64,000 nt of DNA from an uncultured delta proteobacterium. GTDB taxonomy: Bacteria; Desulfobacterota; Desulfobacteria; Desulfobacterales; JAFDCJ01. The stretch's first letter is position 1, and each line of letters opens with the position of its first letter. Under the pieces are notes generated by a model. The model saw only the letters and a program-made list of their open reading frames with translations, did not search any database and was not told the origin of the DNA. Of the stretch, positions 1-64,000 are shown piece after piece. The translations under genes were made by a program, and so were the position numbers. The stretch lies in contig CAVYNY010000020.1 of the NCBI GenBank assembly GCA_963769935.1, forward strand, positions 448,001 to 512,000, read 5' to 3'.

Positions 1-105
1 CTTCTAAAGGTTCACCGCTACCTGGCCAAGCTGGCGGCCGCGGGGGCCGATCGATTTTGCTCCGCACAGGCAGGATCCCGCGAATGTGAGGAGAAATACC
101 GGTGA
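1..105 (+). CDS. 3' end of an upstream CDS (partial, unidentified)
   Basis: Frame 1 open from window start to TGA at 103-105, overlapping the GTG start of the ABC gene (GTGA coupling). Confidence 0.35.
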   Translation, partial: LLKVHRYLAKLAAAGADRFCSAQAGSRECEEKYR

Positions 106-1874
106 AATCCCTCATGCGCCTTTATGTATATCTGCGGCCGTACCGGATTCAGGCTGCAGTCGCTCTGATTCTGCTCTTTGCCATGGTCGCGGCGGACTTG
201 CTCATCCCGCATCTGACGCAGCGGATTATCGACCAGGGAATCGTGCCGCACAACCTGCATGTGGTTGTTACTACCGCCCTTGTCATGGTGGGCGCCGCGA
301 TTTTTTCGGCCGGCCTGGCCGTTGCCAACAACTACCTGTCGGTAAACGTTGCCATGGGCTTCGGCGCTGACATCCGCAGCGCCATGATTCGCAAGGTCCA
401 AAACTTTTCATTCGGAAACCTCGACAGACTCCGGACCGGCAATCTCATCGTCCGGTCGACGAGCGACGTCAATCTGGTGCAGATGATCGTGATGCTGTCG
501 CTCCGTATCCTTACCCGGGCGCCGATCTGGGCCTGCGGTGCGATGGTCCTGCTAGTTCTCACCAACCGCCGCTTCGCCTATATAATGGCAGTGTTCGTGC
601 CGCTGATCGTATTGCTGGTTTGGGTTTTCGCCTTCAAGGCCCGGCCGCTGTTCCTGCGGGTTCAGCAGCGACTCGACCGGCTGAACATCGTTTTGCAGGA
701 GAACCTTGCCGGAATGCGCGTCGTCAAGGCATTCATCCGCACCGAGCACGAGGAAGCCCGTTTCGACGAAGCCAATCAAGCGTTGATGGACCGGACGATC
801 CAGGTCGCCCGCCTCATGGCGATCTTTTCCCCCTTCATGCTGTTGATGGTTAACCTGGCGATCATCGCTGCGCTTTGGATCGGCGGTCGAACGGCGATGG
901 CCGGCCAGATGTCGGCCGGCGAAGTTGTGGCAGCCATAAACTATCTTTCTTTTGCTCTTTTTCCGATCCTCTTGCTTACCGGAATGCTTGGTCCCATCTC
1001 GGCGGCGGATGCATCGGCCAGCCGGATTTTGGAGGTTCTCGACACCGAACCGCAAGTCCGTCAGATGCGATCGACATCAAAGCTCGTGGATCCCCAGGGA
1101 CGGATCGTCTTTGAGGGCGTTTACTTCAGCTATTCCGGCAACAGTGCCGAGCCGGTGCTGTCGGACGTTACCTTCACCGCCGAGCCTGGGGAGACGGTTG
1201 CCATCGTGGGTGCAACCGGTTCCGGAAAATCGACCCTGATTCATCTTATCCCGCGCTTTTACGACGTGACAGCCGGGCGGATCACCTTCGACGGAGTCGA
1301 CGTGAGGAATTTGGACCTCGGCTCTCTGAGAGGCGCTATCGGGATAGCCCTCCAGGAATCGGTACTTTTCAGCGGGAGCATACGCGACAACATCCGTTAC
1401 GGGCGAACGGCGGCCGGAGAAGAGGAAGTGACGGCGGCGGCAAGGGCGGCCCAGGCCGACGAGTTCATTGCCGAGCTTCCCGGGGGATATGATGCCGTGG
1501 TCGGCCAGCGGGGCGTGACGCTCTCCGGAGGGCAACGCCAACGAATCGCAATCGCACGGGCGCTGCTGGTCAAACCCAAAGTCCTTATCCTTGATGATTC
1601 GACCAGCGCTTTGGACATCGAGACCGAAGTTCGCCTGCAGGACGCCCTTGATCAGCTGATCGCCGGGTTGAAAAATGCCACGACCCGCTTCATCGTCGCT
1701 CAACGCATCAGCACGGTGCTTCTTGCCGACAGGATTATTGTTCTCGACCAGGGACGGATCAGCGCCATCGGCTCTCACCGGCAGCTGCTGGACACGAGTA
1801 CCGTGTATCGGGATATTTATTGCTCCCAGCTCGGGGAACCGGCTGCGGATATGGCAGGGCGTCATGACGGGTAG
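102..1874 (+). CDS. Heterodimeric ABC exporter subunit (TMD+NBD), degenerate-site half
   Basis: N-terminal TM helices; Walker A GATGSGKS, LSGGQ signature, Walker B LILDD (no catalytic E), Q in place of switch His. Confidence 0.92.
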   Translation: MKSLMRLYVYLRPYRIQAAVALILLFAMVAADLLIPHLTQRIIDQGIVPHNLHVVVTTALVMVGAAIFSAGLAVANNYLSVNVAMGFGADIRSAMIRKVQNFSFGNLDRLRTGNLIVRSTSDVNLVQMIVMLSLRILTRAPIWACGAMVLLVLTNRRFAYIMAVFVPLIVLLVWVFAFKARPLFLRVQQRLDRLNIVLQENLAGMRVVKAFIRTEHEEARFDEANQALMDRTIQVARLMAIFSPFMLLMVNLAIIAALWIGGRTAMAGQMSAGEVVAAINYLSFALFPILLLTGMLGPISAADASASRILEVLDTEPQVRQMRSTSKLVDPQGRIVFEGVYFSYSGNSAEPVLSDVTFTAEPGETVAIVGATGSGKSTLIHLIPRFYDVTAGRITFDGVDVRNLDLGSLRGAIGIALQESVLFSGSIRDNIRYGRTAAGEEEVTAAARAAQADEFIAELPGGYDAVVGQRGVTLSGGQRQRIAIARALLVKPKVLILDDSTSALDIETEVRLQDALDQLIAGLKNATTRFIVAQRISTVLLADRIIVLDQGRISAIGSHRQLLDTSTVYRDIYCSQLGEPAADMAGRHDG

Positions 1875-3708
1875 AGCAGCTCAAAAGCAACCACCTCCGC
1901 GCCTGACCGGATTGCAGGGGCCGGGCGGAAGAATCGGCGGCCCGGGGCAGACAATGGATCGGGCCAGGGACGCAAGGGGAGCGCTGCGCCGTCTGATGCA
2001 CTATCTGCGCCCGCATCAAAGCACCCTCGTCCTGGCCGTCCTGACAGCCGGTTTTGCAACCGCCCTTGCCATTGCCGGGCCTTACCTGATGGGACGCGCT
2101 ATCGACCAGCTTGTCGGCGGAAGCCTTGCCGCCCTCCTGCGGTTTACCCTCCTCATGGTGGGGGTATATGTGTTTTCAGCGATAGCACAGCTTGCCCAAG
2201 GTGTTCTGACCGTCGGTATCGCCCAGAAGGCCATGCGGGCGCTGCGGGCCGATCTCTTCAGCCATATACAGACGCTGTCCCTGCGGTTTTTCGATTCCCG
2301 ATCGCAAGGGGATCTGATGAGCCGGCTGACCAACGACATGGATGCGATCAGCCAGGTTCTAACCTATAACGCGGCCCAACTGTTCACCGGAATCCTGACC
2401 CTCGTCGGCATTCTGGCGATCATTTTTGTTCTCAGCCCCTGGCTGACCTTGAGCTCGATGATTGCCTTTCCTCTGATGATCGGCCTCGTAGGTATGGTGG
2501 GGCGAAAGACACGATCGGCATTCCGCAGCTACCAGGCGCGGTTGGGTGCGCTGAACGCAGTGCTTGAGGAGACTTACAGCGGACAGCGGGTCGTCCTCGC
2601 CTTCGGGCAGGAAGAGAGCGTTCTGAGCCGCTTCGACCAGGCGAATGATGCAGTCCGATCGGTCGGCGTGCACGCCATGTCCCTGGCGCTTCTCGTGATG
2701 CCGATGATGGGAATCCTGTCGAATTTAAACGTGGCCATTCTTTGCGGCATAGGGGGATGGCTGGCGATTCGGGGGATTGTGACAATCGGAACGATCGCTG
2801 CTTTCATCACTTACTCGCGGCGTTTCGCCGAGCCGCTGCGCCAGCTGAGCAACTTGTACAACCAGATCCAGGCTGCATTGGCCGGAGCGGAACGAATCTT
2901 CGAGATCCTGGACACCGCTCCGGATCAGACCGATCTTCCCATGGCGCTTGAGCTGCCCAGGGTAGCCGGAGAGGTGCAGCTCGAGCACGTCGCCTTTTCC
3001 TATGTGCCCGGCGTCCCCGTGCTGAAAGACGTCTCCATCCATGCCCATCCCGGAGAGCGGATCGCGCTGGTTGGACACACCGGCGCCGGGAAAACAACCC
3101 TGGTCAACCTGCTTTCCCGCTTCTATGATCTTGATGAAGGGACGATCCGGATCGATGGCGTCGACATTCGCGCGGTGTCGCGGGACAGTCTCAGGCGGCA
3201 GCTCGGAGTGGTCCTTCAGCAGTCGTTTCTTTTCAGCGAGTCTGTGACGGAGAACATCCGCTACGGCCGGCTCAACGCCACTGATGAGGAGGTTTTTGCG
3301 GCTGCCGGGCTCGCCCATGCGGACGGTTTTATCCGCCGGCTGCCCCAGGGCTACGATACAGTCCTTGCGGAGCGGGGTGCGAATCTCTCCGAAGGCCAGC
3401 GCCAACTCATAACAATCGCCCGGGCGATCCTGGCCGATCCGGCCATCCTCATCCTGGACGAGGCAACCAGCTCCGTCGACACCCGCACCGAGCTGCACAT
3501 TCAGAAAGCCCTCCAGGAACTGATGAAGGGACGCACCAGCTTCGTCATCGCACACCGGCTCTCTACCATCGCCAATGCCGATCAGCTGATCGTGATTGAC
3601 CAGGGCCGGGTGGTGGAACGGGGGAGCCACGCAGAGCTTCTGGCCCTGGGGGGCGTTTACTACCGCCTGTACACGAGTCAATTTCGGGATCGGACAACTG
3701 TGGAATGA
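1864..3708 (+). CDS. Heterodimeric ABC exporter subunit (TMD+NBD), consensus catalytic half
   Basis: GHTGAGKT, LSEGQ, LILDEATS, IAHR; start re-placed at ATG 1864 overlapping the upstream gene end. Confidence 0.92.
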   Translation: MTGRAAQKQPPPRLTGLQGPGGRIGGPGQTMDRARDARGALRRLMHYLRPHQSTLVLAVLTAGFATALAIAGPYLMGRAIDQLVGGSLAALLRFTLLMVGVYVFSAIAQLAQGVLTVGIAQKAMRALRADLFSHIQTLSLRFFDSRSQGDLMSRLTNDMDAISQVLTYNAAQLFTGILTLVGILAIIFVLSPWLTLSSMIAFPLMIGLVGMVGRKTRSAFRSYQARLGALNAVLEETYSGQRVVLAFGQEESVLSRFDQANDAVRSVGVHAMSLALLVMPMMGILSNLNVAILCGIGGWLAIRGIVTIGTIAAFITYSRRFAEPLRQLSNLYNQIQAALAGAERIFEILDTAPDQTDLPMALELPRVAGEVQLEHVAFSYVPGVPVLKDVSIHAHPGERIALVGHTGAGKTTLVNLLSRFYDLDEGTIRIDGVDIRAVSRDSLRRQLGVVLQQSFLFSESVTENIRYGRLNATDEEVFAAAGLAHADGFIRRLPQGYDTVLAERGANLSEGQRQLITIARAILADPAILILDEATSSVDTRTELHIQKALQELMKGRTSFVIAHRLSTIANADQLIVIDQGRVVERGSHAELLALGGVYYRLYTSQFRDRTTVE

Positions 3709-3714
3709 ACCCCT

Positions 3715-3753
3715 AAAACTGCACAGATCACAGCAATGTGATCAGAGTGTTTT
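3715..3753 (+). terminator. Putative intrinsic terminator hairpin
   Basis: GATCACA-gcaa-TGTGATC stem extended by AAAAC/GTTTT, just after the ABC stop. Confidence 0.4.
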
Positions 3754-3804
3754 GACCAGGCTCCGGGGTTAATTCAAGCATCAATTCAAATTCGCAAGGA
3801 GGAC

Positions 3805-3908
3805 GGTAACCAATAGCGGAATGCAGCGGCCTTAATTCAATTCAATCTTGCAAGGCCATTTCGTAAAACCACCGTTTTCATGCCGTCTGCTCGACTGGTT
3901 TGTGCGGT
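3805..3908 (-). repeat. Degenerate attC-like site downstream of rsgA
   Basis: Minus strand ...CAGACGGCATGAAAACGGTGGTTTTACGAAATGGCCTTGCAAG... resembles the body of the 6620-6725 attC; core boxes eroded. Confidence 0.45.
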
Positions 3909-3915
3909 GCTCATT

Positions 3916-4974
3916 TCAGTCCTTCATCTGCTTTTTTGCGGATTTGATGAAGCGTCCGAATGCTCTGTCCTTCTTCCGTTTGTCCAGGTACGACAGCTCA
4001 TGGAACTCCGACTCCTTCTTTAGCTTCAGGTAGCTGGAATAGCGATCCTCATTCAATACACCGCTTTTGACTGCAGCTCGGACTGCACAGCCGGGCTCCT
4101 GTTCATGGCAACAGTTTGCATAGCGACAATTTAAGGAAAGGTCGACAATATCTTCAAATTCTTGGTTGACCCCGTCGCTCACACCTAGAAGGCCTAGTTC
4201 TCGCATTCCGGGCGTATCAATCAACATGGAGCCTTGATCAAGAACGATAAGCTGGCGGCGTGCAGTGGTATGTCTTCCTTCTCCCGTTCCACTAACGGCC
4301 TTTGTGTCAAAGGCGTCCTGTCCTATCAGGCGATTGATGAGAGTTGTCTTGCCGACCCCCGATGAGCCGAGCAGGCAATATGTTTTTCCCGAGACTATCG
4401 CCTGTTGAAATTCGTCAAATCCGATGCCCGTGATATTGCTGAGGGCAAGTACCCTGGCGGTGATCGCGGCTGACTTTATGGCTGCAAGTTTCTGTTCCAG
4501 TTCTTCGGGAGTGTTCAAGTCCGTTTTGGTAAGAACAACAATCGGCTCAACCCCCCCGTCTACTGCCATTACCAGGTACCGATCCATCCTCCGCACATTG
4601 AAGTCAACGTGGCACGACTGGACAATGAAGGCGACGTCGATGTTGGCCGCAATCATCTGGAAATCCACTTTTTCACCGGCAGATTTGCGGCGCAGAAAGG
4701 TCTTTCTCGGAAATACTCCATGGATAATTGCTGCAGAATCGTCGTTGTGGTATGCCACGGTTACCCAATCACCGACACACGGCAGGTCAACCGAGGATTC
4801 AACCTGGAAATAGAACTTCCCAGCGAGTTCAGCCGGGACTTCCCTGATTTGATTTCTGATGAGGTAAGAGCCGCGGTCAACTGCCGATATGCGCGCTATA
4901 CTGCGGCCCTCTTGACGCAAGTCGCTGACTTGTACCTCAAACCATTTGTCGAAACCGAGATCACTCAATTTCAA
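3916..4974 (-). CDS. rsgA: Ribosome small subunit-dependent GTPase A (cassette-borne copy)
   Basis: Circularly permuted GTPase: TKTD, GSSGVGKT, GRHTT, DTPG; C-terminal CRYANCCHEQEPGC zinc finger. Confidence 0.93.
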   Translation of the reverse strand: MKLSDLGFDKWFEVQVSDLRQEGRSIARISAVDRGSYLIRNQIREVPAELAGKFYFQVESSVDLPCVGDWVTVAYHNDDSAAIIHGVFPRKTFLRRKSAGEKVDFQMIAANIDVAFIVQSCHVDFNVRRMDRYLVMAVDGGVEPIVVLTKTDLNTPEELEQKLAAIKSAAITARVLALSNITGIGFDEFQQAIVSGKTYCLLGSSGVGKTTLINRLIGQDAFDTKAVSGTGEGRHTTARRQLIVLDQGSMLIDTPGMRELGLLGVSDGVNQEFEDIVDLSLNCRYANCCHEQEPGCAVRAAVKSGVLNEDRYSSYLKLKKESEFHELSYLDKRKKDRAFGRFIKSAKKQMKD

Positions 4975-5214
4975 AAACCAACCTTATCTGACTCCCCACC
5001 ATTAGGTGGTTCGGCATCGGCCATTTTAACCCGTCAGTTGGAGTCTAAGTAAGTCTTGCATGAGTTTAAAATGGCTTCATCCCAAACTCAAGTCAACCAT
5101 CAACGTCGGTGCCCACACCTTTGACTGCGGCGTGTGGTAATGTCTGCGCGATCCGTAAGCATGACATCTCCAATGTATTTTAATTACGGTTTCGACTGTG
5201 CAGTTAGCCCGCAG

Positions 5215-5292
5215 GTGTCAGGCCGCACTTCGCGGCGCTCAGCTCGTCGAGCGCTTTTCCCGGTCGGTGCGGAAAGCCGGTGGATAGATAGC
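5215..5292 (-). repeat. Possible eroded attC after doxX
   Basis: Imperfect palindrome (CCGCAC...GTGCGG, GCGCTC...GAGCGC) and CCGACCGGGAAAAG similar to other attC bodies; no clean RYYYAAC/GTTRRRY. Confidence 0.35.
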
Positions 5293-5702
5293 TATGTCTT
5301 ACGAGTGCCGGACTTCAACGCATGCGCGCCGCTGCCGAGCAGCGCGAGCGTGAAGCAGGCAACTGCCCAAAACACCGGATATTCATACCCGCCGCCTTTC
5401 GCAGTAAAGAGCCATCCATGAGTGCCATGACCCAGGTAGGCTGCAAACAGCAAGTGCACTCCGAGCAAGACCGCGACCCATCGAGCGTAGACACCCAGGA
5501 TGAGCGCGAGCCCGCCGATGGTTTCGTACAGCATGACCACCCAAGCGAACCAGTCTGGCAAACCCAGTGAGACGAAATATTTTCCGGTGCCCGCCATCCC
5601 GAACACGAAGGCCTTGAGATACAGGCCGTGCAGAATGAACAGCAGACCCATGCTCACGCGCAGCAGCAACGCCCCATAGGGGGCCAATTTATGGTCGATC
5701 AT
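5292..5702 (-). CDS. DoxX family membrane protein
   Basis: LLRVSMG..F..HG..K, E..GG..L..G, GGYEYP, LLGSG motifs; four TM segments; RBS GAGG upstream. Confidence 0.9.
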   Translation of the reverse strand: MIDHKLAPYGALLLRVSMGLLFILHGLYLKAFVFGMAGTGKYFVSLGLPDWFAWVVMLYETIGGLALILGVYARWVAVLLGVHLLFAAYLGHGTHGWLFTAKGGGYEYPVFWAVACFTLALLGSGAHALKSGTRKT

Positions 5703-5821
5703 GTTTTCCTCCTTTCAGTTAGAGCGCAGCTTTTCTATCGTGCCAGCGATGCGATGTTCCTATTTGTTGGTTGGCATTCGCTGAGATTGCCGGCCTCTTC
5801 ATTGTGGCGGGCCCTGAGCGC

Positions 5822-5910
5822 GCTAGCGACCCGGCCATCTGACTTTCACGTCTGCATGAACCTTTACGCAAAACCGCATGCTATATCCGGTCAGGTTCAG
5901 CGATTTGGCC
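5822..5910 (-). repeat. Degenerate attC overlapping the vapC 3' end
   Basis: Minus strand CTGAACCTGACCGGATATAGCATGCGGTTTTGCGTAAAGG...GAAAGTCAGATGGCC aligns with the 6620-6725 attC; both core boxes lost. Confidence 0.55.
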
Positions 5911-6321
5911 TATGTATTCAGTACGAAGACCCGTATTCATGGCGGCCGTAAATTGCCTTCGGTCTGAGGTTGCAAAGAGATCAGCCTGCCATTCAAGAGC
6001 ACACGCAACATGAAGGGCGTCCAATGCGCGCAAAACATTGCTCTCCAATAGCTTTACCGAACGGGAGACGACGGCAGGTGTGATCTGTAAAACAGTTGCG
6101 TCACGTACATCATCCAACAATTGTTTCTTAACCGCCCGATAGTCCGCGATGGTCAAGACCCGTTCTCTCAGACGACGGTTGAGTCCAGAAACGATCTCGG
6201 GTACCAGAATGACGCAAAAAGCCAACTCGGAGGCGTTCTCCAAAAGACGATCCAGTTTGTCGCTGCCAACTTCTTGGACATACCTTTTGGCAAAGGATGA
6301 TGAATCGACTGTCAGTTTCAT
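5881..6321 (-). CDS. vapC: PIN-domain VapC toxin
   Basis: VDSS..AKRYVQE.GS N-terminus, LRALDALHVA, FATSD.RQ motifs; ATGA overlap with antitoxin. Confidence 0.9.
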   Translation of the reverse strand: MKLTVDSSSFAKRYVQEVGSDKLDRLLENASELAFCVILVPEIVSGLNRRLRERVLTIADYRAVKKQLLDDVRDATVLQITPAVVSRSVKLLESNVLRALDALHVACALEWQADLFATSDRRQFTAAMNTGLRTEYIGQIAEPDRI

Positions 6322-6551
6322 GTGGCCGTCTCACGCTCTTCCAAAATAGCAGATGATAAGTCGCTTCCTTTAGTGCGTAAGCGGATTCCGGGTTGTTTCC
6401 ATGCGGGGAGTCTTTGAACACTGTCGGAAAATGGAACTATTTCAGCTACAGGTTTCCCCCGACGGAGAAGGACAAGCGTCTCACCGTGTTCAACTTCGGT
6501 TATGAAACCGGAAGCCCTTTTACGGAAATCGGTGAAAGAAATTGTTTTCAT
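6318..6551 (-). CDS. Phd/YefM family antitoxin
   Basis: MKTISFTDFRK...VEHGE...RRGKPVAEIVP; RBS GGAGG before ATG 6551. Confidence 0.88.
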   Translation of the reverse strand: MKTISFTDFRKRASGFITEVEHGETLVLLRRGKPVAEIVPFSDSVQRLPAWKQPGIRLRTKGSDLSSAILEERETAT

Positions 6552-6568
6552 TGCCGTACCTCCATAAG

Positions 6569-6607
6569 TGTACATTCAACTGTACATCATAGGGGGTGTT
6601 TTGTCAA
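6569..6607 (-). promoter_or_regulatory. Sigma70 promoter with YefM-type operator of the vapBC cassette
   Basis: TTGACA-17bp-TACAGT on minus strand; two TGTACA palindromes (6569-6574, 6581-6586) overlap the -10. Confidence 0.7.
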
Positions 6608-6619
6608 GGTTGGTAATGG

Positions 6620-6725
6620 GATCAACGTCTTGAGCTAACCTGCGGGCCACCCAACTTTCGAGCTTGCCCAGACTCTTACGTAAAGTCGCATATTTTTCCC
6701 GGTCAGGTCAGTGACTGGGTTAGGC
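6620..6725 (-). repeat. attC site (best preserved in the array)
   Basis: Minus strand: R'' GCCTAAC, L'' CACTGACC ... L' GGTTAGC, R' GTTGATC; 106 bp imperfect palindrome. Confidence 0.75.
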
Positions 6726-6822
6726 AACGATGCCATATTCTTCCATTAGCCGATGTGAGTCTTAAGGCGCTCCTAATATTGCTTTTGATTTGAAATTATT
6801 TTTTCTCCCTCACTTGCTTAGA

Positions 6823-7224
6823 TCAGATTTGTTCTTTGGTGACCGCTGTCAAATTCATTGTTAGCAGGACACCAGGTTTTGGGAGTTCCTTAACTCCAAA
6901 TACAGTTCGAGCAGGTCGGTGTTCCCCCATCCTCCCGACATATGCGAGGTTCATATTTTCAAAATCTTGCATATCTTTGAGGAACACATTGACATGGATA
7001 ATGTGATCCAAATTAGACCCTACAGATTCAAGCATGACCTTGAAAGAGTCAAGAATTTGCTTTGTCTGCGAGGTAACGTCCGGGCCAGCAAGCTCACCGG
7101 TTGTAGGATTAACTCCGGCTGTGCCGCCGATGGTGATGAATTGGCCTACCTTAGCAATATGATTGTATGGGCCAATAGGGCGAGGAGTGTTTGCCGGTGT
7201 GAAAGTTTCTACTCTAGATAGCAT
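6823..7224 (-). CDS. RidA/YjgF family enamine-imine deaminase
   Basis: P.PIGPY, QT.Q.L, VNVFLKDM.DF..MN..Y, RPART motifs; true start ATG 7224 with GGAGG RBS. Confidence 0.88.
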   Translation of the reverse strand: MLSRVETFTPANTPRPIGPYNHIAKVGQFITIGGTAGVNPTTGELAGPDVTSQTKQILDSFKVMLESVGSNLDHIIHVNVFLKDMQDFENMNLAYVGRMGEHRPARTVFGVKELPKPGVLLTMNLTAVTKEQI

Positions 7225-7277
7225 TTTGCCTCCCAATTGGATTGTTGAATATACCCTTAAATTTTGTATGATATATT

Positions 7278-7336
7278 GTCCGTTGCTAATATCAACCGCG
7301 CGGCTTTTCGGCGTCGACTGAATTAGCTGGTTATCC
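7278..7336 (-). repeat. Short attC site, R' eroded
   Basis: Minus strand GGATAAC-CAGCTAATTCAGTCGACGCCGAAAAGCCGCGCGGTTGATATTAGCAACG; paralogous to 8030-8076. Confidence 0.7.
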
Positions 7337-7354
7337 ATAAATGCTAAAATGTAT

Positions 7355-7390
7355 TTGACAAAACCACCCATGGTGTGTATAAATACACAC
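7355..7390 (+). promoter_or_regulatory. hicAB promoter and palindromic operator
   Basis: TTGACA(7355)-17bp-TATAAA(7378); palindrome GTGTGTAT-AA-ATACACAC at 7373-7390. Confidence 0.75.
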
Positions 7391-7579
7391 ATGAATAGCC
7401 GGACGATTATCAAAATGCTCGAAAAGGATGGTTGGTATAAAGCCGATCAATCCGGCTCGCACATTCAGTTCCGGCATTCATCGAAAAAAGGTCGGGTTAC
7501 AGTTCCGCACCCCAAAAAAGATATACCAATTGGCACACTTAAAAGCATCGAACGCCAATCAGGAATTAAGTTCAAATAG
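7391..7579 (+). CDS. hicA: HicA mRNA interferase toxin
   Basis: LEKDGW...GSHIQFRH..KKGRVTVPHPKKDIPIGTLKSI; 62 aa. Confidence 0.93.
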   Translation: MNSRTIIKMLEKDGWYKADQSGSHIQFRHSSKKGRVTVPHPKKDIPIGTLKSIERQSGIKFK

Positions 7580-7588
7580 GTGATTAAC

Positions 7589-8005
7589 ATGGCTAATTAT
7601 ATTGCTGTCGTCCATAAAGATCCAAAGAGTGATTTCGGCGTATCCTTTCCGGATTTTCCGGGATGTGTAACCGCAGGTAGCACAATTGATGAGGCCAAGG
7701 ATATGGCCCATGATGCTCTTTCTCTGCATTTAAAAGGTATGCTGGAAGACGGTGAGAATATTCTAGCTCCTTCAAAGCTTGAAGACATCATGGATGATCC
7801 AGACTATTCGGATGCCATTGCAATTCTCGTAGTTTCAGTATCTGAATCAAAACCTCGATCGGTACGCGTAAATATAACTGTACCGGAAGATATGCTTCGT
7901 AAAATCGACAATGTTGCTAAAAAACGAGGTATGTCACGATCATCCTTTTTGGTTCATGCCGCTCAAAACGCTATTTCCGCCAGTCAGGACAGCCATTCAC
8001 TATAA
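7589..8005 (+). CDS. hicB: HicB antitoxin with C-terminal RHH domain
   Basis: FGVSFPDFPGCVTAG.T.DEA; RVNITVPE..L.KID...SRSSFL. Confidence 0.93.
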   Translation: MANYIAVVHKDPKSDFGVSFPDFPGCVTAGSTIDEAKDMAHDALSLHLKGMLEDGENILAPSKLEDIMDDPDYSDAIAILVVSVSESKPRSVRVNITVPEDMLRKIDNVAKKRGMSRSSFLVHAAQNAISASQDSHSL

Positions 8006-8029
8006 AATTTTCCTGCCAGGATCCTGAAT

Positions 8030-8076
8030 CTAATCAGCCGCGACTTTTTGCGTCGGCTGAATTAGCCTTGTTCGGC
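8030..8076 (-). repeat. Short attC site, truncated on the R' side
   Basis: Minus strand GCCGAAC-AAGGCTAATTCAGCCGACGCAAAAAGTCGCGGCTGATTAG. Confidence 0.7.
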
Positions 8077-8125
8077 GCCTTCAAATTTTATGTACTACAT
8101 TCTTTGAATATCAACCGGGGAACTT

Positions 8126-8405
8126 TTAAGCTGTTGCTTCACGGATTGGTCTAACTCGTTCAATTTTTTTCATTCGTTTCGGCGAATGTAATGCGGTCCA
8201 TAAATCATTTCGTTGCTGTAAATTGAGCCAGAAATTCGGAGTATTGCCGGATAGTTTTGCCAAATGATTGCTGGGTGGACTTCTCAGATCAGCATCATTC
8301 GTTGCATCATCCATCAGTTGTAACTTCCTAAACAATCGTGAACGAATGTCAACGGTGATAACTTTTTGACTGAATGTCCTCTACGAAAAAGTTTCGCATT
8401 CAATT
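8126..8405 (-). pseudogene. higB-higA toxin-antitoxin remnant fused by internal deletion
   Basis: HigB-like RLFRKLQLMDDAT..DLRSPPSNHL.KL.G joined in frame to HigA-like C-terminus GNTPNFWLNLQQRNDLW; HigB N-terminal remnant ([11 protein letters not shown]) in a shifted frame to ~8405. Confidence 0.75.
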
Positions 8406-8412
8406 ATACGGT

Positions 8413-8860
8413 GTCAAACCGGCCCTCGAAGAACACCTTGTGTATGTCAAACGGCTTCATCAGGACGGTTTGGCCCGAGGACACGGCAGGGTATATCTAC
8501 CTCATGCGCTCGCAAAAAAATATCCGAATGCAGATAGACAGTCGGGGGTGGCAGTACGTGTTTCCCGCGAAAACATTGTCCAAAGATCCGAGATCCGGGA
8601 TGATAAGAAGACATCACCTGCATGTCAGCAGTATTCAGAAAGCCATTCGAAAGGCCGCAAATTTGTGTGCAGTTGTCAAGCCCGTCGGGTGTCATACTTT
8701 GAGGCACAGCTTTGCCACCCACCTGCTGGCGGAGGGCTATGATATCCGTACAGTGCAGGAGCTATTGGGGCACAAGGACGTCAGCGCCACCATGATTTAC
8801 ACACATGTTCTAAATCGCGGGGGAAAAGGAGTAAGAAGCGCCCTGGACTTTACGGCATAA
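8413..8860 (+). pseudogene. intI: Integron integrase, 5'-truncated and frameshifted
   Basis: IntI-specific insertion patch [33 protein letters not shown], +1 frameshift in the G run at 8544-8548, then [50 protein letters not shown]. Confidence 0.92.
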
Positions 8861-8956
8861 TTTAAGTGTGCCTGACTTAGGAATATACATTTAACCTTAC
8901 ATTATTTTACGAAATGATGCTTGAACCTAAATTCGAGCCAAAGTGCTCAATGGATG

Positions 8957-9655
8957 TTATAAATTATTCTTTTCTAAAATTCGCCGCAGGTCCGCAATGT
9001 GGCGGGCCGGATATACACCGGTGGGGCATACCCGGCTGCAGTTTAAGGCGCGTTCACACAGGTGTTGACCGCGCATGCTTCCCGCCAGCGACATCAGATC
9101 TTCTTCGTTTTGCGGCGCTTTCTTCAGTTCGCAATTTACAGCGGCGAGTACAGCCGGTCCTAAGAATCCGGCATTTTTCTCCGTCACCGGGCAGGCGGAA
9201 ACGCAGGCGCCGCATTCGATGCAGTTTTCGAAGCGCGTAAATTGATGGAAGCCTTGAGGCTGGTTGGTGCTTTTTACTTGCTCGGACTTTTTCAAATAAC
9301 GCCATTCTTCGGACAGATCTGCGTATAATCGGGTCATGTCCACGACCAGATCACCGATGGGGCTAAAACCCTCTAGGGGGGTGAGGGTGATGGTGTCGCC
9401 TTCCAACTCGTGAATTTTCGTGATGCAGGTTAAGCGTTCCTGACCATTAATTTTGCAGGCACAGGTGCCGCAGGAAGAATGATGACAGGAGTGGCGGTAC
9501 ATCAAGGTTTTATCCTGCTCGAGACGAATCTTTTCAAGAGCATCAAGGATACTTGTGTCGGGGTCCACTTCGACGGTGAATTCCTGTAACCGCGGCGGGT
9601 CGATATGGTTCGGTTTGTAGCGCAGTATTTTAAATGTTGTTTTTTTAATTGGCAT
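8957..9655 (-). CDS. SdhB/FrdB-like iron-sulfur protein
   Basis: YRHSCHHSSCGTC...C (2Fe-2S), CIECGACVSACP and C....NC..VCP clusters; start re-placed at ATG 9655. Confidence 0.85.
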   Translation of the reverse strand: MPIKKTTFKILRYKPNHIDPPRLQEFTVEVDPDTSILDALEKIRLEQDKTLMYRHSCHHSSCGTCACKINGQERLTCITKIHELEGDTITLTPLEGFSPIGDLVVDMTRLYADLSEEWRYLKKSEQVKSTNQPQGFHQFTRFENCIECGACVSACPVTEKNAGFLGPAVLAAVNCELKKAPQNEEDLMSLAGSMRGQHLCERALNCSRVCPTGVYPARHIADLRRILEKNNL

Positions 9656-9683
9656 AATATCGGTTCTAGAGCTTTTTTTGGGA

Positions 9684-9862
9684 CACGGATTTACACACGA
9701 GATCTGCACGGATTTTTAGAGTGCTTTTACCACCCGCTTCAGGCTTCGCTCTTCGAGCTACGACCCGACAGATCGCTCGAGGCATTGAGAGCACGGAGGT
9801 ATTCATTTTTTTTGACTTGCAGGAAGACGACTGCAAGTCAAAATCAAACTGCCTGCCGAGGA
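9684..9862. repeat. Intergenic miniature element with 30-bp REP-like insertion
   Basis: CACGGAT repeats, CACCCGCTTC[9742-9771 insert]TCGCTC motif, hairpin TTTTGACTTGCAG/CTGCAAGTCAAAA; related (reverse) to 28656-28834. Confidence 0.6.
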
Positions 9863-9947
9863 AGTTCATTGTATAGACTCATAAACTTACCAACTCAAGA
9901 ACTTATCAGCTATTTTATTGTCTGCGCCAGTTGGCGTCCGTCGGCGG

Positions 9948-11117
9948 TTAAATGCGAGGCCCTTTATAAAACAACCGGTAGTGAAGCAACTTTGCGGTTT
10001 TGGTCCTGCAGGCTATGTTGCGGCCGGTTTTTTTGCAAATCAAATCCGCCGTTTTTTCGGCCATGGCCCGCAAAGTGGTGGCTTTGCCCCCGATGATCGA
10101 CACCAACCCTTCCAGCTGATCCCTTTGATAGTGATCAAAGCAGTCAAAGGTGCGGCTGATCCGCTGCGGATTTTGGGGTGCTTGCTGCACCAGCAAAGGC
10201 CGCGGCGCACACCAGATCGAATGAATGGCGGCCGTTTTAGCAGACGGAACCATCTCGGCGCACTGATCCACAATTTTTGTCACATGCTCCGGCGGATAGT
10301 TAGTTGTATCCGGGTCCTGTGCCAGCCAGAGGGTGGTTCCGAGCACCGAAAGCCGGCGCTGGGGAACGATGATGTCGGCTTCATCGGCCGGGTTGAGCCG
10401 GTTGATAACCATGTTTGCCAACCGGCCTTTTACGGCCACCATGACGCCGGGGCCGGGCTGGAGCGGCAATCGAATTCCAGCCAGGTCACAAATATTCCCC
10501 GACCAGGCGCCGGCGGCATTAACTATGATATCCCCCTTGACATCATACTCGCGGTGAGTCTGATGCTCGAATATACGGACACCGGTAACCGTTCCGTTGG
10601 TTTTGTGAAAGCCGACGACTTCTGAGAAGTTGTGCAGCCGGGCACCATTGGCGGCGGCCGTGGCATAAAAATGCATGGGCAGACGCCAGGCGTCCATGGT
10701 AGCGTCCGGTATCCGAACGGCAAGCTTTAAATCCGAATTTAGCGCCGGCTCTACAGCCAAAGCCTGTTGGGGGGTCAATTCTGCGACCGGAATGCCGCAG
10801 TCCCGGCAGCTTGTCAGGAAGACGTCGCGATAATTCAAATCCGTTTGATCCAGCGCCACGAAAAGCCCGTCGTTTTGTTCAAAGGCCTCCGGTGCAATTT
10901 TGCGCAGGATTTTATTTTCCTGAATGCACTCGCGGGCGGCTGCCGGATCGTGGACGGCATAGCGGGCGCCGCTGTGCAGCAGGCCGTGGTGCCGGCCGGT
11001 GGTGCCGGATAAAAATTCCCCCCGTTCGAAAAGCGATACCTCAAACCCTCTCAGCGTCAGGTCGTGGGCCAAGGCCGCCCCGGTTCCGCCGCCGCCGATG
11101 ATCACGATATGTTCCAT
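9948..11117 (-). CDS. FAD-dependent oxidoreductase, anaerobic glycerol-3-phosphate dehydrogenase subunit A-like (short form)
   Basis: GGGGTG FAD site, GTTGRHHGLLHSGARYAV.D, GGKATTLR.MAE; no C-terminal BFD domain. Confidence 0.85.
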   Translation of the reverse strand: MEHIVIIGGGGTGAALAHDLTLRGFEVSLFERGEFLSGTTGRHHGLLHSGARYAVHDPAAARECIQENKILRKIAPEAFEQNDGLFVALDQTDLNYRDVFLTSCRDCGIPVAELTPQQALAVEPALNSDLKLAVRIPDATMDAWRLPMHFYATAAANGARLHNFSEVVGFHKTNGTVTGVRIFEHQTHREYDVKGDIIVNAAGAWSGNICDLAGIRLPLQPGPGVMVAVKGRLANMVINRLNPADEADIIVPQRRLSVLGTTLWLAQDPDTTNYPPEHVTKIVDQCAEMVPSAKTAAIHSIWCAPRPLLVQQAPQNPQRISRTFDCFDHYQRDQLEGLVSIIGGKATTLRAMAEKTADLICKKTGRNIACRTKTAKLLHYRLFYKGPRI

Positions 11118-11256
11118 TAAAAAAAAATGCCTAAATTGTCTAAAATGCCTAAAATTAAGGTGTTCCGGCTATTTAAAATCATAGAATTCCACAATTTCAG
11201 CTCATTCTTGCCCGCCAGTTTTTAGGCGGGGCAGTCATTTTAAATTTTAGTTCATT
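11118..11256. repeat. Intergenic element of 9-bp tandem repeats with inverted counterpart
   Basis: TGCCTAAAT/TGTCTAAAA/TGCCTAAAA array and distal TTTTAGGC, TTTTAGTTCATTT. Confidence 0.55.
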
Positions 11257-11279
11257 TATAACCATAGGGATATAGGCTT

Positions 11280-12734
11280 CTATTTGCCATGATACGATTC
11301 CAAGAGCGCCGCCACAAACTTCCACAGCTTGCCCAGCGAAGGAATATGAAGTGCTTCATTGGGCGAATGCGGATCCTTTAAATCCGGGCCGAAGGATATC
11401 ATGTCCATCCCTGTGTATTTATCACCGATGACGGCACACTCCAGCCCGGCATGAACCGATTTAACTTCGGCTTCCTGATCGAAAACCTGCCGATAGATCT
11501 TCCGACAGCGCTCAAGCACCGGAGACTGCATATCCGGTGTCCAGGGGGGATATTCATTGCGCGATTGGGCGTCCGCACCGGCCAGGGCCGCCGCTGCCGC
11601 AACGGCAGCCGTCGCCTCATCCAGCCGGGAAGCTGTCAGGCTGCGCTGGCTCGTTAAAATTTTCAGGGACCCATCTTTGATCTCAACCCATGCCAGGTTG
11701 TTGGAGGTTTCGACCAGGTTTTTGAAAACCGTCGACATCCCCATGACGCCGTGGGGCAGGCATAAAAGCAGGTTAACTGCGGCCCGGGTATCCGCCGCAC
11801 CCAGGGCTGTTTTCTTGGCTGCCGCCGAATCCGCCGGCGACAGGGAGACGGCCAAAGCCGATTCGATGCCTTTATATTCAGTCTGTAAGATCGCTTCGAA
11901 TTCCAAGACCGTTTTGCCCAAAGCTTCCGATTTGGCCGCATCACACGCAAACACCGCCTCGGCATCCCGGGCAATCGCATTGTGGGCGGTTCCGCCTTTC
12001 ATGGATACCAGGCGGATATCACAGGCTGAGGATAGTCGCTGCAGGCTGCGGGCAATGAGTTTATTGGCGCTGGCCCGCTGCTTGACAATATCGATGCCTG
12101 AATGCCCGCCGTGCAGTCCGCTGATTTTCAATTTGAAAAATTGATGGCCGTCGGCAACCTTTGTCAGAGCTACTTTACGGGAAATATGGGTCTCGCGGCC
12201 CCCTGCGCAGCCGACCGTAAACACACCCTCGGTTTCCGAATCCACATTGAGCAGCACCCGGCCATCGATGAATCCGGGTTCGAGCTTTTTGGCACCGTTC
12301 AAGCCGCTTTCTTCGTCCACCGTGAAAAGCAGTTCCAGGCCCGGATGGGCCAAACCGTCATCGCCTGCCAGGGCCAGAGCCAGGGCGATGGCGATGCCGT
12401 TGTCGGCCCCCAAGGTGGTATGGTCCGCCCGCAGCCAATCCCCGTCCATGATGTGGCGGATGGGATCTTTGGAAAAATCATGCGGCGCGTCGGGAGATTT
12501 TTCGCAGACCATGTCCATATGGCCCTGAATTACAATGACCGGCGCATTTTCATAGCCTGCCGTCGGCGGCACCTTCATCAACAGGTTGCCGGCTGCATCC
12601 TTTTTCACCGCCAGCTGTTTTGCTTCCGCCCACTGTTCCAGCCACAAACCTATCTGCGCTTCATTTTTGGAACAACGCGGGACGGCATTGAGCCGCTCGA
12701 AGTAATTCAATATTGTGTTTACTTTTTCCTCCAT
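11280..12734 (-). CDS. pepD: Aminoacyl-histidine dipeptidase (M20C)
   Basis: QGHMDMVCEK, TTLGADNGI, FTVDEE.G, GGHSG.DI, HAGLEC, PHSPNE; start ATG 12734 with GGAG RBS. Confidence 0.93.
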   Translation of the reverse strand: MEEKVNTILNYFERLNAVPRCSKNEAQIGLWLEQWAEAKQLAVKKDAAGNLLMKVPPTAGYENAPVIVIQGHMDMVCEKSPDAPHDFSKDPIRHIMDGDWLRADHTTLGADNGIAIALALALAGDDGLAHPGLELLFTVDEESGLNGAKKLEPGFIDGRVLLNVDSETEGVFTVGCAGGRETHISRKVALTKVADGHQFFKLKISGLHGGHSGIDIVKQRASANKLIARSLQRLSSACDIRLVSMKGGTAHNAIARDAEAVFACDAAKSEALGKTVLEFEAILQTEYKGIESALAVSLSPADSAAAKKTALGAADTRAAVNLLLCLPHGVMGMSTVFKNLVETSNNLAWVEIKDGSLKILTSQRSLTASRLDEATAAVAAAAALAGADAQSRNEYPPWTPDMQSPVLERCRKIYRQVFDQEAEVKSVHAGLECAVIGDKYTGMDMISFGPDLKDPHSPNEALHIPSLGKLWKFVAALLESYHGK

Positions 12735-12968
12735 TAAATTTCTCCTATATCGTTTTTGCCATTGGAACAATGCCTTTATAAAGCTTATGGGTGTTTGCGC
12801 GCCGCATGTCAAGATCTACTTATTTTAAATCGCCGGCGGTTTGAATTTGAGGTGCAGCTTGATTTATCCGGGTAGATTGCATTACAATAATATAACTCGT
12901 AGCAGGATACCTGTCTTGATTTTATGCGGGTCCTGTTTAATGTTACAGGTAAGATTGGAAAATCGCCC

Positions 12969-14045
12969 ATGAGAGTGGAATGTCCGAACTGCCGGATGGT
13001 CAGTGCGGTCCGAGAAGATCGGATTGTGACATCGCATAATTCCATTAGTCTGTCCTGTCCCACTTGCAGGTTTTCAATGGTGCTGCATTTACAATCCAAC
13101 TTGGACAGGACCGACAGCCCGCCGGAGATTCAGAACCTGTCGGCAGATCAGCTAACATCCGGCCCACCGGCGAAAGATACCAGGAATCGGCGGCATATCA
13201 CGGCACTTAAAGCCAAAATTTTGCGCAGCCTGGTCAATCTGCCGTCCATGCCCCATATAATTCTCAAGGCACGGGAAATTTTATCGGATCCTGACTCCAG
13301 TCTAAGGGATCTATCCCGAGTTATTGAAATAGACCAGGCGCTGGTGGCTAAGGTGCTGACCCTGGCCAACTCAGCTTATTACGGGGTCAGCGGCATGGTG
13401 TCCTCAATTCAGCATGCTTCGGTTTTGCTCGGCCAGAAGATCCTGGGTCAAATGATTACGATATCGGCATCATCAGTGCTGCTCAACAAAAAGCTGAGAG
13501 GCTACGGTATTGCTCCCGATGATATGTGGCGGCATTCACTGGCCTGTGCTTTTGCTGCTAAAAGGATTGCTGAGAGGAATAATGATGGTCTGATCGATGA
13601 TGCCTTCACCGCAGGGCTGTTGCATGACGCCGGAAAAATAATTCTCGATCCGTATGTGATAAAACGCAAGGACGAATTCGAGCCGTTTGCCGGCCAAATT
13701 AATATGCCGCTATTCGAGATCGAAAAAGCGGTTTTCGGGTTCGATCATGCCGAGATCATGTCCCGGGCATGCCGGCTCTGGCGGTTTCCCGAGATCCAGG
13801 TAACGGCGATCCGATATCACCATGAGCCTTCCTGCGAGGAAGAAAATGAGCTGGCCTGCATGATCCACCTGGCTGACGTTCTGGCTAAATCAGCAGGGTT
13901 TGCTGCGGGACAGTCTGCAACCCTGGATCAAATCGCCCCCGAAATTCTGCAATTTCTACACATCAGGGCCCAAGATCTGGTTGTTGTCGCTGATGCTGTG
14001 AAGGAAGATTTGCAAAAAATAAAAGAGGAGTTGAAGGAGGTCTGA
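12969..14045 (+). CDS. Zinc-ribbon + HDOD domain protein
   Basis: CPNC...CPTC N-terminal ribbon; LPSMP, D.ALVAKVL.LANSAYYG, WRHS, GLLHDAGK, DHAE, W.FP, IRYHH. Confidence 0.88.
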   Translation: MRVECPNCRMVSAVREDRIVTSHNSISLSCPTCRFSMVLHLQSNLDRTDSPPEIQNLSADQLTSGPPAKDTRNRRHITALKAKILRSLVNLPSMPHIILKAREILSDPDSSLRDLSRVIEIDQALVAKVLTLANSAYYGVSGMVSSIQHASVLLGQKILGQMITISASSVLLNKKLRGYGIAPDDMWRHSLACAFAAKRIAERNNDGLIDDAFTAGLLHDAGKIILDPYVIKRKDEFEPFAGQINMPLFEIEKAVFGFDHAEIMSRACRLWRFPEIQVTAIRYHHEPSCEEENELACMIHLADVLAKSAGFAAGQSATLDQIAPEILQFLHIRAQDLVVVADAVKEDLQKIKEELKEV

Positions 14046-14096
14046 TTTTGCTTCAGCCTGGAGCCGGCCAGGCAGCTTCTCCGGTGGAGGCGGATA

Positions 14097-15257
14097 ATGT
14101 CGCTATTTGATCTAACCGAATTCTTTAGGCTTTCATCGGCGTTGCACTACAATCTGAGTGCGGCTTCTTTGAATCGATACACCGTCCTGATGTATATCAT
14201 CGGTGACAAACGCCTGGCCGCCGACGATAAGAAAGACCGGGAATACAAAGCTGTTTTGATGGAAGCGCTGGGATATCTTTTCAGTGCCTACAGTCAAAAG
14301 CGCCGGCGTCTGGGGCCCATGGCCGTTTTGCATCCCCTGCGCGCGGCAGCCATATTCACTCGATTCTTCGACGATTTCAACCTGATAAACCTCCTCACGC
14401 TGCTCTTTCATGATGTTCTCGAAGATGTTAAACCGGTCCAGTTTGAAGTTCATAAATGGAAAAGCATGGAAGAGCAGTTTTACAATCTCATGGAGCGGAT
14501 AGATCCGGCCGATGAATCCAAGCTGACCGCCAACCTGGTGTTCCTGACGCGGGTTGAAGGCGAATCTTACTATCATTATATCGGAAGGCTGCTGGACAAT
14601 GCCCGGAATTCCCCCGAGCTTGTTGCGGTGAAACTGGCAGACCGGTTGGACAATACGCTGGATATGCGCATCGACCTTGAAGATGCTCTGGCCAGAATAG
14701 ATTTTTTCGAGACCATCTTTCAGGTCCTGTTTGTCGCCAACTATCCGGGCTACAAACCCAAACTGGAGCACGCTCCGACGACGGCCATCAACGGCGCCAA
14801 GAGGCTGTATCAGCTTTTTAAAAATGCCGTCCTGTTGTCCCTAATCCGGCAGCATACGCCGCCGAAAGATCAGCGCACGGTAAAAATCCTCTTCAATGCC
14901 GTTGCCGAGGCAAGCTTGAAAGAAGCCCAGCGAACCTTGATCCACCTGATAAGCTACCATGTCAAAGACCTGCACGACCAGCGCAGCCTTGTTCTGGAGG
15001 CCATGCATTATTGCTACAGCGGCCGCAGCGACCTGGTTACCAGACCCGGCGGCAGTCAGTTGCTGGATGGAATGTTTTCGACCTACTTTAAGCACACCTC
15101 CAGTAAGATCCGCAATAAACAGCTGGATGTCTTATACCGGAACAAGCCCTTGATGCTGGAGGCATCGGTGGCCTTTCTGGTCATCTTTTTAAGTTTTCTA
15201 AACGACGAAACTTTCTATATCAAGGGTATCAGCGCGAGAGGCATCCGGGCGAGGTGA
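14097..15257 (+). CDS. HD-domain protein, RelA/SpoT hydrolase (Mesh1-like) core with unknown C-terminal extension
   Basis: KRRR.G...VLHP, LFHDVLED, LTR, VKLADRLDN motifs. Confidence 0.65.
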   Translation: MSLFDLTEFFRLSSALHYNLSAASLNRYTVLMYIIGDKRLAADDKKDREYKAVLMEALGYLFSAYSQKRRRLGPMAVLHPLRAAAIFTRFFDDFNLINLLTLLFHDVLEDVKPVQFEVHKWKSMEEQFYNLMERIDPADESKLTANLVFLTRVEGESYYHYIGRLLDNARNSPELVAVKLADRLDNTLDMRIDLEDALARIDFFETIFQVLFVANYPGYKPKLEHAPTTAINGAKRLYQLFKNAVLLSLIRQHTPPKDQRTVKILFNAVAEASLKEAQRTLIHLISYHVKDLHDQRSLVLEAMHYCYSGRSDLVTRPGGSQLLDGMFSTYFKHTSSKIRNKQLDVLYRNKPLMLEASVAFLVIFLSFLNDETFYIKGISARGIRAR

Positions 15258-15270
15258 TCGGGCTTTGGCG

Positions 15271-15545
15271 AAATGACGAATGTCGAATGAAGGGATTCTA
15301 TCTTTATTTTAGATTTTGAATTAGGGATTTCGGATTGGATCAGCAAAGAGCATAGGGCTTAGCGCAAAGAGTATAGGTCTAGCAGGCAATAAATGAGCAA
15401 CATCCTATTGCACCCAACGAACCCAACGATCTAAACCATCCCAACGTTCCAAATTTATCCTATGAATTATACGAAGTATCAGCGAAGCGAATTTCATCGG
15501 GACCATCCAAACGAACTAAACGAACTTAACGCCATGCGCTAGGCG
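15271..15545. repeat. Composite intergenic region of 7- and 9-bp tandem repeat modules
   Basis: GAATGAC/GAATGTC heptamers (cf. 49601), GAGCATAG/GCGCAAAG modules (cf. 54617), CCCAACGAA/CTAAACGAA nonamers (reverse of 50082, 57632). Confidence 0.65.
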
Positions 15546-15729
15546 ATGCCGTTGTGGTTGTTCCATCCTGCAACCATGATTTTCCTCTGATTCATAAGCA
15601 TTTGATAATAAGGTTAATTTGTGTATTTTCTTGCAAAAAATAGGAATTCCGCATAAAATTATTTTTAATTCCTTGAACATCCGGGCTCCCCGAAACTCCC
15701 TGATGTCGTCAGATCGGTAAACCAATACA

Positions 15730-18700
15730 ATGCATCAACAAGAACTCGTCAATTTGCTTGAATTTACAGGCAAGGACCCTACCAGGCTGGTCTTTGAGGA
15801 TGAACTCACCAGCGTGTACAACCGGCGATTCCTCTTCCAGTATTTTCAGTCCAGAATATCATGGGAGGATCTGTCGAAGGATCCCCTTTCGCTGATTATG
15901 ATGGACGTTGACAATTTTAAAGGCGTCAACGACACATACGGGCATCAGGTCGGTGACAAGGCCTTGGTCTGGGTGGCCGATATCCTGCGCGATGTGGCCG
16001 GAGATGACGGCTTGCCCATACGCTATGCCGGCGATGAATTCATGGTGTTGTTTTTGCATTGCGACAAGCAAACGGCACTCAAGCTGGGCAATCGTTTAGT
16101 CAACAAAGTGCGTTCGGAGGCTTTCAGGTTTGACGGCAACCATAAGACACTGCCGATCACCCTGAGTCTCGGGGTCGCCTCGGCCCCCGAGGATGCGAAG
16201 ACCGGTAAAGGCTTGATTCAACAGGCGGACGTTGCCCTTTACTTTGCGAAAAGCAGCGGTCGGGACTGCCTGGTGAATGCCAGCGAAGTTGTCCAGGAAG
16301 CCGTATTCGACAAAACCGCCATCAACCAGCTTAACGAAGTCAAACTGGTCGGCCGGGGACCTCAGCTGTCCCAGGTGAGCGAGGCGTTGAATAAATTCGG
16401 CCAGAAACAAAATCAGATGTTGATTGCCGAAGGCTCAGCCGGACTCGGCAAAACCGAGTTTTTAGATACCGTGCGGCGCAGTCTGGCCCGCACCAAGGCC
16501 TGGCGCATAAAGGTCAGCGGCGACCAGCAGGAAATGTTTCGCCCCTATTACCTGATGACCAGCATCCTGGTCAACCTGCTTAACTACCGCGGCGACCAGG
16601 GAACCGCCATCATCAACAGCTTGAGTAAAAGCCATCAGGCCTATATCGGCAAAATTCTGCCCCAGCTGACCACGGAGTCAGCACCTGCGGAAGATGAGGA
16701 TAATAGTTCCAGCCGCAAAGGCATATTTACGGCCCTGGCGCATTTGTTTATAAAGGCCGCCGCCAATCGCCCCGTTATCCTGTTTCTGGATGATCTGCAT
16801 CTGGCCGACGAAGCATCCCTGATTATGCTGCGTCAGCTGCTGTTGCTCAATAATTTCCCCCTTTTCATCTGTGGTGCGGCCGAAAGCATTCAGGAATCCG
16901 ACCGGGCCGAGAACAAGATTCCCCTGCACCGATTTTTCGAAATATACCAAAAGACGCTCGGTATCCGGACGATAACCCTGACACCGCTGACCGCCGCTGA
17001 TATCACCAAACATATTCAAGGATTATTTCCGAATATAAAGCTGCCTCCGGAGTTTGATCAGGAGATTGTCCGCATCAGCCAGGGCAATCCGCTTTTTATC
17101 AGTGAATTGCTGCGTAAACTGGTGCTTGATCGTAAAATCACCCTGGTGGGGCAGAAATGGACCCTTGAACAGCTGGAAGAAGGGTATCTTCCCAAAACCC
17201 TGGAAGATATTGTGACCCAAAAAATTGCCGCGCTGGATGAAGAAAGCCGCCTGATTCTGGATCAAGTTTCAGCCTTGGGGGGGGATGTCTCCCTGAGTAT
17301 GCTGGTGGGAAGTTCCGATCAGATGGAAACCAGGGTTTTAGAATTTATCGATCAGGCGCGCGCCCAGGGGCTTGTCAGCACGAATTTTCAACTCAACGAT
17401 GAAATTATTACGATCCTGGGAAAGCAGGTGCTGGCTATCACCTACGGTGCCATCCAGCCGGATCGCAAACATCAATTGCACGAACGCATCGGCAATTACC
17501 AGGAGACCCTTTATGAGCGCCAGCTGCTGCCTTCTGCGGCCACCCTGGCCTACCATTTCAAGCGTTCGACCAATCAGCAAAAAGCCGTGCGCTACGAAAA
17601 AATCCAGGCCATTGCCAACAATCGCAGTTTTAACGGTCAGGAGGCCGTGGCTTACACCGTTGAGGCCCCCGGGGAGACCACTGAAATTGATGTTCCTCTA
17701 AAGCCCGAAGACCTGAAGCGCGTGCCCGAAATCATTCGCGATTTTATGGTGGCCGTGCGCAATTTCAAACTCTACCCCCCGGGCAGTAAATCAATTGAAA
17801 TGATCAATCAGCAGTTTAAGGCCTCCCTCGATCAAATTCTGTCCGGCAACGAAACCTTAAATATTGTTCAGGTAAAGAACTCCATTCTGATAAACGGTCA
17901 AAAGATCGATGTTTCCGAATATAAGTTGGTGATGGATACCTTTTTGAAGCTGCTCAATCGCGTTGAGCTCAAGGGCCTTGCGTTTCACAGCGGCGTCACC
18001 GAGCAGGAGCTTGAAATACTGCTGCAGACACTTGGCAAAACCGATAAAAAGACATTTGATGCCGGCTTCTGGGACAATTTCTCCACCGAACACCGGATCA
18101 GCAACATCGAATTAAAACAGATCCAATATGCCGTAAAAGTCAAGGCCGTCGCCGGCGCCGGGCCCGGCCCGGCCGCCGCCCCGGGGCAAACGCCGGCCGT
18201 TTCAGCACCGACCGAGCAGCTGACATTGCCGCTCGGCCACCAGGAGATGAAAGCGATTCCGGAAATTCTGCGTAATCTGGTTGCTGCGGCGCGCGTGATA
18301 AAGCTCTATCCGATAAAAAGCAAGTCGGTTGCCAACACCATCAACAAACTTCTGGAGAACCTGCAGCGATTTTTTACCACCCAGCGGGTTCTGGCTTTTT
18401 CGCGCGCCGGCGATACGCTGCTGGTCAACGGTGAGAAGCTGGATACTTCAGGCGCTTCGGAGTTTCGAGGGCTCGCCGACAATTTTCTGACATTGCTGGG
18501 TGAGATCGGGCTGGAGAGTATCACCTTTCTGGAAAGTATTTCCGTGCACCAACTGGAAACATTTATCGGGGTACTGGGCGATTTCCCCGAATCGGAAGTT
18601 AATACGGACTTCTGGAAGGTTCTGGCTGAAGAACAGGGCCTGACTGCGATTTTATTTGACCAGCAGTTGTATGAAATTCAAGTAGCGCATAGCCTGTCGG

Positions 18701-19992
18701 CCGGGGCGACCCCCGCGGCCGGCGGTGAACCTCCCATGATGATGCTCAAGGGCATCCGGGACGAACCCATTGCGCCGGAGCGCTTTGAAAAATACCTGGA
18801 TGACCTGCCTGAACAGGTCAATGATTTATTTTTCGATGGTAAGCCGGCCTTAATCGAGCAGGCGGTCTATCGGGTCTACTTGGGATTGCAGGAGCGCGAG
18901 CTGATCATGCGCAAGAAAGTCATCGACGTTTGGCGCCTGATACTGAACCGCTTGACGCTGGCCTATCAGCATGATTTTGCCAAAATCCTGGCCGATCCGC
19001 TTCTGACCGATTTCGACGTTGAAAAAGAACCCAAGATTATTGTGGAGATGGCCTCGCTGTTGAGCCGGTTGGTGACGCTTTTTATTCAGTTTGTTGAATA
19101 TCCGCTGGCATCCCGTATTCTCGGGCATCTTGACAAACGGTTTCAAAAGTTTAAGCAAGCGAAGGATTCCAATGCCCAGCTGCTGGTGCGCAGCATGAAT
19201 CGGCAACTGGAACCCATGGCCCAGGAGCTTCTGATAGAGGATCTCAAATCCGCCGACGCTGCCCGCCAGCGCAATGCCGCTCAGCTTTTGGGCAGCTTGC
19301 GGTATGTGGCGGCGCCGATGCTGATGGAGATTATTCAGCGCGAAGATAATTATCGCGCCCGGCAAATTGCCGTCATTTTGCTGGAGAAACTGGGACCCAA
19401 AGCGGTTGCGCGTCTCAAGCGGTTGCTGGTGCTGGAAATCAGTGCGGAGGAGCGGGCACGGATTCTGGATGTTATTGATGCTCTGACCTCGGATTTGAAA
19501 ACCGAGTTGTTCCATGCCTTGGGGGATGAAGATCCCAACGTGCGGCGCGCAGCCTATCGACTGGCGGGGCGCCTGAACGACAGCCGGATGGTGGAATGGC
19601 TGCGTGAATTTATGCAAAGTCAGAAGCCCGCCCTGGCGGCCAGCGCCGTCAAATGCCTGGGTAAGCTCAAGCCGCCGGATGTTGAAGTCGAATTGATTGC
19701 CCTGTTGAATTCCACCGGCGACGATCAACTGCGCATTGCCTGCTGCCGGGTGCTGGGTCAAATTGCCAAGCCGGTCAGCATCGATGTCTTGTTCAAGCTT
19801 TTGCTGCCCAAAAGGTCTTTCCCTCTTCGTAAAAATCATAACTCCCGGGTTCGGGCGGCGGCCGCCTTTGCGCTGGGGCAAATCTCCCACCCCAAAGCCG
19901 TGGAGAGCCTCGCCAGATTCGTTGAAGACCGCGACCCCCGCGTGCGTGAAATTGCGCGCAAAGCGACGCAATCACCCGCCTCCCCAAGCTAG
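15730..19992 (+). CDS. 1420-aa diguanylate cyclase-like protein: GGDEF + STAND/AAA ATPase + duplicated LYP domain + HEAT repeats
   Basis: DELT..YNRR, DVDNFK.VND.YGH..GD, RYAGDEF; GSAGLGKT, ILFLDDLH.AD, GNPLFI.EL; KLYP motif twice; C-terminal D....VR.AA..ALG repeats. Confidence 0.85.
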   Translation: MHQQELVNLLEFTGKDPTRLVFEDELTSVYNRRFLFQYFQSRISWEDLSKDPLSLIMMDVDNFKGVNDTYGHQVGDKALVWVADILRDVAGDDGLPIRYAGDEFMVLFLHCDKQTALKLGNRLVNKVRSEAFRFDGNHKTLPITLSLGVASAPEDAKTGKGLIQQADVALYFAKSSGRDCLVNASEVVQEAVFDKTAINQLNEVKLVGRGPQLSQVSEALNKFGQKQNQMLIAEGSAGLGKTEFLDTVRRSLARTKAWRIKVSGDQQEMFRPYYLMTSILVNLLNYRGDQGTAIINSLSKSHQAYIGKILPQLTTESAPAEDEDNSSSRKGIFTALAHLFIKAAANRPVILFLDDLHLADEASLIMLRQLLLLNNFPLFICGAAESIQESDRAENKIPLHRFFEIYQKTLGIRTITLTPLTAADITKHIQGLFPNIKLPPEFDQEIVRISQGNPLFISELLRKLVLDRKITLVGQKWTLEQLEEGYLPKTLEDIVTQKIAALDEESRLILDQVSALGGDVSLSMLVGSSDQMETRVLEFIDQARAQGLVSTNFQLNDEIITILGKQVLAITYGAIQPDRKHQLHERIGNYQETLYERQLLPSAATLAYHFKRSTNQQKAVRYEKIQAIANNRSFNGQEAVAYTVEAPGETTEIDVPLKPEDLKRVPEIIRDFMVAVRNFKLYPPGSKSIEMINQQFKASLDQILSGNETLNIVQVKNSILINGQKIDVSEYKLVMDTFLKLLNRVELKGLAFHSGVTEQELEILLQTLGKTDKKTFDAGFWDNFSTEHRISNIELKQIQYAVKVKAVAGAGPGPAAAPGQTPAVSAPTEQLTLPLGHQEMKAIPEILRNLVAAARVIKLYPIKSKSVANTINKLLENLQRFFTTQRVLAFSRAGDTLLVNGEKLDTSGASEFRGLADNFLTLLGEIGLESITFLESISVHQLETFIGVLGDFPESEVNTDFWKVLAEEQGLTAILFDQQLYEIQVAHSLSAGATPAAGGEPPMMMLKGIRDEPIAPERFEKYLDDLPEQVNDLFFDGKPALIEQAVYRVYLGLQERELIMRKKVIDVWRLILNRLTLAYQHDFAKILADPLLTDFDVEKEPKIIVEMASLLSRLVTLFIQFVEYPLASRILGHLDKRFQKFKQAKDSNAQLLVRSMNRQLEPMAQELLIEDLKSADAARQRNAAQLLGSLRYVAAPMLMEIIQREDNYRARQIAVILLEKLGPKAVARLKRLLVLEISAEERARILDVIDALTSDLKTELFHALGDEDPNVRRAAYRLAGRLNDSRMVEWLREFMQSQKPALAASAVKCLGKLKPPDVEVELIALLNSTGDDQLRIACCRVLGQIAKPVSIDVLFKLLLPKRSFPLRKNHNSRVRAAAAFALGQISHPKAVESLARFVEDRDPRVREIARKATQSPASPS

Positions 19993-20018
19993 GACAAGCC
20001 GAAATTGAATAATTTATA

Positions 20019-20813
20019 ATGGACAGAAGAGACATTTTACTGCCGACTGAAAGCGTCTCGATCGATTCGAATGTGTTGCGCGAAACTTATCAGATCCGGT
20101 CCTATGAAGTCGATTGTCGCAATCGACTATCAATTCTTGCCCTGTTCAGCTTCATGCAGGAGGCTGCCAGCAAACATGCGGCAGCACTGGGTGTATCGAT
20201 CCACCAGCTGATATCCGAAAATTTTACCTGGCTGCTTTCCCGCCTTAAAGTTAAAATTGCTTCCTACCCCGGCTGGAACGATCGAATCCAGGTCAGCACA
20301 TGGCCGTCGGGGACGCAACAATTGTTTGCCCTGCGGGATTTTGAAATAAGAGACGGCGACAACCGGGTAATCGCGGCCGCAGTTTCAGCCTGGCTGGTGA
20401 TTGATCTTCAAAAACGCCGGCCGGTCCGCATTGCACCTTTTGTAGAGCGGCTCAAGCCGATTGAGGGCAGCCATATCCTGCCCGACAGGCTGGATAAGCT
20501 GGCGGCATTAAGACAACACGATCATGAAAGGGATTTTGTCGTCCGGTATTCGGATTTGGATATCAACCAGCATGTGAACAATGTGAGTTTTGTGGAATGG
20601 GTCGTTGAAGGTGTGCCGCCGGCCGTCTTAAAGACCTCGGTGCCGGCCGAGATAGAGATCAACTTCCTGGCGGAAGCCTTTTATGATGACCGGATCCTGG
20701 CAACCTGTCACCCCCTCGACCCGAATATTACCGAATTCCGACACAGCCTCACCCGCCGGCAGGACGGCCGCGAACTGGCGCGCGCCAGAACAGTATGGCG
20801 AGAGGTGGCTTGA
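20019..20813 (+). CDS. Acyl-ACP thioesterase
   Basis: IRSYEVD, QEAA..HA, W.L.R, SAWLVID...RRP.R, VRYSDLDINQHVNN. Confidence 0.9.
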   Translation: MDRRDILLPTESVSIDSNVLRETYQIRSYEVDCRNRLSILALFSFMQEAASKHAAALGVSIHQLISENFTWLLSRLKVKIASYPGWNDRIQVSTWPSGTQQLFALRDFEIRDGDNRVIAAAVSAWLVIDLQKRRPVRIAPFVERLKPIEGSHILPDRLDKLAALRQHDHERDFVVRYSDLDINQHVNNVSFVEWVVEGVPPAVLKTSVPAEIEINFLAEAFYDDRILATCHPLDPNITEFRHSLTRRQDGRELARARTVWREVA

Positions 20814-21033
20814 GTTGATCGAGTTGCGGGTTTCCGGTTTGCGGGGCGAAGACCCCAATGGGCCGGAACCTGAAACCTGCCTTCCGGCCTCTACTTTCCA
20901 CTTTTTTCCCGCTGTCATTTGTTTTCTATTTCAAGTATATCACCGGCCCTGAGTCGTACTGGTCCGCCACGAAGAGTTGAACAAGAAGTCAAGTAGTGGA
21001 ATGCGAGTTGTGGGTTACGAGTTGCGGGGCGCG
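20813..21033. repeat. Heptamer arrays flanking the island left boundary
   Basis: GAGTTGC/GGGTTTC array at 20813-20850 with inverted GAACCTG/AAACCTG; second GAGTTGT/GGGTTAC/GAGTTGC array at 21003-21030. Confidence 0.55.
20926..20992 (-). repeat. Duplicated 3' end of the MBL-fold gene (island left att-like repeat)
   Basis: 20926-20970 matches 27795-27839 at 41/45 nt; encodes VADQYDSGPVIYLK* versus VADQYTSGPVIYLK*. Confidence 0.85.
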
Positions 21034-21557
21034 AACTGAGGGATGCTTCGAGATCATCGCTGATAGAGCCTATTTGGTTTATTAAGTTTATTTCTTCAGC
21101 ATTTAAAAAGAATTTGCACGCCCTAAGAATTTCACCATCAGCCACGCTATCTATCAAAAATGCAATGATCGCACTCCCGAATTATAGTATGCGAGAGTGC
21201 GATCTTGTCTATTCTTCTATCCCGGTCCGTACTGTAATCAAAAGCATAATCTTCCGCACGCAATCCCGCTGCCACAAAATCGCTCGGATCGCAGTCGACT
21301 TTAACGACAGCATTTCTCGAAATGTTACCACTTTGGAAAATCAAAGAGGGTGAGTCGATATAACTAATTGATTTAAAACGATCTCTTGGCATAATCCTTA
21401 TTGATGATGGTTTGAACGTATTATGATTATTTAAGTTTACAGGCAAATGGGCGATATAACATTGGTAGTCCAAGCCTGCTTAAGTTGGACTATCAATCCA
21501 TGGAAAAGGCCGGAACTATATCGCTAAGAAACTAATAATTGGGGAGAACAGCAATCC

Positions 21558-22043
21558 ATGAATCGCTCCATCGAATTCACCATAAAGCCAAAATGGGATG
21601 AGATCGAAAACGTCAGGAATCAGAGTACCAATTTTTTGGCCTCTCAAGGCATGTCAAATGACTCTGTACAAGCCTTTGCCATGGTTATCAGTGAGCTTGT
21701 TGAAAATAGTGTTAAATACGGAAGATTTACATCAACTCAAAGTGAAGTGATCGTCACTGTTAAGATTTCCGAAAATATGATCATCGCCGAAGTAATAAAT
21801 CCGGTTGATGGATCCGTTTACCACCACCTGAGAAAATTAGATAAGACTTTGCAATGGATTCGGGGATTTCAAGATCCGTTCCAGGCATATGTTCAAAGAA
21901 TTAGAAAAATATCCAGAAAGCCGCTGGATGATGAATTTAGTGGTTTAGGCCTAACGAGAATAGCATATGAAGGTCAAGCAATCCTTGATTTTTTTCTGAC
22001 CGAAGGCAATCAGTTGAATGTATCGGCGATTTCACACTTTTAG
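21558..22043 (+). CDS. Anti-sigma/SiaB-like Ser/Thr kinase (HATPase fold)
   Basis: ISELVENSVKYG N-box and SGLGL.RI G-box without a HisKA domain; GGGAG RBS. Confidence 0.7.
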   Translation: MNRSIEFTIKPKWDEIENVRNQSTNFLASQGMSNDSVQAFAMVISELVENSVKYGRFTSTQSEVIVTVKISENMIIAEVINPVDGSVYHHLRKLDKTLQWIRGFQDPFQAYVQRIRKISRKPLDDEFSGLGLTRIAYEGQAILDFFLTEGNQLNVSAISHF

Positions 22044-22051
22044 GAGACAAC

Positions 22052-22426
22052 ATGGGAAAACAAGAATCATATGCCAAAAATTTATTAAAAATTGAGATCT
22101 TAGAAAATGAGGACTCAATAACGACATCCTGGACCGGAAAAAGCATCGACCGCAATCCAGGCCAGTTTATTAACCCAATTTTAGTAAAGCTTGTCAATAA
22201 AAGCAATGAAGAGAATAAACGGATAGTCTTGGACTTTCGAAAGATTGTTTATATGAACTCTTCAACAATTACACCACTAATCAAAATTCTTGAAAGAGCC
22301 AATAGAGGCAAAATATATATTACCGTTGAATACAATAAGAATTTGAAATGGCAAGATCTAAACTTTTCGGCATTAAAAATATTTCAGACAAAAGATAAGC
22401 GAGTCGAAATCAAAGGAATAGAATAA
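22052..22426 (+). CDS. SiaC/STAS-like phospho-acceptor protein
   Basis: W.GKS..RNP, LDFR.I.YMNSST motif resembling SiaC YLNTSS; AGGAG RBS. Confidence 0.65.
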   Translation: MGKQESYAKNLLKIEILENEDSITTSWTGKSIDRNPGQFINPILVKLVNKSNEENKRIVLDFRKIVYMNSSTITPLIKILERANRGKIYITVEYNKNLKWQDLNFSALKIFQTKDKRVEIKGIE

Positions 22427-22430
22427 TAAG

Positions 22431-23820
22431 ATGAATCTACATACCACCGATCTGAAAGGCGACCTTATCGAGGGCGAAGCGGTTATTCCGATTGAGATAC
22501 AGTTTAAATCCAAATATTCATTTTTAGTGAAACCTTTGAATGGATACAAGTTCAAGGATGGAAATGAGTATTCCAACATTGTCATTCAAGCTCACAATGA
22601 TTCTTTTGAACTTGGATGCTGCCGGGTGTTGACTAAACGGAATAATGGCGGAAATATAGGAAGACTAATTTTTATAAATGATATTTACGATCTTGAGAGC
22701 CTAGTTCACCATCATAAATTGGTGAAGATCCAGGATGAGTTTCTTAATCTTTCACTCCTTTTGGAACGCAAAGACCAGGTTAGTGAATTCTTCAAAAACT
22801 TTGTATCAAATTTAACCTATGATTTAAATGTATATAAGTATACATTCGATAGTCTTGATGCTGAATTTGCCTGTGAATCCGTCGAAGTAAAAAAGTCCTT
22901 GGAGCAAGCCATCTTGAGAACCGAAGGGGCCGCATTTTTCAATTTTTTAGACGAAAAAACGAAGAGCTGGAAAATATAGTGAAAGGATTCAACAAATCAG
23001 AACACGAGGTTCATGGCTTTTATTTCAGAGAACCCAGCTTTGGAATACTACAACGGGTGCCCCTTTCATGGCACGGACAAATCTGAAGCCTCGAGGTTAT
23101 GCCGGAGATTCAGAAATGATGAGCATGATATACGCCAACGACTACAGGGGTGAATCGACAATTTTCAAGCTGATGCATAAGCATCGCTCAAACAGCCGGC
23201 TGTGCAGGCTGTCAGAAATAGACGACATGCAATAGTAAAAATAATTCGTCAAATAAAAGCGAGAACTAGAAGAAACGATATTCCAAGACTAAAAATATTA
23301 TCAGTTGCCGTGGGCTCAAAAGAGCTCGAGGAGCGCTTTCGACCACAGATGATTGCAGCAAACTTAGTTTTGCGTTGCTTGATCAAGATTGAGCGCGCTG
23401 CTTGAAGCAAAAGAAAGGATTCGCTAAATTGAGGGAAAGTTAAATACAAAACTCGAAGTCGATTTCCTCAACGAATCGGTGCGCACATCGCTTGCGATGC
23501 CGCAGATAGATGCAAAATGGGGGCAGTTCGATTTTATCTATTCAATGGGGCTTTTTGACTACCTTACACCACCCGCGGCATCGATGGTTCTCGGAAAGCT
23601 ATATCAGTTGCTCAAGCCCGGGGGAGAAACGGCGATCGGCAATTTCCATGCCTCAAACCCCAACCGGTATTATATGGAATACTGGCTTGATTGGGTTCTT
23701 TACTATAGAACGGAAGAAGATTTCACGAGTTTGTTAAAAGGCGTTTCAACCGCAGAGATTAAATTATTCTTCGAAGACAACGGGGTGCAAATGTTTCTTC
23801 ATGTTAAAAGGCTGGAATGA
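22431..23820 (+). pseudogene. Class I SAM methyltransferase, PhcB-like (~460 aa reconstructed), multiple frameshifts
   Basis: Frames join: ...FLDEK / EELENIVKGF..EHEVHGFYFR / QLW..APFMARTNLKPRGYAGDSEMM.MIY / AV.AVRNRR..ILSVA.G / FALLDQD / FDFIYSMGLFDYL, LKPGG, GNFH..NP.RYYMEY..DW.L.YR. Confidence 0.75.
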
Positions 23821-23905
23821 TTCCTTTCTTGATTGCATTATGGGAAAAGCGATCATGTTGAATGCTGGATCTGTTTGAAACGCTGAATTTGCTGGGGACT
23901 CATAA

Positions 23906-25265
23906 TTGCAGGGTATAACGAACCATAGACGTTCAGATGATTTTAATTTCGGTGAAGAGGATTTTAACAATTATCTGAACAGCATCATTCACAATTGGCT
24001 GGGCACATTGACGACATTGGGCTATACGCTCGTGCCGGCATTCTTCCTTCTGGACTACTTTACGATGCCGAAGGAACTGCTGCCAACTTTCGGGGTTTAT
24101 CGGCTGATTTCGACCTTATATGTCTAATCGAATATTACATCATTTGTGATATCAAACCGAGCGTATATTCATACGATCACGGTTATTTTGTTTCGCGAAA
24201 TATCGGCGGAATCATTGCCCTGATGACCGTAGACCTCGGAGGATTTAACTCGAATCATTATGCCGGACTTAACCTCGGAATCATAGGGGTTAACCTGCTC
24301 CTGCCATGGAAGAGCAGGCACTCGGCAATCAACAGCCTGATTATAATTATGTTGTATGTCGTATTTAATTTAATGGCGGATAATAATTTTAATCCTGACA
24401 TATTGGCAAACAATTTATTCTTTTTGACGTCGACCGCTATAATAGCGGTAAGCATCAATCATGTGAAGCATAACCTTATTAGAAAAGAGTTCGATCTGCT
24501 GGTTGAATTGAAGAAGGCGCGTGACGCGCTTTGGAGCGAGATGGAGCTTGCCAAGCGCATACAGACAGCATTGTTGCCCAATAAACAGAGAATAAAAGGC
24601 TTCGATATCGCGAGTGTCATGCTCCCTGCGAAGGAAGTCGGCGGTGATTATTACGACATTATTGAAACTCCAGAGGGTGGAAAATGGATTACAATAGGAG
24701 ATGTTTCAGGGCATGGGGTTGATTCGGGTTTAATTATGATGATGGCGAAAACATGCATCAGTTCGACAGTGACAAGCAATCGAAATTGTCAGCCCTCTGA
24801 ATTGCTTATTTTCGTAAACCAAGTTATAAGAGAGAACATTTCAAGGCTAGGGTCTGACGATTACATGACCATGATGGCTATCCGCTTTAACGAGTCTAAG
24901 ATGACTATCGCAGGCAAACATCAAGACGTGATTATCTACCGATCGGCCTTAAATAAAACTGAAACAGTCCCGGTAAACGGTACCTGGCTCGGAATTACCG
25001 ATAAAATTGAAAATTATCTTACAGATATAAATAAAAATATCGGAGACGGTGACATCGTTTTGTTGTTCACCGACGGTGTTACGGAAAGTATCAACCAAAA
25101 CGGTGAAATGTACGGCCAGGTAAGGTTAGAACAGTCTCTCAATCAATATGCCGATCTGCCGACAAACACATACTGGAGAAAATTGTTGAGGATGTGAAGG
25201 ATTTTCAAGAAGAGCAGTATGACGATATGAGCCTGGTAATAGTAAAAAAACGACGATCACATTGA
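23906..25265 (+). pseudogene. Membrane-sensor SpoIIE/PP2C phosphatase (SiaA-like role), frameshifted
   Basis: TM region with GGFNSNHYAGLNL..LLPW; ELAKRIQ.ALLP, EVGGDYYD, GDVSGHG, LFTDGVTE, final DDMSLV motif in a shifted frame ending TGA 25265; start uncertain. Confidence 0.8.
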
Positions 25266-25295
25266 TGACCCCATGTTAGACAAGGATTTTATGCT

Positions 25296-27621
25296 TTGGG
25301 AAAATCATTTATGATATCAATGATAAATGATTCAGATGAATTCCAGATGAATTTGGTCACTTTGTCTTTTCATCAAGAATTCGAAAAAAAATTCCGCCGG
25401 GAGTATTTCAGAAAATCCCTAAAATATGTCCGCAAATCCATGCTCCTGGCAATTTTCTTCTATGGATTATTTGGCATCCTGGATGCTTTGATTGTTCCTG
25501 AAATCAAAGAACAAATCTGGGTAATTCGCTACGCAGTTTTTGTGCCCTATGTCTTTTTGATGTTCCTGTTTTCTTTTACCGGTTATTTTGCAAGGCACTG
25601 GCAGATCTGTGTTGCTACTATTATAGTAATTGCTGGATTGGGTATTATCGAAATGATTCTAATTGCACCCTATCCGGCGAACTATCTTTATTATGCCGGT
25701 TTGATTCTCGTTATAATCTTCGGCTATACATTTTTTAAACTCAGGTTTATTTGGGCAACCTTGGCAGGCTGGATAAGTCGTCATCGCATACGATGCGCTG
25801 CCGGATGGGTAATTGATACACCGATTCACATATTCTTAAGCAACAATTTCTTCTTTCTGTCGGGTAACATCATCGGTATGTTTGCATGTTATTCGATCGA
25901 GTTATATTGCCGCAAGGTGTTTATTAAAACCCGTTTGCTAAAAGCTGAAAAAAGGAAAGTCAAAGCCTCGAATCGTGAGCTTGAAAAAAGAGTCAGGGAA
26001 CGTACGACGCAATTGGTCGATATAAACAATGAGCTGCGAAATGAGGTGACTGAAAGAAAAATAGCCGAGAATGCTGCAAGAGAAAGCGAGTTGAAATTTA
26101 AATGCTTAAGCGAAAACTCGCCGGAAATTATTTATACACTCGATTACAATGGAAGCTTCAGCTACGTTAATCCCGCCTGGGAAAAAGTGCTCGGGTACAG
26201 CCGCTCAGAAGTGCTCAGGAAATTTTTTGTTGATTTTGCATCTGAAAAGGATGTCAAAAAATATATTGGAATGTTCAAACGGATCCGAAACAACAGGGAT
26301 ACGATCATTGATGTCGTCGGGTCCTTGACGCATAAGGATGGTTCAGAGCGCTTGTTTAACCTCAGCGGGGCGCCCAATTTGAACTCAGATGGTCAGGTTG
26401 TCGGCATGGTCGGACTCATTAAAGATATCACCGAACAACAGAAGCTCCAAATGCAGCTTATTCAAGCTCAAAAAATGGAAGCTCTCGGCACGCTTGCTGG
26501 GGGAATCGCCCACGATTTCAACAACATCCTAACCGCCATTATAGGATATGGTGAGCTTGCCTCCATGGATGTCTCTGATGACGAGGTACTGGCAAATAAT
26601 ATTTGCAATATGTTAAAAGCCTCCCAGCGAGCCAAGGAATTGGTTGGGCAGATACTCGCTTTTAGCCGCCAGACCCAGGAAACTCTGAAACCGGTTGAAA
26701 TCAAAAATATAGCCGGGGAAGTTTTAAAGCTGCTAAGAGCTTCGCTGCCCAGCACTATTGAAATCCGTCCCGACATAGACCCGGAGTGCGGAATTGTGGA
26801 GGCTGTTCCCTCCCAAATACATCAGCTGTTGATGAATCTTTGTACGAACGCTGCCGCGGCAATGGCGGCAGATGGAGGATTGCTTGCAGTAAGTCTTAAA
26901 AATGAAAAAATCGACCGTTTTCAGGCTAAAATGTGTCAGAATATAGAGCCCGGCCTTTATGTCGTCTTAACCGTTAAGGACACCGGGCAAGGGATGGCGC
27001 CTGAAATAATGGGAAAAAATATTTGATCCGTACTTTACCACAAAAGAAAAAGGCAAAGGGACCGGACTCGGATTGGCTGTCGTGCATGGCATTGTAAATA
27101 GGCACCATGGGGGGATCACCGTTGAAAGCCAGGTCGGGGTCGGCACCACATTCCGCGTATATTTGCCGGTTCTGGAGTTGGAACTAACCACCGAAAGGGA
27201 AGAACCAAACCAGAATTTGCCTGAAGGCCATGAATGTATCCTCTTTGTGGATGATGAGGAAGATATTCTCGATACCGGATCACGAATGTTATCCCGGCTT
27301 GGATATGAAGTTGTTACCAAATCAAACAGTATTGAGGGACTGGATTTATTCAGGGAAAATCCTGAGCGGTTTGATTTGGTGATAACCGATATGACCATGC
27401 CTAAATTGACGGGCGACAAATTGGCCCGTGAGCTGATGCAGATTCGACCTGATATACCGGTTGTTCTTTGCACCGGATATAGTGAAAATATAAATGAGGA
27501 AACGGCCAAGAAGATCGGCATCAAAAAGCTCAGTATCAAACCATTTGGAATTCGGGATTTAGCAGAGACAGCCCGCAGGGCGATAGACGAAGCCAAGGCT
27601 CAGAATTCAGTAATTGTCTAG
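25296..27621 (+). pseudogene. Hybrid sensor histidine kinase (TM-PAS-HisKA-HATPase-REC), frameshift near 27012
   Basis: TM YYAGLILV; PAS; LAGGIAHDFNNIL; after +1 shift [19 protein letters not shown] continues into 27073-27621 with receiver VDDE, DMTMP, KP. Confidence 0.85.
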
Positions 27622-27794
27622 TTTCAGCATGGCCGAGAAGCCATGACCACCCGTCGATTTCGGGGTTAATGATCCTGGATTTTTCCCGGAATCGTGCAGC
27701 CTGCTTTAAGCATTTAATTTAGCAATCCATGAATGCCCAACAGAAATCAAATTATTCCGCCTGCCAGCTGCCGAATTCTAATACTTCTATCCAT

Positions 27795-28604
27795 CTATTT
27801 CAAGTATATGACCGGCCCGGAGGTGTACTGGTCCGCCACTGTCAGCCGGGCGCTGCAGCGGGTGAGGGCCTGGGAGACTTCTTCGAGTGCTTTATAGGGC
27901 GTGTTGTTGATTTCACTGAGATGGGCCAGGATGACGTGCTGCAGCTTCTCATGCTGCAATTCATGGAGCAGTTTTCTGGAGTCGGAGTTGGAAAGATGCC
28001 CGGTCCGGCTTTGAATGCGCTGTTTCAGCGGCCAGGGGTAGGGTCCGGTCTCCAGCATTTGCGGATCGTGATTGGCCTCGAGAATCAGCAGCGCACAATG
28101 TTTTAAATGCTCCTTTACCATGGCGGTTGCGATTCCCATGTCGGTTGCGATGGCCATTCGGGTTCCGTTGCTGCCGACGGTAAAGCCGGCCGGGTCCTCG
28201 GCATCGTGCGATATTGAAAACGGATGGATGGCAAGATCGCGGATGTTGAAGGTGGTTCCGCATTCAAACGGCCTGATTTCATGCGGCCTGCCGATTTCAG
28301 CCGCGGCGCTGTGCGTGTGCTGATTTATGTAGACCGGCAGTTTATAGCGCCGGGAAAGGATGCCAACCCCCCTGGTGTGATCGCTGTGCTCATGGGAGAC
28401 GATAATGGCATTCAGCTTTGCCGGATCCAGCCCCCGGGAGGTCAACCGGCGCTGAATCTCCTTGCCGGACAGCCCGGCGTCGATCAGGATGGATGTGTGA
28501 CCGTTGCTGATATAAGTCGCATTGCCCTTGCTGCCGCTGGCCAGGGTGCAGACGGACAGGGAATATTCCTGGGGTTCGTCATGTTTTGGAGTATCAGAGT
28601 TCAT
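27795..28604 (-). CDS. Metallo-beta-lactamase-fold hydrolase (YycJ/PhnP-like)
   Basis: LASGSKGN, IDAG, SHEHSDH, SHDA, TD.G, EANHD, GHLSN, HLSE.NN. Confidence 0.92.
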   Translation of the reverse strand: MNSDTPKHDEPQEYSLSVCTLASGSKGNATYISNGHTSILIDAGLSGKEIQRRLTSRGLDPAKLNAIIVSHEHSDHTRGVGILSRRYKLPVYINQHTHSAAAEIGRPHEIRPFECGTTFNIRDLAIHPFSISHDAEDPAGFTVGSNGTRMAIATDMGIATAMVKEHLKHCALLILEANHDPQMLETGPYPWPLKQRIQSRTGHLSNSDSRKLLHELQHEKLQHVILAHLSEINNTPYKALEEVSQALTRCSARLTVADQYTSGPVIYLK

Positions 28605-28655
28605 CAGTCCTGTTTTATGATTTATGATTGGGACAATTTTTATTAGGATTTAATT

Positions 28656-28834
28656 TTCACCGCAAGGACAATCCGTCTGAAAAGCAGGAAATTGGCTGCG
28701 CGTGGCGGAAGGAAACAAAACACAATAACAATTGCCCGAAGGGCTTGGGTTTATTTCTTTTCGGCCTCTCACCGAAAAGAAATAAGAAAAATACCCACTG
28801 CGCCCTTTGCGTCTTGAGCGAAGCGGGCGGTGAA
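28656..28834. mobile_element. MITE-like miniature element
   Basis: 8-bp TIR TTCACCGC/GCGGTGAA, internal hairpin TTATTTCTTTTCGG/CCGAAAAGAAATAA, GAGCGAAGCGGG end motif. Confidence 0.55.
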
Positions 28835-29011
28835 TCCATTTTTAAAGGTCGTTATAAATAACGCAAATAACAAATTATTGAAAGCTTAAACTTAGTGTTG
28901 TTGACTGATATATTATTCAACGTTATTAAACTAATACATTTTAATTATTTGTTAAATACCAAAAAGCGGTCAGATAAAAATAATAAAAATCTAAAGTAGA
29001 GACTCCTGACA

Positions 29012-29476
29012 ATGAATACTCTTGAAATTGAAACAAAAGCCGTGAACCCTCTGATTGGAGACACAATTCCGCTTCCCGCCTATGCGACTGAAGGATCGGC
29101 TGCCATTGATTTGAGAGCCTGCATAGCGGATGAGATCGAGATTCAGCCCGGAGAAACAGCATTGATCGGCAGCGGAATTGCGGTTAATATAAAAGATCCG
29201 AATATCGTCGGTATTATCGCACCGCGTTCGGGTTTGGGGATAAAGAAGGGGGTTGTGCTGGCCAATACGATCGGCGTTATCGATTCCGATTACCAGGGTG
29301 AAATTAAGATCGGACTTTTTAACCGGGGGAAAGCCACCTATATTGTAAAGCCCGGTGAACGCATATGCCAAATGCTGTTTATACCTGTAATTAAGGCTGT
29401 CCTGAATTTAGTTCAGGATTTCAGCAATGAAACAGCTCGGGGGCAAGGGGGTTTCGGCCATAGCGGGAAAATTTAA
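29012..29476 (+). CDS. dut: dUTP diphosphatase
   Basis: GSAAIDL, PRSGLG, GVIDSDYQGE, GERICQ, RG.GGFGHSG. Confidence 0.96.
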   Translation: MNTLEIETKAVNPLIGDTIPLPAYATEGSAAIDLRACIADEIEIQPGETALIGSGIAVNIKDPNIVGIIAPRSGLGIKKGVVLANTIGVIDSDYQGEIKIGLFNRGKATYIVKPGERICQMLFIPVIKAVLNLVQDFSNETARGQGGFGHSGKI

Positions 29477-29512
29477 GTGGGGATCGGCAGACAGTTAGGG
29501 CCTAAAGAGAGG

Positions 29513-29542
29513 GCGGCGTTTCAGACTGTGTTGAAACGCCGC
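29513..29542. terminator. Hairpin between convergent dut and katG
   Basis: GCGGCGTTTCA-8nt-TGAAACGCCGC. Confidence 0.5.
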
Positions 29543-29673
29543 GCTCATATGTTGCTGACAGCCTCCGTGAGCATTCAAACCATCCGTCCGTTCGTGGCGG
29601 TTGTCGCTTCCTGATCATCCGATTTGCAGTTCAGAATACGCTTCGGAAGCCCACGAAGATCTTTATGCTGCGA

Positions 29674-31896
<2,223 letters not shown>

Positions 31897-31976
31897 TTAT
31901 GCACCGTGGTGCTATCAACATAAGGCACCGGTGCCCATCTATCTAATTAATTTTATCGAAATAAAAAATATTATAG

Positions 31977-31992
31977 GAGAATGACTATCAAT
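31977..31992. promoter_or_regulatory. Fur/PerR-box-like site upstream of katG
   Basis: GAGAATGACTATCAAT resembles the Fur-family consensus. Confidence 0.4.
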
Positions 31993-32010
31993 CAATGGCA
32001 AAAAAATATA

Positions 32011-32454
32011 TTAAACTTTCTCTGCCTTACAATCGCTGCATAAACCGAAAAAGTCCAACCTATGACTCAGAATTTTAAAATTAGTCTCTAATGCGACCTC
32101 TTTTTTCATTTCATCCAGGCTTTCCAGGTCCGGGTCGACAATTTTTTTACACTTGATACAAATGACGTGTGGATGGGGGGTCGGCTTGTTTCCATCATAG
32201 CGGTTGCTCCAATCCGGGAACCCTAACTCAAGAACTTCACCAAGCGACTTAATTAATAGAATATTTCTGTACACAGTGGCCAGACTCATTGTCGGAAAGT
32301 CTTTTTTTATCTGGACATGGATATTTTCAACACTGGGATGGCCTTCACTTTTGGCAAGGATTTTAACGATAGCCAGCCGCTGAGGTGTTAGCTTGTGGCC
32401 ATTATCCCTTAATTTTTGGATGATGATTTCAAATCTATTTTTATGATCTGTCAA
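32011..32454 (-). CDS. perR: Fur-family regulator, PerR-like
   Basis: TPQR, HPS, SLATVYR, RYD, H.H.IC..C, C..C; directly upstream of katG. Confidence 0.75.
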   Translation of the reverse strand: MTDHKNRFEIIIQKLRDNGHKLTPQRLAIVKILAKSEGHPSVENIHVQIKKDFPTMSLATVYRNILLIKSLGEVLELGFPDWSNRYDGNKPTPHPHVICIKCKKIVDPDLESLDEMKKEVALETNFKILSHRLDFFGLCSDCKAEKV

Positions 32455-32470
32455 CTGAAGCCTCTTTATC

Positions 32471-32491
32471 TTAAATAATAATTATTCTCAA
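32471..32491. promoter_or_regulatory. Fur/Per box upstream of perR (autoregulation)
   Basis: TTAAATAATAATTATTCTCAA, near-palindromic. Confidence 0.5.
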
Positions 32492-32886
32492 TTAACATTA
32501 ATTTCCTTTTCAGTCAACGCCTATTTCAATCGTTCATATATGATAACTTCATTGGATAATTTGTATCAATTTTAATCTGTTCAATTTAGCCAGAGCCTTG
32601 GCTTATTTCCAAACAGCATAGAGGACGTTGGGGACCACTATAAAATTGAAACTTTCGGGGGAAAAAATAATTAAGGAATCCCATGATAAAGATTGAAATT
32701 TTGGCCAAATCCTCTTCCTTTGTGTATCGTTACTGAAGCAGCCATTTTTTTTAGCAACCTGATTCCTATCTTAAGAAAACAATATTTCCCAAAATATGAA
32801 AAGCTTGGTATGAGAACAAAATCTTTAAGACTTTTTAGCCTTCAAAAATATTGCTGATTGAGACTTAACCAACCAGGGAGGGGGAG

Positions 32887-33639
32887 ATGTCCATGGATTT
32901 TTCCGGTAAGGTGGCAATTATTACCGGCGTTGCCGGCGGAATTGGACTTGCTATAGCTACAATGCTCGGAGAGCAGGGAGCAACCGTAATAGGGTGTGAT
33001 TTTCAGGAAGAAAAGCTGGAACAAGCCCAAAAAGAGCTGCAAACGAGGAATATTGAAATAGTGGTAGTCAAAGCCGATATCGAAAATATCAATGAAATTA
33101 AAAAACTTTTTTCAAAGGCAAAAAAGGATTTTAAACGAATTGACATTTTGGTTCAGACCGCAGGCGTCTGTTACAGCTCTGCGGTGCCTGAAATTACTCC
33201 TGAGGAATGGGATTACGTTTGCGCTGTAAATCTTAAATCGGTTTTCTTTGCCGCCCAGGAGGCACTCAAGTATATGTGCCCGCAAAAGTATGGAAAAATA
33301 ATCAATATTTCATCAGTTGCAGGAAAAAGCGGTGGTGTTGCGGTAGGTGCCCATTATGCGGCGACAAAGGCCGCTGTGATATGTCTTACCAAGTCCCTTG
33401 CGCTCTATGCAGCTCCCTTTGGTGTCAATATCAACTGCGTTTGTCCAGGCCCGATTAAGACCCCGATGACCGATGTCTGGGGTGAAACAATCAATAAATC
33501 ATTTGCGGAAAAGATTCCTTTCAAACGTTACGGTACGCCCCAAGAGGTTGCAGAAGCCATTTGCTTTCTCGCCTCAGATCGGGCCCGGTATATTACCGGT
33601 GAAACCATGGATGTGAACGGCGGTCTGGTAATGGATTGA
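32887..33639 (+). CDS. Short-chain dehydrogenase/reductase (FabG-like)
   Basis: TG..GGIG, NISS, YAATK, PG.I.T, VNGG. Confidence 0.9.
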   Translation: MSMDFSGKVAIITGVAGGIGLAIATMLGEQGATVIGCDFQEEKLEQAQKELQTRNIEIVVVKADIENINEIKKLFSKAKKDFKRIDILVQTAGVCYSSAVPEITPEEWDYVCAVNLKSVFFAAQEALKYMCPQKYGKIINISSVAGKSGGVAVGAHYAATKAAVICLTKSLALYAAPFGVNINCVCPGPIKTPMTDVWGETINKSFAEKIPFKRYGTPQEVAEAICFLASDRARYITGETMDVNGGLVMD

Positions 33640-33653
33640 ATGCTTTTCTTTAC

Positions 33654-33688
33654 TTTAATTCGTGCTTATTCGTGTCAATTCGTGGCTA
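33654..33688. repeat. Three 9-bp tandem repeats
   Basis: ATTCGTG core repeated three times at 9-bp period. Confidence 0.6.
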
Positions 33689-33731
33689 ACTGAGATTCTT
33701 AAGAGGCTAAGATCATACCTTCCGGCTTTTC

Positions 33732-35000
33732 TTACTTAAACAGGATTTCTTCAAACGCCTGCTGATCGTCCTCGACCGGACCCAGCAACGTCAGCGCCAT
33801 CTGGTCGCGGTTGAAAAGCTCGTTGGCCGTATTCAGGAGGTCGTCCGCGGTAACCGCTTCGATTTTATCGATGATTGTTTCCAGGTCAATGTCATTTTCA
33901 TAGTGAATTTCGTTTTGGGCACAGCGCACCATCTGATTGTCGGCACTTTCGGAGGCCAGCAATAAACTTCCCTTGGTGTATTCCTTGGCGCCTTTGAGCT
34001 CGGAGGAATCGACCGGTTCCTGTTTTATGCGGTCGATTTCATCCAGCACAGGAAAGATAGATTCCCGGGCACGTTTAGGATCAACGCCCATGTAAAAGCC
34101 GAACATGCCGGTGTCCACATGGGAAGAGACAAAGGAATACACCGAGTAGGCAAGCCCCCGGCGTTCCCGCACCTCCTGAAACAGCCTTGAGCTCATATTG
34201 CCCCCCAGAACGGTATTGAGTAGGGAGCAGGCATAACGGCGCGGGTCGGTGATGGATATGCCCGGGGCGTTGAGGCAAATGTGCATCTGCTCCAGGTTGC
34301 GGTGGTTGAGGGCCACCACCGACATTCCCCGGGGCATTATGCGCTGCGGAAAGCCGTTCCGGGGCGGGATAGTCTCAAATACCGGAGCCACCAGATTCAC
34401 CAGACGCCGGTGGTCGATATTGCCGGCGGCTGCAATTACAATGCGGTCGGGTTGATACAGGCGGTGGAAAAAATTTTTGATGGTTTGGGCATCGAAACGC
34501 ACGATATTTTCCGGCGGGCCGAGAATCGATCGGCCCAGGGGATTTTCCCCCCAGAAATTCTGATTTGACAGCACATGGATGTATTCCTCCGGGCTGTCTT
34601 CGACCATGCCGATTTCCTGCAGGATCACCGGGCGTTCCTTGTCGATCTCGACCGGATCAAAAACCGAGTTGACAAAAATATCGGCCAGAATATCGACCAG
34701 GGTCTCCGTTTGGCTGTCGATCACCCTGGCATAGTAGCAGGTGTTTTCCATGGTCGTAAAGGCATTGGTGTGCCCGCCGATGGCATCGAATTCTTTGGCT
34801 ATCTGAAAAGCGGTGCGTTTAAGAGTGCCTTTAAAAATCATGTGTTCGATGAAATGGGAGAGTCCGCATTCCAACGCGGATTCATCCCGGGCCCCCACAT
34901 TGACCCAAACCCCAATGGAAACCGAACGGGAGTAGGGCATGTTCCGGGTAACAATCCGGACACCGTTTTCAAGGGTGGTTTTAACTACGGGTCCGTCCAT
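33732..35000 (-). CDS. M16 family zinc peptidase
   Basis: [34 protein letters not shown]; usual position after pnp. Confidence 0.93.
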
Positions 35001-37080
35001 CGCCCTCTTCCAAAACTGCCTTGTGGCTCAACCGAATTTTGCCGTCCCGGCTGATTTCCAGCACCTTTACCTTGATTTTGTCGCCTTCCTTGACAATATC
35101 GGTTACTTTGGTCACCCGGTGGTTGGCCAGCTGCGAGATGTGCACCAGACCGTCCGTGCCGGGCATGATCTGAACAAAAGCGCCGAAATCCGTAATTTTT
35201 ACAACCGTGCCTTCGTAAATCGCACCGACTTCCGGCTCGCGGGTCAGGTTTTCAATCATCTTAACGGCCGCGTCACATTCCTCTTTTGAGAAAGCGGCAA
35301 TTTTAACCGCACCGGAGTCTTCAATTTCAATGGTGGTGCCGGTTTCGCTCTGGATGCCGCGAATAACTTTCCCGCCGGGGCCGATGACTTCGCGGATTTT
35401 ATCAGGATGGATCTGGATGGTGCTGATGGTCGGTGCGTAGGGTGAAATTTCATGCCGCGGCTCTTTAATGGCTTCTTCCATTTTATCGAGGATATGCAGA
35501 CGACCGGTTCTGGCCTGGGCCAGGGCCTTTTCCAAGATGTCTCTGGAGAGTTCATGGATTTTGATGTCCATCTGAAGCGCCGTGATTCCTTCCCGGGTGC
35601 CGGCCACCTTAAAGTCCATATCGCCGGTGTGATCTTCATCACCCAGAATGTCGGAAAGGATCACAATCTGATCGCCTTCCTTGACCAGGCCCATGGCAAT
35701 GCCGGCCACCGGCGCCTTGATGGGCACGCCGCCGTCCATCAGTGCCATACAACAGGCGCAGACGGTTCCCATGGAGGAAGATCCGTTGGATTCAAGGACC
35801 TCGGACACCAGCCGAATGGTGTAGTCAAAGTCTTCTTTGTTGGGCAGAATTTTTTCAATAGCCCGGGTGGACAATCCGCCGTGGCCGATATCCCGCCGGC
35901 TGGGGCCTCCGATGCGTTTTACCTCACCAACGGAATAGGGCGGAAAGTTGTAATGCAGCATAAACGGACGAAATTCTTCGCCGCTCAAAGTTTCCACGCG
36001 CTGTTCGTCCTGTCCGGAGCCCAGGGTCAGCACACCCAGCACCTGGGTTTCACCCCGGGTAAAAAGGGCGCTGCCGTGGGGACGGGGCAGAATGCCGACT
36101 TCACAGGAAATCGGCCGGATCATGTCAAACCGGCGGCCGTCGATACGGCGGCCCTCTTTCAGGATGAGATCGCGCGAGATTTGCTTCTGTAAATCGCTTA
36201 ATATTTCGTAGGCTTCCTCCGTTTGATCGGCATAGTCTTCACCTAATTTTTCAACCAGCTGCATCTTGACAGCGCGCAACGCTTCGTAGCGCTTTATCTT
36301 GTCGGGAATTGCGATTGCCTCCCGGATAAGCGGGCGGGCTTCTGCTGCCAGCAAATTGACAAGATTCTCCGGTCTGGCCGGCGGCTCAAATGCCTGTTTT
36401 TCCGCACCGTTGGTCTCGCGCAGTTTCAGCTGCAGGTCAATCAGGGGCTGCAGGGACAGGTGGCCGAAAAATATGGCTTCCAGCATGTCGGCCTCGCTGA
36501 CCAGATTTCCGCCGCCTTCCACCATTACCACACCCGTCTTGGAGCCGGCCACGATTATACTGATATCGCTTTTACCCCAATCCGCCAGGGGCGGATTGAT
36601 TTTCAGCCGGCCGTCGATGCGTCCGACCCGCACGCTTGCAATGGGACCGGCAAAGGGGATATCTGAAATCGTAAGGGCGGCCGAAGCCCCCAGCATGGCC
36701 AATGTGTCCGGATCGTTTTCCTGATCCATCGACAGTACGGTGGCGATTACCTGGGTCTCCCGGCGATAGTCTTTCGGAAACAGCGGGCGGATGGGCCGAT
36801 CAATCAAGCGGGCCGTCAGGGTTTCCTTTTCACTGGGACGGCCGATCTCGCGTCTAAAATAATTGCCCGGTATGCGGCCGGCGGCATAGATTTTTTCCTG
36901 ATATTCGACGGAAAGCGGCAAGAAATTCGACGACTTCTCTTCTTTCGCCGACACCACGGTAACCAGCACGATGGTATCGCCGTACTGGACCACTACCGAA
37001 CCGGATGCCTGTTTGGCAACCTTGCCGGCCTGAATGCTGAGGGTTTTCCCATCGATTTCTTCTTTTAACAAAATTTCCAT
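34981..37080 (-). CDS. pnp: Polyribonucleotide nucleotidyltransferase
   Basis: [43 protein letters not shown] and S1 domains; start re-placed at ATG 37080 (GAGGAG RBS). Confidence 0.97.
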
Positions 37081-37145
37081 TTTTTTCTCCTCACTCTGAG
37101 TGACGCCGGATCGGATTGGGCCGGGCATTTGAAAAGGATTGCCTT

Positions 37146-37317
37146 CATGCCCAGACATTGCCACACAGCCTGCCGACGCATATCCGGCGCTTAAATGCGC
37201 CGGCTCCTGCCAGCAACGTAAAGTGGCGGAGATTGGCACCCGCTGAGTGCGCAAGAATATCGGGTGATGATGCAGTCTGTGCCGGCGTAAAATTTTCTGT
37301 GGTGTGGATGGGCATAC
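37146..37317 (-). promoter_or_regulatory. Long stem-loop in the rpsO-pnp leader
   Basis: ATGCCCA...CCACAG...GCCGGC pairs with GTCGGC..CTGTGTGG...TGGGCAT on the minus strand. Confidence 0.5.
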
Positions 37318-37338
37318 AGGTTCGTTGGGGCCTGCTGT

Positions 37339-37608
37339 TTACCTTTTCAAACCCAGGGTTTCAATAATTGTCCGGTAACGGTTGACATCTTTGAACTTTA
37401 CATAGTTGAGCAGTCGTCGGCGTCTTCCGACCAGCATCAACAATCCTCTGCGGGAATGATGATCCTTCTTGTGAACTTTCAGATGTTCGGTAAGATAGGA
37501 GATTCGGTGGGTCAAAAGCCCAACCTGCACTTCCGGCGATCCCGTATCGGACTCGTGCAATTTAAATTTTTCGATCAGCTTCTTTTTATCTTCTGTTGTG
37601 AAAGCCAC
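37339..37608 (-). CDS. rpsO: 30S ribosomal protein S15
   Basis: [24 protein letters not shown] start with GGAGG. Confidence 0.98.
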
Positions 37609-37791
37609 TTTCTTTTTTGCCTCCTCTTGTTTATATCTGAATTTTTAGCACGTTGGTTCCAACTCCAACGTCCGGGCTTCCCTTCCAAGGATTGACTTAG
37701 CGCGGTGTTTGTTGTTTTAAAATTCAGGTTCAATTATTTTTTTATTTTAGCTTATATAATTTCAACAAAAACCGCAATGAATCTCCTAAAT

Positions 37792-38721
37792 TCAATTGTT
37801 CGGTTGGACGAACACGCAGCAGTAGTTCAGCTGATCACTCGCTGCGCGGTGCTCCACGATGGCAATCAGATCGCCTTTCCGATCAAGGATTTTTACAAAA
37901 GGGTCCTGGATACCGATGCCGGCGTGCGAATCGCCCAGGTCCTGCACGGTCAGGCTTTGGCCGTGTCGAATTTTTTCAACTAGCTGCTCAGCGGCATAGG
38001 ATTCGGACATTGCCGGCAAGGCATCCTTCATGCTGATCAGGCGCTGCGTCAGCTTTCGGCTCCGGGCCAGTTCTGCCAATTCGGACAGCGGCGTCGCCTG
38101 ATCCAGCGTATAACCGCTGCTTGCCACCCGTTTTAACCGATGCAGATGGCCGCCGCAACCCAGCGACCGGCCGATGTCGGCCGCCAGCGTGCGAATATAG
38201 GTTCCGGCCGAACACGCCACCTCAAAATGGATGAACGGCAGATCGATCTGCATGACGTTTATATCGTAAATATGGACGCTCCGGGGCGGCTTTTGAACCG
38301 GTTGGCCGCGGCGGGCCAGCCTGTAGAGCGGCACCCCTTTGTGCTTCAAGGCCGAATAAACCGGCGGCAGCTGCTCAACGGTTCCTTCAAACGATTTGAA
38401 TTCATTGCGTATGGTTTGCTGCGACAATCCAATCGGTTCTGAACCGGCAACAACGGTCCCGGTGAAATCCTGAGTGTCCGTCTCTTCGCCGAGTTTGAGG
38501 ACGGCAACATATTTTTTAGGGCCGTGCAACAGAAATCCGGCCAGCCGGGTAGCCTGATTTACACAGCATATCAGCACGCCCTCGGCGAATGGGTCCAGCG
38601 TGCCGGCGTGACCGACTTTGGCGGCGTTAAGCGTCTTTTTTACGGTTGCCACCACCCTGGCTGAGGTAATATCCGGTGGTTTATCAATGACGATAATGCC
38701 GTTTAATTTCCCGTCATCCAT
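37792..38721 (-). CDS. truB: tRNA pseudouridine(55) synthase
   Basis: KVGHAGTLDPFA.G, PP.YSALK..G, CS.GTYIRTL. Confidence 0.97.
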   Translation of the reverse strand: MDDGKLNGIIVIDKPPDITSARVVATVKKTLNAAKVGHAGTLDPFAEGVLICCVNQATRLAGFLLHGPKKYVAVLKLGEETDTQDFTGTVVAGSEPIGLSQQTIRNEFKSFEGTVEQLPPVYSALKHKGVPLYRLARRGQPVQKPPRSVHIYDINVMQIDLPFIHFEVACSAGTYIRTLAADIGRSLGCGGHLHRLKRVASSGYTLDQATPLSELAELARSRKLTQRLISMKDALPAMSESYAAEQLVEKIRHGQSLTVQDLGDSHAGIGIQDPFVKILDRKGDLIAIVEHRAASDQLNYCCVFVQPNN

Positions 38722-39692
38722 TACAGATTATTGGCCAGGGTAATAATATCCGATTTTAATTTCAGCAGGGTCGTTTCGGCCTGAAAGCCGGCTGCACTGG
38801 GATGGCCGCCCCCGCCGAAAGCACCGGCAATGGCCGCAACATTTACAGATCCGTCCGAGCGCAGGCTCACATGAAACCGGCGCCGGCTGTCGGATCTGGG
38901 TTTACCGTTTCTTTGTTCCTGGATCAGAGCGGCCACTTTGACGTCTTCGATCCGTCTGGCATAGTTTATCATTCCGTCGACATCTTCGGGCTGGGTCTTT
39001 GTATATTCAAACATGCCATTGGTGATGGTCATGATCGACAGTTTACCGTTTTGTGAAATTTCAAGGGAATCCAGCGCCAGGTTTAAAAGTTTGATGCGGC
39101 CCAGCGAATAGGTTCCAAATACATGCTGAGCGACACTGTACGGTTCAACCCCCAGAGCGGTCATCTTTTGGCTGATGGCAAAGGCAGCCTGATTGGTGTT
39201 GGAAAAGCGGAACGATCCCGTGTCGGTTAAAATACCGGTATAAATGGACGTTGCCATGGCTTTATCAATCGGCGCTTCCAGGCCGGTTATCAATCGGTAG
39301 ACAATTTCGGCCGTCGAGCAGGCCTGCGCATCAACGAGCTGCATACAGCCAAAGCCGGTATTTGAAATATGGTGATCAATGTTGATGATGACCGGTATCT
39401 GACTGACGATGGCACTGGCCTGGCCGATGCGCGACAGGTCGCCGCAATCAAGGATGAGCGCCACATCATACGCTTTGACATTTTTGATATCGGTGACGAT
39501 ACGCTCCACTGATGGCAAAAAGCGATAAACCGCCGGAATCGGACTGGCGTTGTACAGGGTTGTTTTTTTGTCAAGCTTACTTAACGCCAACCCCAAGGCC
39601 AGCAAAGAGCTGACGGCGTCTCCGTCCGGGTCTGAGTGTGAGGCCAGCAGAATATGCTGCGCAATTTTAATCTGATTGATTATCTGGTCCAT
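38721..39692 (-). CDS. nrnA: DHH family bifunctional oligoribonuclease/pAp phosphatase
   Basis: H..PDGDA, IDHH, TDTGSF, SLRS, GGGGH..AAG. Confidence 0.9.
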   Translation of the reverse strand: MDQIINQIKIAQHILLASHSDPDGDAVSSLLALGLALSKLDKKTTLYNASPIPAVYRFLPSVERIVTDIKNVKAYDVALILDCGDLSRIGQASAIVSQIPVIINIDHHISNTGFGCMQLVDAQACSTAEIVYRLITGLEAPIDKAMATSIYTGILTDTGSFRFSNTNQAAFAISQKMTALGVEPYSVAQHVFGTYSLGRIKLLNLALDSLEISQNGKLSIMTITNGMFEYTKTQPEDVDGMINYARRIEDVKVAALIQEQRNGKPRSDSRRRFHVSLRSDGSVNVAAIAGAFGGGGHPSAAGFQAETTLLKLKSDIITLANNL

Positions 39693-40038
39693 CGTCGGTG
39701 GCAATTTTCTTGAGCAATTGTTCTATATGTAAACTGTAATCAAAGGATTCATCATAAAAAAATTTCAAATCCGGCATATATCGCAGACCGAGCCTGCGGG
39801 CAAGACTTCTTTTAATAAATCCGCGCGCACTTTCAAACCCCATCGCGGCCGCCTCCGATTTGTCGCTGCCGCCGTATATTGAAAAGTAAATCCGGGCCAG
39901 TTTCAAATCGGGCGACATTTTAACCATAGTGACGGTTGTCATTGCCAGACGGGGGTCGTGGATATCTTTTTTCAGCAAATCCGACAGGACTTCCTGAATT
40001 AGAGCGCTGACCCTGTCAGCTCGGGAAAAGGGTATCAT
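39667..40038 (-). CDS. rbfA: Ribosome-binding factor A
   Basis: R..RV, DPRL, SPDL..A, LRY.P.L.F.YD.S. Confidence 0.96.
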   Translation of the reverse strand: MIPFSRADRVSALIQEVLSDLLKKDIHDPRLAMTTVTMVKMSPDLKLARIYFSIYGGSDKSEAAAMGFESARGFIKRSLARRLGLRYMPDLKFFYDESFDYSLHIEQLLKKIATDDGPDNQSD

Positions 40039-40323
40039 AAATGTATTATTTCCATTTCCGTATCGATAATTTCGGCCAGGCCCAAATCTTCGGCCATGTT
40101 GATAAGTTTGTCGATTTTTGAATTAATCAGGGCGGCATCGTTGCCGACGAAAGAAAATCCTATTTCCGCTTTCTGGTAAATATCGTTGGATCCTACCTCG
40201 GCTATCGATACATTAAAATTGTTGTGCAATCTAGTCGATCATAGATTTGACAACTTTACGCTTGCTTTTCAAAGAGCGGCAATCATGCAGCCTCAGGGTG
40301 ATGAGTCCGGTACCGACGACCAT
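40035..40323 (-). pseudogene. DUF503/YlxP family protein with a +1 frameshift near 40232
   Basis: MVVG...L.LHDCRSLKSKRKVVKSMI then shifted RLHNNFNVSIAEVG.ND; conserved position between infB and rbfA. Confidence 0.8.
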
Positions 40324-40329
40324 AATATT

Positions 40330-42939
40330 TTACTCTATTCCCGGTTTGATCTCCTCCAGATAATAACTTTCCAAGACATCGCCGACTTTGATGTCATTGA
40401 AGTTTTCAACCCCGATGCCGCATTCGTAACCGGCCTGAACTTCCTTGACGTCGTCTTTAAACCGGCGCAGGGAGGAGTTTTTGCCATTGTATAACTGGAC
40501 GCCGTCTCGGACGACACGCATATTCTGTCCCCGTTCAATCTTGCCGTCGGTTACATAACAGCCGGCGATGGCACCCAGCTTGGGTATATGAAACACCTCG
40601 CGAACCTCGGCCGAACCAAGAACGTGTTCTTCATAGGTGGACTCCATCATCCCTACCATGGCACCCTTGACATCTTTGATGACATCGTAGATGACATTGT
40701 AAAAGCGCATGTCCACATTTTCTTCGGCGGCCAGGGCTTGAATCTTCGAAGTCGGCCGCACATTAAAGCCGATGATGATCGCATTGGATACGGCGGCCAG
40801 GGAGATGTCCGATTCGGAGATGGTTCCGCTGGCCGAATGCACTACGTTGACCTTGACTTCATCATTGGACAGCTTTGTCAGCGCTTCAATCAGGGCTTCG
40901 ATCGAGCCGTGCACATCCGCTTTTAAAACGATGTTGAGATCCTTGACCTCACCCTGCTGCAGTTGTTCATAGAGTTTATCGAGGCTGAGTCGATTGGTCT
41001 GGGCCAGGTCTTTGGATCGCTGTTTTTGACCGCGGTGCAGGCTGACCTGTTTGGCGCTGCGTTCGTCCTCCAAAGCGATTAGTTCATCTCCGGCCATGGG
41101 CACGCCGGACAGACCCAGGACTTCCACCGGAATCGAAGGCCCGGCGGCGTCCACCGGGGTGCCGCGGTCGTTCAGCATGGCCCGGATTTTTCCGTAATGA
41201 ATGCCGCATACTACCGGGTCACCGGTACGCAGGGTGCCTTCTCTGACAAGCACGGTGGCGACCGGTCCGCGGCCGGAGTCGATCTTGGCTTCCACGACGT
41301 GGCCGAAAGCCTTTTTGTCCGCGTTGGCCTTGAGTTCCAGAACTTCGGCCTGCAGCAAAATCATTTCAAGCAGGCTGTCAATTCCCACACGCTGCTTGGC
41401 GGAAACATGCACAAAGATTGTATCACCGCCCCAATCTTCCGGAGTCAGTCCGTTTTCGGCCAGCTCCCGTTTGACACGATCGATATCCGCATTGGATTTG
41501 TCGATTTTGTTGACCGCAACGATAATCGGGACATTGGCGGCGCGGGCGTGATTAATGGCTTCAATGGTTTGAGGCATCACGCCGTCATCGGCGGCCACCA
41601 CCAGAACGACAATGTCGGTGATTTTAGCGCCGCGTGCGCGCATGGCCGTGAACGCCTCATGACCCGGCGTGTCCAGAAAGGCGACCTGTCCCCTATCGGT
41701 GGTAACATGATAGGCGCCGATATGTTGGGTAATACCGCCGGCTTCCAGATCGGTAATTCTGGTTTTGCGGATAACATCCAGCAAGGAGGTTTTGCCGTGA
41801 TCCACATGCCCCATAATGGTTACCACCGGCGGCCGCTCCTTCATTTTTTCAGGGTCGTCGGCCTGTTGTTTCAAAATTTCCTCTTCCTCGAAGGCGGCAC
41901 GCTCCACTTCATAGTTAAATTCCGTAGCAACCATAGACGCCGTTTCATAGTCGATGCTCTGATTGACGGTGGCCATAAATCCCATGCCCATGAGGGCTTT
42001 TATCATTTCACCGGCTTTGATCCCCATGCGTTTCGCCAGATCGGACAGTACGATGGCATCGTCGATCTTGATGCGGCGCTTAATGGCCTTGGCAGTTGTA
42101 ATCTGAGTCTTCTGGGTGGCGACGGGGGCTTTGGCCTTGGCGCCTTTGCGAGGCTTACGGGCTCGATAGCCCTCGTCATAAAGGTCCTGACCCTCAACGA
42201 CGGATTTTTTCCGGAACGATATCTTCTTTTTTAAGAACTTGCGGTCCTGCTCAGGTTCTTCGCCTTTCTTCTTCCATTTTTTCTTCTTGGCGTCTTTGAG
42301 CGACGCTTCTTCCTGTTTCTCGTCCGGCTGGGGTTTAGTCGCTTTGCCGCTCGCAAGCGTTTCACCCTGGGCCGGAACCGCTTCTTTGTCTTCGGGTTTG
42401 GCCGCCGCCGGTTTTTCTACCGGCCTTATCGGCAATTGAATGATTTTCGCCGATTCTTCCCGCTTGCCCTTTTTGACGGGTTTTTTCGGCTTTTTCTTCT
42501 TGAGGTCTTCGGGTATCGCAACTTTTGCTTCGGCAACGGCCTTATCCGCAGGTTTTTCTTCAACCGGCTCAGGCTCTGCGGCAACCGTCTCCGCGGCGTC
42601 TGCCGCCGGTGCCGCTTCCTCGGCGCCCGCCTCAATGTCGAGTGTTTCTTCAGCGGGCTGTTCGCCGATCTCCTCGGCGGGCTGCGATGCCGGTTCAGCA
42701 GCCGCTTCAACCGGAATTTGTTTGCGCCGCCTTCGAATGACCGTCGGCCTTATGCGGGTCTCTTCAATGGTTTCTTCTTTTTTACCAAAAAGCTGTTGCC
42801 TTATTCTGGTAACGGTCTCATCGTCTAAAGCGCTCATGTGGCTCTTGACGGAGATATCCAGATCATTCAGCTTGCTCAAAAGCAACTGGTTGGTCATGTT
42901 AAGGTCTCTGGCAAGCTCATAAACTCTAGTCTTTGCCAT
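40330..42939 (-). CDS. infB: Translation initiation factor IF-2
   Basis: [42 protein letters not shown]. Confidence 0.98.
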
Positions 42940-43130
42940 TACTTCCCCCTAAGGCTAATTTTTTTGCCGCCTAGCAGCTCAACATCGACAATATTTTCTG
43001 ATATTAAATTAATGCCGACAGCCACAGTAAGTAAGTTTATAAAAATCACCGGTGTAATTCACGGCCGGTGAACCGTTGATATTTGGAACAATTTAACAAA
43101 GTATCGCAATCAAGTTTATAGTGAAGTCCG

Positions 43131-44681
43131 CTATGTATTTTCCGGGTCCGGCTCATCGGAAGGCTGCACGGGCTCCGGGGGATCTTCCTGTTCATCGGCC
43201 GCACTTTCAACGGTTTTTCCGCCGCCGTCCTCAGTATTTTCCGCCGCCGGTGGCGTGCTATCATCTTGTTCCGCGGCTTCCGCAGCGGTACTATCTTCTT
43301 CCGCCGCCGGTGGCGTGCTATCATCTTGTTCCGCGGCTTCCGCAGCGGTACTATCTTCTTCCGCCGCCGGTGGCGTGCTATCATCTTGTTCCGCGGCTTC
43401 CGCAACGGTGCTATCTTCTTCAGCTGCCGAAGCGGCGCCGCCGGTTGCCGCGGCCGCTTTTCTGGCAGCCTCCATAAGTTTGACGGCTTTTTCTTCCCCG
43501 ATACCTCTAATTTGCATCAAGTCTTCCAGGCCGGCGCTGGCGATTTCTTCAGCCGAGTAAAAGCCGGATTCGTATAATGCATCGGCCAGACTGACACCGA
43601 CGCCCGGCAGCGCCACCAGCGAATCATAGCCGGTCTGCATGGCCTGGCTGTAACGGGTTTCACTTTTTACATCCAGGTGCCAGCCGGTGAGTTTGGAGGC
43701 CAGCCTCACGTTCTGTCCCTTTTTGCCGATGGCAATCGACAGAAAGTCGTCCGGCACAATAACTTCCATCGAGTTGTCGTCTTCGTCAATGATGACCCTG
43801 GATATTTCGGCGGGAGCCAGCGAGTTGCATACGAATTTGGCGGGGTCGACATGCCAGGGAATGATGTCGATTTTCTCCCCCCGCAACTCCTGGACGACGT
43901 TTTGAACCCGACTGCCTTTCATGCCGACGCAGGCTCCGACAGGATCAATGTCCGAATTATTCGAGGCCACGGCGATCTTGGCGCGTACGCCGGGCTCACG
44001 GGATGCCCCCATTATATTGACGATGCCCTCGGTGATTTCCGGCACTTCGGTGCGGAAGAGATTAATCAGAAAATTCGGGTGCGTGCGTGAAAGAACAATC
44101 TGCGGGCCGCGTGAATCATGCAGTACATCCAGGATAAATGCGCGGATGCGATCTCCCCGCCGATACGATTCCCTTGGCACCTGTTCCCGGACCGGCACGA
44201 TTCCATCGGTCTGCCCCAGGTTTACAATAATATCGCCCCGATCGATTCGCTGAACGATGCCGTTGATGATTTCCCCCTTGCGATCAATGAAACTGGCATA
44301 AATCGCATCTTTTTCAGCATCCTTCATTTTCTGGATGATGACCTGCTTGGCCGATTGGGCGGCGATGCGACCGAAAGTGCTGGTATCCATTTTGGTGCCC
44401 AGGCTGTCGCCTATTTCGCAGTCGGGATCCAGTTTGCGTCCTTCCGCGAGGCTGATTTCGACCTCCGGATCGGTGACGGCTTCGGCGACTTCTTTAAACT
44501 GAAAGACTTCGATTTCGCCGGATTCATCATTGTATTGAACCTCGATATCTATCTTGTTGCCGTACTTTTTTCTGGCAGCAGATCGCAATGCTTCTTCCAG
44601 AGCCTTGATAAGAACCTCACGGTCAATGCCTTTATCCCGGCTGACCTGTTCGACGACGCGTTTTATGTCTGATATAAACAT
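43131..44681 (-). CDS. nusA: Transcription termination factor NusA with acidic repeat tail
   Basis: FGRIAAQSAKQVI.Q, S1/KH domains, IG..GQNVRLA, HhH; start at MFISD. Confidence 0.97.
   Translation of the reverse strand: MFISDIKRVVEQVSRDKGIDREVLIKALEEALRSAARKKYGNKIDIEVQYNDESGEIEVFQFKEVAEAVTDPEVEISLAEGRKLDPDCEIGDSLGTKMDTSTFGRIAAQSAKQVIIQKMKDAEKDAIYASFIDRKGEIINGIVQRIDRGDIIVNLGQTDGIVPVREQVPRESYRRGDRIRAFILDVLHDSRGPQIVLSRTHPNFLINLFRTEVPEITEGIVNIMGASREPGVRAKIAVASNNSDIDPVGACVGMKGSRVQNVVQELRGEKIDIIPWHVDPAKFVCNSLAPAEISRVIIDEDDNSMEVIVPDDFLSIAIGKKGQNVRLASKLTGWHLDVKSETRYSQAMQTGYDSLVALPGVGVSLADALYESGFYSAEEIASAGLEDLMQIRGIGEEKAVKLMEAARKAAAATGGAASAAEEDSTVAEAAEQDDSTPPAAEEDSTAAEAAEQDDSTPPAAEEDSTAAEAAEQDDSTPPAAENTEDGGGKTVESAADEQEDPPEPVQPSDEPDPENT
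43239..43421. repeat. Three near-perfect 60-bp tandem repeats in the nusA 3' region
   Basis: Lines 43261/43321/43381 near identical; encodes AAEEDSTAAEAAEQDDSTPP. Confidence 0.95.
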
Positions 44682-44702
44682 CAGATATCTCCATTTCAAC
44701 CT

Positions 44703-45221
44703 TCATTCAACAAGCCGTGCTTTTGATATATCCTCATACGGCAGGCTGATAACCTGCTCACCGATCTGCAGCTTCACCTCGTCGTCGGATATTCCCAAAA
44801 GTACCCCTGTAAAATTTTTTTGCCCGTTCAACAGTTGATTTGTTTTAATTTTTACCCGGCTACCTTTGAATCTCTCAAAATCCTGCTTTTTCGCCAGCGG
44901 ACGCTCCGGACCCGGGGAGGTTACCTCAAGATTGTAAGGGCCGGCGTCCTGCAGATGAACATCCAGAATGTCTCCCAACTGGCGGCTGACACCGACACAA
45001 TCATCCAGATTGATTCCACCGGGTTTATCTATATACAGGCGCAGGATTCTGCCGGCCGACTCCCGCTGGTATTCTACCTGAACCAACTCCAGGCCTTCGG
45101 ATTCACACAGCGTTTCCGCCAGCGCCCAAACCTGCTGAATAACTTTTTTCTCATTGACCCTGGGCCGGGCGGTTTCCTTGGTCCCGGCTTCTTTATTGTG
45201 ACGATGATTCATTTTTTTCAC
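44703..45221 (-). CDS. rimP: Ribosome maturation factor RimP
   Basis: LRLYIDK.GG..LDDC..VSR, Y.LEV.SPG.ERPL, KARL. Confidence 0.96.
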   Translation of the reverse strand: MKKMNHRHNKEAGTKETARPRVNEKKVIQQVWALAETLCESEGLELVQVEYQRESAGRILRLYIDKPGGINLDDCVGVSRQLGDILDVHLQDAGPYNLEVTSPGPERPLAKKQDFERFKGSRVKIKTNQLLNGQKNFTGVLLGISDDEVKLQIGEQVISLPYEDISKARLVE

Positions 45222-45246
45222 CGCCCCGCAAAATCTCCTCTTTAAA

Positions 45247-45275
45247 AACGCAAAAACGGGCTGTCGCCCGTTTCC
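45247..45275 (-). promoter_or_regulatory. rimP leader hairpin
   Basis: AAACGGGC-GACA-GCCCGTTTTT on minus strand just upstream of rimP. Confidence 0.6.
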
Positions 45276-45420
45276 TCATGTTGCAGGTAGATCTTCTTGA
45301 TTTACAGCGAGAAAGATTATCTGTTCATGCCATTAACCATAAGGAAAAATTAAAGTTCATCCCACAAATCAAAAGACTACCCCAACCCATCACGTGAAAC
45401 GGAAAAGGCGAATCTAAACT

Positions 45421-45496
45421 TGGAGCGGGCAACGAGATTCGAACTCGCGACACCAAGCTTGGGAAGCTTGTACTCTACCAGCTGAGCTATGCCCGC
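45421..45496 (-). tRNA. tRNA-Gly(CCC)
   Basis: GCGGGCATAGCTCAGCTGGTAGAG...CAAGC-TTCCCAA-GCTTG...GTTCGAATC...GCCCGCTCCA; 76 nt with encoded CCA. Confidence 0.97.
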
Positions 45497-45555
45497 TTTC
45501 CTAAGATTAAAATATTTAAGACAATTTCTTTAAATTGTCAATAACTTTCAGCAAA

Positions 45556-45906
45556 CTATTTGTCGCCGAGCAGGTCCCGGATATTTTTTAATTCCGCTTT
45601 CAGCTCCGCCAGAAGCTTTCTGGAGGCCAACGGGTCGGTCTCGGCTCTGGAACTTAAATATTTGCGGGCACCGTCGATGGTAAATTTTTTATCATAAAGC
45701 AAGTGTTTGATTGCCAGAATCGTTTCAATATCTTTTCGGGTGTAAGATCGCTGACCCGCAGCCGTCCGCCGGGGATTTATTTTTTTAAACTCCCCTTCCC
45801 AGAACCTCAATACGTGGCTCGGAAGGCCTGAAATCCGGCTGACTTCGCTGATCTTGAAATAAAGCTTGTCAGGTATATTTATATCATACGGCTTTTCATT
45901 GCGCAT
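45556..45906 (-). CDS. MerR-family HTH regulator
   Basis: IPDKLYFKISEV...HVLRFWE.EF..I.P.R...G.R.Y; conserved after pheT. Confidence 0.9.
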   Translation of the reverse strand: MRNEKPYDINIPDKLYFKISEVSRISGLPSHVLRFWEGEFKKINPRRTAAGQRSYTRKDIETILAIKHLLYDKKFTIDGARKYLSSRAETDPLASRKLLAELKAELKNIRDLLGDK

Positions 45907-45919
45907 TGCCAAACCCATT

Positions 45920-46060
45920 TTCAATTGAAAATTGAAAATTGAAGAATGAAAATTTGTGGAAGTCGCTGCGCTCCGTCATTTTCTTGATAAGTCCTTAAAA
46001 TTGATCCGCCAAAGGCGAACCTTAAATCTTCAATATTCAATCTTCAATATTCATTTCTCA
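45920..46060. repeat. Inverted heptamer-array element
   Basis: TTGAAAA/TTGAAGA array, central GTCGCTGCGCTC, inverted TCTTCAA/TATTCAA array. Confidence 0.75.
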
Positions 46061-46072
46061 GGCGGATCCGGT

Positions 46073-48490
46073 TCAGGGCAAGGTGGCCTCAAATGCTGTT
46101 AATAGTTTATCGGTTATCGATTTGTGCAGTTCGTTGACATCCGGGTCCTCCAGGGTTTTATCCGCTGAACGGTAGGTCACACGAAACGAAACGCTTTTTT
46201 TGCCGGCGGCGACAGGCTCTCCTTCAAAGACATCAAACAGATGCAAATCCTCCATCAGTTCTTCATTAAAACCCGCAGCGGTCTCCAATACGGTTTGCGT
46301 TTCAATGCTCCGGTCGATAATAATGGTAATATCCCGGTAAACGGCGGGAAACCGCGGGATCGGTTTGGAAAATCTGGTTTGCGGCATCAAGGCGGCTATT
46401 TTATCCAACGCGAGTTCAAAGATATAACCGGTTTGCTTCAAATCGAAGCTGCCGAGCACCCGGGGATGGATTTCACCCACCAGCCCGAGCACGGAATCGG
46501 CTGCTACAATCTGGGCCGTGTATCCCGGTCTGGTATATTCGCAGGATTCAGCCGGCATTTTCGTAAAGCGGGTCCCCTCTATCTTTAATCCGCGCAGCAA
46601 GCCTTCGGCGACTCCCTTGATATCGTAATAATCGCATGGCATTTCCCGGTTGTACCAGGACGCTTCATTGCGAGCTCCGGACCAGAGGGCCATCAGCAAT
46701 TCAGGTTCCAGCGGAAGATTTTGGGTGTCCGTTTTGAGAAAAGCCTTTCCAATCTCAAACAACTTGAGATTCTTTATTTGCCGGGCCATGTTATAGGCCA
46801 TTGTTGAGAGAATGCCCGGCACCAGACTCGTACGCATGACCGTCTGATCATCGGTCAGCGGATTTAAAATGTGAATCATCGACCGGCGGGGATCACCTGC
46901 TTTAATTTGCAGGCGATCGCAGGACGATTCCGAATCAAAACTGTAGGTGATGACTTCGCTGAATCCAAATCCCTTCATCAGGCGTTTCAGCCGGTTGCGG
47001 AGCGCCAGCCGGCGGGCCGGCGGTCGACCCTCGGCCGGCATCGCCGGGTGCGTGGTCGGGATGTTGTTATAGCCATACAGCCGGGCGACTTCCTCCATCA
47101 GATCTTCGGGTCTTGTTATGTCCACCCGGAATGTCGGGGCCCTGGCTATCAGACCATCCGCATTGTTGTTGAGCAGTTCGACTTTGAATTCAATCGACTC
47201 AAGAAGTTCCCGGATGCGGTTGCGCTCCAGTTGAGTACCCAGCACACGGTTGGCCCGCTTGGTGCTCAGCGCGACGCTTGTGGCAGGTTGAGGCTTCGGA
47301 TATTCATCGATGATTCCGTCGATGAGGGAGCCTCGGCCGATTTCCACCATGAGCTTGGCAGACCGGTTGACCGCCCGAATGGTGCCCTCCGGATCTACAC
47401 CGCGTTCGAAACGATGGGACGCATCCGTATTCAGTCCTAATTTTTTGGAAGTTCGGCGGATACTGACCGGGTTAAAATAAGCGCCTTCGATGAGCACGCG
47501 GGTGGTGTCATTTTCGATTTCCGAGTTGAGCCCCCCCATGACACCGCCAACACCCACGGCTTTGTCGCCGTCGCAGATCATAAGCATGTCCGCTTCGAGC
47601 GTCCTTTGCTTTTCATCCAGGGTGGAAAATTTTTCGCCCTGAGCGGCCAGACGCACCACAATGCGGTTTTCGGCCAGCCGATCGAAATCAAAGGCATGCA
47701 GCGGTTGGCCGGTCTCCATCATGACAAAATTGGTGATATCGACGATGTTGTTGATCGGCCGCAGGCCGATCGACAGCAACCGATCCTGGAGCCAGAACGG
47801 TGACGGCGCCACTTTAACGTCTTGCACCAGTCTGGCTGAATAGCGGGGACAATGGTCCGGAGCCTCGATTCGGACCGATGCGAGTTTGTGGATGGCATCC
47901 GTTTTATCCTCAATGGTATAATCGGGATATTTCAAGTGCGTCTTTTGGATGGCGGCTATTTCCCGGGCAATGCCGATCACGCTGAGACAATCCGGCCGGT
48001 TGGGGGTCAGATCCAATTCAAACACCGTGTCTGAAAGTCCCAGGTTTTGGGCCAGATTTCCGCCCACTTTCAATGCGGAATCCAGAGCCATAATCCCGCC
48101 GGGTTCATCGCCGATACCCAGTTCGGCGTCGCTGCAAAGCATGCCTTCGGAACGTTCACCCCGGATGACGCTTTTTTCCAGCCGGGATCCATCGGGCAAG
48201 ACGGTGCCGGGCAGTGCCAGCGGTGCCAGCATGCCTTCCCGGACGTTGGGGGCACCGCACACCACCGACAACCGGCGGTCGCCGCTGTTTACGCGGCAGA
48301 TTTTCAATTTGTCGGCGTTGGGATGGGGTTCCACCGCCTCGATCCGGCCGACGATAACGCTGTTTAGATAAGCATAGCGGTCTGAGACGGAATCGACTTC
48401 CAGACCGGCCATGGTCAACGCCTCCGCCAGAACGGCCGGATCCATATTGATATCGATATAATCTTTTAGCCAGCTTAAGCTAACTTTCAT
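46073..48490 (-). CDS. pheT: Phenylalanine-tRNA ligase beta subunit
   Basis: MKVSLSWL, HPNADKL, TPNRPDCLS, GQPLHAFD, RFERGVD, FDX-ACB tail. Confidence 0.98.
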   Translation of the reverse strand: MKVSLSWLKDYIDINMDPAVLAEALTMAGLEVDSVSDRYAYLNSVIVGRIEAVEPHPNADKLKICRVNSGDRRLSVVCGAPNVREGMLAPLALPGTVLPDGSRLEKSVIRGERSEGMLCSDAELGIGDEPGGIMALDSALKVGGNLAQNLGLSDTVFELDLTPNRPDCLSVIGIAREIAAIQKTHLKYPDYTIEDKTDAIHKLASVRIEAPDHCPRYSARLVQDVKVAPSPFWLQDRLLSIGLRPINNIVDITNFVMMETGQPLHAFDFDRLAENRIVVRLAAQGEKFSTLDEKQRTLEADMLMICDGDKAVGVGGVMGGLNSEIENDTTRVLIEGAYFNPVSIRRTSKKLGLNTDASHRFERGVDPEGTIRAVNRSAKLMVEIGRGSLIDGIIDEYPKPQPATSVALSTKRANRVLGTQLERNRIRELLESIEFKVELLNNNADGLIARAPTFRVDITRPEDLMEEVARLYGYNNIPTTHPAMPAEGRPPARRLALRNRLKRLMKGFGFSEVITYSFDSESSCDRLQIKAGDPRRSMIHILNPLTDDQTVMRTSLVPGILSTMAYNMARQIKNLKLFEIGKAFLKTDTQNLPLEPELLMALWSGARNEASWYNREMPCDYYDIKGVAEGLLRGLKIEGTRFTKMPAESCEYTRPGYTAQIVAADSVLGLVGEIHPRVLGSFDLKQTGYIFELALDKIAALMPQTRFSKPIPRFPAVYRDITIIIDRSIETQTVLETAAGFNEELMEDLHLFDVFEGEPVAAGKKSVSFRVTYRSADKTLEDPDVNELHKSITDKLLTAFEATLP

Positions 48491-48575
48491 GGTTTTTTTT
48501 ACTCACCCAGATTTAAGATTCTGTAGAACGCAGTTCCGATTTGGATAGCTGCCTGGGATAACTGCTAGCGTGTTT

Positions 48576-49583
48576 TTAAAATTGCGATAGAAACCGCATA
48601 TCATTTTCAAAAAACTTGCGGATGTCGTCGATGCCGTACTTGAGCATGGCAATGCGCTCCACCCCCATGCCGAATGCAAAGCCGGTATAGCGGTCGGCAT
48701 CATAGCCCACATTTTCATATAGGGCCGGGTGAACCATGCCGGAGCCTAGAATTTCAAGCCACCCGGTATGCGAGCAGACCCGGCAGCCCTTGCCCCGGCA
48801 CATGACACAGAGGATATCGACTTCCGCGCTGGGTTCGGTGAACGGGAAAAAGCTGGGACGGAACCTCAGGCTCGTCTGATCATCAAACATCTGGTGCACA
48901 AAGGTGGTGAGCACGCCTTTGAGATCTCCAAAGGAGATATTCTCGTCCACCAGCAGCCCCTCCACCTGGTTAAACATGGGGGTATGGGTCAGATCAGAAT
49001 CACAGCGGTATACTTTGCCGGGGCAGACGATCCTCACCGGCGGCGCCTGTTTTTCCATGGTCCTGATCTGGAGAGGAGACGTATGGGTTCTTAAAACGAC
49101 ATCGTCACTTACAAAAAAAGTGTCCTGCATATCCCTGGCCGGATGATCTTTGGGAAAGTTCAGCGCTTCGAAGTTGTAATAGTCTGATTCGACTTCCGGC
49201 CCTTCGGCAATATCAAACCCCAGACTCGAAAAAATATCGCAAATCCGGTCGTTGATCTGGGTAATCGGATGCAAAAAACCGGCTGAGCACGTTCTCCCCG
49301 GCAGGGAAACATCGATTCCATGGTCCCGGGCCTGACCCTCTGATGCTATCTTTTCAGCAGCCTGCTTAAAGGTTTTATCCAGGATACTTTTAACCTGGTT
49401 GGCTTTTTTGCCCGCCCGCGGCCGTTGCTCCGCCGGCAACTCGGCTATATTGCGCAAAAACTGGGTCAGGATCCCTTTGCGTCCCAGGTAGCGTACAGAG
49501 ATATCTTGAATATCCTGACCGCTTGCAGCAGCTTCAAGCTCGGCAAGCGCCTGTTTATGTATTTGATCTAATTTGTCATCCAC
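48576..49583 (-). CDS. pheS: Phenylalanine-tRNA ligase alpha subunit
   Basis: HPARDMQDTF, LRTHTS, FPFTEPS.E, GFAFG.G.ER. Confidence 0.98.
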   Translation of the reverse strand: MDDKLDQIHKQALAELEAAASGQDIQDISVRYLGRKGILTQFLRNIAELPAEQRPRAGKKANQVKSILDKTFKQAAEKIASEGQARDHGIDVSLPGRTCSAGFLHPITQINDRICDIFSSLGFDIAEGPEVESDYYNFEALNFPKDHPARDMQDTFFVSDDVVLRTHTSPLQIRTMEKQAPPVRIVCPGKVYRCDSDLTHTPMFNQVEGLLVDENISFGDLKGVLTTFVHQMFDDQTSLRFRPSFFPFTEPSAEVDILCVMCRGKGCRVCSHTGWLEILGSGMVHPALYENVGYDADRYTGFAFGMGVERIAMLKYGIDDIRKFFENDMRFLSQF

Positions 49584-49600
49584 TACTTAAAACCCTTTGG

Positions 49601-49710
49601 AATGCAGAATGTCGAATTTCGAATGACGAATGAAGGAATTCTGTCGTTTAAAAATTTTAAATAGACACAGATCCTCTAATTCGACATTCGTCAATTGTCA
49701 TTTGACATTC
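49601..49710. repeat. Inverted heptamer-array element
   Basis: GAATGCA/GAATGTC/GAATTTC/GAATGAC array and inverted GACATTC/GTCAATT/GTCATTT/GACATTC array. Confidence 0.8.
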
Positions 49711-50061
49711 CTATAGTTTCTGGACGGCCAGGTTTGCGATTTTTGCAAATCCGGTGGGATCAGAAATTGCCAGTTCGGCGAGAACCTTGCGATCCAACTC
49801 AACCCCCGCAAGTTTCAGGCCATGCATGAATTTGCTGTAGGATAAATTGTTCAGCCTTGTGGCGGCATTTATTCTGGCAATCCAGAGCCTCCGAAAATCC
49901 CGTTTGCGTGCCCGCCGATCGCGATAGGCATACATCAGGGCTTTATCGACGGCGTCGGCCGCGGTTCGAAACAATATTCCGCGACCGGCACGAAATCCTC
50001 TGGCCAATTTCAAAACCTTTTTGCGACGTCTTCTGGCTTTGAATCCTCGTTTTACTCTCAT
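49711..50061 (-). CDS. rplT: 50S ribosomal protein L20
   Basis: MRVKRG, YAYRDR...[15 protein letters not shown]. Confidence 0.98.
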
Positions 50062-50081
50062 TTTGTTTACCTCGTTATCTT

Positions 50082-50232
50082 TGTCGTTTAGATCGTTTTT
50101 TCGTTTAGGCGGTTAAGATCGTTATGAGCGTTAGGATCGTTTTGCTGTTCAAGGTTTGGGGTTAAAAGAGCAAGAGCCATTGCCTTTCACCTTCCCAACA
50201 CTCGGTTCCGCCTTTACCCTATGCGCTCTGCC
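50082..50232. repeat. Composite nonamer/heptamer element (paralog of 57632-57884)
   Basis: TCGTTTAGA-type nonamers then GGGTTAAAAGAGCAAGAGCC.TT.CCTTTCACCTT shared with 57833-57866. Confidence 0.75.
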
Positions 50233-50259
50233 TTCTTTTTTTTATCTCTGCCTGCCGGA

Positions 50260-50457
50260 TCATCCATTGGGCAGCAAAAGCCTGATTTCCCTGCGGTCGG
50301 ATTTGGCAATGAGGTGCGCTCTGCGCAGCGCACGTTTGCGCTTGGTGGTTTTTTTGGTCAAAATATGGCTGGCGCAGGATTTTCGATAGACAATTTTCCC
50401 CGTGCCGGTCATTTTAAAACGCTTGGCAGCCGCACGATTTGTTTTTATTTTCGGCAT
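50260..50457 (-). CDS. rpmI: 50S ribosomal protein L35
   Basis: [29 protein letters not shown]. Confidence 0.98.
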
Positions 50458-50646
50458 GAAAATACCTCCTTAAATTGAAAAGCCCGTGAAGCGGGCAACT
50501 ATAATTTTATAAAAATAGATGGCGTGAGCTGTCAAAAACCGGCCCACGCCAAAATCGAAATCGATATTAAATGGTAGCTATTTTGTCGGTGCCCTCGATA
50601 TATTTAAAATGCGCGGCATTCCCCACTTGGTTTCGACCGAGACGGT

Positions 50647-51186
50647 CTATTTCGGTGCCAGAAGCATGATCAGGGAGCGACCTTCTAATTTGGGACTTTG
50701 CTCCATCGTGGCAACCTCTTCGGTTTGCTCCGCAATTTTTACGAGCAACGCCATCCCCAATTGCGATAGTGTGATTTCTCGGCCCCGGAATATCACGGTT
50801 ACTTTGACTTTGTCTTTTCTTTCAAGAAATTTCTTTATGTGGTTGATTTTCGTCTGCAGATCATGTTCGCCGGTTTTGGGGCGGACCTTTATTTCCTTTA
50901 CCTGGAAGGTGCTCTGCTTCTTTTTGGCTTCCTGCTTCTTTTTGGTTTGTTCATACCGATAGCGTCCGTAGTCCATGATCTTACAAACCGGGGGATTCGC
51001 ATTGGGGGATACCTCCACCAGGTCGAGACCAAATTCCGCTGCCGTATCAAGGGCCTGCTTTGTAGAGATAACACCAACCTGGTTACCTTCGGGGTCAATG
51101 ACCCTGACTTCTCTGGCCCTGATTTCGTTGTTAATATTAACTTTGTTCGTCCGTATCGGTCGCTGGGGTCGTCTTGGTGATGCTAT
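50647..51186 (-). CDS. infC: Translation initiation factor IF-3, non-canonical ATA start
   Basis: IN.EIRA.EVRVID, DLVEVSP.A.PPVCKIMDYG, KVKV...FRGRE; AGGAGG-6nt-ATA at 51186 in frame (540 nt). Confidence 0.95.
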   Translation of the reverse strand: MASPRRPQRPIRTNKVNINNEIRAREVRVIDPEGNQVGVISTKQALDTAAEFGLDLVEVSPNANPPVCKIMDYGRYRYEQTKKKQEAKKKQSTFQVKEIKVRPKTGEHDLQTKINHIKKFLERKDKVKVTVIFRGREITLSQLGMALLVKIAEQTEEVATMEQSPKLEGRSLIMLLAPK

Positions 51187-51501
51187 GTTTTACCTCCTGG
51201 TTCAATGATTATGGTTGCGTTCACACACGCGCTCTACAAGTTTCGCAAGGTATGCACGCCGATGCCGGCGGCACCCCCACCCGGCTTGGAAAACCGTGGT
51301 GAATCCATCCGTTTGAATATACAACCAAAATAAGAAATGCAAGAAAAAAATGCAAGGGAAAAATGCTTTTGCCGGTTCATATTAAGTTTTTTCAGATTCT
51401 AGGATGATAGCCACCCTTCCGTTCATACAGAAAAGCCAGGTACAGCCAACGGTCTGAAACTTATGCGCCTCAAATGCAATCCAGCGAGAATGCTGATCAT
51501 T

Positions 51502-52008
51502 TCAAATTTCCTGTTTCAATGTGTATTCGGCCAGCAGGCTTTGTTTCAAATAATGGTTGGCCGGATCGGCAAAGTAGGCCTTCATCATTTTAAGGCTTGC
51601 GGGGCGCAATATGCCGGGTACAACCTTCACCGGGCTGTTTTTATACAGCGGATTCAGGTGCGACAGGTCGCAGCCGGTGCCGCCGCCCATAACATCCTCA
51701 TAAGCGTAAACGATTCGACCGATACCCGATATTATCAGAGCGCCGTAACACATCAGGCAGGGCTCCATGGTACTGAAAGCAGTTATCCGGCCTCGGTCGA
51801 GCTGATTTTCATTTTCAGCCAAATGCCGCAAGGCAATCATTTCGGCGTGGTCGATTTCATTGCAGCCTTCTCCCACGGTGCCTTGGCGGGCGCCGGTCGC
51901 CAGGATTTTACCCCGGTAAACCAGAACACAGCCGACCGGAAACTCGCCGGCCGCCAGAACCTGCTCGGCTTGCTCCAGAGCTTTTGCCATAAAATATTGG
52001 TCTTCCAT
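51502..52008 (-). CDS. Nucleoside/tRNA deaminase (TadA-like CDA family)
   Basis: FM..AL..A, E.PVG, HAE, TMEPCLMC. Confidence 0.85.
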   Translation of the reverse strand: MEDQYFMAKALEQAEQVLAAGEFPVGCVLVYRGKILATGARQGTVGEGCNEIDHAEMIALRHLAENENQLDRGRITAFSTMEPCLMCYGALIISGIGRIVYAYEDVMGGGTGCDLSHLNPLYKNSPVKVVPGILRPASLKMMKAYFADPANHYLKQSLLAEYTLKQEI

Positions 52009-52011
52009 GAA

Positions 52012-52170
52012 TGTTTAGTTGATTCGTGTATGGGTTGATTAAGTTGATTGGACCCGCGTTAACAGCCAAATGGTTAAAGCACTGTATAGTTCATTGAGCA
52101 GCGGAATTCAACCTAATAAAAAGCCGATGAACCTAATAAACTTAACCAATCGAATCTACTCAATCAACCC
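52012..52170. repeat. Inverted nonamer-type array element
   Basis: GTTGATT repeats on the left, AACCTAATA/AACCAAT/AATCAACC on the right. Confidence 0.6.
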
Positions 52171-52180
52171 TACAAGGAGG

Positions 52181-52732
52181 TTACAACCTACAGATATCCT
52201 CATCGCACGGGCAGCTGTCATCCACTTCATAGCAATACACGATTCTGGATTCCAATGCGGCCCGCTGCGCCGGGATCACTTTAAACTCATCGCGGGCAGC
52301 AATTTCTTGCAGTTCCGATTTCGAGGGAATGTTCTCCAATCCCACGGTCAAGACGCTGCCTCCCGAACCCTCCAAAACTTCGGCATCTTCGCCGTTGGTT
52401 ACTACGGCGACAGGTATTTGGTACGGCGCCAACACACGGGATGCGGCCAGCACCGGCCGACGCCGGGTAACCAGCGAACCCGGGCCATATTTGACAATCA
52501 TGCAAATTTTGCCGTACAGGCTGATTAAAAAATCGATCTTAACAATCGCCCGTTTCTCTCCGGCCTGTACCAGCAAGTCTTTGCACCGTTCGATGTCACT
52601 TTTAAGATATCCTTTCCGGTTTACAAGCAAACGTGCTATTTTTTGGCGGTAGCGTTCATCATGGGTGTCTGGCAGGGTCGTGCCGCTGATAAAATCGTCG
52701 AGTTCGCCCAGTATTAGATGATGTCCATTCAT
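52181..52732 (-). CDS. Stand-alone type I restriction HsdR N-terminal-like domain protein
   Basis: E.YRQ.I.R.L...KGY....I, ID, AVVTNG.D motifs; no helicase or hsdMS nearby. Confidence 0.6.
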   Translation of the reverse strand: MNGHHLILGELDDFISGTTLPDTHDERYRQKIARLLVNRKGYLKSDIERCKDLLVQAGEKRAIVKIDFLISLYGKICMIVKYGPGSLVTRRRPVLAASRVLAPYQIPVAVVTNGEDAEVLEGSGGSVLTVGLENIPSKSELQEIAARDEFKVIPAQRAALESRIVYCYEVDDSCPCDEDICRL

Positions 52733-52950
52733 TGGTGCAAATTTAGCCCTATTGACCACTCCGAAATAGCCGGGTGCAGCGAAACGAATATCCCATTTAG
52801 CGGGGAATTGAAAAATGAAGATCGTAAATTGATTTCATTGTACAAGGTGCATAAAAATTTTTTTGAGCACCTGAAAATAATATTCCTTTACATGAAAACC
52901 GGCTTGGGAGTAATATAATACCTTTTTCAAGGTTGTTAAGTAAGGGTATC

Positions 52951-54006
52951 ATGTCCATAAGAGCAGAATTTGAAAAACGCGAAAGAAAATTTATGTCGCC
53001 CTTCGGTTGTTTGAGTGCCGAAACCCGGGGACGCGCGATAAAGGAAACATCCTGCCCGGTGCGCACCGCTTTTCAGCTGGATCGTGATCGTATTGTTTAT
53101 TCTAATGCTTTCAGGCGGTTAAAACATAAAACCCAGGTCTTTCTTGCCCCCCTGGGTGATGACTACCGAACGCGCCTGACCCACACCCTTGAGGTGGCTC
53201 AAATGGCGCGGGCCATTGCACGGGCGCTGTTTTTAAACGAAGACCTGGTTGAAGCGATCGCGCTGGGGCATGATCTGGGCCACACACCCTTTGGGCACAG
53301 CGGCGAGACCGTACTCAAAGAGATCTTCTCGGCCCATTTTTCACACAACGAACAGAGCCTGCGCGTCGTTGAAATCCTGGAAAACAACGGCAACGGACTC
53401 AACCTGACCTACGAGGTTCGGGACGGCATACGGAAACACGCGAAAGGATTCGGCAAGATTATTCCCGAAAATGCCGCTGAAATGGCCGATACCTATGAGG
53501 GACAGGTGGCCAGAATCGCCGATATCATGGCTTATCTGAATCATGACCTGGAAGATGCGATTCGAAGCGGTGTGGTTAAAGCCGAGCAGGTGCCGGACGA
53601 TTGTACCAAGGTCCTGGGCCGCACCCATTCGGATCGCGCCACCACGATGATCATGGATCTGATATCCTGCAGCAGCGTTTGTGATGATAAACTCTGCCTG
53701 CAGATGAGTGATGATGTGAGCTCCGCCATGTCCAACTTGAGAAAATTCCTATACGATAATGTTTATCGATCGCCCCGCGTGCATAAAGATTTTGAAAAAG
53801 CCAAGAAGATTCTCACCGAGCTTTACCTCTTTTTGCTGGAAAATGAAGATGTGCTGCAGAAACAGTTGGCCGAACTAAAAATGACCGGCTGCAACGACCG
53901 GCAACAGAGCCGAGAAAGAATCGTCTGTGACTTAATCGCCAGTATGACCGACCGCTATGCCTTGAACCTTTACAAAAAACTATTTTTCCCGAATCCGGTG
54001 GTTTAA
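52951..54006 (+). CDS. dgt: Deoxyguanosinetriphosphate triphosphohydrolase (short type)
   Basis: RT.FQ.DRDRI, FRRL.HKTQVF, RTRLTHTLEV, HDLGHTPFGH.GE, AD..AY..HD.ED, IA.MTDRYA. Confidence 0.93.
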   Translation: MSIRAEFEKRERKFMSPFGCLSAETRGRAIKETSCPVRTAFQLDRDRIVYSNAFRRLKHKTQVFLAPLGDDYRTRLTHTLEVAQMARAIARALFLNEDLVEAIALGHDLGHTPFGHSGETVLKEIFSAHFSHNEQSLRVVEILENNGNGLNLTYEVRDGIRKHAKGFGKIIPENAAEMADTYEGQVARIADIMAYLNHDLEDAIRSGVVKAEQVPDDCTKVLGRTHSDRATTMIMDLISCSSVCDDKLCLQMSDDVSSAMSNLRKFLYDNVYRSPRVHKDFEKAKKILTELYLFLLENEDVLQKQLAELKMTGCNDRQQSRERIVCDLIASMTDRYALNLYKKLFFPNPVV

Positions 54007-54665
54007 TGGATACCGACAAGGTCCGTTCCATGACATTGCCTGCCATGCTGGATGATGAGTCGCTGCACGTCTATCTTGACCGGATGCGGCAGATATTTAC
54101 CGGCATGGATCAAAAATATGACCAAGCGGCCACCCACTATAAGTTTCTGTGTACCGGATGTGAGGATAACTGCTGCCGGACGCGCTTTCATCACCATACC
54201 TATCTGGAATTTCTGTATATTCGCGCTGGATTTGAAAAGTTGGAGCCGACCGGACGACATGCGATACAGGCCAAGGCGGAAGCGGTATGCCGCCTGACCG
54301 CCCAGGCGCAGAAAAAAGGCGCTGCTGTGCGGCTGATGTGTCCGTTAAATGACGCCGGCCTGTGCCGCCTGTATCCCTATCGTCCCATGATATGCCGGCT
54401 GCACGGCATCCCTTATGAACTTCAAACACCCGGCCGATCGGTTAGCTGCGGCCCGGGCTGCGGGGCCTTTGACGAACAGTGTTCCGGCCGACCCTATTTC
54501 AAATTTGACCGCACCCCGTTCTATTTCGAAATGGCCGAACTGGAAAGCGAGTTTAAACAGACCATCGGACTGACGGGCAGGATCAAGTTGACCATCGCCG
54601 AAATGATCCTTCGCATGGAGCATAGCGTAAAGTCGGAAGGACAAAGGATATGGGTAAAAGGCTAA
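54006..54665 (+). CDS. YkgJ-like cysteine cluster (CxxCxxCC) protein
   Basis: F.CTGCEDNCC, CPL...G.C.LY.YRP.ICRLHG; C-terminal ~16 aa run into a repeat element. Confidence 0.75.
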   Translation: MDTDKVRSMTLPAMLDDESLHVYLDRMRQIFTGMDQKYDQAATHYKFLCTGCEDNCCRTRFHHHTYLEFLYIRAGFEKLEPTGRHAIQAKAEAVCRLTAQAQKKGAAVRLMCPLNDAGLCRLYPYRPMICRLHGIPYELQTPGRSVSCGPGCGAFDEQCSGRPYFKFDRTPFYFEMAELESEFKQTIGLTGRIKLTIAEMILRMEHSVKSEGQRIWVKG

Positions 54666-54757
54666 AGGTAAAAGGTGAAAGGCTGTAGCATCGCGCAGAG
54701 CGCAAAGCGTAGATTCGAGGACCCCATGAATTATGCACTATGCGGAGCGCAGCGACC
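54617..54757. repeat. Heptamer-array composite element
   Basis: AAAGGCT/AAAGGTA/AAAGGTG and GCGCAGA/GCGCAAA arrays; ATGAATTAT...GCGCAGCGA module shared with ~15462. Confidence 0.65.
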
Positions 54758-54765
54758 TTAGAACC

Positions 54766-55548
54766 ATGAAATCCATTGAAATTGAAGAAATAGACAAATT
54801 ACCCGGCATTCGGATTCAGGAAAATGACCCCTTTTGTTTTCGCTGTCATCCGGAGGTGGAATGTTTTAACCGCTGCTGCCGGAATCTGAATCTATTTTTA
54901 TATCCTTACGATGTGCTGCGGTTAAAACAAGCGCTGCAATTGTCTTCGGATGCCTTCCTGGATAAATATGTGGACATTGTCATGCGGCCTTCCAATTATT
55001 TTCCTGAAGTGCTCCTGCGCATGGCGGAAAATGGGGCGAAAACCTGCCCCTTTGTGACAGAAGACGGGTGTGCCGTGTATGATCACCGGCCGGATACCTG
55101 CCGCACGTTTCCAATCGAACAGGGAGTCCTTTACGATGCTTTTCAAGAAACGAATTTGCCGGTTTATTTTTTCCGACCGCCCGAGTTCTGTCGCGGGCAG
55201 GATGAAAAGCAGGAGTGGACGGTACCCGATTGGATCGAAGACCAGGGGGGGGAGCAGTACCAGCAGATGACGATTCGATGGTCGGAACTAAAAAGACTGT
55301 TTCAAAACGACCCCTGGGGTCTTGAGGGCCCCGAGGGACCGAAGGCAAAAATGGCCTTCATGGCCACTTATAACATCGATCGGTTTCGGGATTTTGTGTT
55401 TCAAAGCAGTTTTTTAAAACGCTACCGGATTAAATCCGCCCTGCGCAAGCAGTTGAAAACCGATGATGTGGCCTTGTTGAAATTCGGTTTTGAGTGGGTG
55501 AAGGCGTTTATCTGGGGCATGCAAAGTCGGTATATTCAGCCGCGGTAG
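54766..55548 (+). CDS. YkgJ family cysteine cluster protein
   Basis: FCFRC.P.V.CFN.CC, PYD.LRLK, CPF....GC.VY..RP.TCR.FP, C.G. Confidence 0.85.
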   Translation: MKSIEIEEIDKLPGIRIQENDPFCFRCHPEVECFNRCCRNLNLFLYPYDVLRLKQALQLSSDAFLDKYVDIVMRPSNYFPEVLLRMAENGAKTCPFVTEDGCAVYDHRPDTCRTFPIEQGVLYDAFQETNLPVYFFRPPEFCRGQDEKQEWTVPDWIEDQGGEQYQQMTIRWSELKRLFQNDPWGLEGPEGPKAKMAFMATYNIDRFRDFVFQSSFLKRYRIKSALRKQLKTDDVALLKFGFEWVKAFIWGMQSRYIQPR

Positions 55549-55603
55549 ATTGGCGGTTTCCGGTCTTATCTGGCGGAGTGATGCTTTTCAAACCATGCCC
55601 ATT

Positions 55604-55685
55604 CGTTGGCCCGTTAGCCGGTCTGCCCGTGGGCCGGTTGGCAGAAGCGGGCTAACGGGACAACGGGAAAACCGGCTAGCCGACT
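55604..55685. repeat. Inverted octamer-array element between convergent genes
   Basis: GCCCGTTA/GCCGGTCT/GCCCGTGG/GCCGGTTG then TAACGGGA/CAACGGGA/AAACCGGC/TAGCCGAC. Confidence 0.7.
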
Positions 55686-56500
55686 CATTCGACGCCTTGC
55701 GGCATCTCCCCCACTTTGTCACCTCCCAGCAAATATCCGCCGTCCAGACGCAGCACGGAGCCCGTCATAAAAGGTGCCTCATTGATGATAAAAAGAACGG
55801 CTTTGACGACGTCATCTATTGTGCCGGTCCGGTGCAGCAGGGTGTGGTCAAGCAACGCATTTTTCTGCTCCGGGGTCAGCAAACTCCAACCCCGGGTATT
55901 TTGGGCATGACGCGTTTCAACAAAGCCGAGCATGATTTCGTTTACCCGAACCCGCGGGGCTCCCATGCGGGCCCAAGTTTCGGTCAACAACGATATCCCG
56001 CGGTTGGCGGCTGCGTAGCCGTCGTTGAAAACCATACCGGCAGGGCCGCTGCGACCGACTACGGCGGCAATCGAGGAAAAATTTATGACCACGCCGGCAC
56101 CGGAGGCTTTCAGGTGCGGCAGGGCGGCGTCGAAAACCCAGCGTTTGGCCCGCAGGGTGGTTTCCAGTTCGAGGTCCCACTGCTTCGGTACATACGGCCC
56201 GTGAACAACCGGCCAGCCGCCGCGTTCGATGTTATTGACCAGGATGTCGAGCCGGCCGAAATGATCGACGACCTTTTGGATTAATTCCGGCACCTTTTCG
56301 ACCTCCAGCAGGTTGGTTTGAACGATGAGGTGCTCCTTGCCGCTGTCGGCAAATTCCCTGCGCATCCCTGCCAGCTCTTCCTGCCAGTCGAAATAATTCA
56401 AGGCCACCTTGACACCCTGCTCCGCCAAAGCAAGGCCGATACCTTTGCCGATGCCTTTGATCGCACCCAGAACGAGTGCGACTTTTCCGTTTAGCTCCAT
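55685..56500 (-). CDS. SDR family oxidoreductase (atypical YxxxN active site)
   Basis: G..KGIG, DILVNN, INFSS, DGYAAAN, LRLDGG. Confidence 0.85.
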   Translation of the reverse strand: MELNGKVALVLGAIKGIGKGIGLALAEQGVKVALNYFDWQEELAGMRREFADSGKEHLIVQTNLLEVEKVPELIQKVVDHFGRLDILVNNIERGGWPVVHGPYVPKQWDLELETTLRAKRWVFDAALPHLKASGAGVVINFSSIAAVVGRSGPAGMVFNDGYAAANRGISLLTETWARMGAPRVRVNEIMLGFVETRHAQNTRGWSLLTPEQKNALLDHTLLHRTGTIDDVVKAVLFIINEAPFMTGSVLRLDGGYLLGGDKVGEMPQGVE

Positions 56501-56539
56501 ACCAGCACCATTCGATTCCAAGTAAATTGGACTACCTTA

Positions 56540-56787
56540 AAATCCCAAATTACAAGCACCAAATTATTTACCCCGTTAAATAATTTTATGAATAGCATAA
56601 TTGTTTTAGTTACTATGGATCGCATTCTCTACCTAATTCCCTGTATCCCCACAAGACAATTTAACAGGGCAGGTAAATCTCAAACTCCAATTCCAATGAC
56701 CGAAAAAAGTTTTGGTATTTTTGTTTTGAATTTCGAATTTTGGTCATTGGGATTTGTTTGAAATTTGGAATTTGTGATTTGGAATTT
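56540..56787. mobile_element. Heptamer-array inverted-repeat element with nested ~103-bp MITE
   Basis: Outer arms AAATCCCAAATTACAAGCACCAAAT / ATTTGGAATTTGTGATTTGGAATTT; inner TIR TACCCCGTTAAAT (56569) / ATTTAACAGGGCA (56671). Confidence 0.65.
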
Positions 56788-56832
56788 GCAAAAATCCATT
56801 GCACAAACAGCAGCAGACCTATAAGTGCCACC

Positions 56833-57561
56833 TCAATCTTGATCGAAAAGCACACGCTTAATCCACTGCATCCCTATTTCCAACAGCGCCAGATCATCCT
56901 CAAGGGCTTTATCCATCAGTGCAGAATCGATCTGAAGACCGGCTAAGAGTCCGTTGTTGATGATCCGGGATCTGAAACCATCCAAGTCATAAAGCGCTGT
57001 AAAAATCAGGCGTCTGGATTTAAGATCCAGCACACCGGGCTTCAGCCTGTTTTTCAGGCTGATAATTTGGATCATTTTGTCGTTGATTTCATTGTAAACA
57101 GCGATTTTTTGGTCTCCAATCCATTGCCGTACGGTTTGGGCACTACCTTGATTAAATCCGAGGCAGTGCGGTTCCCTCAATACCATGAACTGCTCGATTA
57201 TTTCCCCTGTCTTTCTGGCGCGTGCAGCCGACCGCACGAGGGGATACATGCGGCATGATGACGGCCGGTTTTCATACACGCTGCAGCCCTTTTTCGTTGC
57301 AAAGGGGCAGCGTAGATCGCGGTTGTCGGCCGGCTTCAGCGTCACAATGGGAAGTCCTGATTCCGGACCGGTGTGCTGGGAGGTGTATTGGGAAAGGAAT
57401 TGTTCCGATAACAGTCCCAGGTGAGTTTTTAAACGCAGGATGTCATAAGGTGTCAGAAATTGGTTTAAATCCCGGCAGCACGCATTAAAACAAGGCACTT
57501 CCGGGGTGCATGCAAAGCAAAAGGTATCTTGCAGTGCTATGGGGGTTAAATCAGGTTCCAC
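56833..57561 (-). CDS. YkgJ family cysteine cluster protein (paralog of 54766-55548)
   Basis: FCFAC.P.V.CFN.CC, PYDILRLK, CPF....GC.VY..RP.SCR.YP, EPHC.G. Confidence 0.85.
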   Translation of the reverse strand: MEPDLTPIALQDTFCFACTPEVPCFNACCRDLNQFLTPYDILRLKTHLGLLSEQFLSQYTSQHTGPESGLPIVTLKPADNRDLRCPFATKKGCSVYENRPSSCRMYPLVRSAARARKTGEIIEQFMVLREPHCLGFNQGSAQTVRQWIGDQKIAVYNEINDKMIQIISLKNRLKPGVLDLKSRRLIFTALYDLDGFRSRIINNGLLAGLQIDSALMDKALEDDLALLEIGMQWIKRVLFDQD

Positions 57562-57631
57562 CGCAGGGTCTCCTTATCTTAAATAGTGAAAATCTCTCAT
57601 ACCACGGCTCGAATTTTTTAGCCAATTGTAA

Positions 57632-57884
57632 GTTCGTTTGGATGGTTTAGATCGTTCGGATCGTTTCGTTGGTTAAGATCGTTTGGATGGCTTTGATGTT
57701 CAGAGGTTCAAGATTCAGGGTTTTGGGGCTTCGCCCTCCGGGCATCCGACTTCGCTCTTTGGGCTTCGCTTTCAGCTACGACCCAACAGGTTGAGCTACG
57801 ACGGGACAAATCGACCCCACGCGCAGGGTTCAGGGTTAAAAGAGCAAGAGCCGTTACCTTTCACCTTTTACCTTTAGCCTTCCG
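57632..57884. repeat. Composite nonamer/heptamer element carrying triple-nested REP-like insertions
   Basis: Host paralogous to 50082-50232; insert 57724-57820 with three CTTCGC starts and three matching TACGAC/TCGAC ends. Confidence 0.75.
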
Positions 57885-57907
57885 GTAGACTCTGTCGTCA
57901 GGATTCA

Positions 57908-57954
57908 ACACTACATATGGTGTCCGAATCAGGCTTGTTATCAAAATATTGCGA
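57908..57954. promoter_or_regulatory. Tandem NrdR-box-like sites
   Basis: ACACTACATATGGTGT (57908) and TATCAAAATATTGCGA (57939), 31-bp offset; match the acaCwAtATaTwGtgt core. Confidence 0.55.
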
Positions 57955-58012
57955 GAAATTGAAATGGAAGTTAAAATCAAGAATTCTTGTCATTTTGTTT
58001 GGTTAAAAGTAC

Positions 58013-58041
58013 TTGACAAGGCACATGTTGAATGGTATTGT
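58013..58041 (+). promoter_or_regulatory. Putative sigma70 promoter of aprBA
   Basis: TTGACA-17bp-TATTGT with extended TG. Confidence 0.6.
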
Positions 58042-58312
58042 TTTCATCTTATAGCTACTATATCCTATTGAAATTAAAGGAAATTTTGCTTGCTTCATTT
58101 CATACTTGATCGCTTGCAATACGTTTTCATCGAGTTGAACCGGATGGGGTCCGGTTATTGAAAAATAAATCACCCAGGAAATAAAACAAAGTGAGCCAAA
58201 GCGTTCCACTTTGGGTCACCTTAATGAAGGGAGGTGCAAAACAGTTACGGAATTTAACGGATAGTTTATCGTTTTTTAAAAGACCAAAAACAAAATTTAG
58301 GAGGTATAATAA

Positions 58313-58756
58313 ATGCCAAGTTTTGTAATAACTGAAAAATGTGACGGCTGCAAAGGCGGGGACAAAACTGCCTGTATGTACATTTGTCCCAATGACCTGA
58401 TGGTTCTGGATCCCAACGAGATGAAGGCTTACAACCAGGAGCCCGATCAGTGCTGGGAATGCTTCTCATGCGTTAAGATTTGCCCGACTCAGGCCATCGA
58501 AGTCAGGGGCTATGCGGACTTTGTGCCCCTGGGAAGCAGTGTCATGCCGATGCTGGGTACCGAAGATGTAATGTGGACCTGCAAGTTCAGAAACGGGACC
58601 ATCAAACGCTTTAAGTTCCCCATTCGGACCACTCCCGAAGGACAGGCCAATGCTTACAAGGATTTGAAAGCCAGCGACCTGGACAGCCAGCTGCTTTCAA
58701 CCGAGGAAGCCGAAGGCGCAGCGCTGCGTGCACCTGCTGCCGACCAATTGGCTTAA
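58313..58756 (+). CDS. aprB: Adenylylsulfate reductase beta subunit
   Basis: CDGCKG...TACMYICPNDLM, CWECFSCVKICP, KRFKFPIRTT. Confidence 0.98.
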   Translation: MPSFVITEKCDGCKGGDKTACMYICPNDLMVLDPNEMKAYNQEPDQCWECFSCVKICPTQAIEVRGYADFVPLGSSVMPMLGTEDVMWTCKFRNGTIKRFKFPIRTTPEGQANAYKDLKASDLDSQLLSTEEAEGAALRAPAADQLA

Positions 58757-58831
58757 TTGGCGGCTCAGATCGCGTAAACGATGTTGAAACAATCTACCTA
58801 ATAAATTTAGTGAATGTAAGGAGGATGCAAT

Positions 58832-60811
58832 ATGGCATTACCGAATAAACCTGCTGGTGAGCTTAAGGCTGTGAGGGACCCGGAAGTAGAAGAGCGGGAA
58901 GTTGACATTCTGATCGTGGGCGGCGGTATGGCTGCCTGCGGCGCCGCGTTTGAGGTTAAGAAATGGATGAGCGACGATCAGAGTGTGCTGCTGGTGGACA
59001 AGGCCGCCCTGGAAAGAAGCGGCGCGGTTGCTCAGGGTCTTTCTGCAATTAACACTTTTATCGGCGATAATTCCCCGGAAGACTATGTGCGCATGGTCCG
59101 CAACGACCTGATGGGTATCGTGCGCGAAGACCTGATTTTTGATCTGGGCTGTCACGTGGATGACTCTGTTCATCTGTTTGAGGAGTGGGGGCTGCCTATC
59201 TGGAAAAAATCCGCTGATGGCAAAAACCTGGACGGCAAAAAAGGCCAGCAAATGGGCACCCTGAAATCCGGCGCCAGCCCGGTGCGTACCGGTAAATGGC
59301 AGATCATGATCAACGGCGAATCCTACAAACGAATTGTGGCCGAGGCTGCCAAGCTGGCGATCGGTGAAGAAAATGTTTTGGAAAGGGTTTTCATCGTCGA
59401 ACTGCTGCTGGATGCCAACAAAGAAAATCAGATCGCCGGTGCCGTCGGTTTTTCCGTGCGGGAAAACAAAGTTTACATCATCAAGTGCAAGACCATGGTG
59501 GTTGCCTGCGGCGGCGCTGTAAACATCTATCAGCCGCGCAGCGTGGGTGAAGGCAAAGGACGGGCCTGGTATCCGGTATGGAACTCCGGCTCCACCTACT
59601 ACCTGTGCATGAAAGCCGGAGCCGAGCTTTCCATGATGGAAAACCGTTTCACCCCGGCCCGCTTCAAAGATGGCTACGGCCCGGTCGGTGCCTGGTTCCT
59701 GCTGTTCAAAGCCAAGACCCTCAACGGTCTGGGCGAGGCATTTGCCGGCAGTGATGCCGCCAAGGCTGAACTGCAAAAGTACGCACCTTACGGAACGGCC
59801 GCCATTACGCCGACCTGTCTGCGTAACCACCTGATGCTCTTTGAGATGAAAGAAGGCCGTGGACCGATCATGATGGATACGGTCACCGCCCTGGCCGAGC
59901 TTGGCAAGACCATGGACAAAAAAGAGCTCAAGCACCTTGAGTCCGAAGCCTGGGAAGACTTCCTGGATATGACCTGCGGCCAGGCCAACCTGTGGTGTGC
60001 GACCAACACCGAGCCGGAAAAGAAAAATTCCGAAGTTATGCCGACCGAACCCTATCTGCTCGGCTCACACTCCGGCTGCTGCGGTCTGTGGACCTCCGGT
60101 CCGGATCTGGATTGGGTGCCGGATTCCTATAAGCTCAAAGCCGACAACGGCAAGGTTTACAACCGCATGACAACCGTCAACGGTCTGTTCACCGCCGGCG
60201 ACGGTGTGGGCTGCTCCGGTCACAAGTTCTCTTCCGGTTCGCATGCCGAAGGCCGCATTACCGCCAAGCAAATGGTCCGCTACGCCAAGGATCATGCCGA
60301 CTTCACACCGGCACTCGCCCAGAGCACCCCGGAGTTGGTCGACTTGGTTTACAAACCGGTTCGCACCTATCTTGATAATTGCGCTTACACCACGGCCGAT
60401 GATGTCAACCCCAACTACATCAAGCCCAACGGCATGATGTACCGCATGATGAAGGCCACCCACGAGTACGGTGCCGGAACCGCCACCTTCTATCAGACCA
60501 CCAGCAAAAACCTGGAGATCATTATGGAAATGCTGGAGACCATGCGGGAAGACAATGAGAAGCTGGCTGCCGGTGATCTGCATGAGCTCATGCGGGCCTG
60601 GGAAATCCAGCACCGCATCTGGACGGTGGAATCGCATCTGCGTCACATCCAGTTCCGCAAAGAAACCCGTTATCCCGGTTTCTACTATCAGTCGGATTAT
60701 CCGGGACAGGATGATGAGAACTGGTTCTGTTTCGTCAACTCCAAGTACGATCCCAAAGAGCAAAAATGGGATATCTTCAAGAAAGACTACGTCAAAATTT
60801 TCAAAGACTAA
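58832..60811 (+). CDS. aprA: Adenylylsulfate reductase alpha subunit
   Basis: RSGAVAQGLSAIN, WQIMINGESYK, ARFKDGYGPVGAWFL, GHKFSSGSHAEGR. Confidence 0.99.
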   Translation: MALPNKPAGELKAVRDPEVEEREVDILIVGGGMAACGAAFEVKKWMSDDQSVLLVDKAALERSGAVAQGLSAINTFIGDNSPEDYVRMVRNDLMGIVREDLIFDLGCHVDDSVHLFEEWGLPIWKKSADGKNLDGKKGQQMGTLKSGASPVRTGKWQIMINGESYKRIVAEAAKLAIGEENVLERVFIVELLLDANKENQIAGAVGFSVRENKVYIIKCKTMVVACGGAVNIYQPRSVGEGKGRAWYPVWNSGSTYYLCMKAGAELSMMENRFTPARFKDGYGPVGAWFLLFKAKTLNGLGEAFAGSDAAKAELQKYAPYGTAAITPTCLRNHLMLFEMKEGRGPIMMDTVTALAELGKTMDKKELKHLESEAWEDFLDMTCGQANLWCATNTEPEKKNSEVMPTEPYLLGSHSGCCGLWTSGPDLDWVPDSYKLKADNGKVYNRMTTVNGLFTAGDGVGCSGHKFSSGSHAEGRITAKQMVRYAKDHADFTPALAQSTPELVDLVYKPVRTYLDNCAYTTADDVNPNYIKPNGMMYRMMKATHEYGAGTATFYQTTSKNLEIIMEMLETMREDNEKLAAGDLHELMRAWEIQHRIWTVESHLRHIQFRKETRYPGFYYQSDYPGQDDENWFCFVNSKYDPKEQKWDIFKKDYVKIFKD

Positions 60812-60848
60812 TAAAATGTCGACGCTGATCTGTAGTCAATAAATGCTG

Positions 60849-60881
60849 CCTCCAGGTGTCTTTGGACACCTGGAGGTTTTT
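60849..60881 (+). terminator. Intrinsic terminator after aprA
   Basis: CCTCCAGGTGTC-TTTG-GACACCTGGAGG-TTTTT. Confidence 0.85.
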
Positions 60882-60892
60882 GTTAAATATCG

Positions 60893-60978
60893 CAGGGCTT
60901 CAGGTGTCAGGTGTCAGGTTTCAGGAAAGTTGCGTCAATTATAACTTTGGCTCTTATACCTGACACCTGAACCCTGAA
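60893..60978. repeat. Inverted heptamer-array element between aprA and qmoA
   Basis: TCAGGTG/TCAGGTG/TCAGGTT array and inverted CCTGACA/CCTGAAC/CCTGAAG. Confidence 0.8.
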
Positions 60979-61019
60979 GTCAAAAACGTTTGAAACCCTA
61001 ATCGACACGGAGAAATAAC

Positions 61020-62297
61020 ATGACAGAAGAAAAAGCAACCCCCAGCAGCGATACCATCTTAGTCGTCGGCGGAGGTATCAGCGGTCTGACTACGGCCCTG
61101 GAAGCCGCCGAAGTGGGGTATGAAGTTCTCTTAGTGGAGAAAAATCCTTATCTGGGAGGACGGGTAGCTCAACTCAATCAATACTTTCCCAAGCTATGCC
61201 CTCCGACCTGCGGGCTCGAGATTAATTTCAGGCGCATCAAGGATAATCCAAGAGTAAAAGTCCTAACCCTGGCGGAAGTTGAAAAAGTCGAAGGCGGCCC
61301 CGGCAACTACAATGTCGCGATCAAGGTAAATCCCCGCTATGTCAATGAGAACTGCACCTGCTGCGGGGAATGTGCCGCGGCCTGCCGGACTGAGATTGAC
61401 AGCGCGTATGATTTCGGCCTGAAGAAAATCAAAGGCGCGTATTTGCCGTTTGAGATGGCGTTTCCGTCGCGTTTCGTGATTTCGCCTGAAATTATCGGTA
61501 CCGAGGACGCCCAGCGGGCCAAAGACGCCTGCAAGTATGATGCGGTCGACCTGACCATGGAAGCCAAAACGCTGAATATGAACGTGGGATCCATCGTCTG
61601 GGCCACCGGTTGGCAACCCTATGATGCCACCAAAATGGACAATCTCGGCTTCGGGCAGTATCCGAATATTGTCACCAACATGATGATGGAGCGGCTGGCG
61701 GCCCCCAACGGTCCGACCAAGGGTAAAATCCTGCGCCCATCCGATGACAAGGAACCCGCCAGCATAGCATTTGTCCAGTGTGCCGGCTCCCGGGACGAGA
61801 ATTATCTGCCTTACTGTTCATACATCTGCTGTATGGCTTCTTTGAAACAGGCCACCTATGTTCGCGAACGATATCCGGAGGCCAAAATATATGTGTTTTA
61901 CATCGACCTGAGAACACCGGGCTATCGTTATGAGCGGTTTTACGAGAAGATCAAACAAGACGAAAACATCTTTTTGATCAAAGGCAAGGTGGCGGAGGTC
62001 AGTGAGGATCCAACCAGTAAAAACATCACCGTGGTTGCCGAAAATGCAGTTACGGGCGAAAAGATCCACCAGCAAGTCGAAATGGTTGTTCTGGCCACCG
62101 GTATGCAGCCCACAACCGCGACAAACAAACTGCCGGCCGATCTTAAATACACCCAAGACGGTTTTATCATCAACGATTACGCCGCCGGCGGAATGTTCGG
62201 GGCCGGGTGTGCCGTTAAACCGGCCGACGTGGTTTCGTCCAATCAAAATGCAACCGGTATGGCTTTAAAGGCCATCCAAACTCTGGTGAACAGGTAG
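61020..62297 (+). CDS. qmoA: Quinone-interacting membrane-bound oxidoreductase subunit A (HdrA-like)
   Basis: GGGISG, YFPKLCPP.CG.EIN, QCAGSRD, CSYICCMASLKQ; follows aprA. Confidence 0.95.
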   Translation: MTEEKATPSSDTILVVGGGISGLTTALEAAEVGYEVLLVEKNPYLGGRVAQLNQYFPKLCPPTCGLEINFRRIKDNPRVKVLTLAEVEKVEGGPGNYNVAIKVNPRYVNENCTCCGECAAACRTEIDSAYDFGLKKIKGAYLPFEMAFPSRFVISPEIIGTEDAQRAKDACKYDAVDLTMEAKTLNMNVGSIVWATGWQPYDATKMDNLGFGQYPNIVTNMMMERLAAPNGPTKGKILRPSDDKEPASIAFVQCAGSRDENYLPYCSYICCMASLKQATYVRERYPEAKIYVFYIDLRTPGYRYERFYEKIKQDENIFLIKGKVAEVSEDPTSKNITVVAENAVTGEKIHQQVEMVVLATGMQPTTATNKLPADLKYTQDGFIINDYAAGGMFGAGCAVKPADVVSSNQNATGMALKAIQTLVNR

Positions 62298-62307
62298 GAG
62301 GATTTCC

Positions 62308-64000
62308 ATGGATAAAAAGTATGGTGTTTATATCTGCGAGGGTTGTGGAATCGGAGAGGCCCTGGATATCGAGAAGCTTTGCGAGGTGCCTAAAGAGGAG
62401 GGGTTCCCGGTTAAAACCTGTCCGATACTTTGCGGCAAAGAAGGGGTTGAACTGCTGAAGTCCGATATCGCCGAGGGCGTCAACACCTTGGTCATCGCCG
62501 CCTGTTCCCGCCGGGTACTGTATGATGTCTTCCGGTTTGACGGCTGCATTGTGGACCGGGTCAACCTCAGAGAGCAGGTGGTCTGGACGCATCCCCGGTC
62601 GACGTATCCGGCGCCCACCGAAGAGCAAAAGGCTGACGAGCAATTCATCGATCATGTCCAGTTGCTGGCCGCAGATTATCTCAAGATGGGCATGGCCCGG
62701 GTGGCAAAAGTCGCTCTGCCCGAACCTTATAAACTTGATACGTTTAACAGAAATATACTGGTTATCGGCGGCGGCATCAGCGGCATTACCGCCGCCATCG
62801 AGGCCGCCAAGACGGGCTACGACGTGACCATCGTCGAAAAAGAATCCGCCCTGGGCGGCAGGGCGAAGACCTGGCGCAAACAGCTGCCCGGTGCTTATCC
62901 CTATGAAGAGCTGATTTCACCGACCATCGAAGCTAAAATCAGCGAACTCAAAGGCTACGCCAAGGTCACGGTCAAAACCGACGCGGTTGTCGCGCGGATT
63001 GCCGGTGAACCGGGCAACTTTACCGTTACCCTGAAAAAACCCGGCGAAAAAATCGAATTCGACGTACCCTATCCGCTGCCCGAAGAGATGAAGGTCGATG
63101 ACAAGGGCAAGGAGCTGAATGCCGAACAGCTGCATCAGAAGTTCATGGAGTACAACCAGGGCAGGCAGGACATCTTAACCTTTGATCCGGATGGTGAAAA
63201 GTTCGGGGCCGTGATTCTGACGGCCGGCTGGCGACCCTATATACCAAAAGAAGGGGAAATGGCCCATCTTGGATACGGACAGTTCGCCGATGTGGTGACC
63301 AACCACCAGTTTGAAGAGATCGCGGCCGCCGGCCAAATTACCCGCCCCTCGGACGGCCAAGAAGCCAAATCGGTGGTCTTTATCCAAAGCCCGGGACAGG
63401 GAGATGACAAGGACTTTGCCTATACCGGTGCCGTGACCAGCATGGTGGCGCTCAAGCAGGCCAAGTATGTCCGAGAGGATTATGACGACGCCAAAGCCTA
63501 TGTGTTCTATCAGCACATGCGCACGGTCGGACTGACCGAAAATTTCTACAAAAATATTCAGCAGGATCCGGGCATTTTTATGACCAAAGGCGAAGTGACC
63601 AAGGTTTCTAAAAACGGCAACGGTCTGATCGTGGAAGCCGACAATACCCTGCTGGGCGAGAAGGTCCAGGTCAAAGCCGACCTGGTGGTGCTGGCAACCG
63701 GTATGGTTCCGGTAACCAAAGATGATCCGGTCGTCAACCTGGCCTACCGTCAGGGACCCGGATTCCGGGATAACGCCCTTTTCGATGACTATGCCGATTC
63801 CAACTACATCTGCTTTCCCTATGAAACCCAGCGTACCGGCATTTATGCGGCCGGCGCAATCCGGCGCAGCATGAGCGTGGAGGAATCCATCGAGGACGCC
63901 ACCGGCGCGACTTTAAAGGCCATTCAATGCCTGGAATCGGTCAATCGCGGTGTCTCCGTTCACCCGCGATCCGGCGACATGACTTTCCCCGACTTTTTCT
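62308..64000 (+). CDS. qmoB: Qmo subunit B (partial, runs off the window)
   Basis: ATG 62308 after AGGAGG; YIC.GCGIG, IAACSRR, GGGISG, DSNYICFPYETQRTGIYAAG, HPRSGD in frame at window end. Confidence 0.93.
   Translation, partial: MDKKYGVYICEGCGIGEALDIEKLCEVPKEEGFPVKTCPILCGKEGVELLKSDIAEGVNTLVIAACSRRVLYDVFRFDGCIVDRVNLREQVVWTHPRSTYPAPTEEQKADEQFIDHVQLLAADYLKMGMARVAKVALPEPYKLDTFNRNILVIGGGISGITAAIEAAKTGYDVTIVEKESALGGRAKTWRKQLPGAYPYEELISPTIEAKISELKGYAKVTVKTDAVVARIAGEPGNFTVTLKKPGEKIEFDVPYPLPEEMKVDDKGKELNAEQLHQKFMEYNQGRQDILTFDPDGEKFGAVILTAGWRPYIPKEGEMAHLGYGQFADVVTNHQFEEIAAAGQITRPSDGQEAKSVVFIQSPGQGDDKDFAYTGAVTSMVALKQAKYVREDYDDAKAYVFYQHMRTVGLTENFYKNIQQDPGIFMTKGEVTKVSKNGNGLIVEADNTLLGEKVQVKADLVVLATGMVPVTKDDPVVNLAYRQGPGFRDNALFDDYADSNYICFPYETQRTGIYAAGAIRRSMSVEESIEDATGATLKAIQCLESVNRGVSVHPRSGDMTFPDFF

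Follow-up and report, generated by a model that had tools for sequence, protein, structure and literature searches.

The five-gene cassette described here, carried by an uncultured delta proteobacterium of the Desulfobacterales, has in our estimate about an even chance of being a signalling circuit in which a PhcB-type methyltransferase (MT) makes a lipid-like methyl-ester signal, two PhcS-related six-helix membrane (6TM) receptors sense it, and a kinase bound to the MT feeds a switch back on synthesis. As a relative of the Phc system, the cassette would have a new control logic in the form of a phosphorylation switch placed on the signal synthase. Its quorum behaviour and signal chemistry are what we infer here, and no publication on this cassette was found.

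The island and its insertion site

Within the window, by which we mean the whole stretch of 64,000 nucleotides that was analysed, the five genes all lie on the plus strand and are enclosed by a 46-nt direct repeat with copies that are 91% identical. The island measures 6,869 bp and has a GC content of 41.6%, as opposed to 51.8% in the remaining window. The repeat is a duplicated 3' end of a gene encoding an MBL-fold hydrolase (27795..28604, minus strand), a conserved host gene outside the cassette which was the integration target. The left att-like repeat (20925..20970, unstranded), with a 15-nt crossover core at 20956-20970, is the displaced original 3' end of this gene, and the right att-like repeat (27794..27839, unstranded) is the replacement that preserves its frame and C-terminus. 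The empty site, with 20955 joined directly to 27825, is present in contigs of three public runs (X1, X2 and X3). This att-type duplication, seen alongside an empty allele, is the mark of an integrative element; the island came by integration into the end of the MBL gene and is polymorphic within the species. The direct repeat, the GC drop and the empty allele thus confirm the AT-rich, repeat-bounded island of five genes that had been proposed from the sequence. A self-mobile integrative element was considered and rejected, since the att-type duplication is present but no integrase lies inside the island, where the five genes fill the 6.9 kb. In the 590-bp leader no ORF exceeds 108 aa, and nothing resembling this leader occurs in the rest of the genome.

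The original prediction had also offered the adjacent thioesterase and giant cyclase as substrate supply and output. This was not supported: both flank the empty site, and as that site is seen in contigs of three runs they are mere neighbours. No thioesterase match was found in any of 100 MT loci (L024-L123). A promoter and terminator scan of the cassette gave a result at chance level, and gene spacing alone suggests that the five genes form a co-transcribed operon. The host has a dsrA match over the cut-off, which with its Desulfobacterales kin points to a probable sulfate reducer.

The putative synthase and its candidate receptors

The third gene (22431..23820, plus strand) encodes a class I SAM methyltransferase of the PhcB family, about 464 aa long in intact homologues and frame-broken here, with an N-terminal beta-barrel, a helical bundle and an MT domain. 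The N-terminal piece of the window copy shares 80% identity with a 464-aa protein that is intact. Membership of the PhcB family, as first proposed, is supported by hhalign (100%, E 4e-40, 424 columns, 24% identity) against a PhcB-like profile of 21 Burkholderiales (Burkholderiaceae) proteins, Paraburkholderia and Cupriavidus serving as proxies for Ralstonia PhcB/PhcS. In the PhcB/PhcS/PhcQ proxies R22 is invariant as published, and the positions of PhcS L161 and PhcQ R154 are unmatched. Twenty-six MT positions are common to all clades tested, and homologues are labelled '3-hydroxypalmitic acid methyl ester biosynthesis protein' in their source records. Identity to the PhcB-like proteins is only 24-27%, and a quick tree places these on a long branch as a clade of their own, so the MT substrate may differ from that of PhcB.

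Two 6TM receptors follow. The first carries a PP2C/SpoIIE phosphatase (23900..25265, plus strand, start approximate, frame-broken; SpoIIE E 1.4e-23), of which the metal-binding residues D252, D270 and D394 are invariant in a 23-row alignment, the last Asp motif of the window copy lying in a shifted frame. The second is a PAS-HisKA-HATPase-REC hybrid histidine kinase (25296..27621, plus strand). Their proposed relationship to PhcS was borne out with a 6TM profile built without the PhcS-like sensor: the sensor, taken from a Paraburkholderia MT-HK-RR-RR operon, scores 47.8 bits, compared with at most 8.1 bits for 500 shuffles and -3.8 for the reverse. The cassette domain also resembles class III adenylyl cyclase anchors and ImcA in both sequence and fold. 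The profile matches human AC5 (E 1.4e-4), AC_N is matched in 8 of 26 6TM domains, and the predicted model aligns with ImcA (Z 16.1, rmsd 3.3, 200 aligned), AC5 (Z 15.6, 4.4, 204) and AC9 (Z 14.7, 3.2, 195) before the next row falls to Z 10.1. Unlike these anchors, it is accompanied by a putative ligand synthase and has five kinds of fused output (PP2C, histidine kinase, GGDEF-EAL, class III cyclase and HD-GYP). It adjoins 11 of 14 distant MT loci, yet only four genes in the 8-Mb host genome carry one. According to one account (PMC10904736), the ImcA membrane region serves a protein contact, so a 6TM fold by itself is no proof of a ligand. CqsS and LqsS, reported to be receptors of 6TM build that bind lipophilic autoinducers (PMC4821796), may be comparable. 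MASE8 (PF20968) was rejected as the domain's identity, with 0 of 26 domains matched at E<=0.05 and none in the host genome. A language-model lead to MASE8 had a score of 0.92, with MASE8 on 11-40% of members.

As in Phc (phcBSRQ of Ralstonia, Cupriavidus and Paraburkholderia), a full-length MT homologue of about 464 aa has a homologous six-helix sensor right behind it. In contrast to Phc, the cassette core (kinase-STAS-MT-6TM/PP2C) has no PhcR/PhcQ-type genes, its first receptor drives a PP2C phosphatase, and the kinase and STAS genes precede the MT.

Three genes of the window copy are broken: the MT by about eight small indels and a stop between 22960 and 23430, the phosphatase at least twice (near 24114 and 25160), and the histidine kinase by one frameshift near 27010 and a compensated pair near 25773-25792. 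Assembly error is probably responsible. On this separate question, we consider it doubtful, if worth keeping in mind, that the copy is a decaying pseudogene cassette and not an assembly-damaged intact one. Such decay would fit the number of breaks, and a second, intact MT module on contig C36 could relax selection; against it, the breaks are 1-2-base indels packed into about 450 bp, and at four of the break places a 159-bp contig (depth 3.3, six differences besides) carries extra bases. Furthermore, cells without the island co-occur, so that read depth there would drop, the kinase and STAS genes are undamaged, and where the MT is unbroken it matches a homologue at 80-89%.

The partner switch and its predicted target

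The first two genes, both intact on the plus strand, encode a SpoIIAB/SiaB-like GHKL Ser kinase (21558..22043, 161 aa) and a STAS/SiaC-like phospho-acceptor (22052..22426, 124 aa). In the kinase, which matches HATPase_c_2 under the cut-off (E 1.5e-4), residues E46, E49, N50, K53, G55, S128 and G131 of the N-box and glycine box are invariant in 39/39 sequences. The acceptor has N69, S70 and S71 invariant in 27/27, and its acceptor motif aligns with those of TM1442 and SpoIIAA, the serine being at the start of helix 2. Ser70, the predicted acceptor, sits where SiaC T68 and SpoIIAA S58 do, in agreement with the acceptor serine proposed earlier.

The Sia-like switch of the original prediction stood as a partner switch of kinase, acceptor and phosphatase, but not as SiaABC proper: NCBIfam SiaB and SiaC scores are far under their cut-offs, with the kinase and acceptor closer to the slr1658/slr1659 and SpoIIAB/SpoIIAA models. 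The acceptor reaches 26.6 bits with Pfam SiaC (cut-off 24.5) as against 14.8 with NCBIfam SiaC (cut-off 150), and solved SiaC gave no match with it at E<=1. A SiaB-family kinase was rejected (best E 2.3e-4; first member 20.4 against 85 bits; weak matches in 14/39), as was a SiaA-type phosphatase (51 against 700 bits, the match confined to the PP2C domain). No SiaD-type cyclase lies in the island, and the PAS-GGDEF protein encoded upstream in 13 of 80 loci differs in build. The slr1658/slr1659 models are matched by 39/39 kinases and 27/27 acceptors under the cut-offs (e.g. 47.7 against 100 bits), and the nearest solved relatives by profile are SpoIIAB for the kinase and TM1442/SpoIIAA for the acceptor. 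The cassette shares with SiaABCD of Pseudomonas aeruginosa a PP2C phosphatase, a GHKL Ser/Thr kinase, a small acceptor with the same phospho-site position, and weak kinase matches to DUF6272 (16/27) as well as to the SiaB model. It differs in its phosphatase, which has a PhcS-like 6TM sensor, and in its predicted effector, the MT bound by the kinase; SiaD is bound by the acceptor, not by SiaB (PMC7278518). Compared with the SpoIIE/SpoIIAA/SpoIIAB and RsbU/V/W switches and the slr1658/slr1659 superfamily, the cassette has no conserved sigma factor and its kinase has a family-specific helical motif tied to MT presence. Beyond the core no further family is conserved in 80 loci, where the additions that recur are receiver proteins in 21 loci and families seen in nine loci or fewer; a sigma factor encoded elsewhere may still be the held partner.

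These 80 loci were selected by MT alone, and the expected conservation of gene order is seen in 74, which have kinase-STAS-MT. The 6TM-PP2C gene comes next in 70 of the 74, the 6TM histidine kinase also in 24. The cassette is spread over at least eight bacterial phyla and is not confined to sulfate reducers. Within the genus, the kinase is on the contig of the MT in 14 of 15 MT loci and STAS in only five; kinase presence thus tracks the MT rather than STAS.

By prediction, the kinase acts on the MT itself, which it would bind through a family-specific helical motif at its residues ~88-120. A modelled complex of two kinases with one MT from the intact locus L033 scores 0.78 (best of three controls 0.02), with at least 87% of contacts common to runs and partner pLDDT of at least 85. 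In calibration the mark was reached by 116 of 157 solved pairs and 2 of 215 mismatched pairs, from which this job differed in its two kinase copies and its own alignments. The evolutionary pattern is in keeping with this model: six MT-linked kinases from loci without STAS keep 81% of conserved interface residues and 50% of ATP-site residues, as opposed to 14% and 84% in nine MT-less relatives; the six pseudokinases are all of one genus, probably a single event, and the MT-less kinases are also more distant. For the MT the picture is mixed: kinase-less distant MTs keep 31% of the interface compared with 56% at other conserved positions, but the values for PhcB-like MTs are 48% and 51%. PhcQ is reported to affect PhcB signal output (PMC6989110), which gives a precedent for protein-level control of the synthase.

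In the proposed mechanism, the MT would O-methylate a hydroxy-fatty-acid-like acid, by analogy with PhcB, and the product would bind within the 6TM domains. Phosphate on STAS Ser70 would be added by the kinase and removed by PP2C, and unphosphorylated STAS would engage the kinase and alter its hold on the MT. The second receptor would be the output to the cell, through a histidine kinase here and GGDEF-EAL, adenylate cyclase or HD-GYP elsewhere. Our preference is for a kinase that serves the MT as a subunit and activates or stabilises it, because it stays beside the MT after loss of STAS, PP2C and ATP residues; the sign of the feedback could go either way.

Alternative readings and implications

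Known partner switches target sigma factors or cyclases (PMC7278518), and it may be that the switch beside a Phc-like synthase with 6TM receptors runs in parallel, its output going to a sigma factor or diguanylate cyclase encoded elsewhere, and that the contact of kinase and MT is purely structural or a model artefact. We think this unlikely, though it deserves serious attention: the PAS-GGDEF gene lies immediately upstream of the kinase in 13/80 loci (EAL was confirmed in the six scanned), a GGDEF gene is also upstream in three MT-less kinase loci, and SpoIIAB, the kinase's nearest solved relative, is an anti-sigma factor. However, the cassette has no further conserved gene family, the kinase goes with the MT, and the interface is kept only where the MT is present. 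We judge it improbable that the MT works on proteins, methylating the kinase (e.g. at Gln105) or the receptors in CheR-like adaptation, with no diffusible signal. Gln105 is replaced in two of the six pseudokinases with the rest of the interface kept, family-wide invariant residues are common to PhcB-like proteins without such a kinase, the MT's fold-search matches are mostly small-molecule methyltransferases, and methyl esters are the reported PhcB product (PMC6989110, PMC13220807). Such a role would nevertheless suit Gln105 being invariant in 39/39 full kinases and central in the modelled interface, where MT residues 192-197 and 418-424 are in contact with it, as well as the conserved MT loops beside the SAM site that this interface is predicted to include; the 6TM proteins could then be substrates instead of receptors.

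A membrane lipid or acyl intermediate methylated by the MT and kept in the cell's own membrane, with the 6TM domain sensing internal lipid or SAM status and not density, is very improbable. Synthase and sensor are both homologous to the Phc pair, and horizontal spread as a self-contained synthase-receptor unit together with strain-level polymorphism suits a public signal, even if the 6TM domains are almost without outside loops and the regulatory domains (cNMP or PilZ) of distant MT family members suggest tight control from within the cell.

For a released methyl-ester signal under control of an MT-bound kinase, the implications reach beyond this host. To our knowledge, methyl-ester quorum sensing has been described only for Ralstonia and its kin. 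We suggest, tentatively and with less than even confidence, that PhcB/PhcS may be one branch of a large and so far unrecognised family of methyl-ester signals between cells in anaerobes, spirochaetes and myxobacteria, its synthase paired with an adenylyl-cyclase-type six-helix receptor and controlled post-translationally by a kinase subunit or by cNMP/PilZ domains. The cassette itself, read as a methyl-ester system, would extend such signalling to sediment sulfate reducers, spirochaetes, Calditrichota, myxobacteria and cultured marine gammaproteobacteria. If the wider view is true, an autoinducer synthase would be what the partner switch holds, and receptors with the mammalian adenylyl-cyclase anchor fold would gain native ligands: a candidate ligand-making enzyme is here paired with a six-helix domain of that fold, and natural class III cyclase fusions make the pairing directly testable.

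The island, its insertion site and its genes

The five signalling genes named in the original prediction are all present with the content claimed for them, and the island that holds them is AT-rich and repeat-bounded as described, with a GC content of 41.6%, compared with 51.8% in the remaining window sequence. This window lies on contig C20 of an 8 Mb host genome assembled in 41 contigs, in which dsrA is present. The 46-nt repeat at the borders corresponds to the 3' terminus of a gene for an MBL-fold hydrolase (27795–28604, - strand); the right copy completes the gene, while the left copy is its displaced end. Three public DNA runs, belonging to two studies, contain the empty site in contigs that join 20955 to 27825 and skip 6,869 bases, with a 15-nt core common to both repeat copies at the joint. 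Since run X1 holds both the empty site and near-identical pieces of the island, the insertion appears to be polymorphic in the population. No integrase was found in the island, and inspection of ORFs by eye at the MBL site of 11 relatives without a nearby thioesterase revealed none resembling one. Phage carriage was considered and rejected, as a relative of the methyltransferase (MT) was encoded by 0 of the 105 candidate stretches in viral_contigs.

All five genes are on the + strand. Those for the SpoIIAB/SiaB-like kinase (21558–22043) and the STAS/SiaC-like acceptor (22052–22426) are intact; those for MT (22431–23820), the membrane PP2C phosphatase (about 23900–25265) and the membrane hybrid histidine kinase (25296–27621) are broken in frame by indels of 1–2 bases, about eight of which fall inside 450 bp of MT. 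These breaks could mean that this copy is truly decaying, but a 159-bp contig (depth 3.3) has extra bases at four sites predicted from alignments of intact homologues, and assembly error is considerably the likelier cause, though a single contig of such low depth is no proof. A scan for promoters and terminators gave signals no better than chance level. Coverage of the island by RNA run X9 is limited to short, diverged stretches and therefore says nothing on expression, and runs X6–X8, with small shares, were left out of habitat inference.

The window also contains a 30-nt tandem repeat array (43239–43429), a family of short dispersed intergenic repeats in both orientations (15416–15531, 50101–50193 and 57629–57867) and, by eye from the ORF list, a catalase-peroxidase-like gene with a Fur/PerR-like regulator (29674–32454). 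A 1420-aa protein with GGDEF, AAA_16 and HEAT repeats is encoded at 15730–19992, outside the island. The adjacent thioesterase and giant cyclase had been proposed as substrate supply and output, a proposal that we discard. Of 19 loci in relatives, 7 have the thioesterase no more than 1.5 kb from the end of the MBL gene; a thioesterase match is found in none of the 100 MT loci L024–L123, so neither the thioesterase nor the cyclase behind it belongs to the system.

A PhcB-family methyltransferase in a conserved gene order

By sequence, MT is a PhcB-family protein, as judged against PhcB-like proxies from Burkholderiales rather than Ralstonia PhcB. Profile comparison of the two families gave a probability of 100% (E 4e-40, 424 columns, 24%), in agreement with the predicted PhcB-like synthase. 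In a quick tree the PhcB-like proteins form a separate long branch. On a Paraburkholderia graminis plasmid, MT is found with a histidine kinase and two receiver proteins, which is the phcBSRQ layout; the cassette differs in its order of kinase, STAS, MT and 6TM-PP2C, where 6TM denotes a six-helix membrane domain. For PhcB from Ralstonia, Cupriavidus and Paraburkholderia, R22 is reported as a conserved residue (PMC6989110); it is invariant in 21 aligned proteins drawn from the P. graminis MT and its relatives, at least 120 in number, which include proteins from Cupriavidus and Massilia. By raw numbering, PhcS L161 and PhcQ R154 have no match at those positions in the proxies. The family is large: of 7,996 candidates that were scored, 2,179 fall at E≤1e-10, and many of these are annotated "3-hydroxypalmitic acid methyl ester biosynthesis protein". 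The model of MT (pLDDT 90) has an N-terminal beta-barrel, a helical bundle and a class I methyltransferase domain, and the search for solved relatives by sequence gave one weak match only. PilZ occurs on 10–49% of members in close rows of MT-related clusters. In a distant Desulfobacterales clade of MT, an N-terminal cNMP-binding domain was seen in 10 of 14 loci scanned (L112–L117, L119–L121, L123) and PilZ in one (L122); most of the clade (L112–L117, L119–L123) adjoin 6TM histidine kinases or HD-GYP proteins.

The intact gene order sought in other genomes was indeed found. In a scan of species genomes that yielded 215 confirmed relatives, the best 80 loci were picked on MT alone, and the order kinase-STAS-MT is present in 74; the neighbour profiles, however, were made from these loci themselves, and related loci do not count as independent. 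In these 74, 6TM-PP2C follows in 70, a contig edge in three and a frame-broken 6TM-PP2C in one; the full order of the window, with the 6TM histidine kinase, is reached in 24. Of the remaining six loci, four are MT-kinase variants, one is a kinase-MT join and one has MT by itself. By record, the 80 loci belong to Thermodesulfobacteriota, Myxococcota, Spirochaetota, Calditrichota, Pseudomonadota, Fidelibacterota, SAR324 and Bacteroidota. Intact kinase and MT genes are also present in cultured isolates, namely Saccharospirillum sp. MSK14-1 and HFRX-1 and Aquisalimonas sp. APHAB1-3 (loci L094, L098 and L072). Distribution is patchy, given that an MT-family match occurs in 46 of 301 sampled genomes of the host order and a close match in 11. 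In L064 (about 8665–10060, protein P0274), the N-terminal ~115 residues of the kinase, interface motif included, are joined in-frame to MT and STAS is missing; this single record is either a natural fusion or a misassembly. An apparent MT-receptor fusion in L099 was an artefact of ORF calling.

The partner switch and the predicted kinase contact

N-box and glycine box are invariant in the kinase, whose nearest solved relative is SpoIIAB, and Ser70 of the acceptor aligns with the phospho-serine motif of TM1442/SpoIIAA. By motif, Ser70 corresponds to SiaC T68 (10.1101/674879). Judged from these motifs, the pair probably works like a partner switch, and this part of the predicted Sia-like switch stands; SiaABCD proper does not, with both proteins far below the SiaB and SiaC cut-offs. 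The slr1658/slr1659 models come nearer, yet the pair is still below their cut-offs. The N-termini of upstream GGDEF proteins, tried as kinase- or STAS-like, gave no match and appear PAS-like. Nine kinase modules without MT (L125–L133) have STAS in 8/9, PP2C in 5/9 and a GGDEF gene directly upstream in three, and probably represent one more Sia-like family that has no name as yet; in the protein P0377, GGDEF and kinase are fused.

The host's genus also has a variant in which MT, kinase and the 6TM histidine kinase remain but STAS and PP2C are both missing, and the cognate STAS is absent from four genomes with it. Across 23 genomes of the genus, with 15 MT loci, the kinase is on the same contig in 14 and STAS in 5. 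The host itself has a second, intact module (C36:44110–48404, L021:8114–12408) of MT, a degenerate kinase and a 6TM hybrid histidine kinase, with STAS and PP2C missing; this type is present in several genomes of the genus. Because the kinase stays with MT where STAS is lost, a complex of two kinase copies and MT from the intact locus L033 was modelled. It scored 0.78, with 0.02 for the best of three controls. In the calibration, 116 of 157 solved pairs attained the mark, as did 2 of 215 mismatched ones; the job differs from this calibration in copies and in having its own alignments. At least 87% of contacts are common to the runs, partner pLDDT is at least 85, and no solved MT relative was found from which the complex might be remembered.

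On the kinase side, the predicted interface comprises residues 88–120 and one sheet face. Six kinases without STAS keep 81% of 12 highly conserved interface positions, 50% of 10 in the ATP site and 56% of 18 others, all being pseudokinases from one genus. Nine MT-less kinase relatives, retrieved from a set of eleven, keep 14% of the interface and 84% of the ATP site, a comparison confounded by distance; none of the nine keeps D95, Q99, R102 or G103. Among the 150 best kinase representatives the motif drops from 29/30 to 3/26, with the N-box still in 24 of the latter 26. The motif is kept in L124, a close kinase at a contig end in a genome with no MT match. On the MT side the picture is mixed: interface and other conserved positions are kept at 31% versus 56% in distant MTs without kinase and at 48% versus 51% in PhcB-like proteins. 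It is quite probable that the kinase binds MT. PhcQ was rejected as an equivalent of the kinase, having no similarity to it.

Membrane receptors and a possible signalling circuit

Both membrane proteins share one six-helix domain. As predicted, they are PhcS-like: a 6TM profile built without the Paraburkholderia PhcS-like sensor scores 47.8 bits on it (500 shuffles, ≤8.1), and the histidine-kinase-type profile 18.2 bits versus 9.8. The domain matches human AC5 by sequence (E 1.4e-4), and its nearest structures are ImcA (Z 16.1, rmsd 3.3, 200 aligned), AC5 (Z 15.6, rmsd 4.4, 204 aligned) and AC9 (Z 14.7, rmsd 3.2, 195 aligned), the next row having Z 10.1. A single-sequence PDB search gave no match, and in Foldseek the top row was ImcA at E 2e-3 (TM 0.73), with nothing at E≤0.001. 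Across loci the output parts joined to the domain are PP2C, histidine kinase, GGDEF-EAL, class III cyclase, HD-GYP and Hpt-HATPase; 6TM-adenylate-cyclase proteins are encoded in L064, L085 and L101. Genes for 6TM proteins adjoin 11 of 14 distant MT loci (14 fetched of about 40), and three of the only four such genes in the host genome lie beside MT. An orphan 6TM hybrid histidine kinase on host contig C35 (L022:5579–7945) has no MT nearby and adjoins, by eye, polyketide-synthase-like sequence; it is possibly a trans receptor or an eavesdropper.

In the circuit we favour, MT would make a lipophilic methyl ester, which 6TM-PP2C would sense and so set the phosphorylation of STAS. Unphosphorylated STAS proteins trap their kinase (SpoIIAA/AB); here STAS would engage the kinase, which as an MT-bound subunit would tune MT, while the second 6TM protein would pass the signal onward. 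Taken jointly, these steps have about an even chance of being right, and a small-molecule signal read by 6TM receptors, taken separately, is rather likely.

The switch might instead send its output elsewhere than to MT, which is unlikely; the best 80 loci show no conserved family of sigma factors or cyclases in the cassette. Less probable again is an MT that methylates a protein, either kinase or receptor; the fold matches of MT among solved structures are mostly small-molecule methyltransferases. An internal lipid sensor is the most doubtful of these readings. Quorum receptors of the 6TM kind have been shown to take lipophilic ligands and to be capable of regulating a cyclase (PMC4821796). 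The fold is no proof of ligand binding, since the ImcA membrane region mediates protein contact (PMC10904736).

A search of the open literature, subscription journals and with them the main PhcB biochemistry lying outside its coverage, found no publication on the cassette. PhcQ is reported to affect signal output (PMC6989110); together with the cNMP and PilZ domains on distant MTs, this suggests that post-translational control is general in the MT family. The cassette joins two known kinds of system, Phc signalling and the partner switch.
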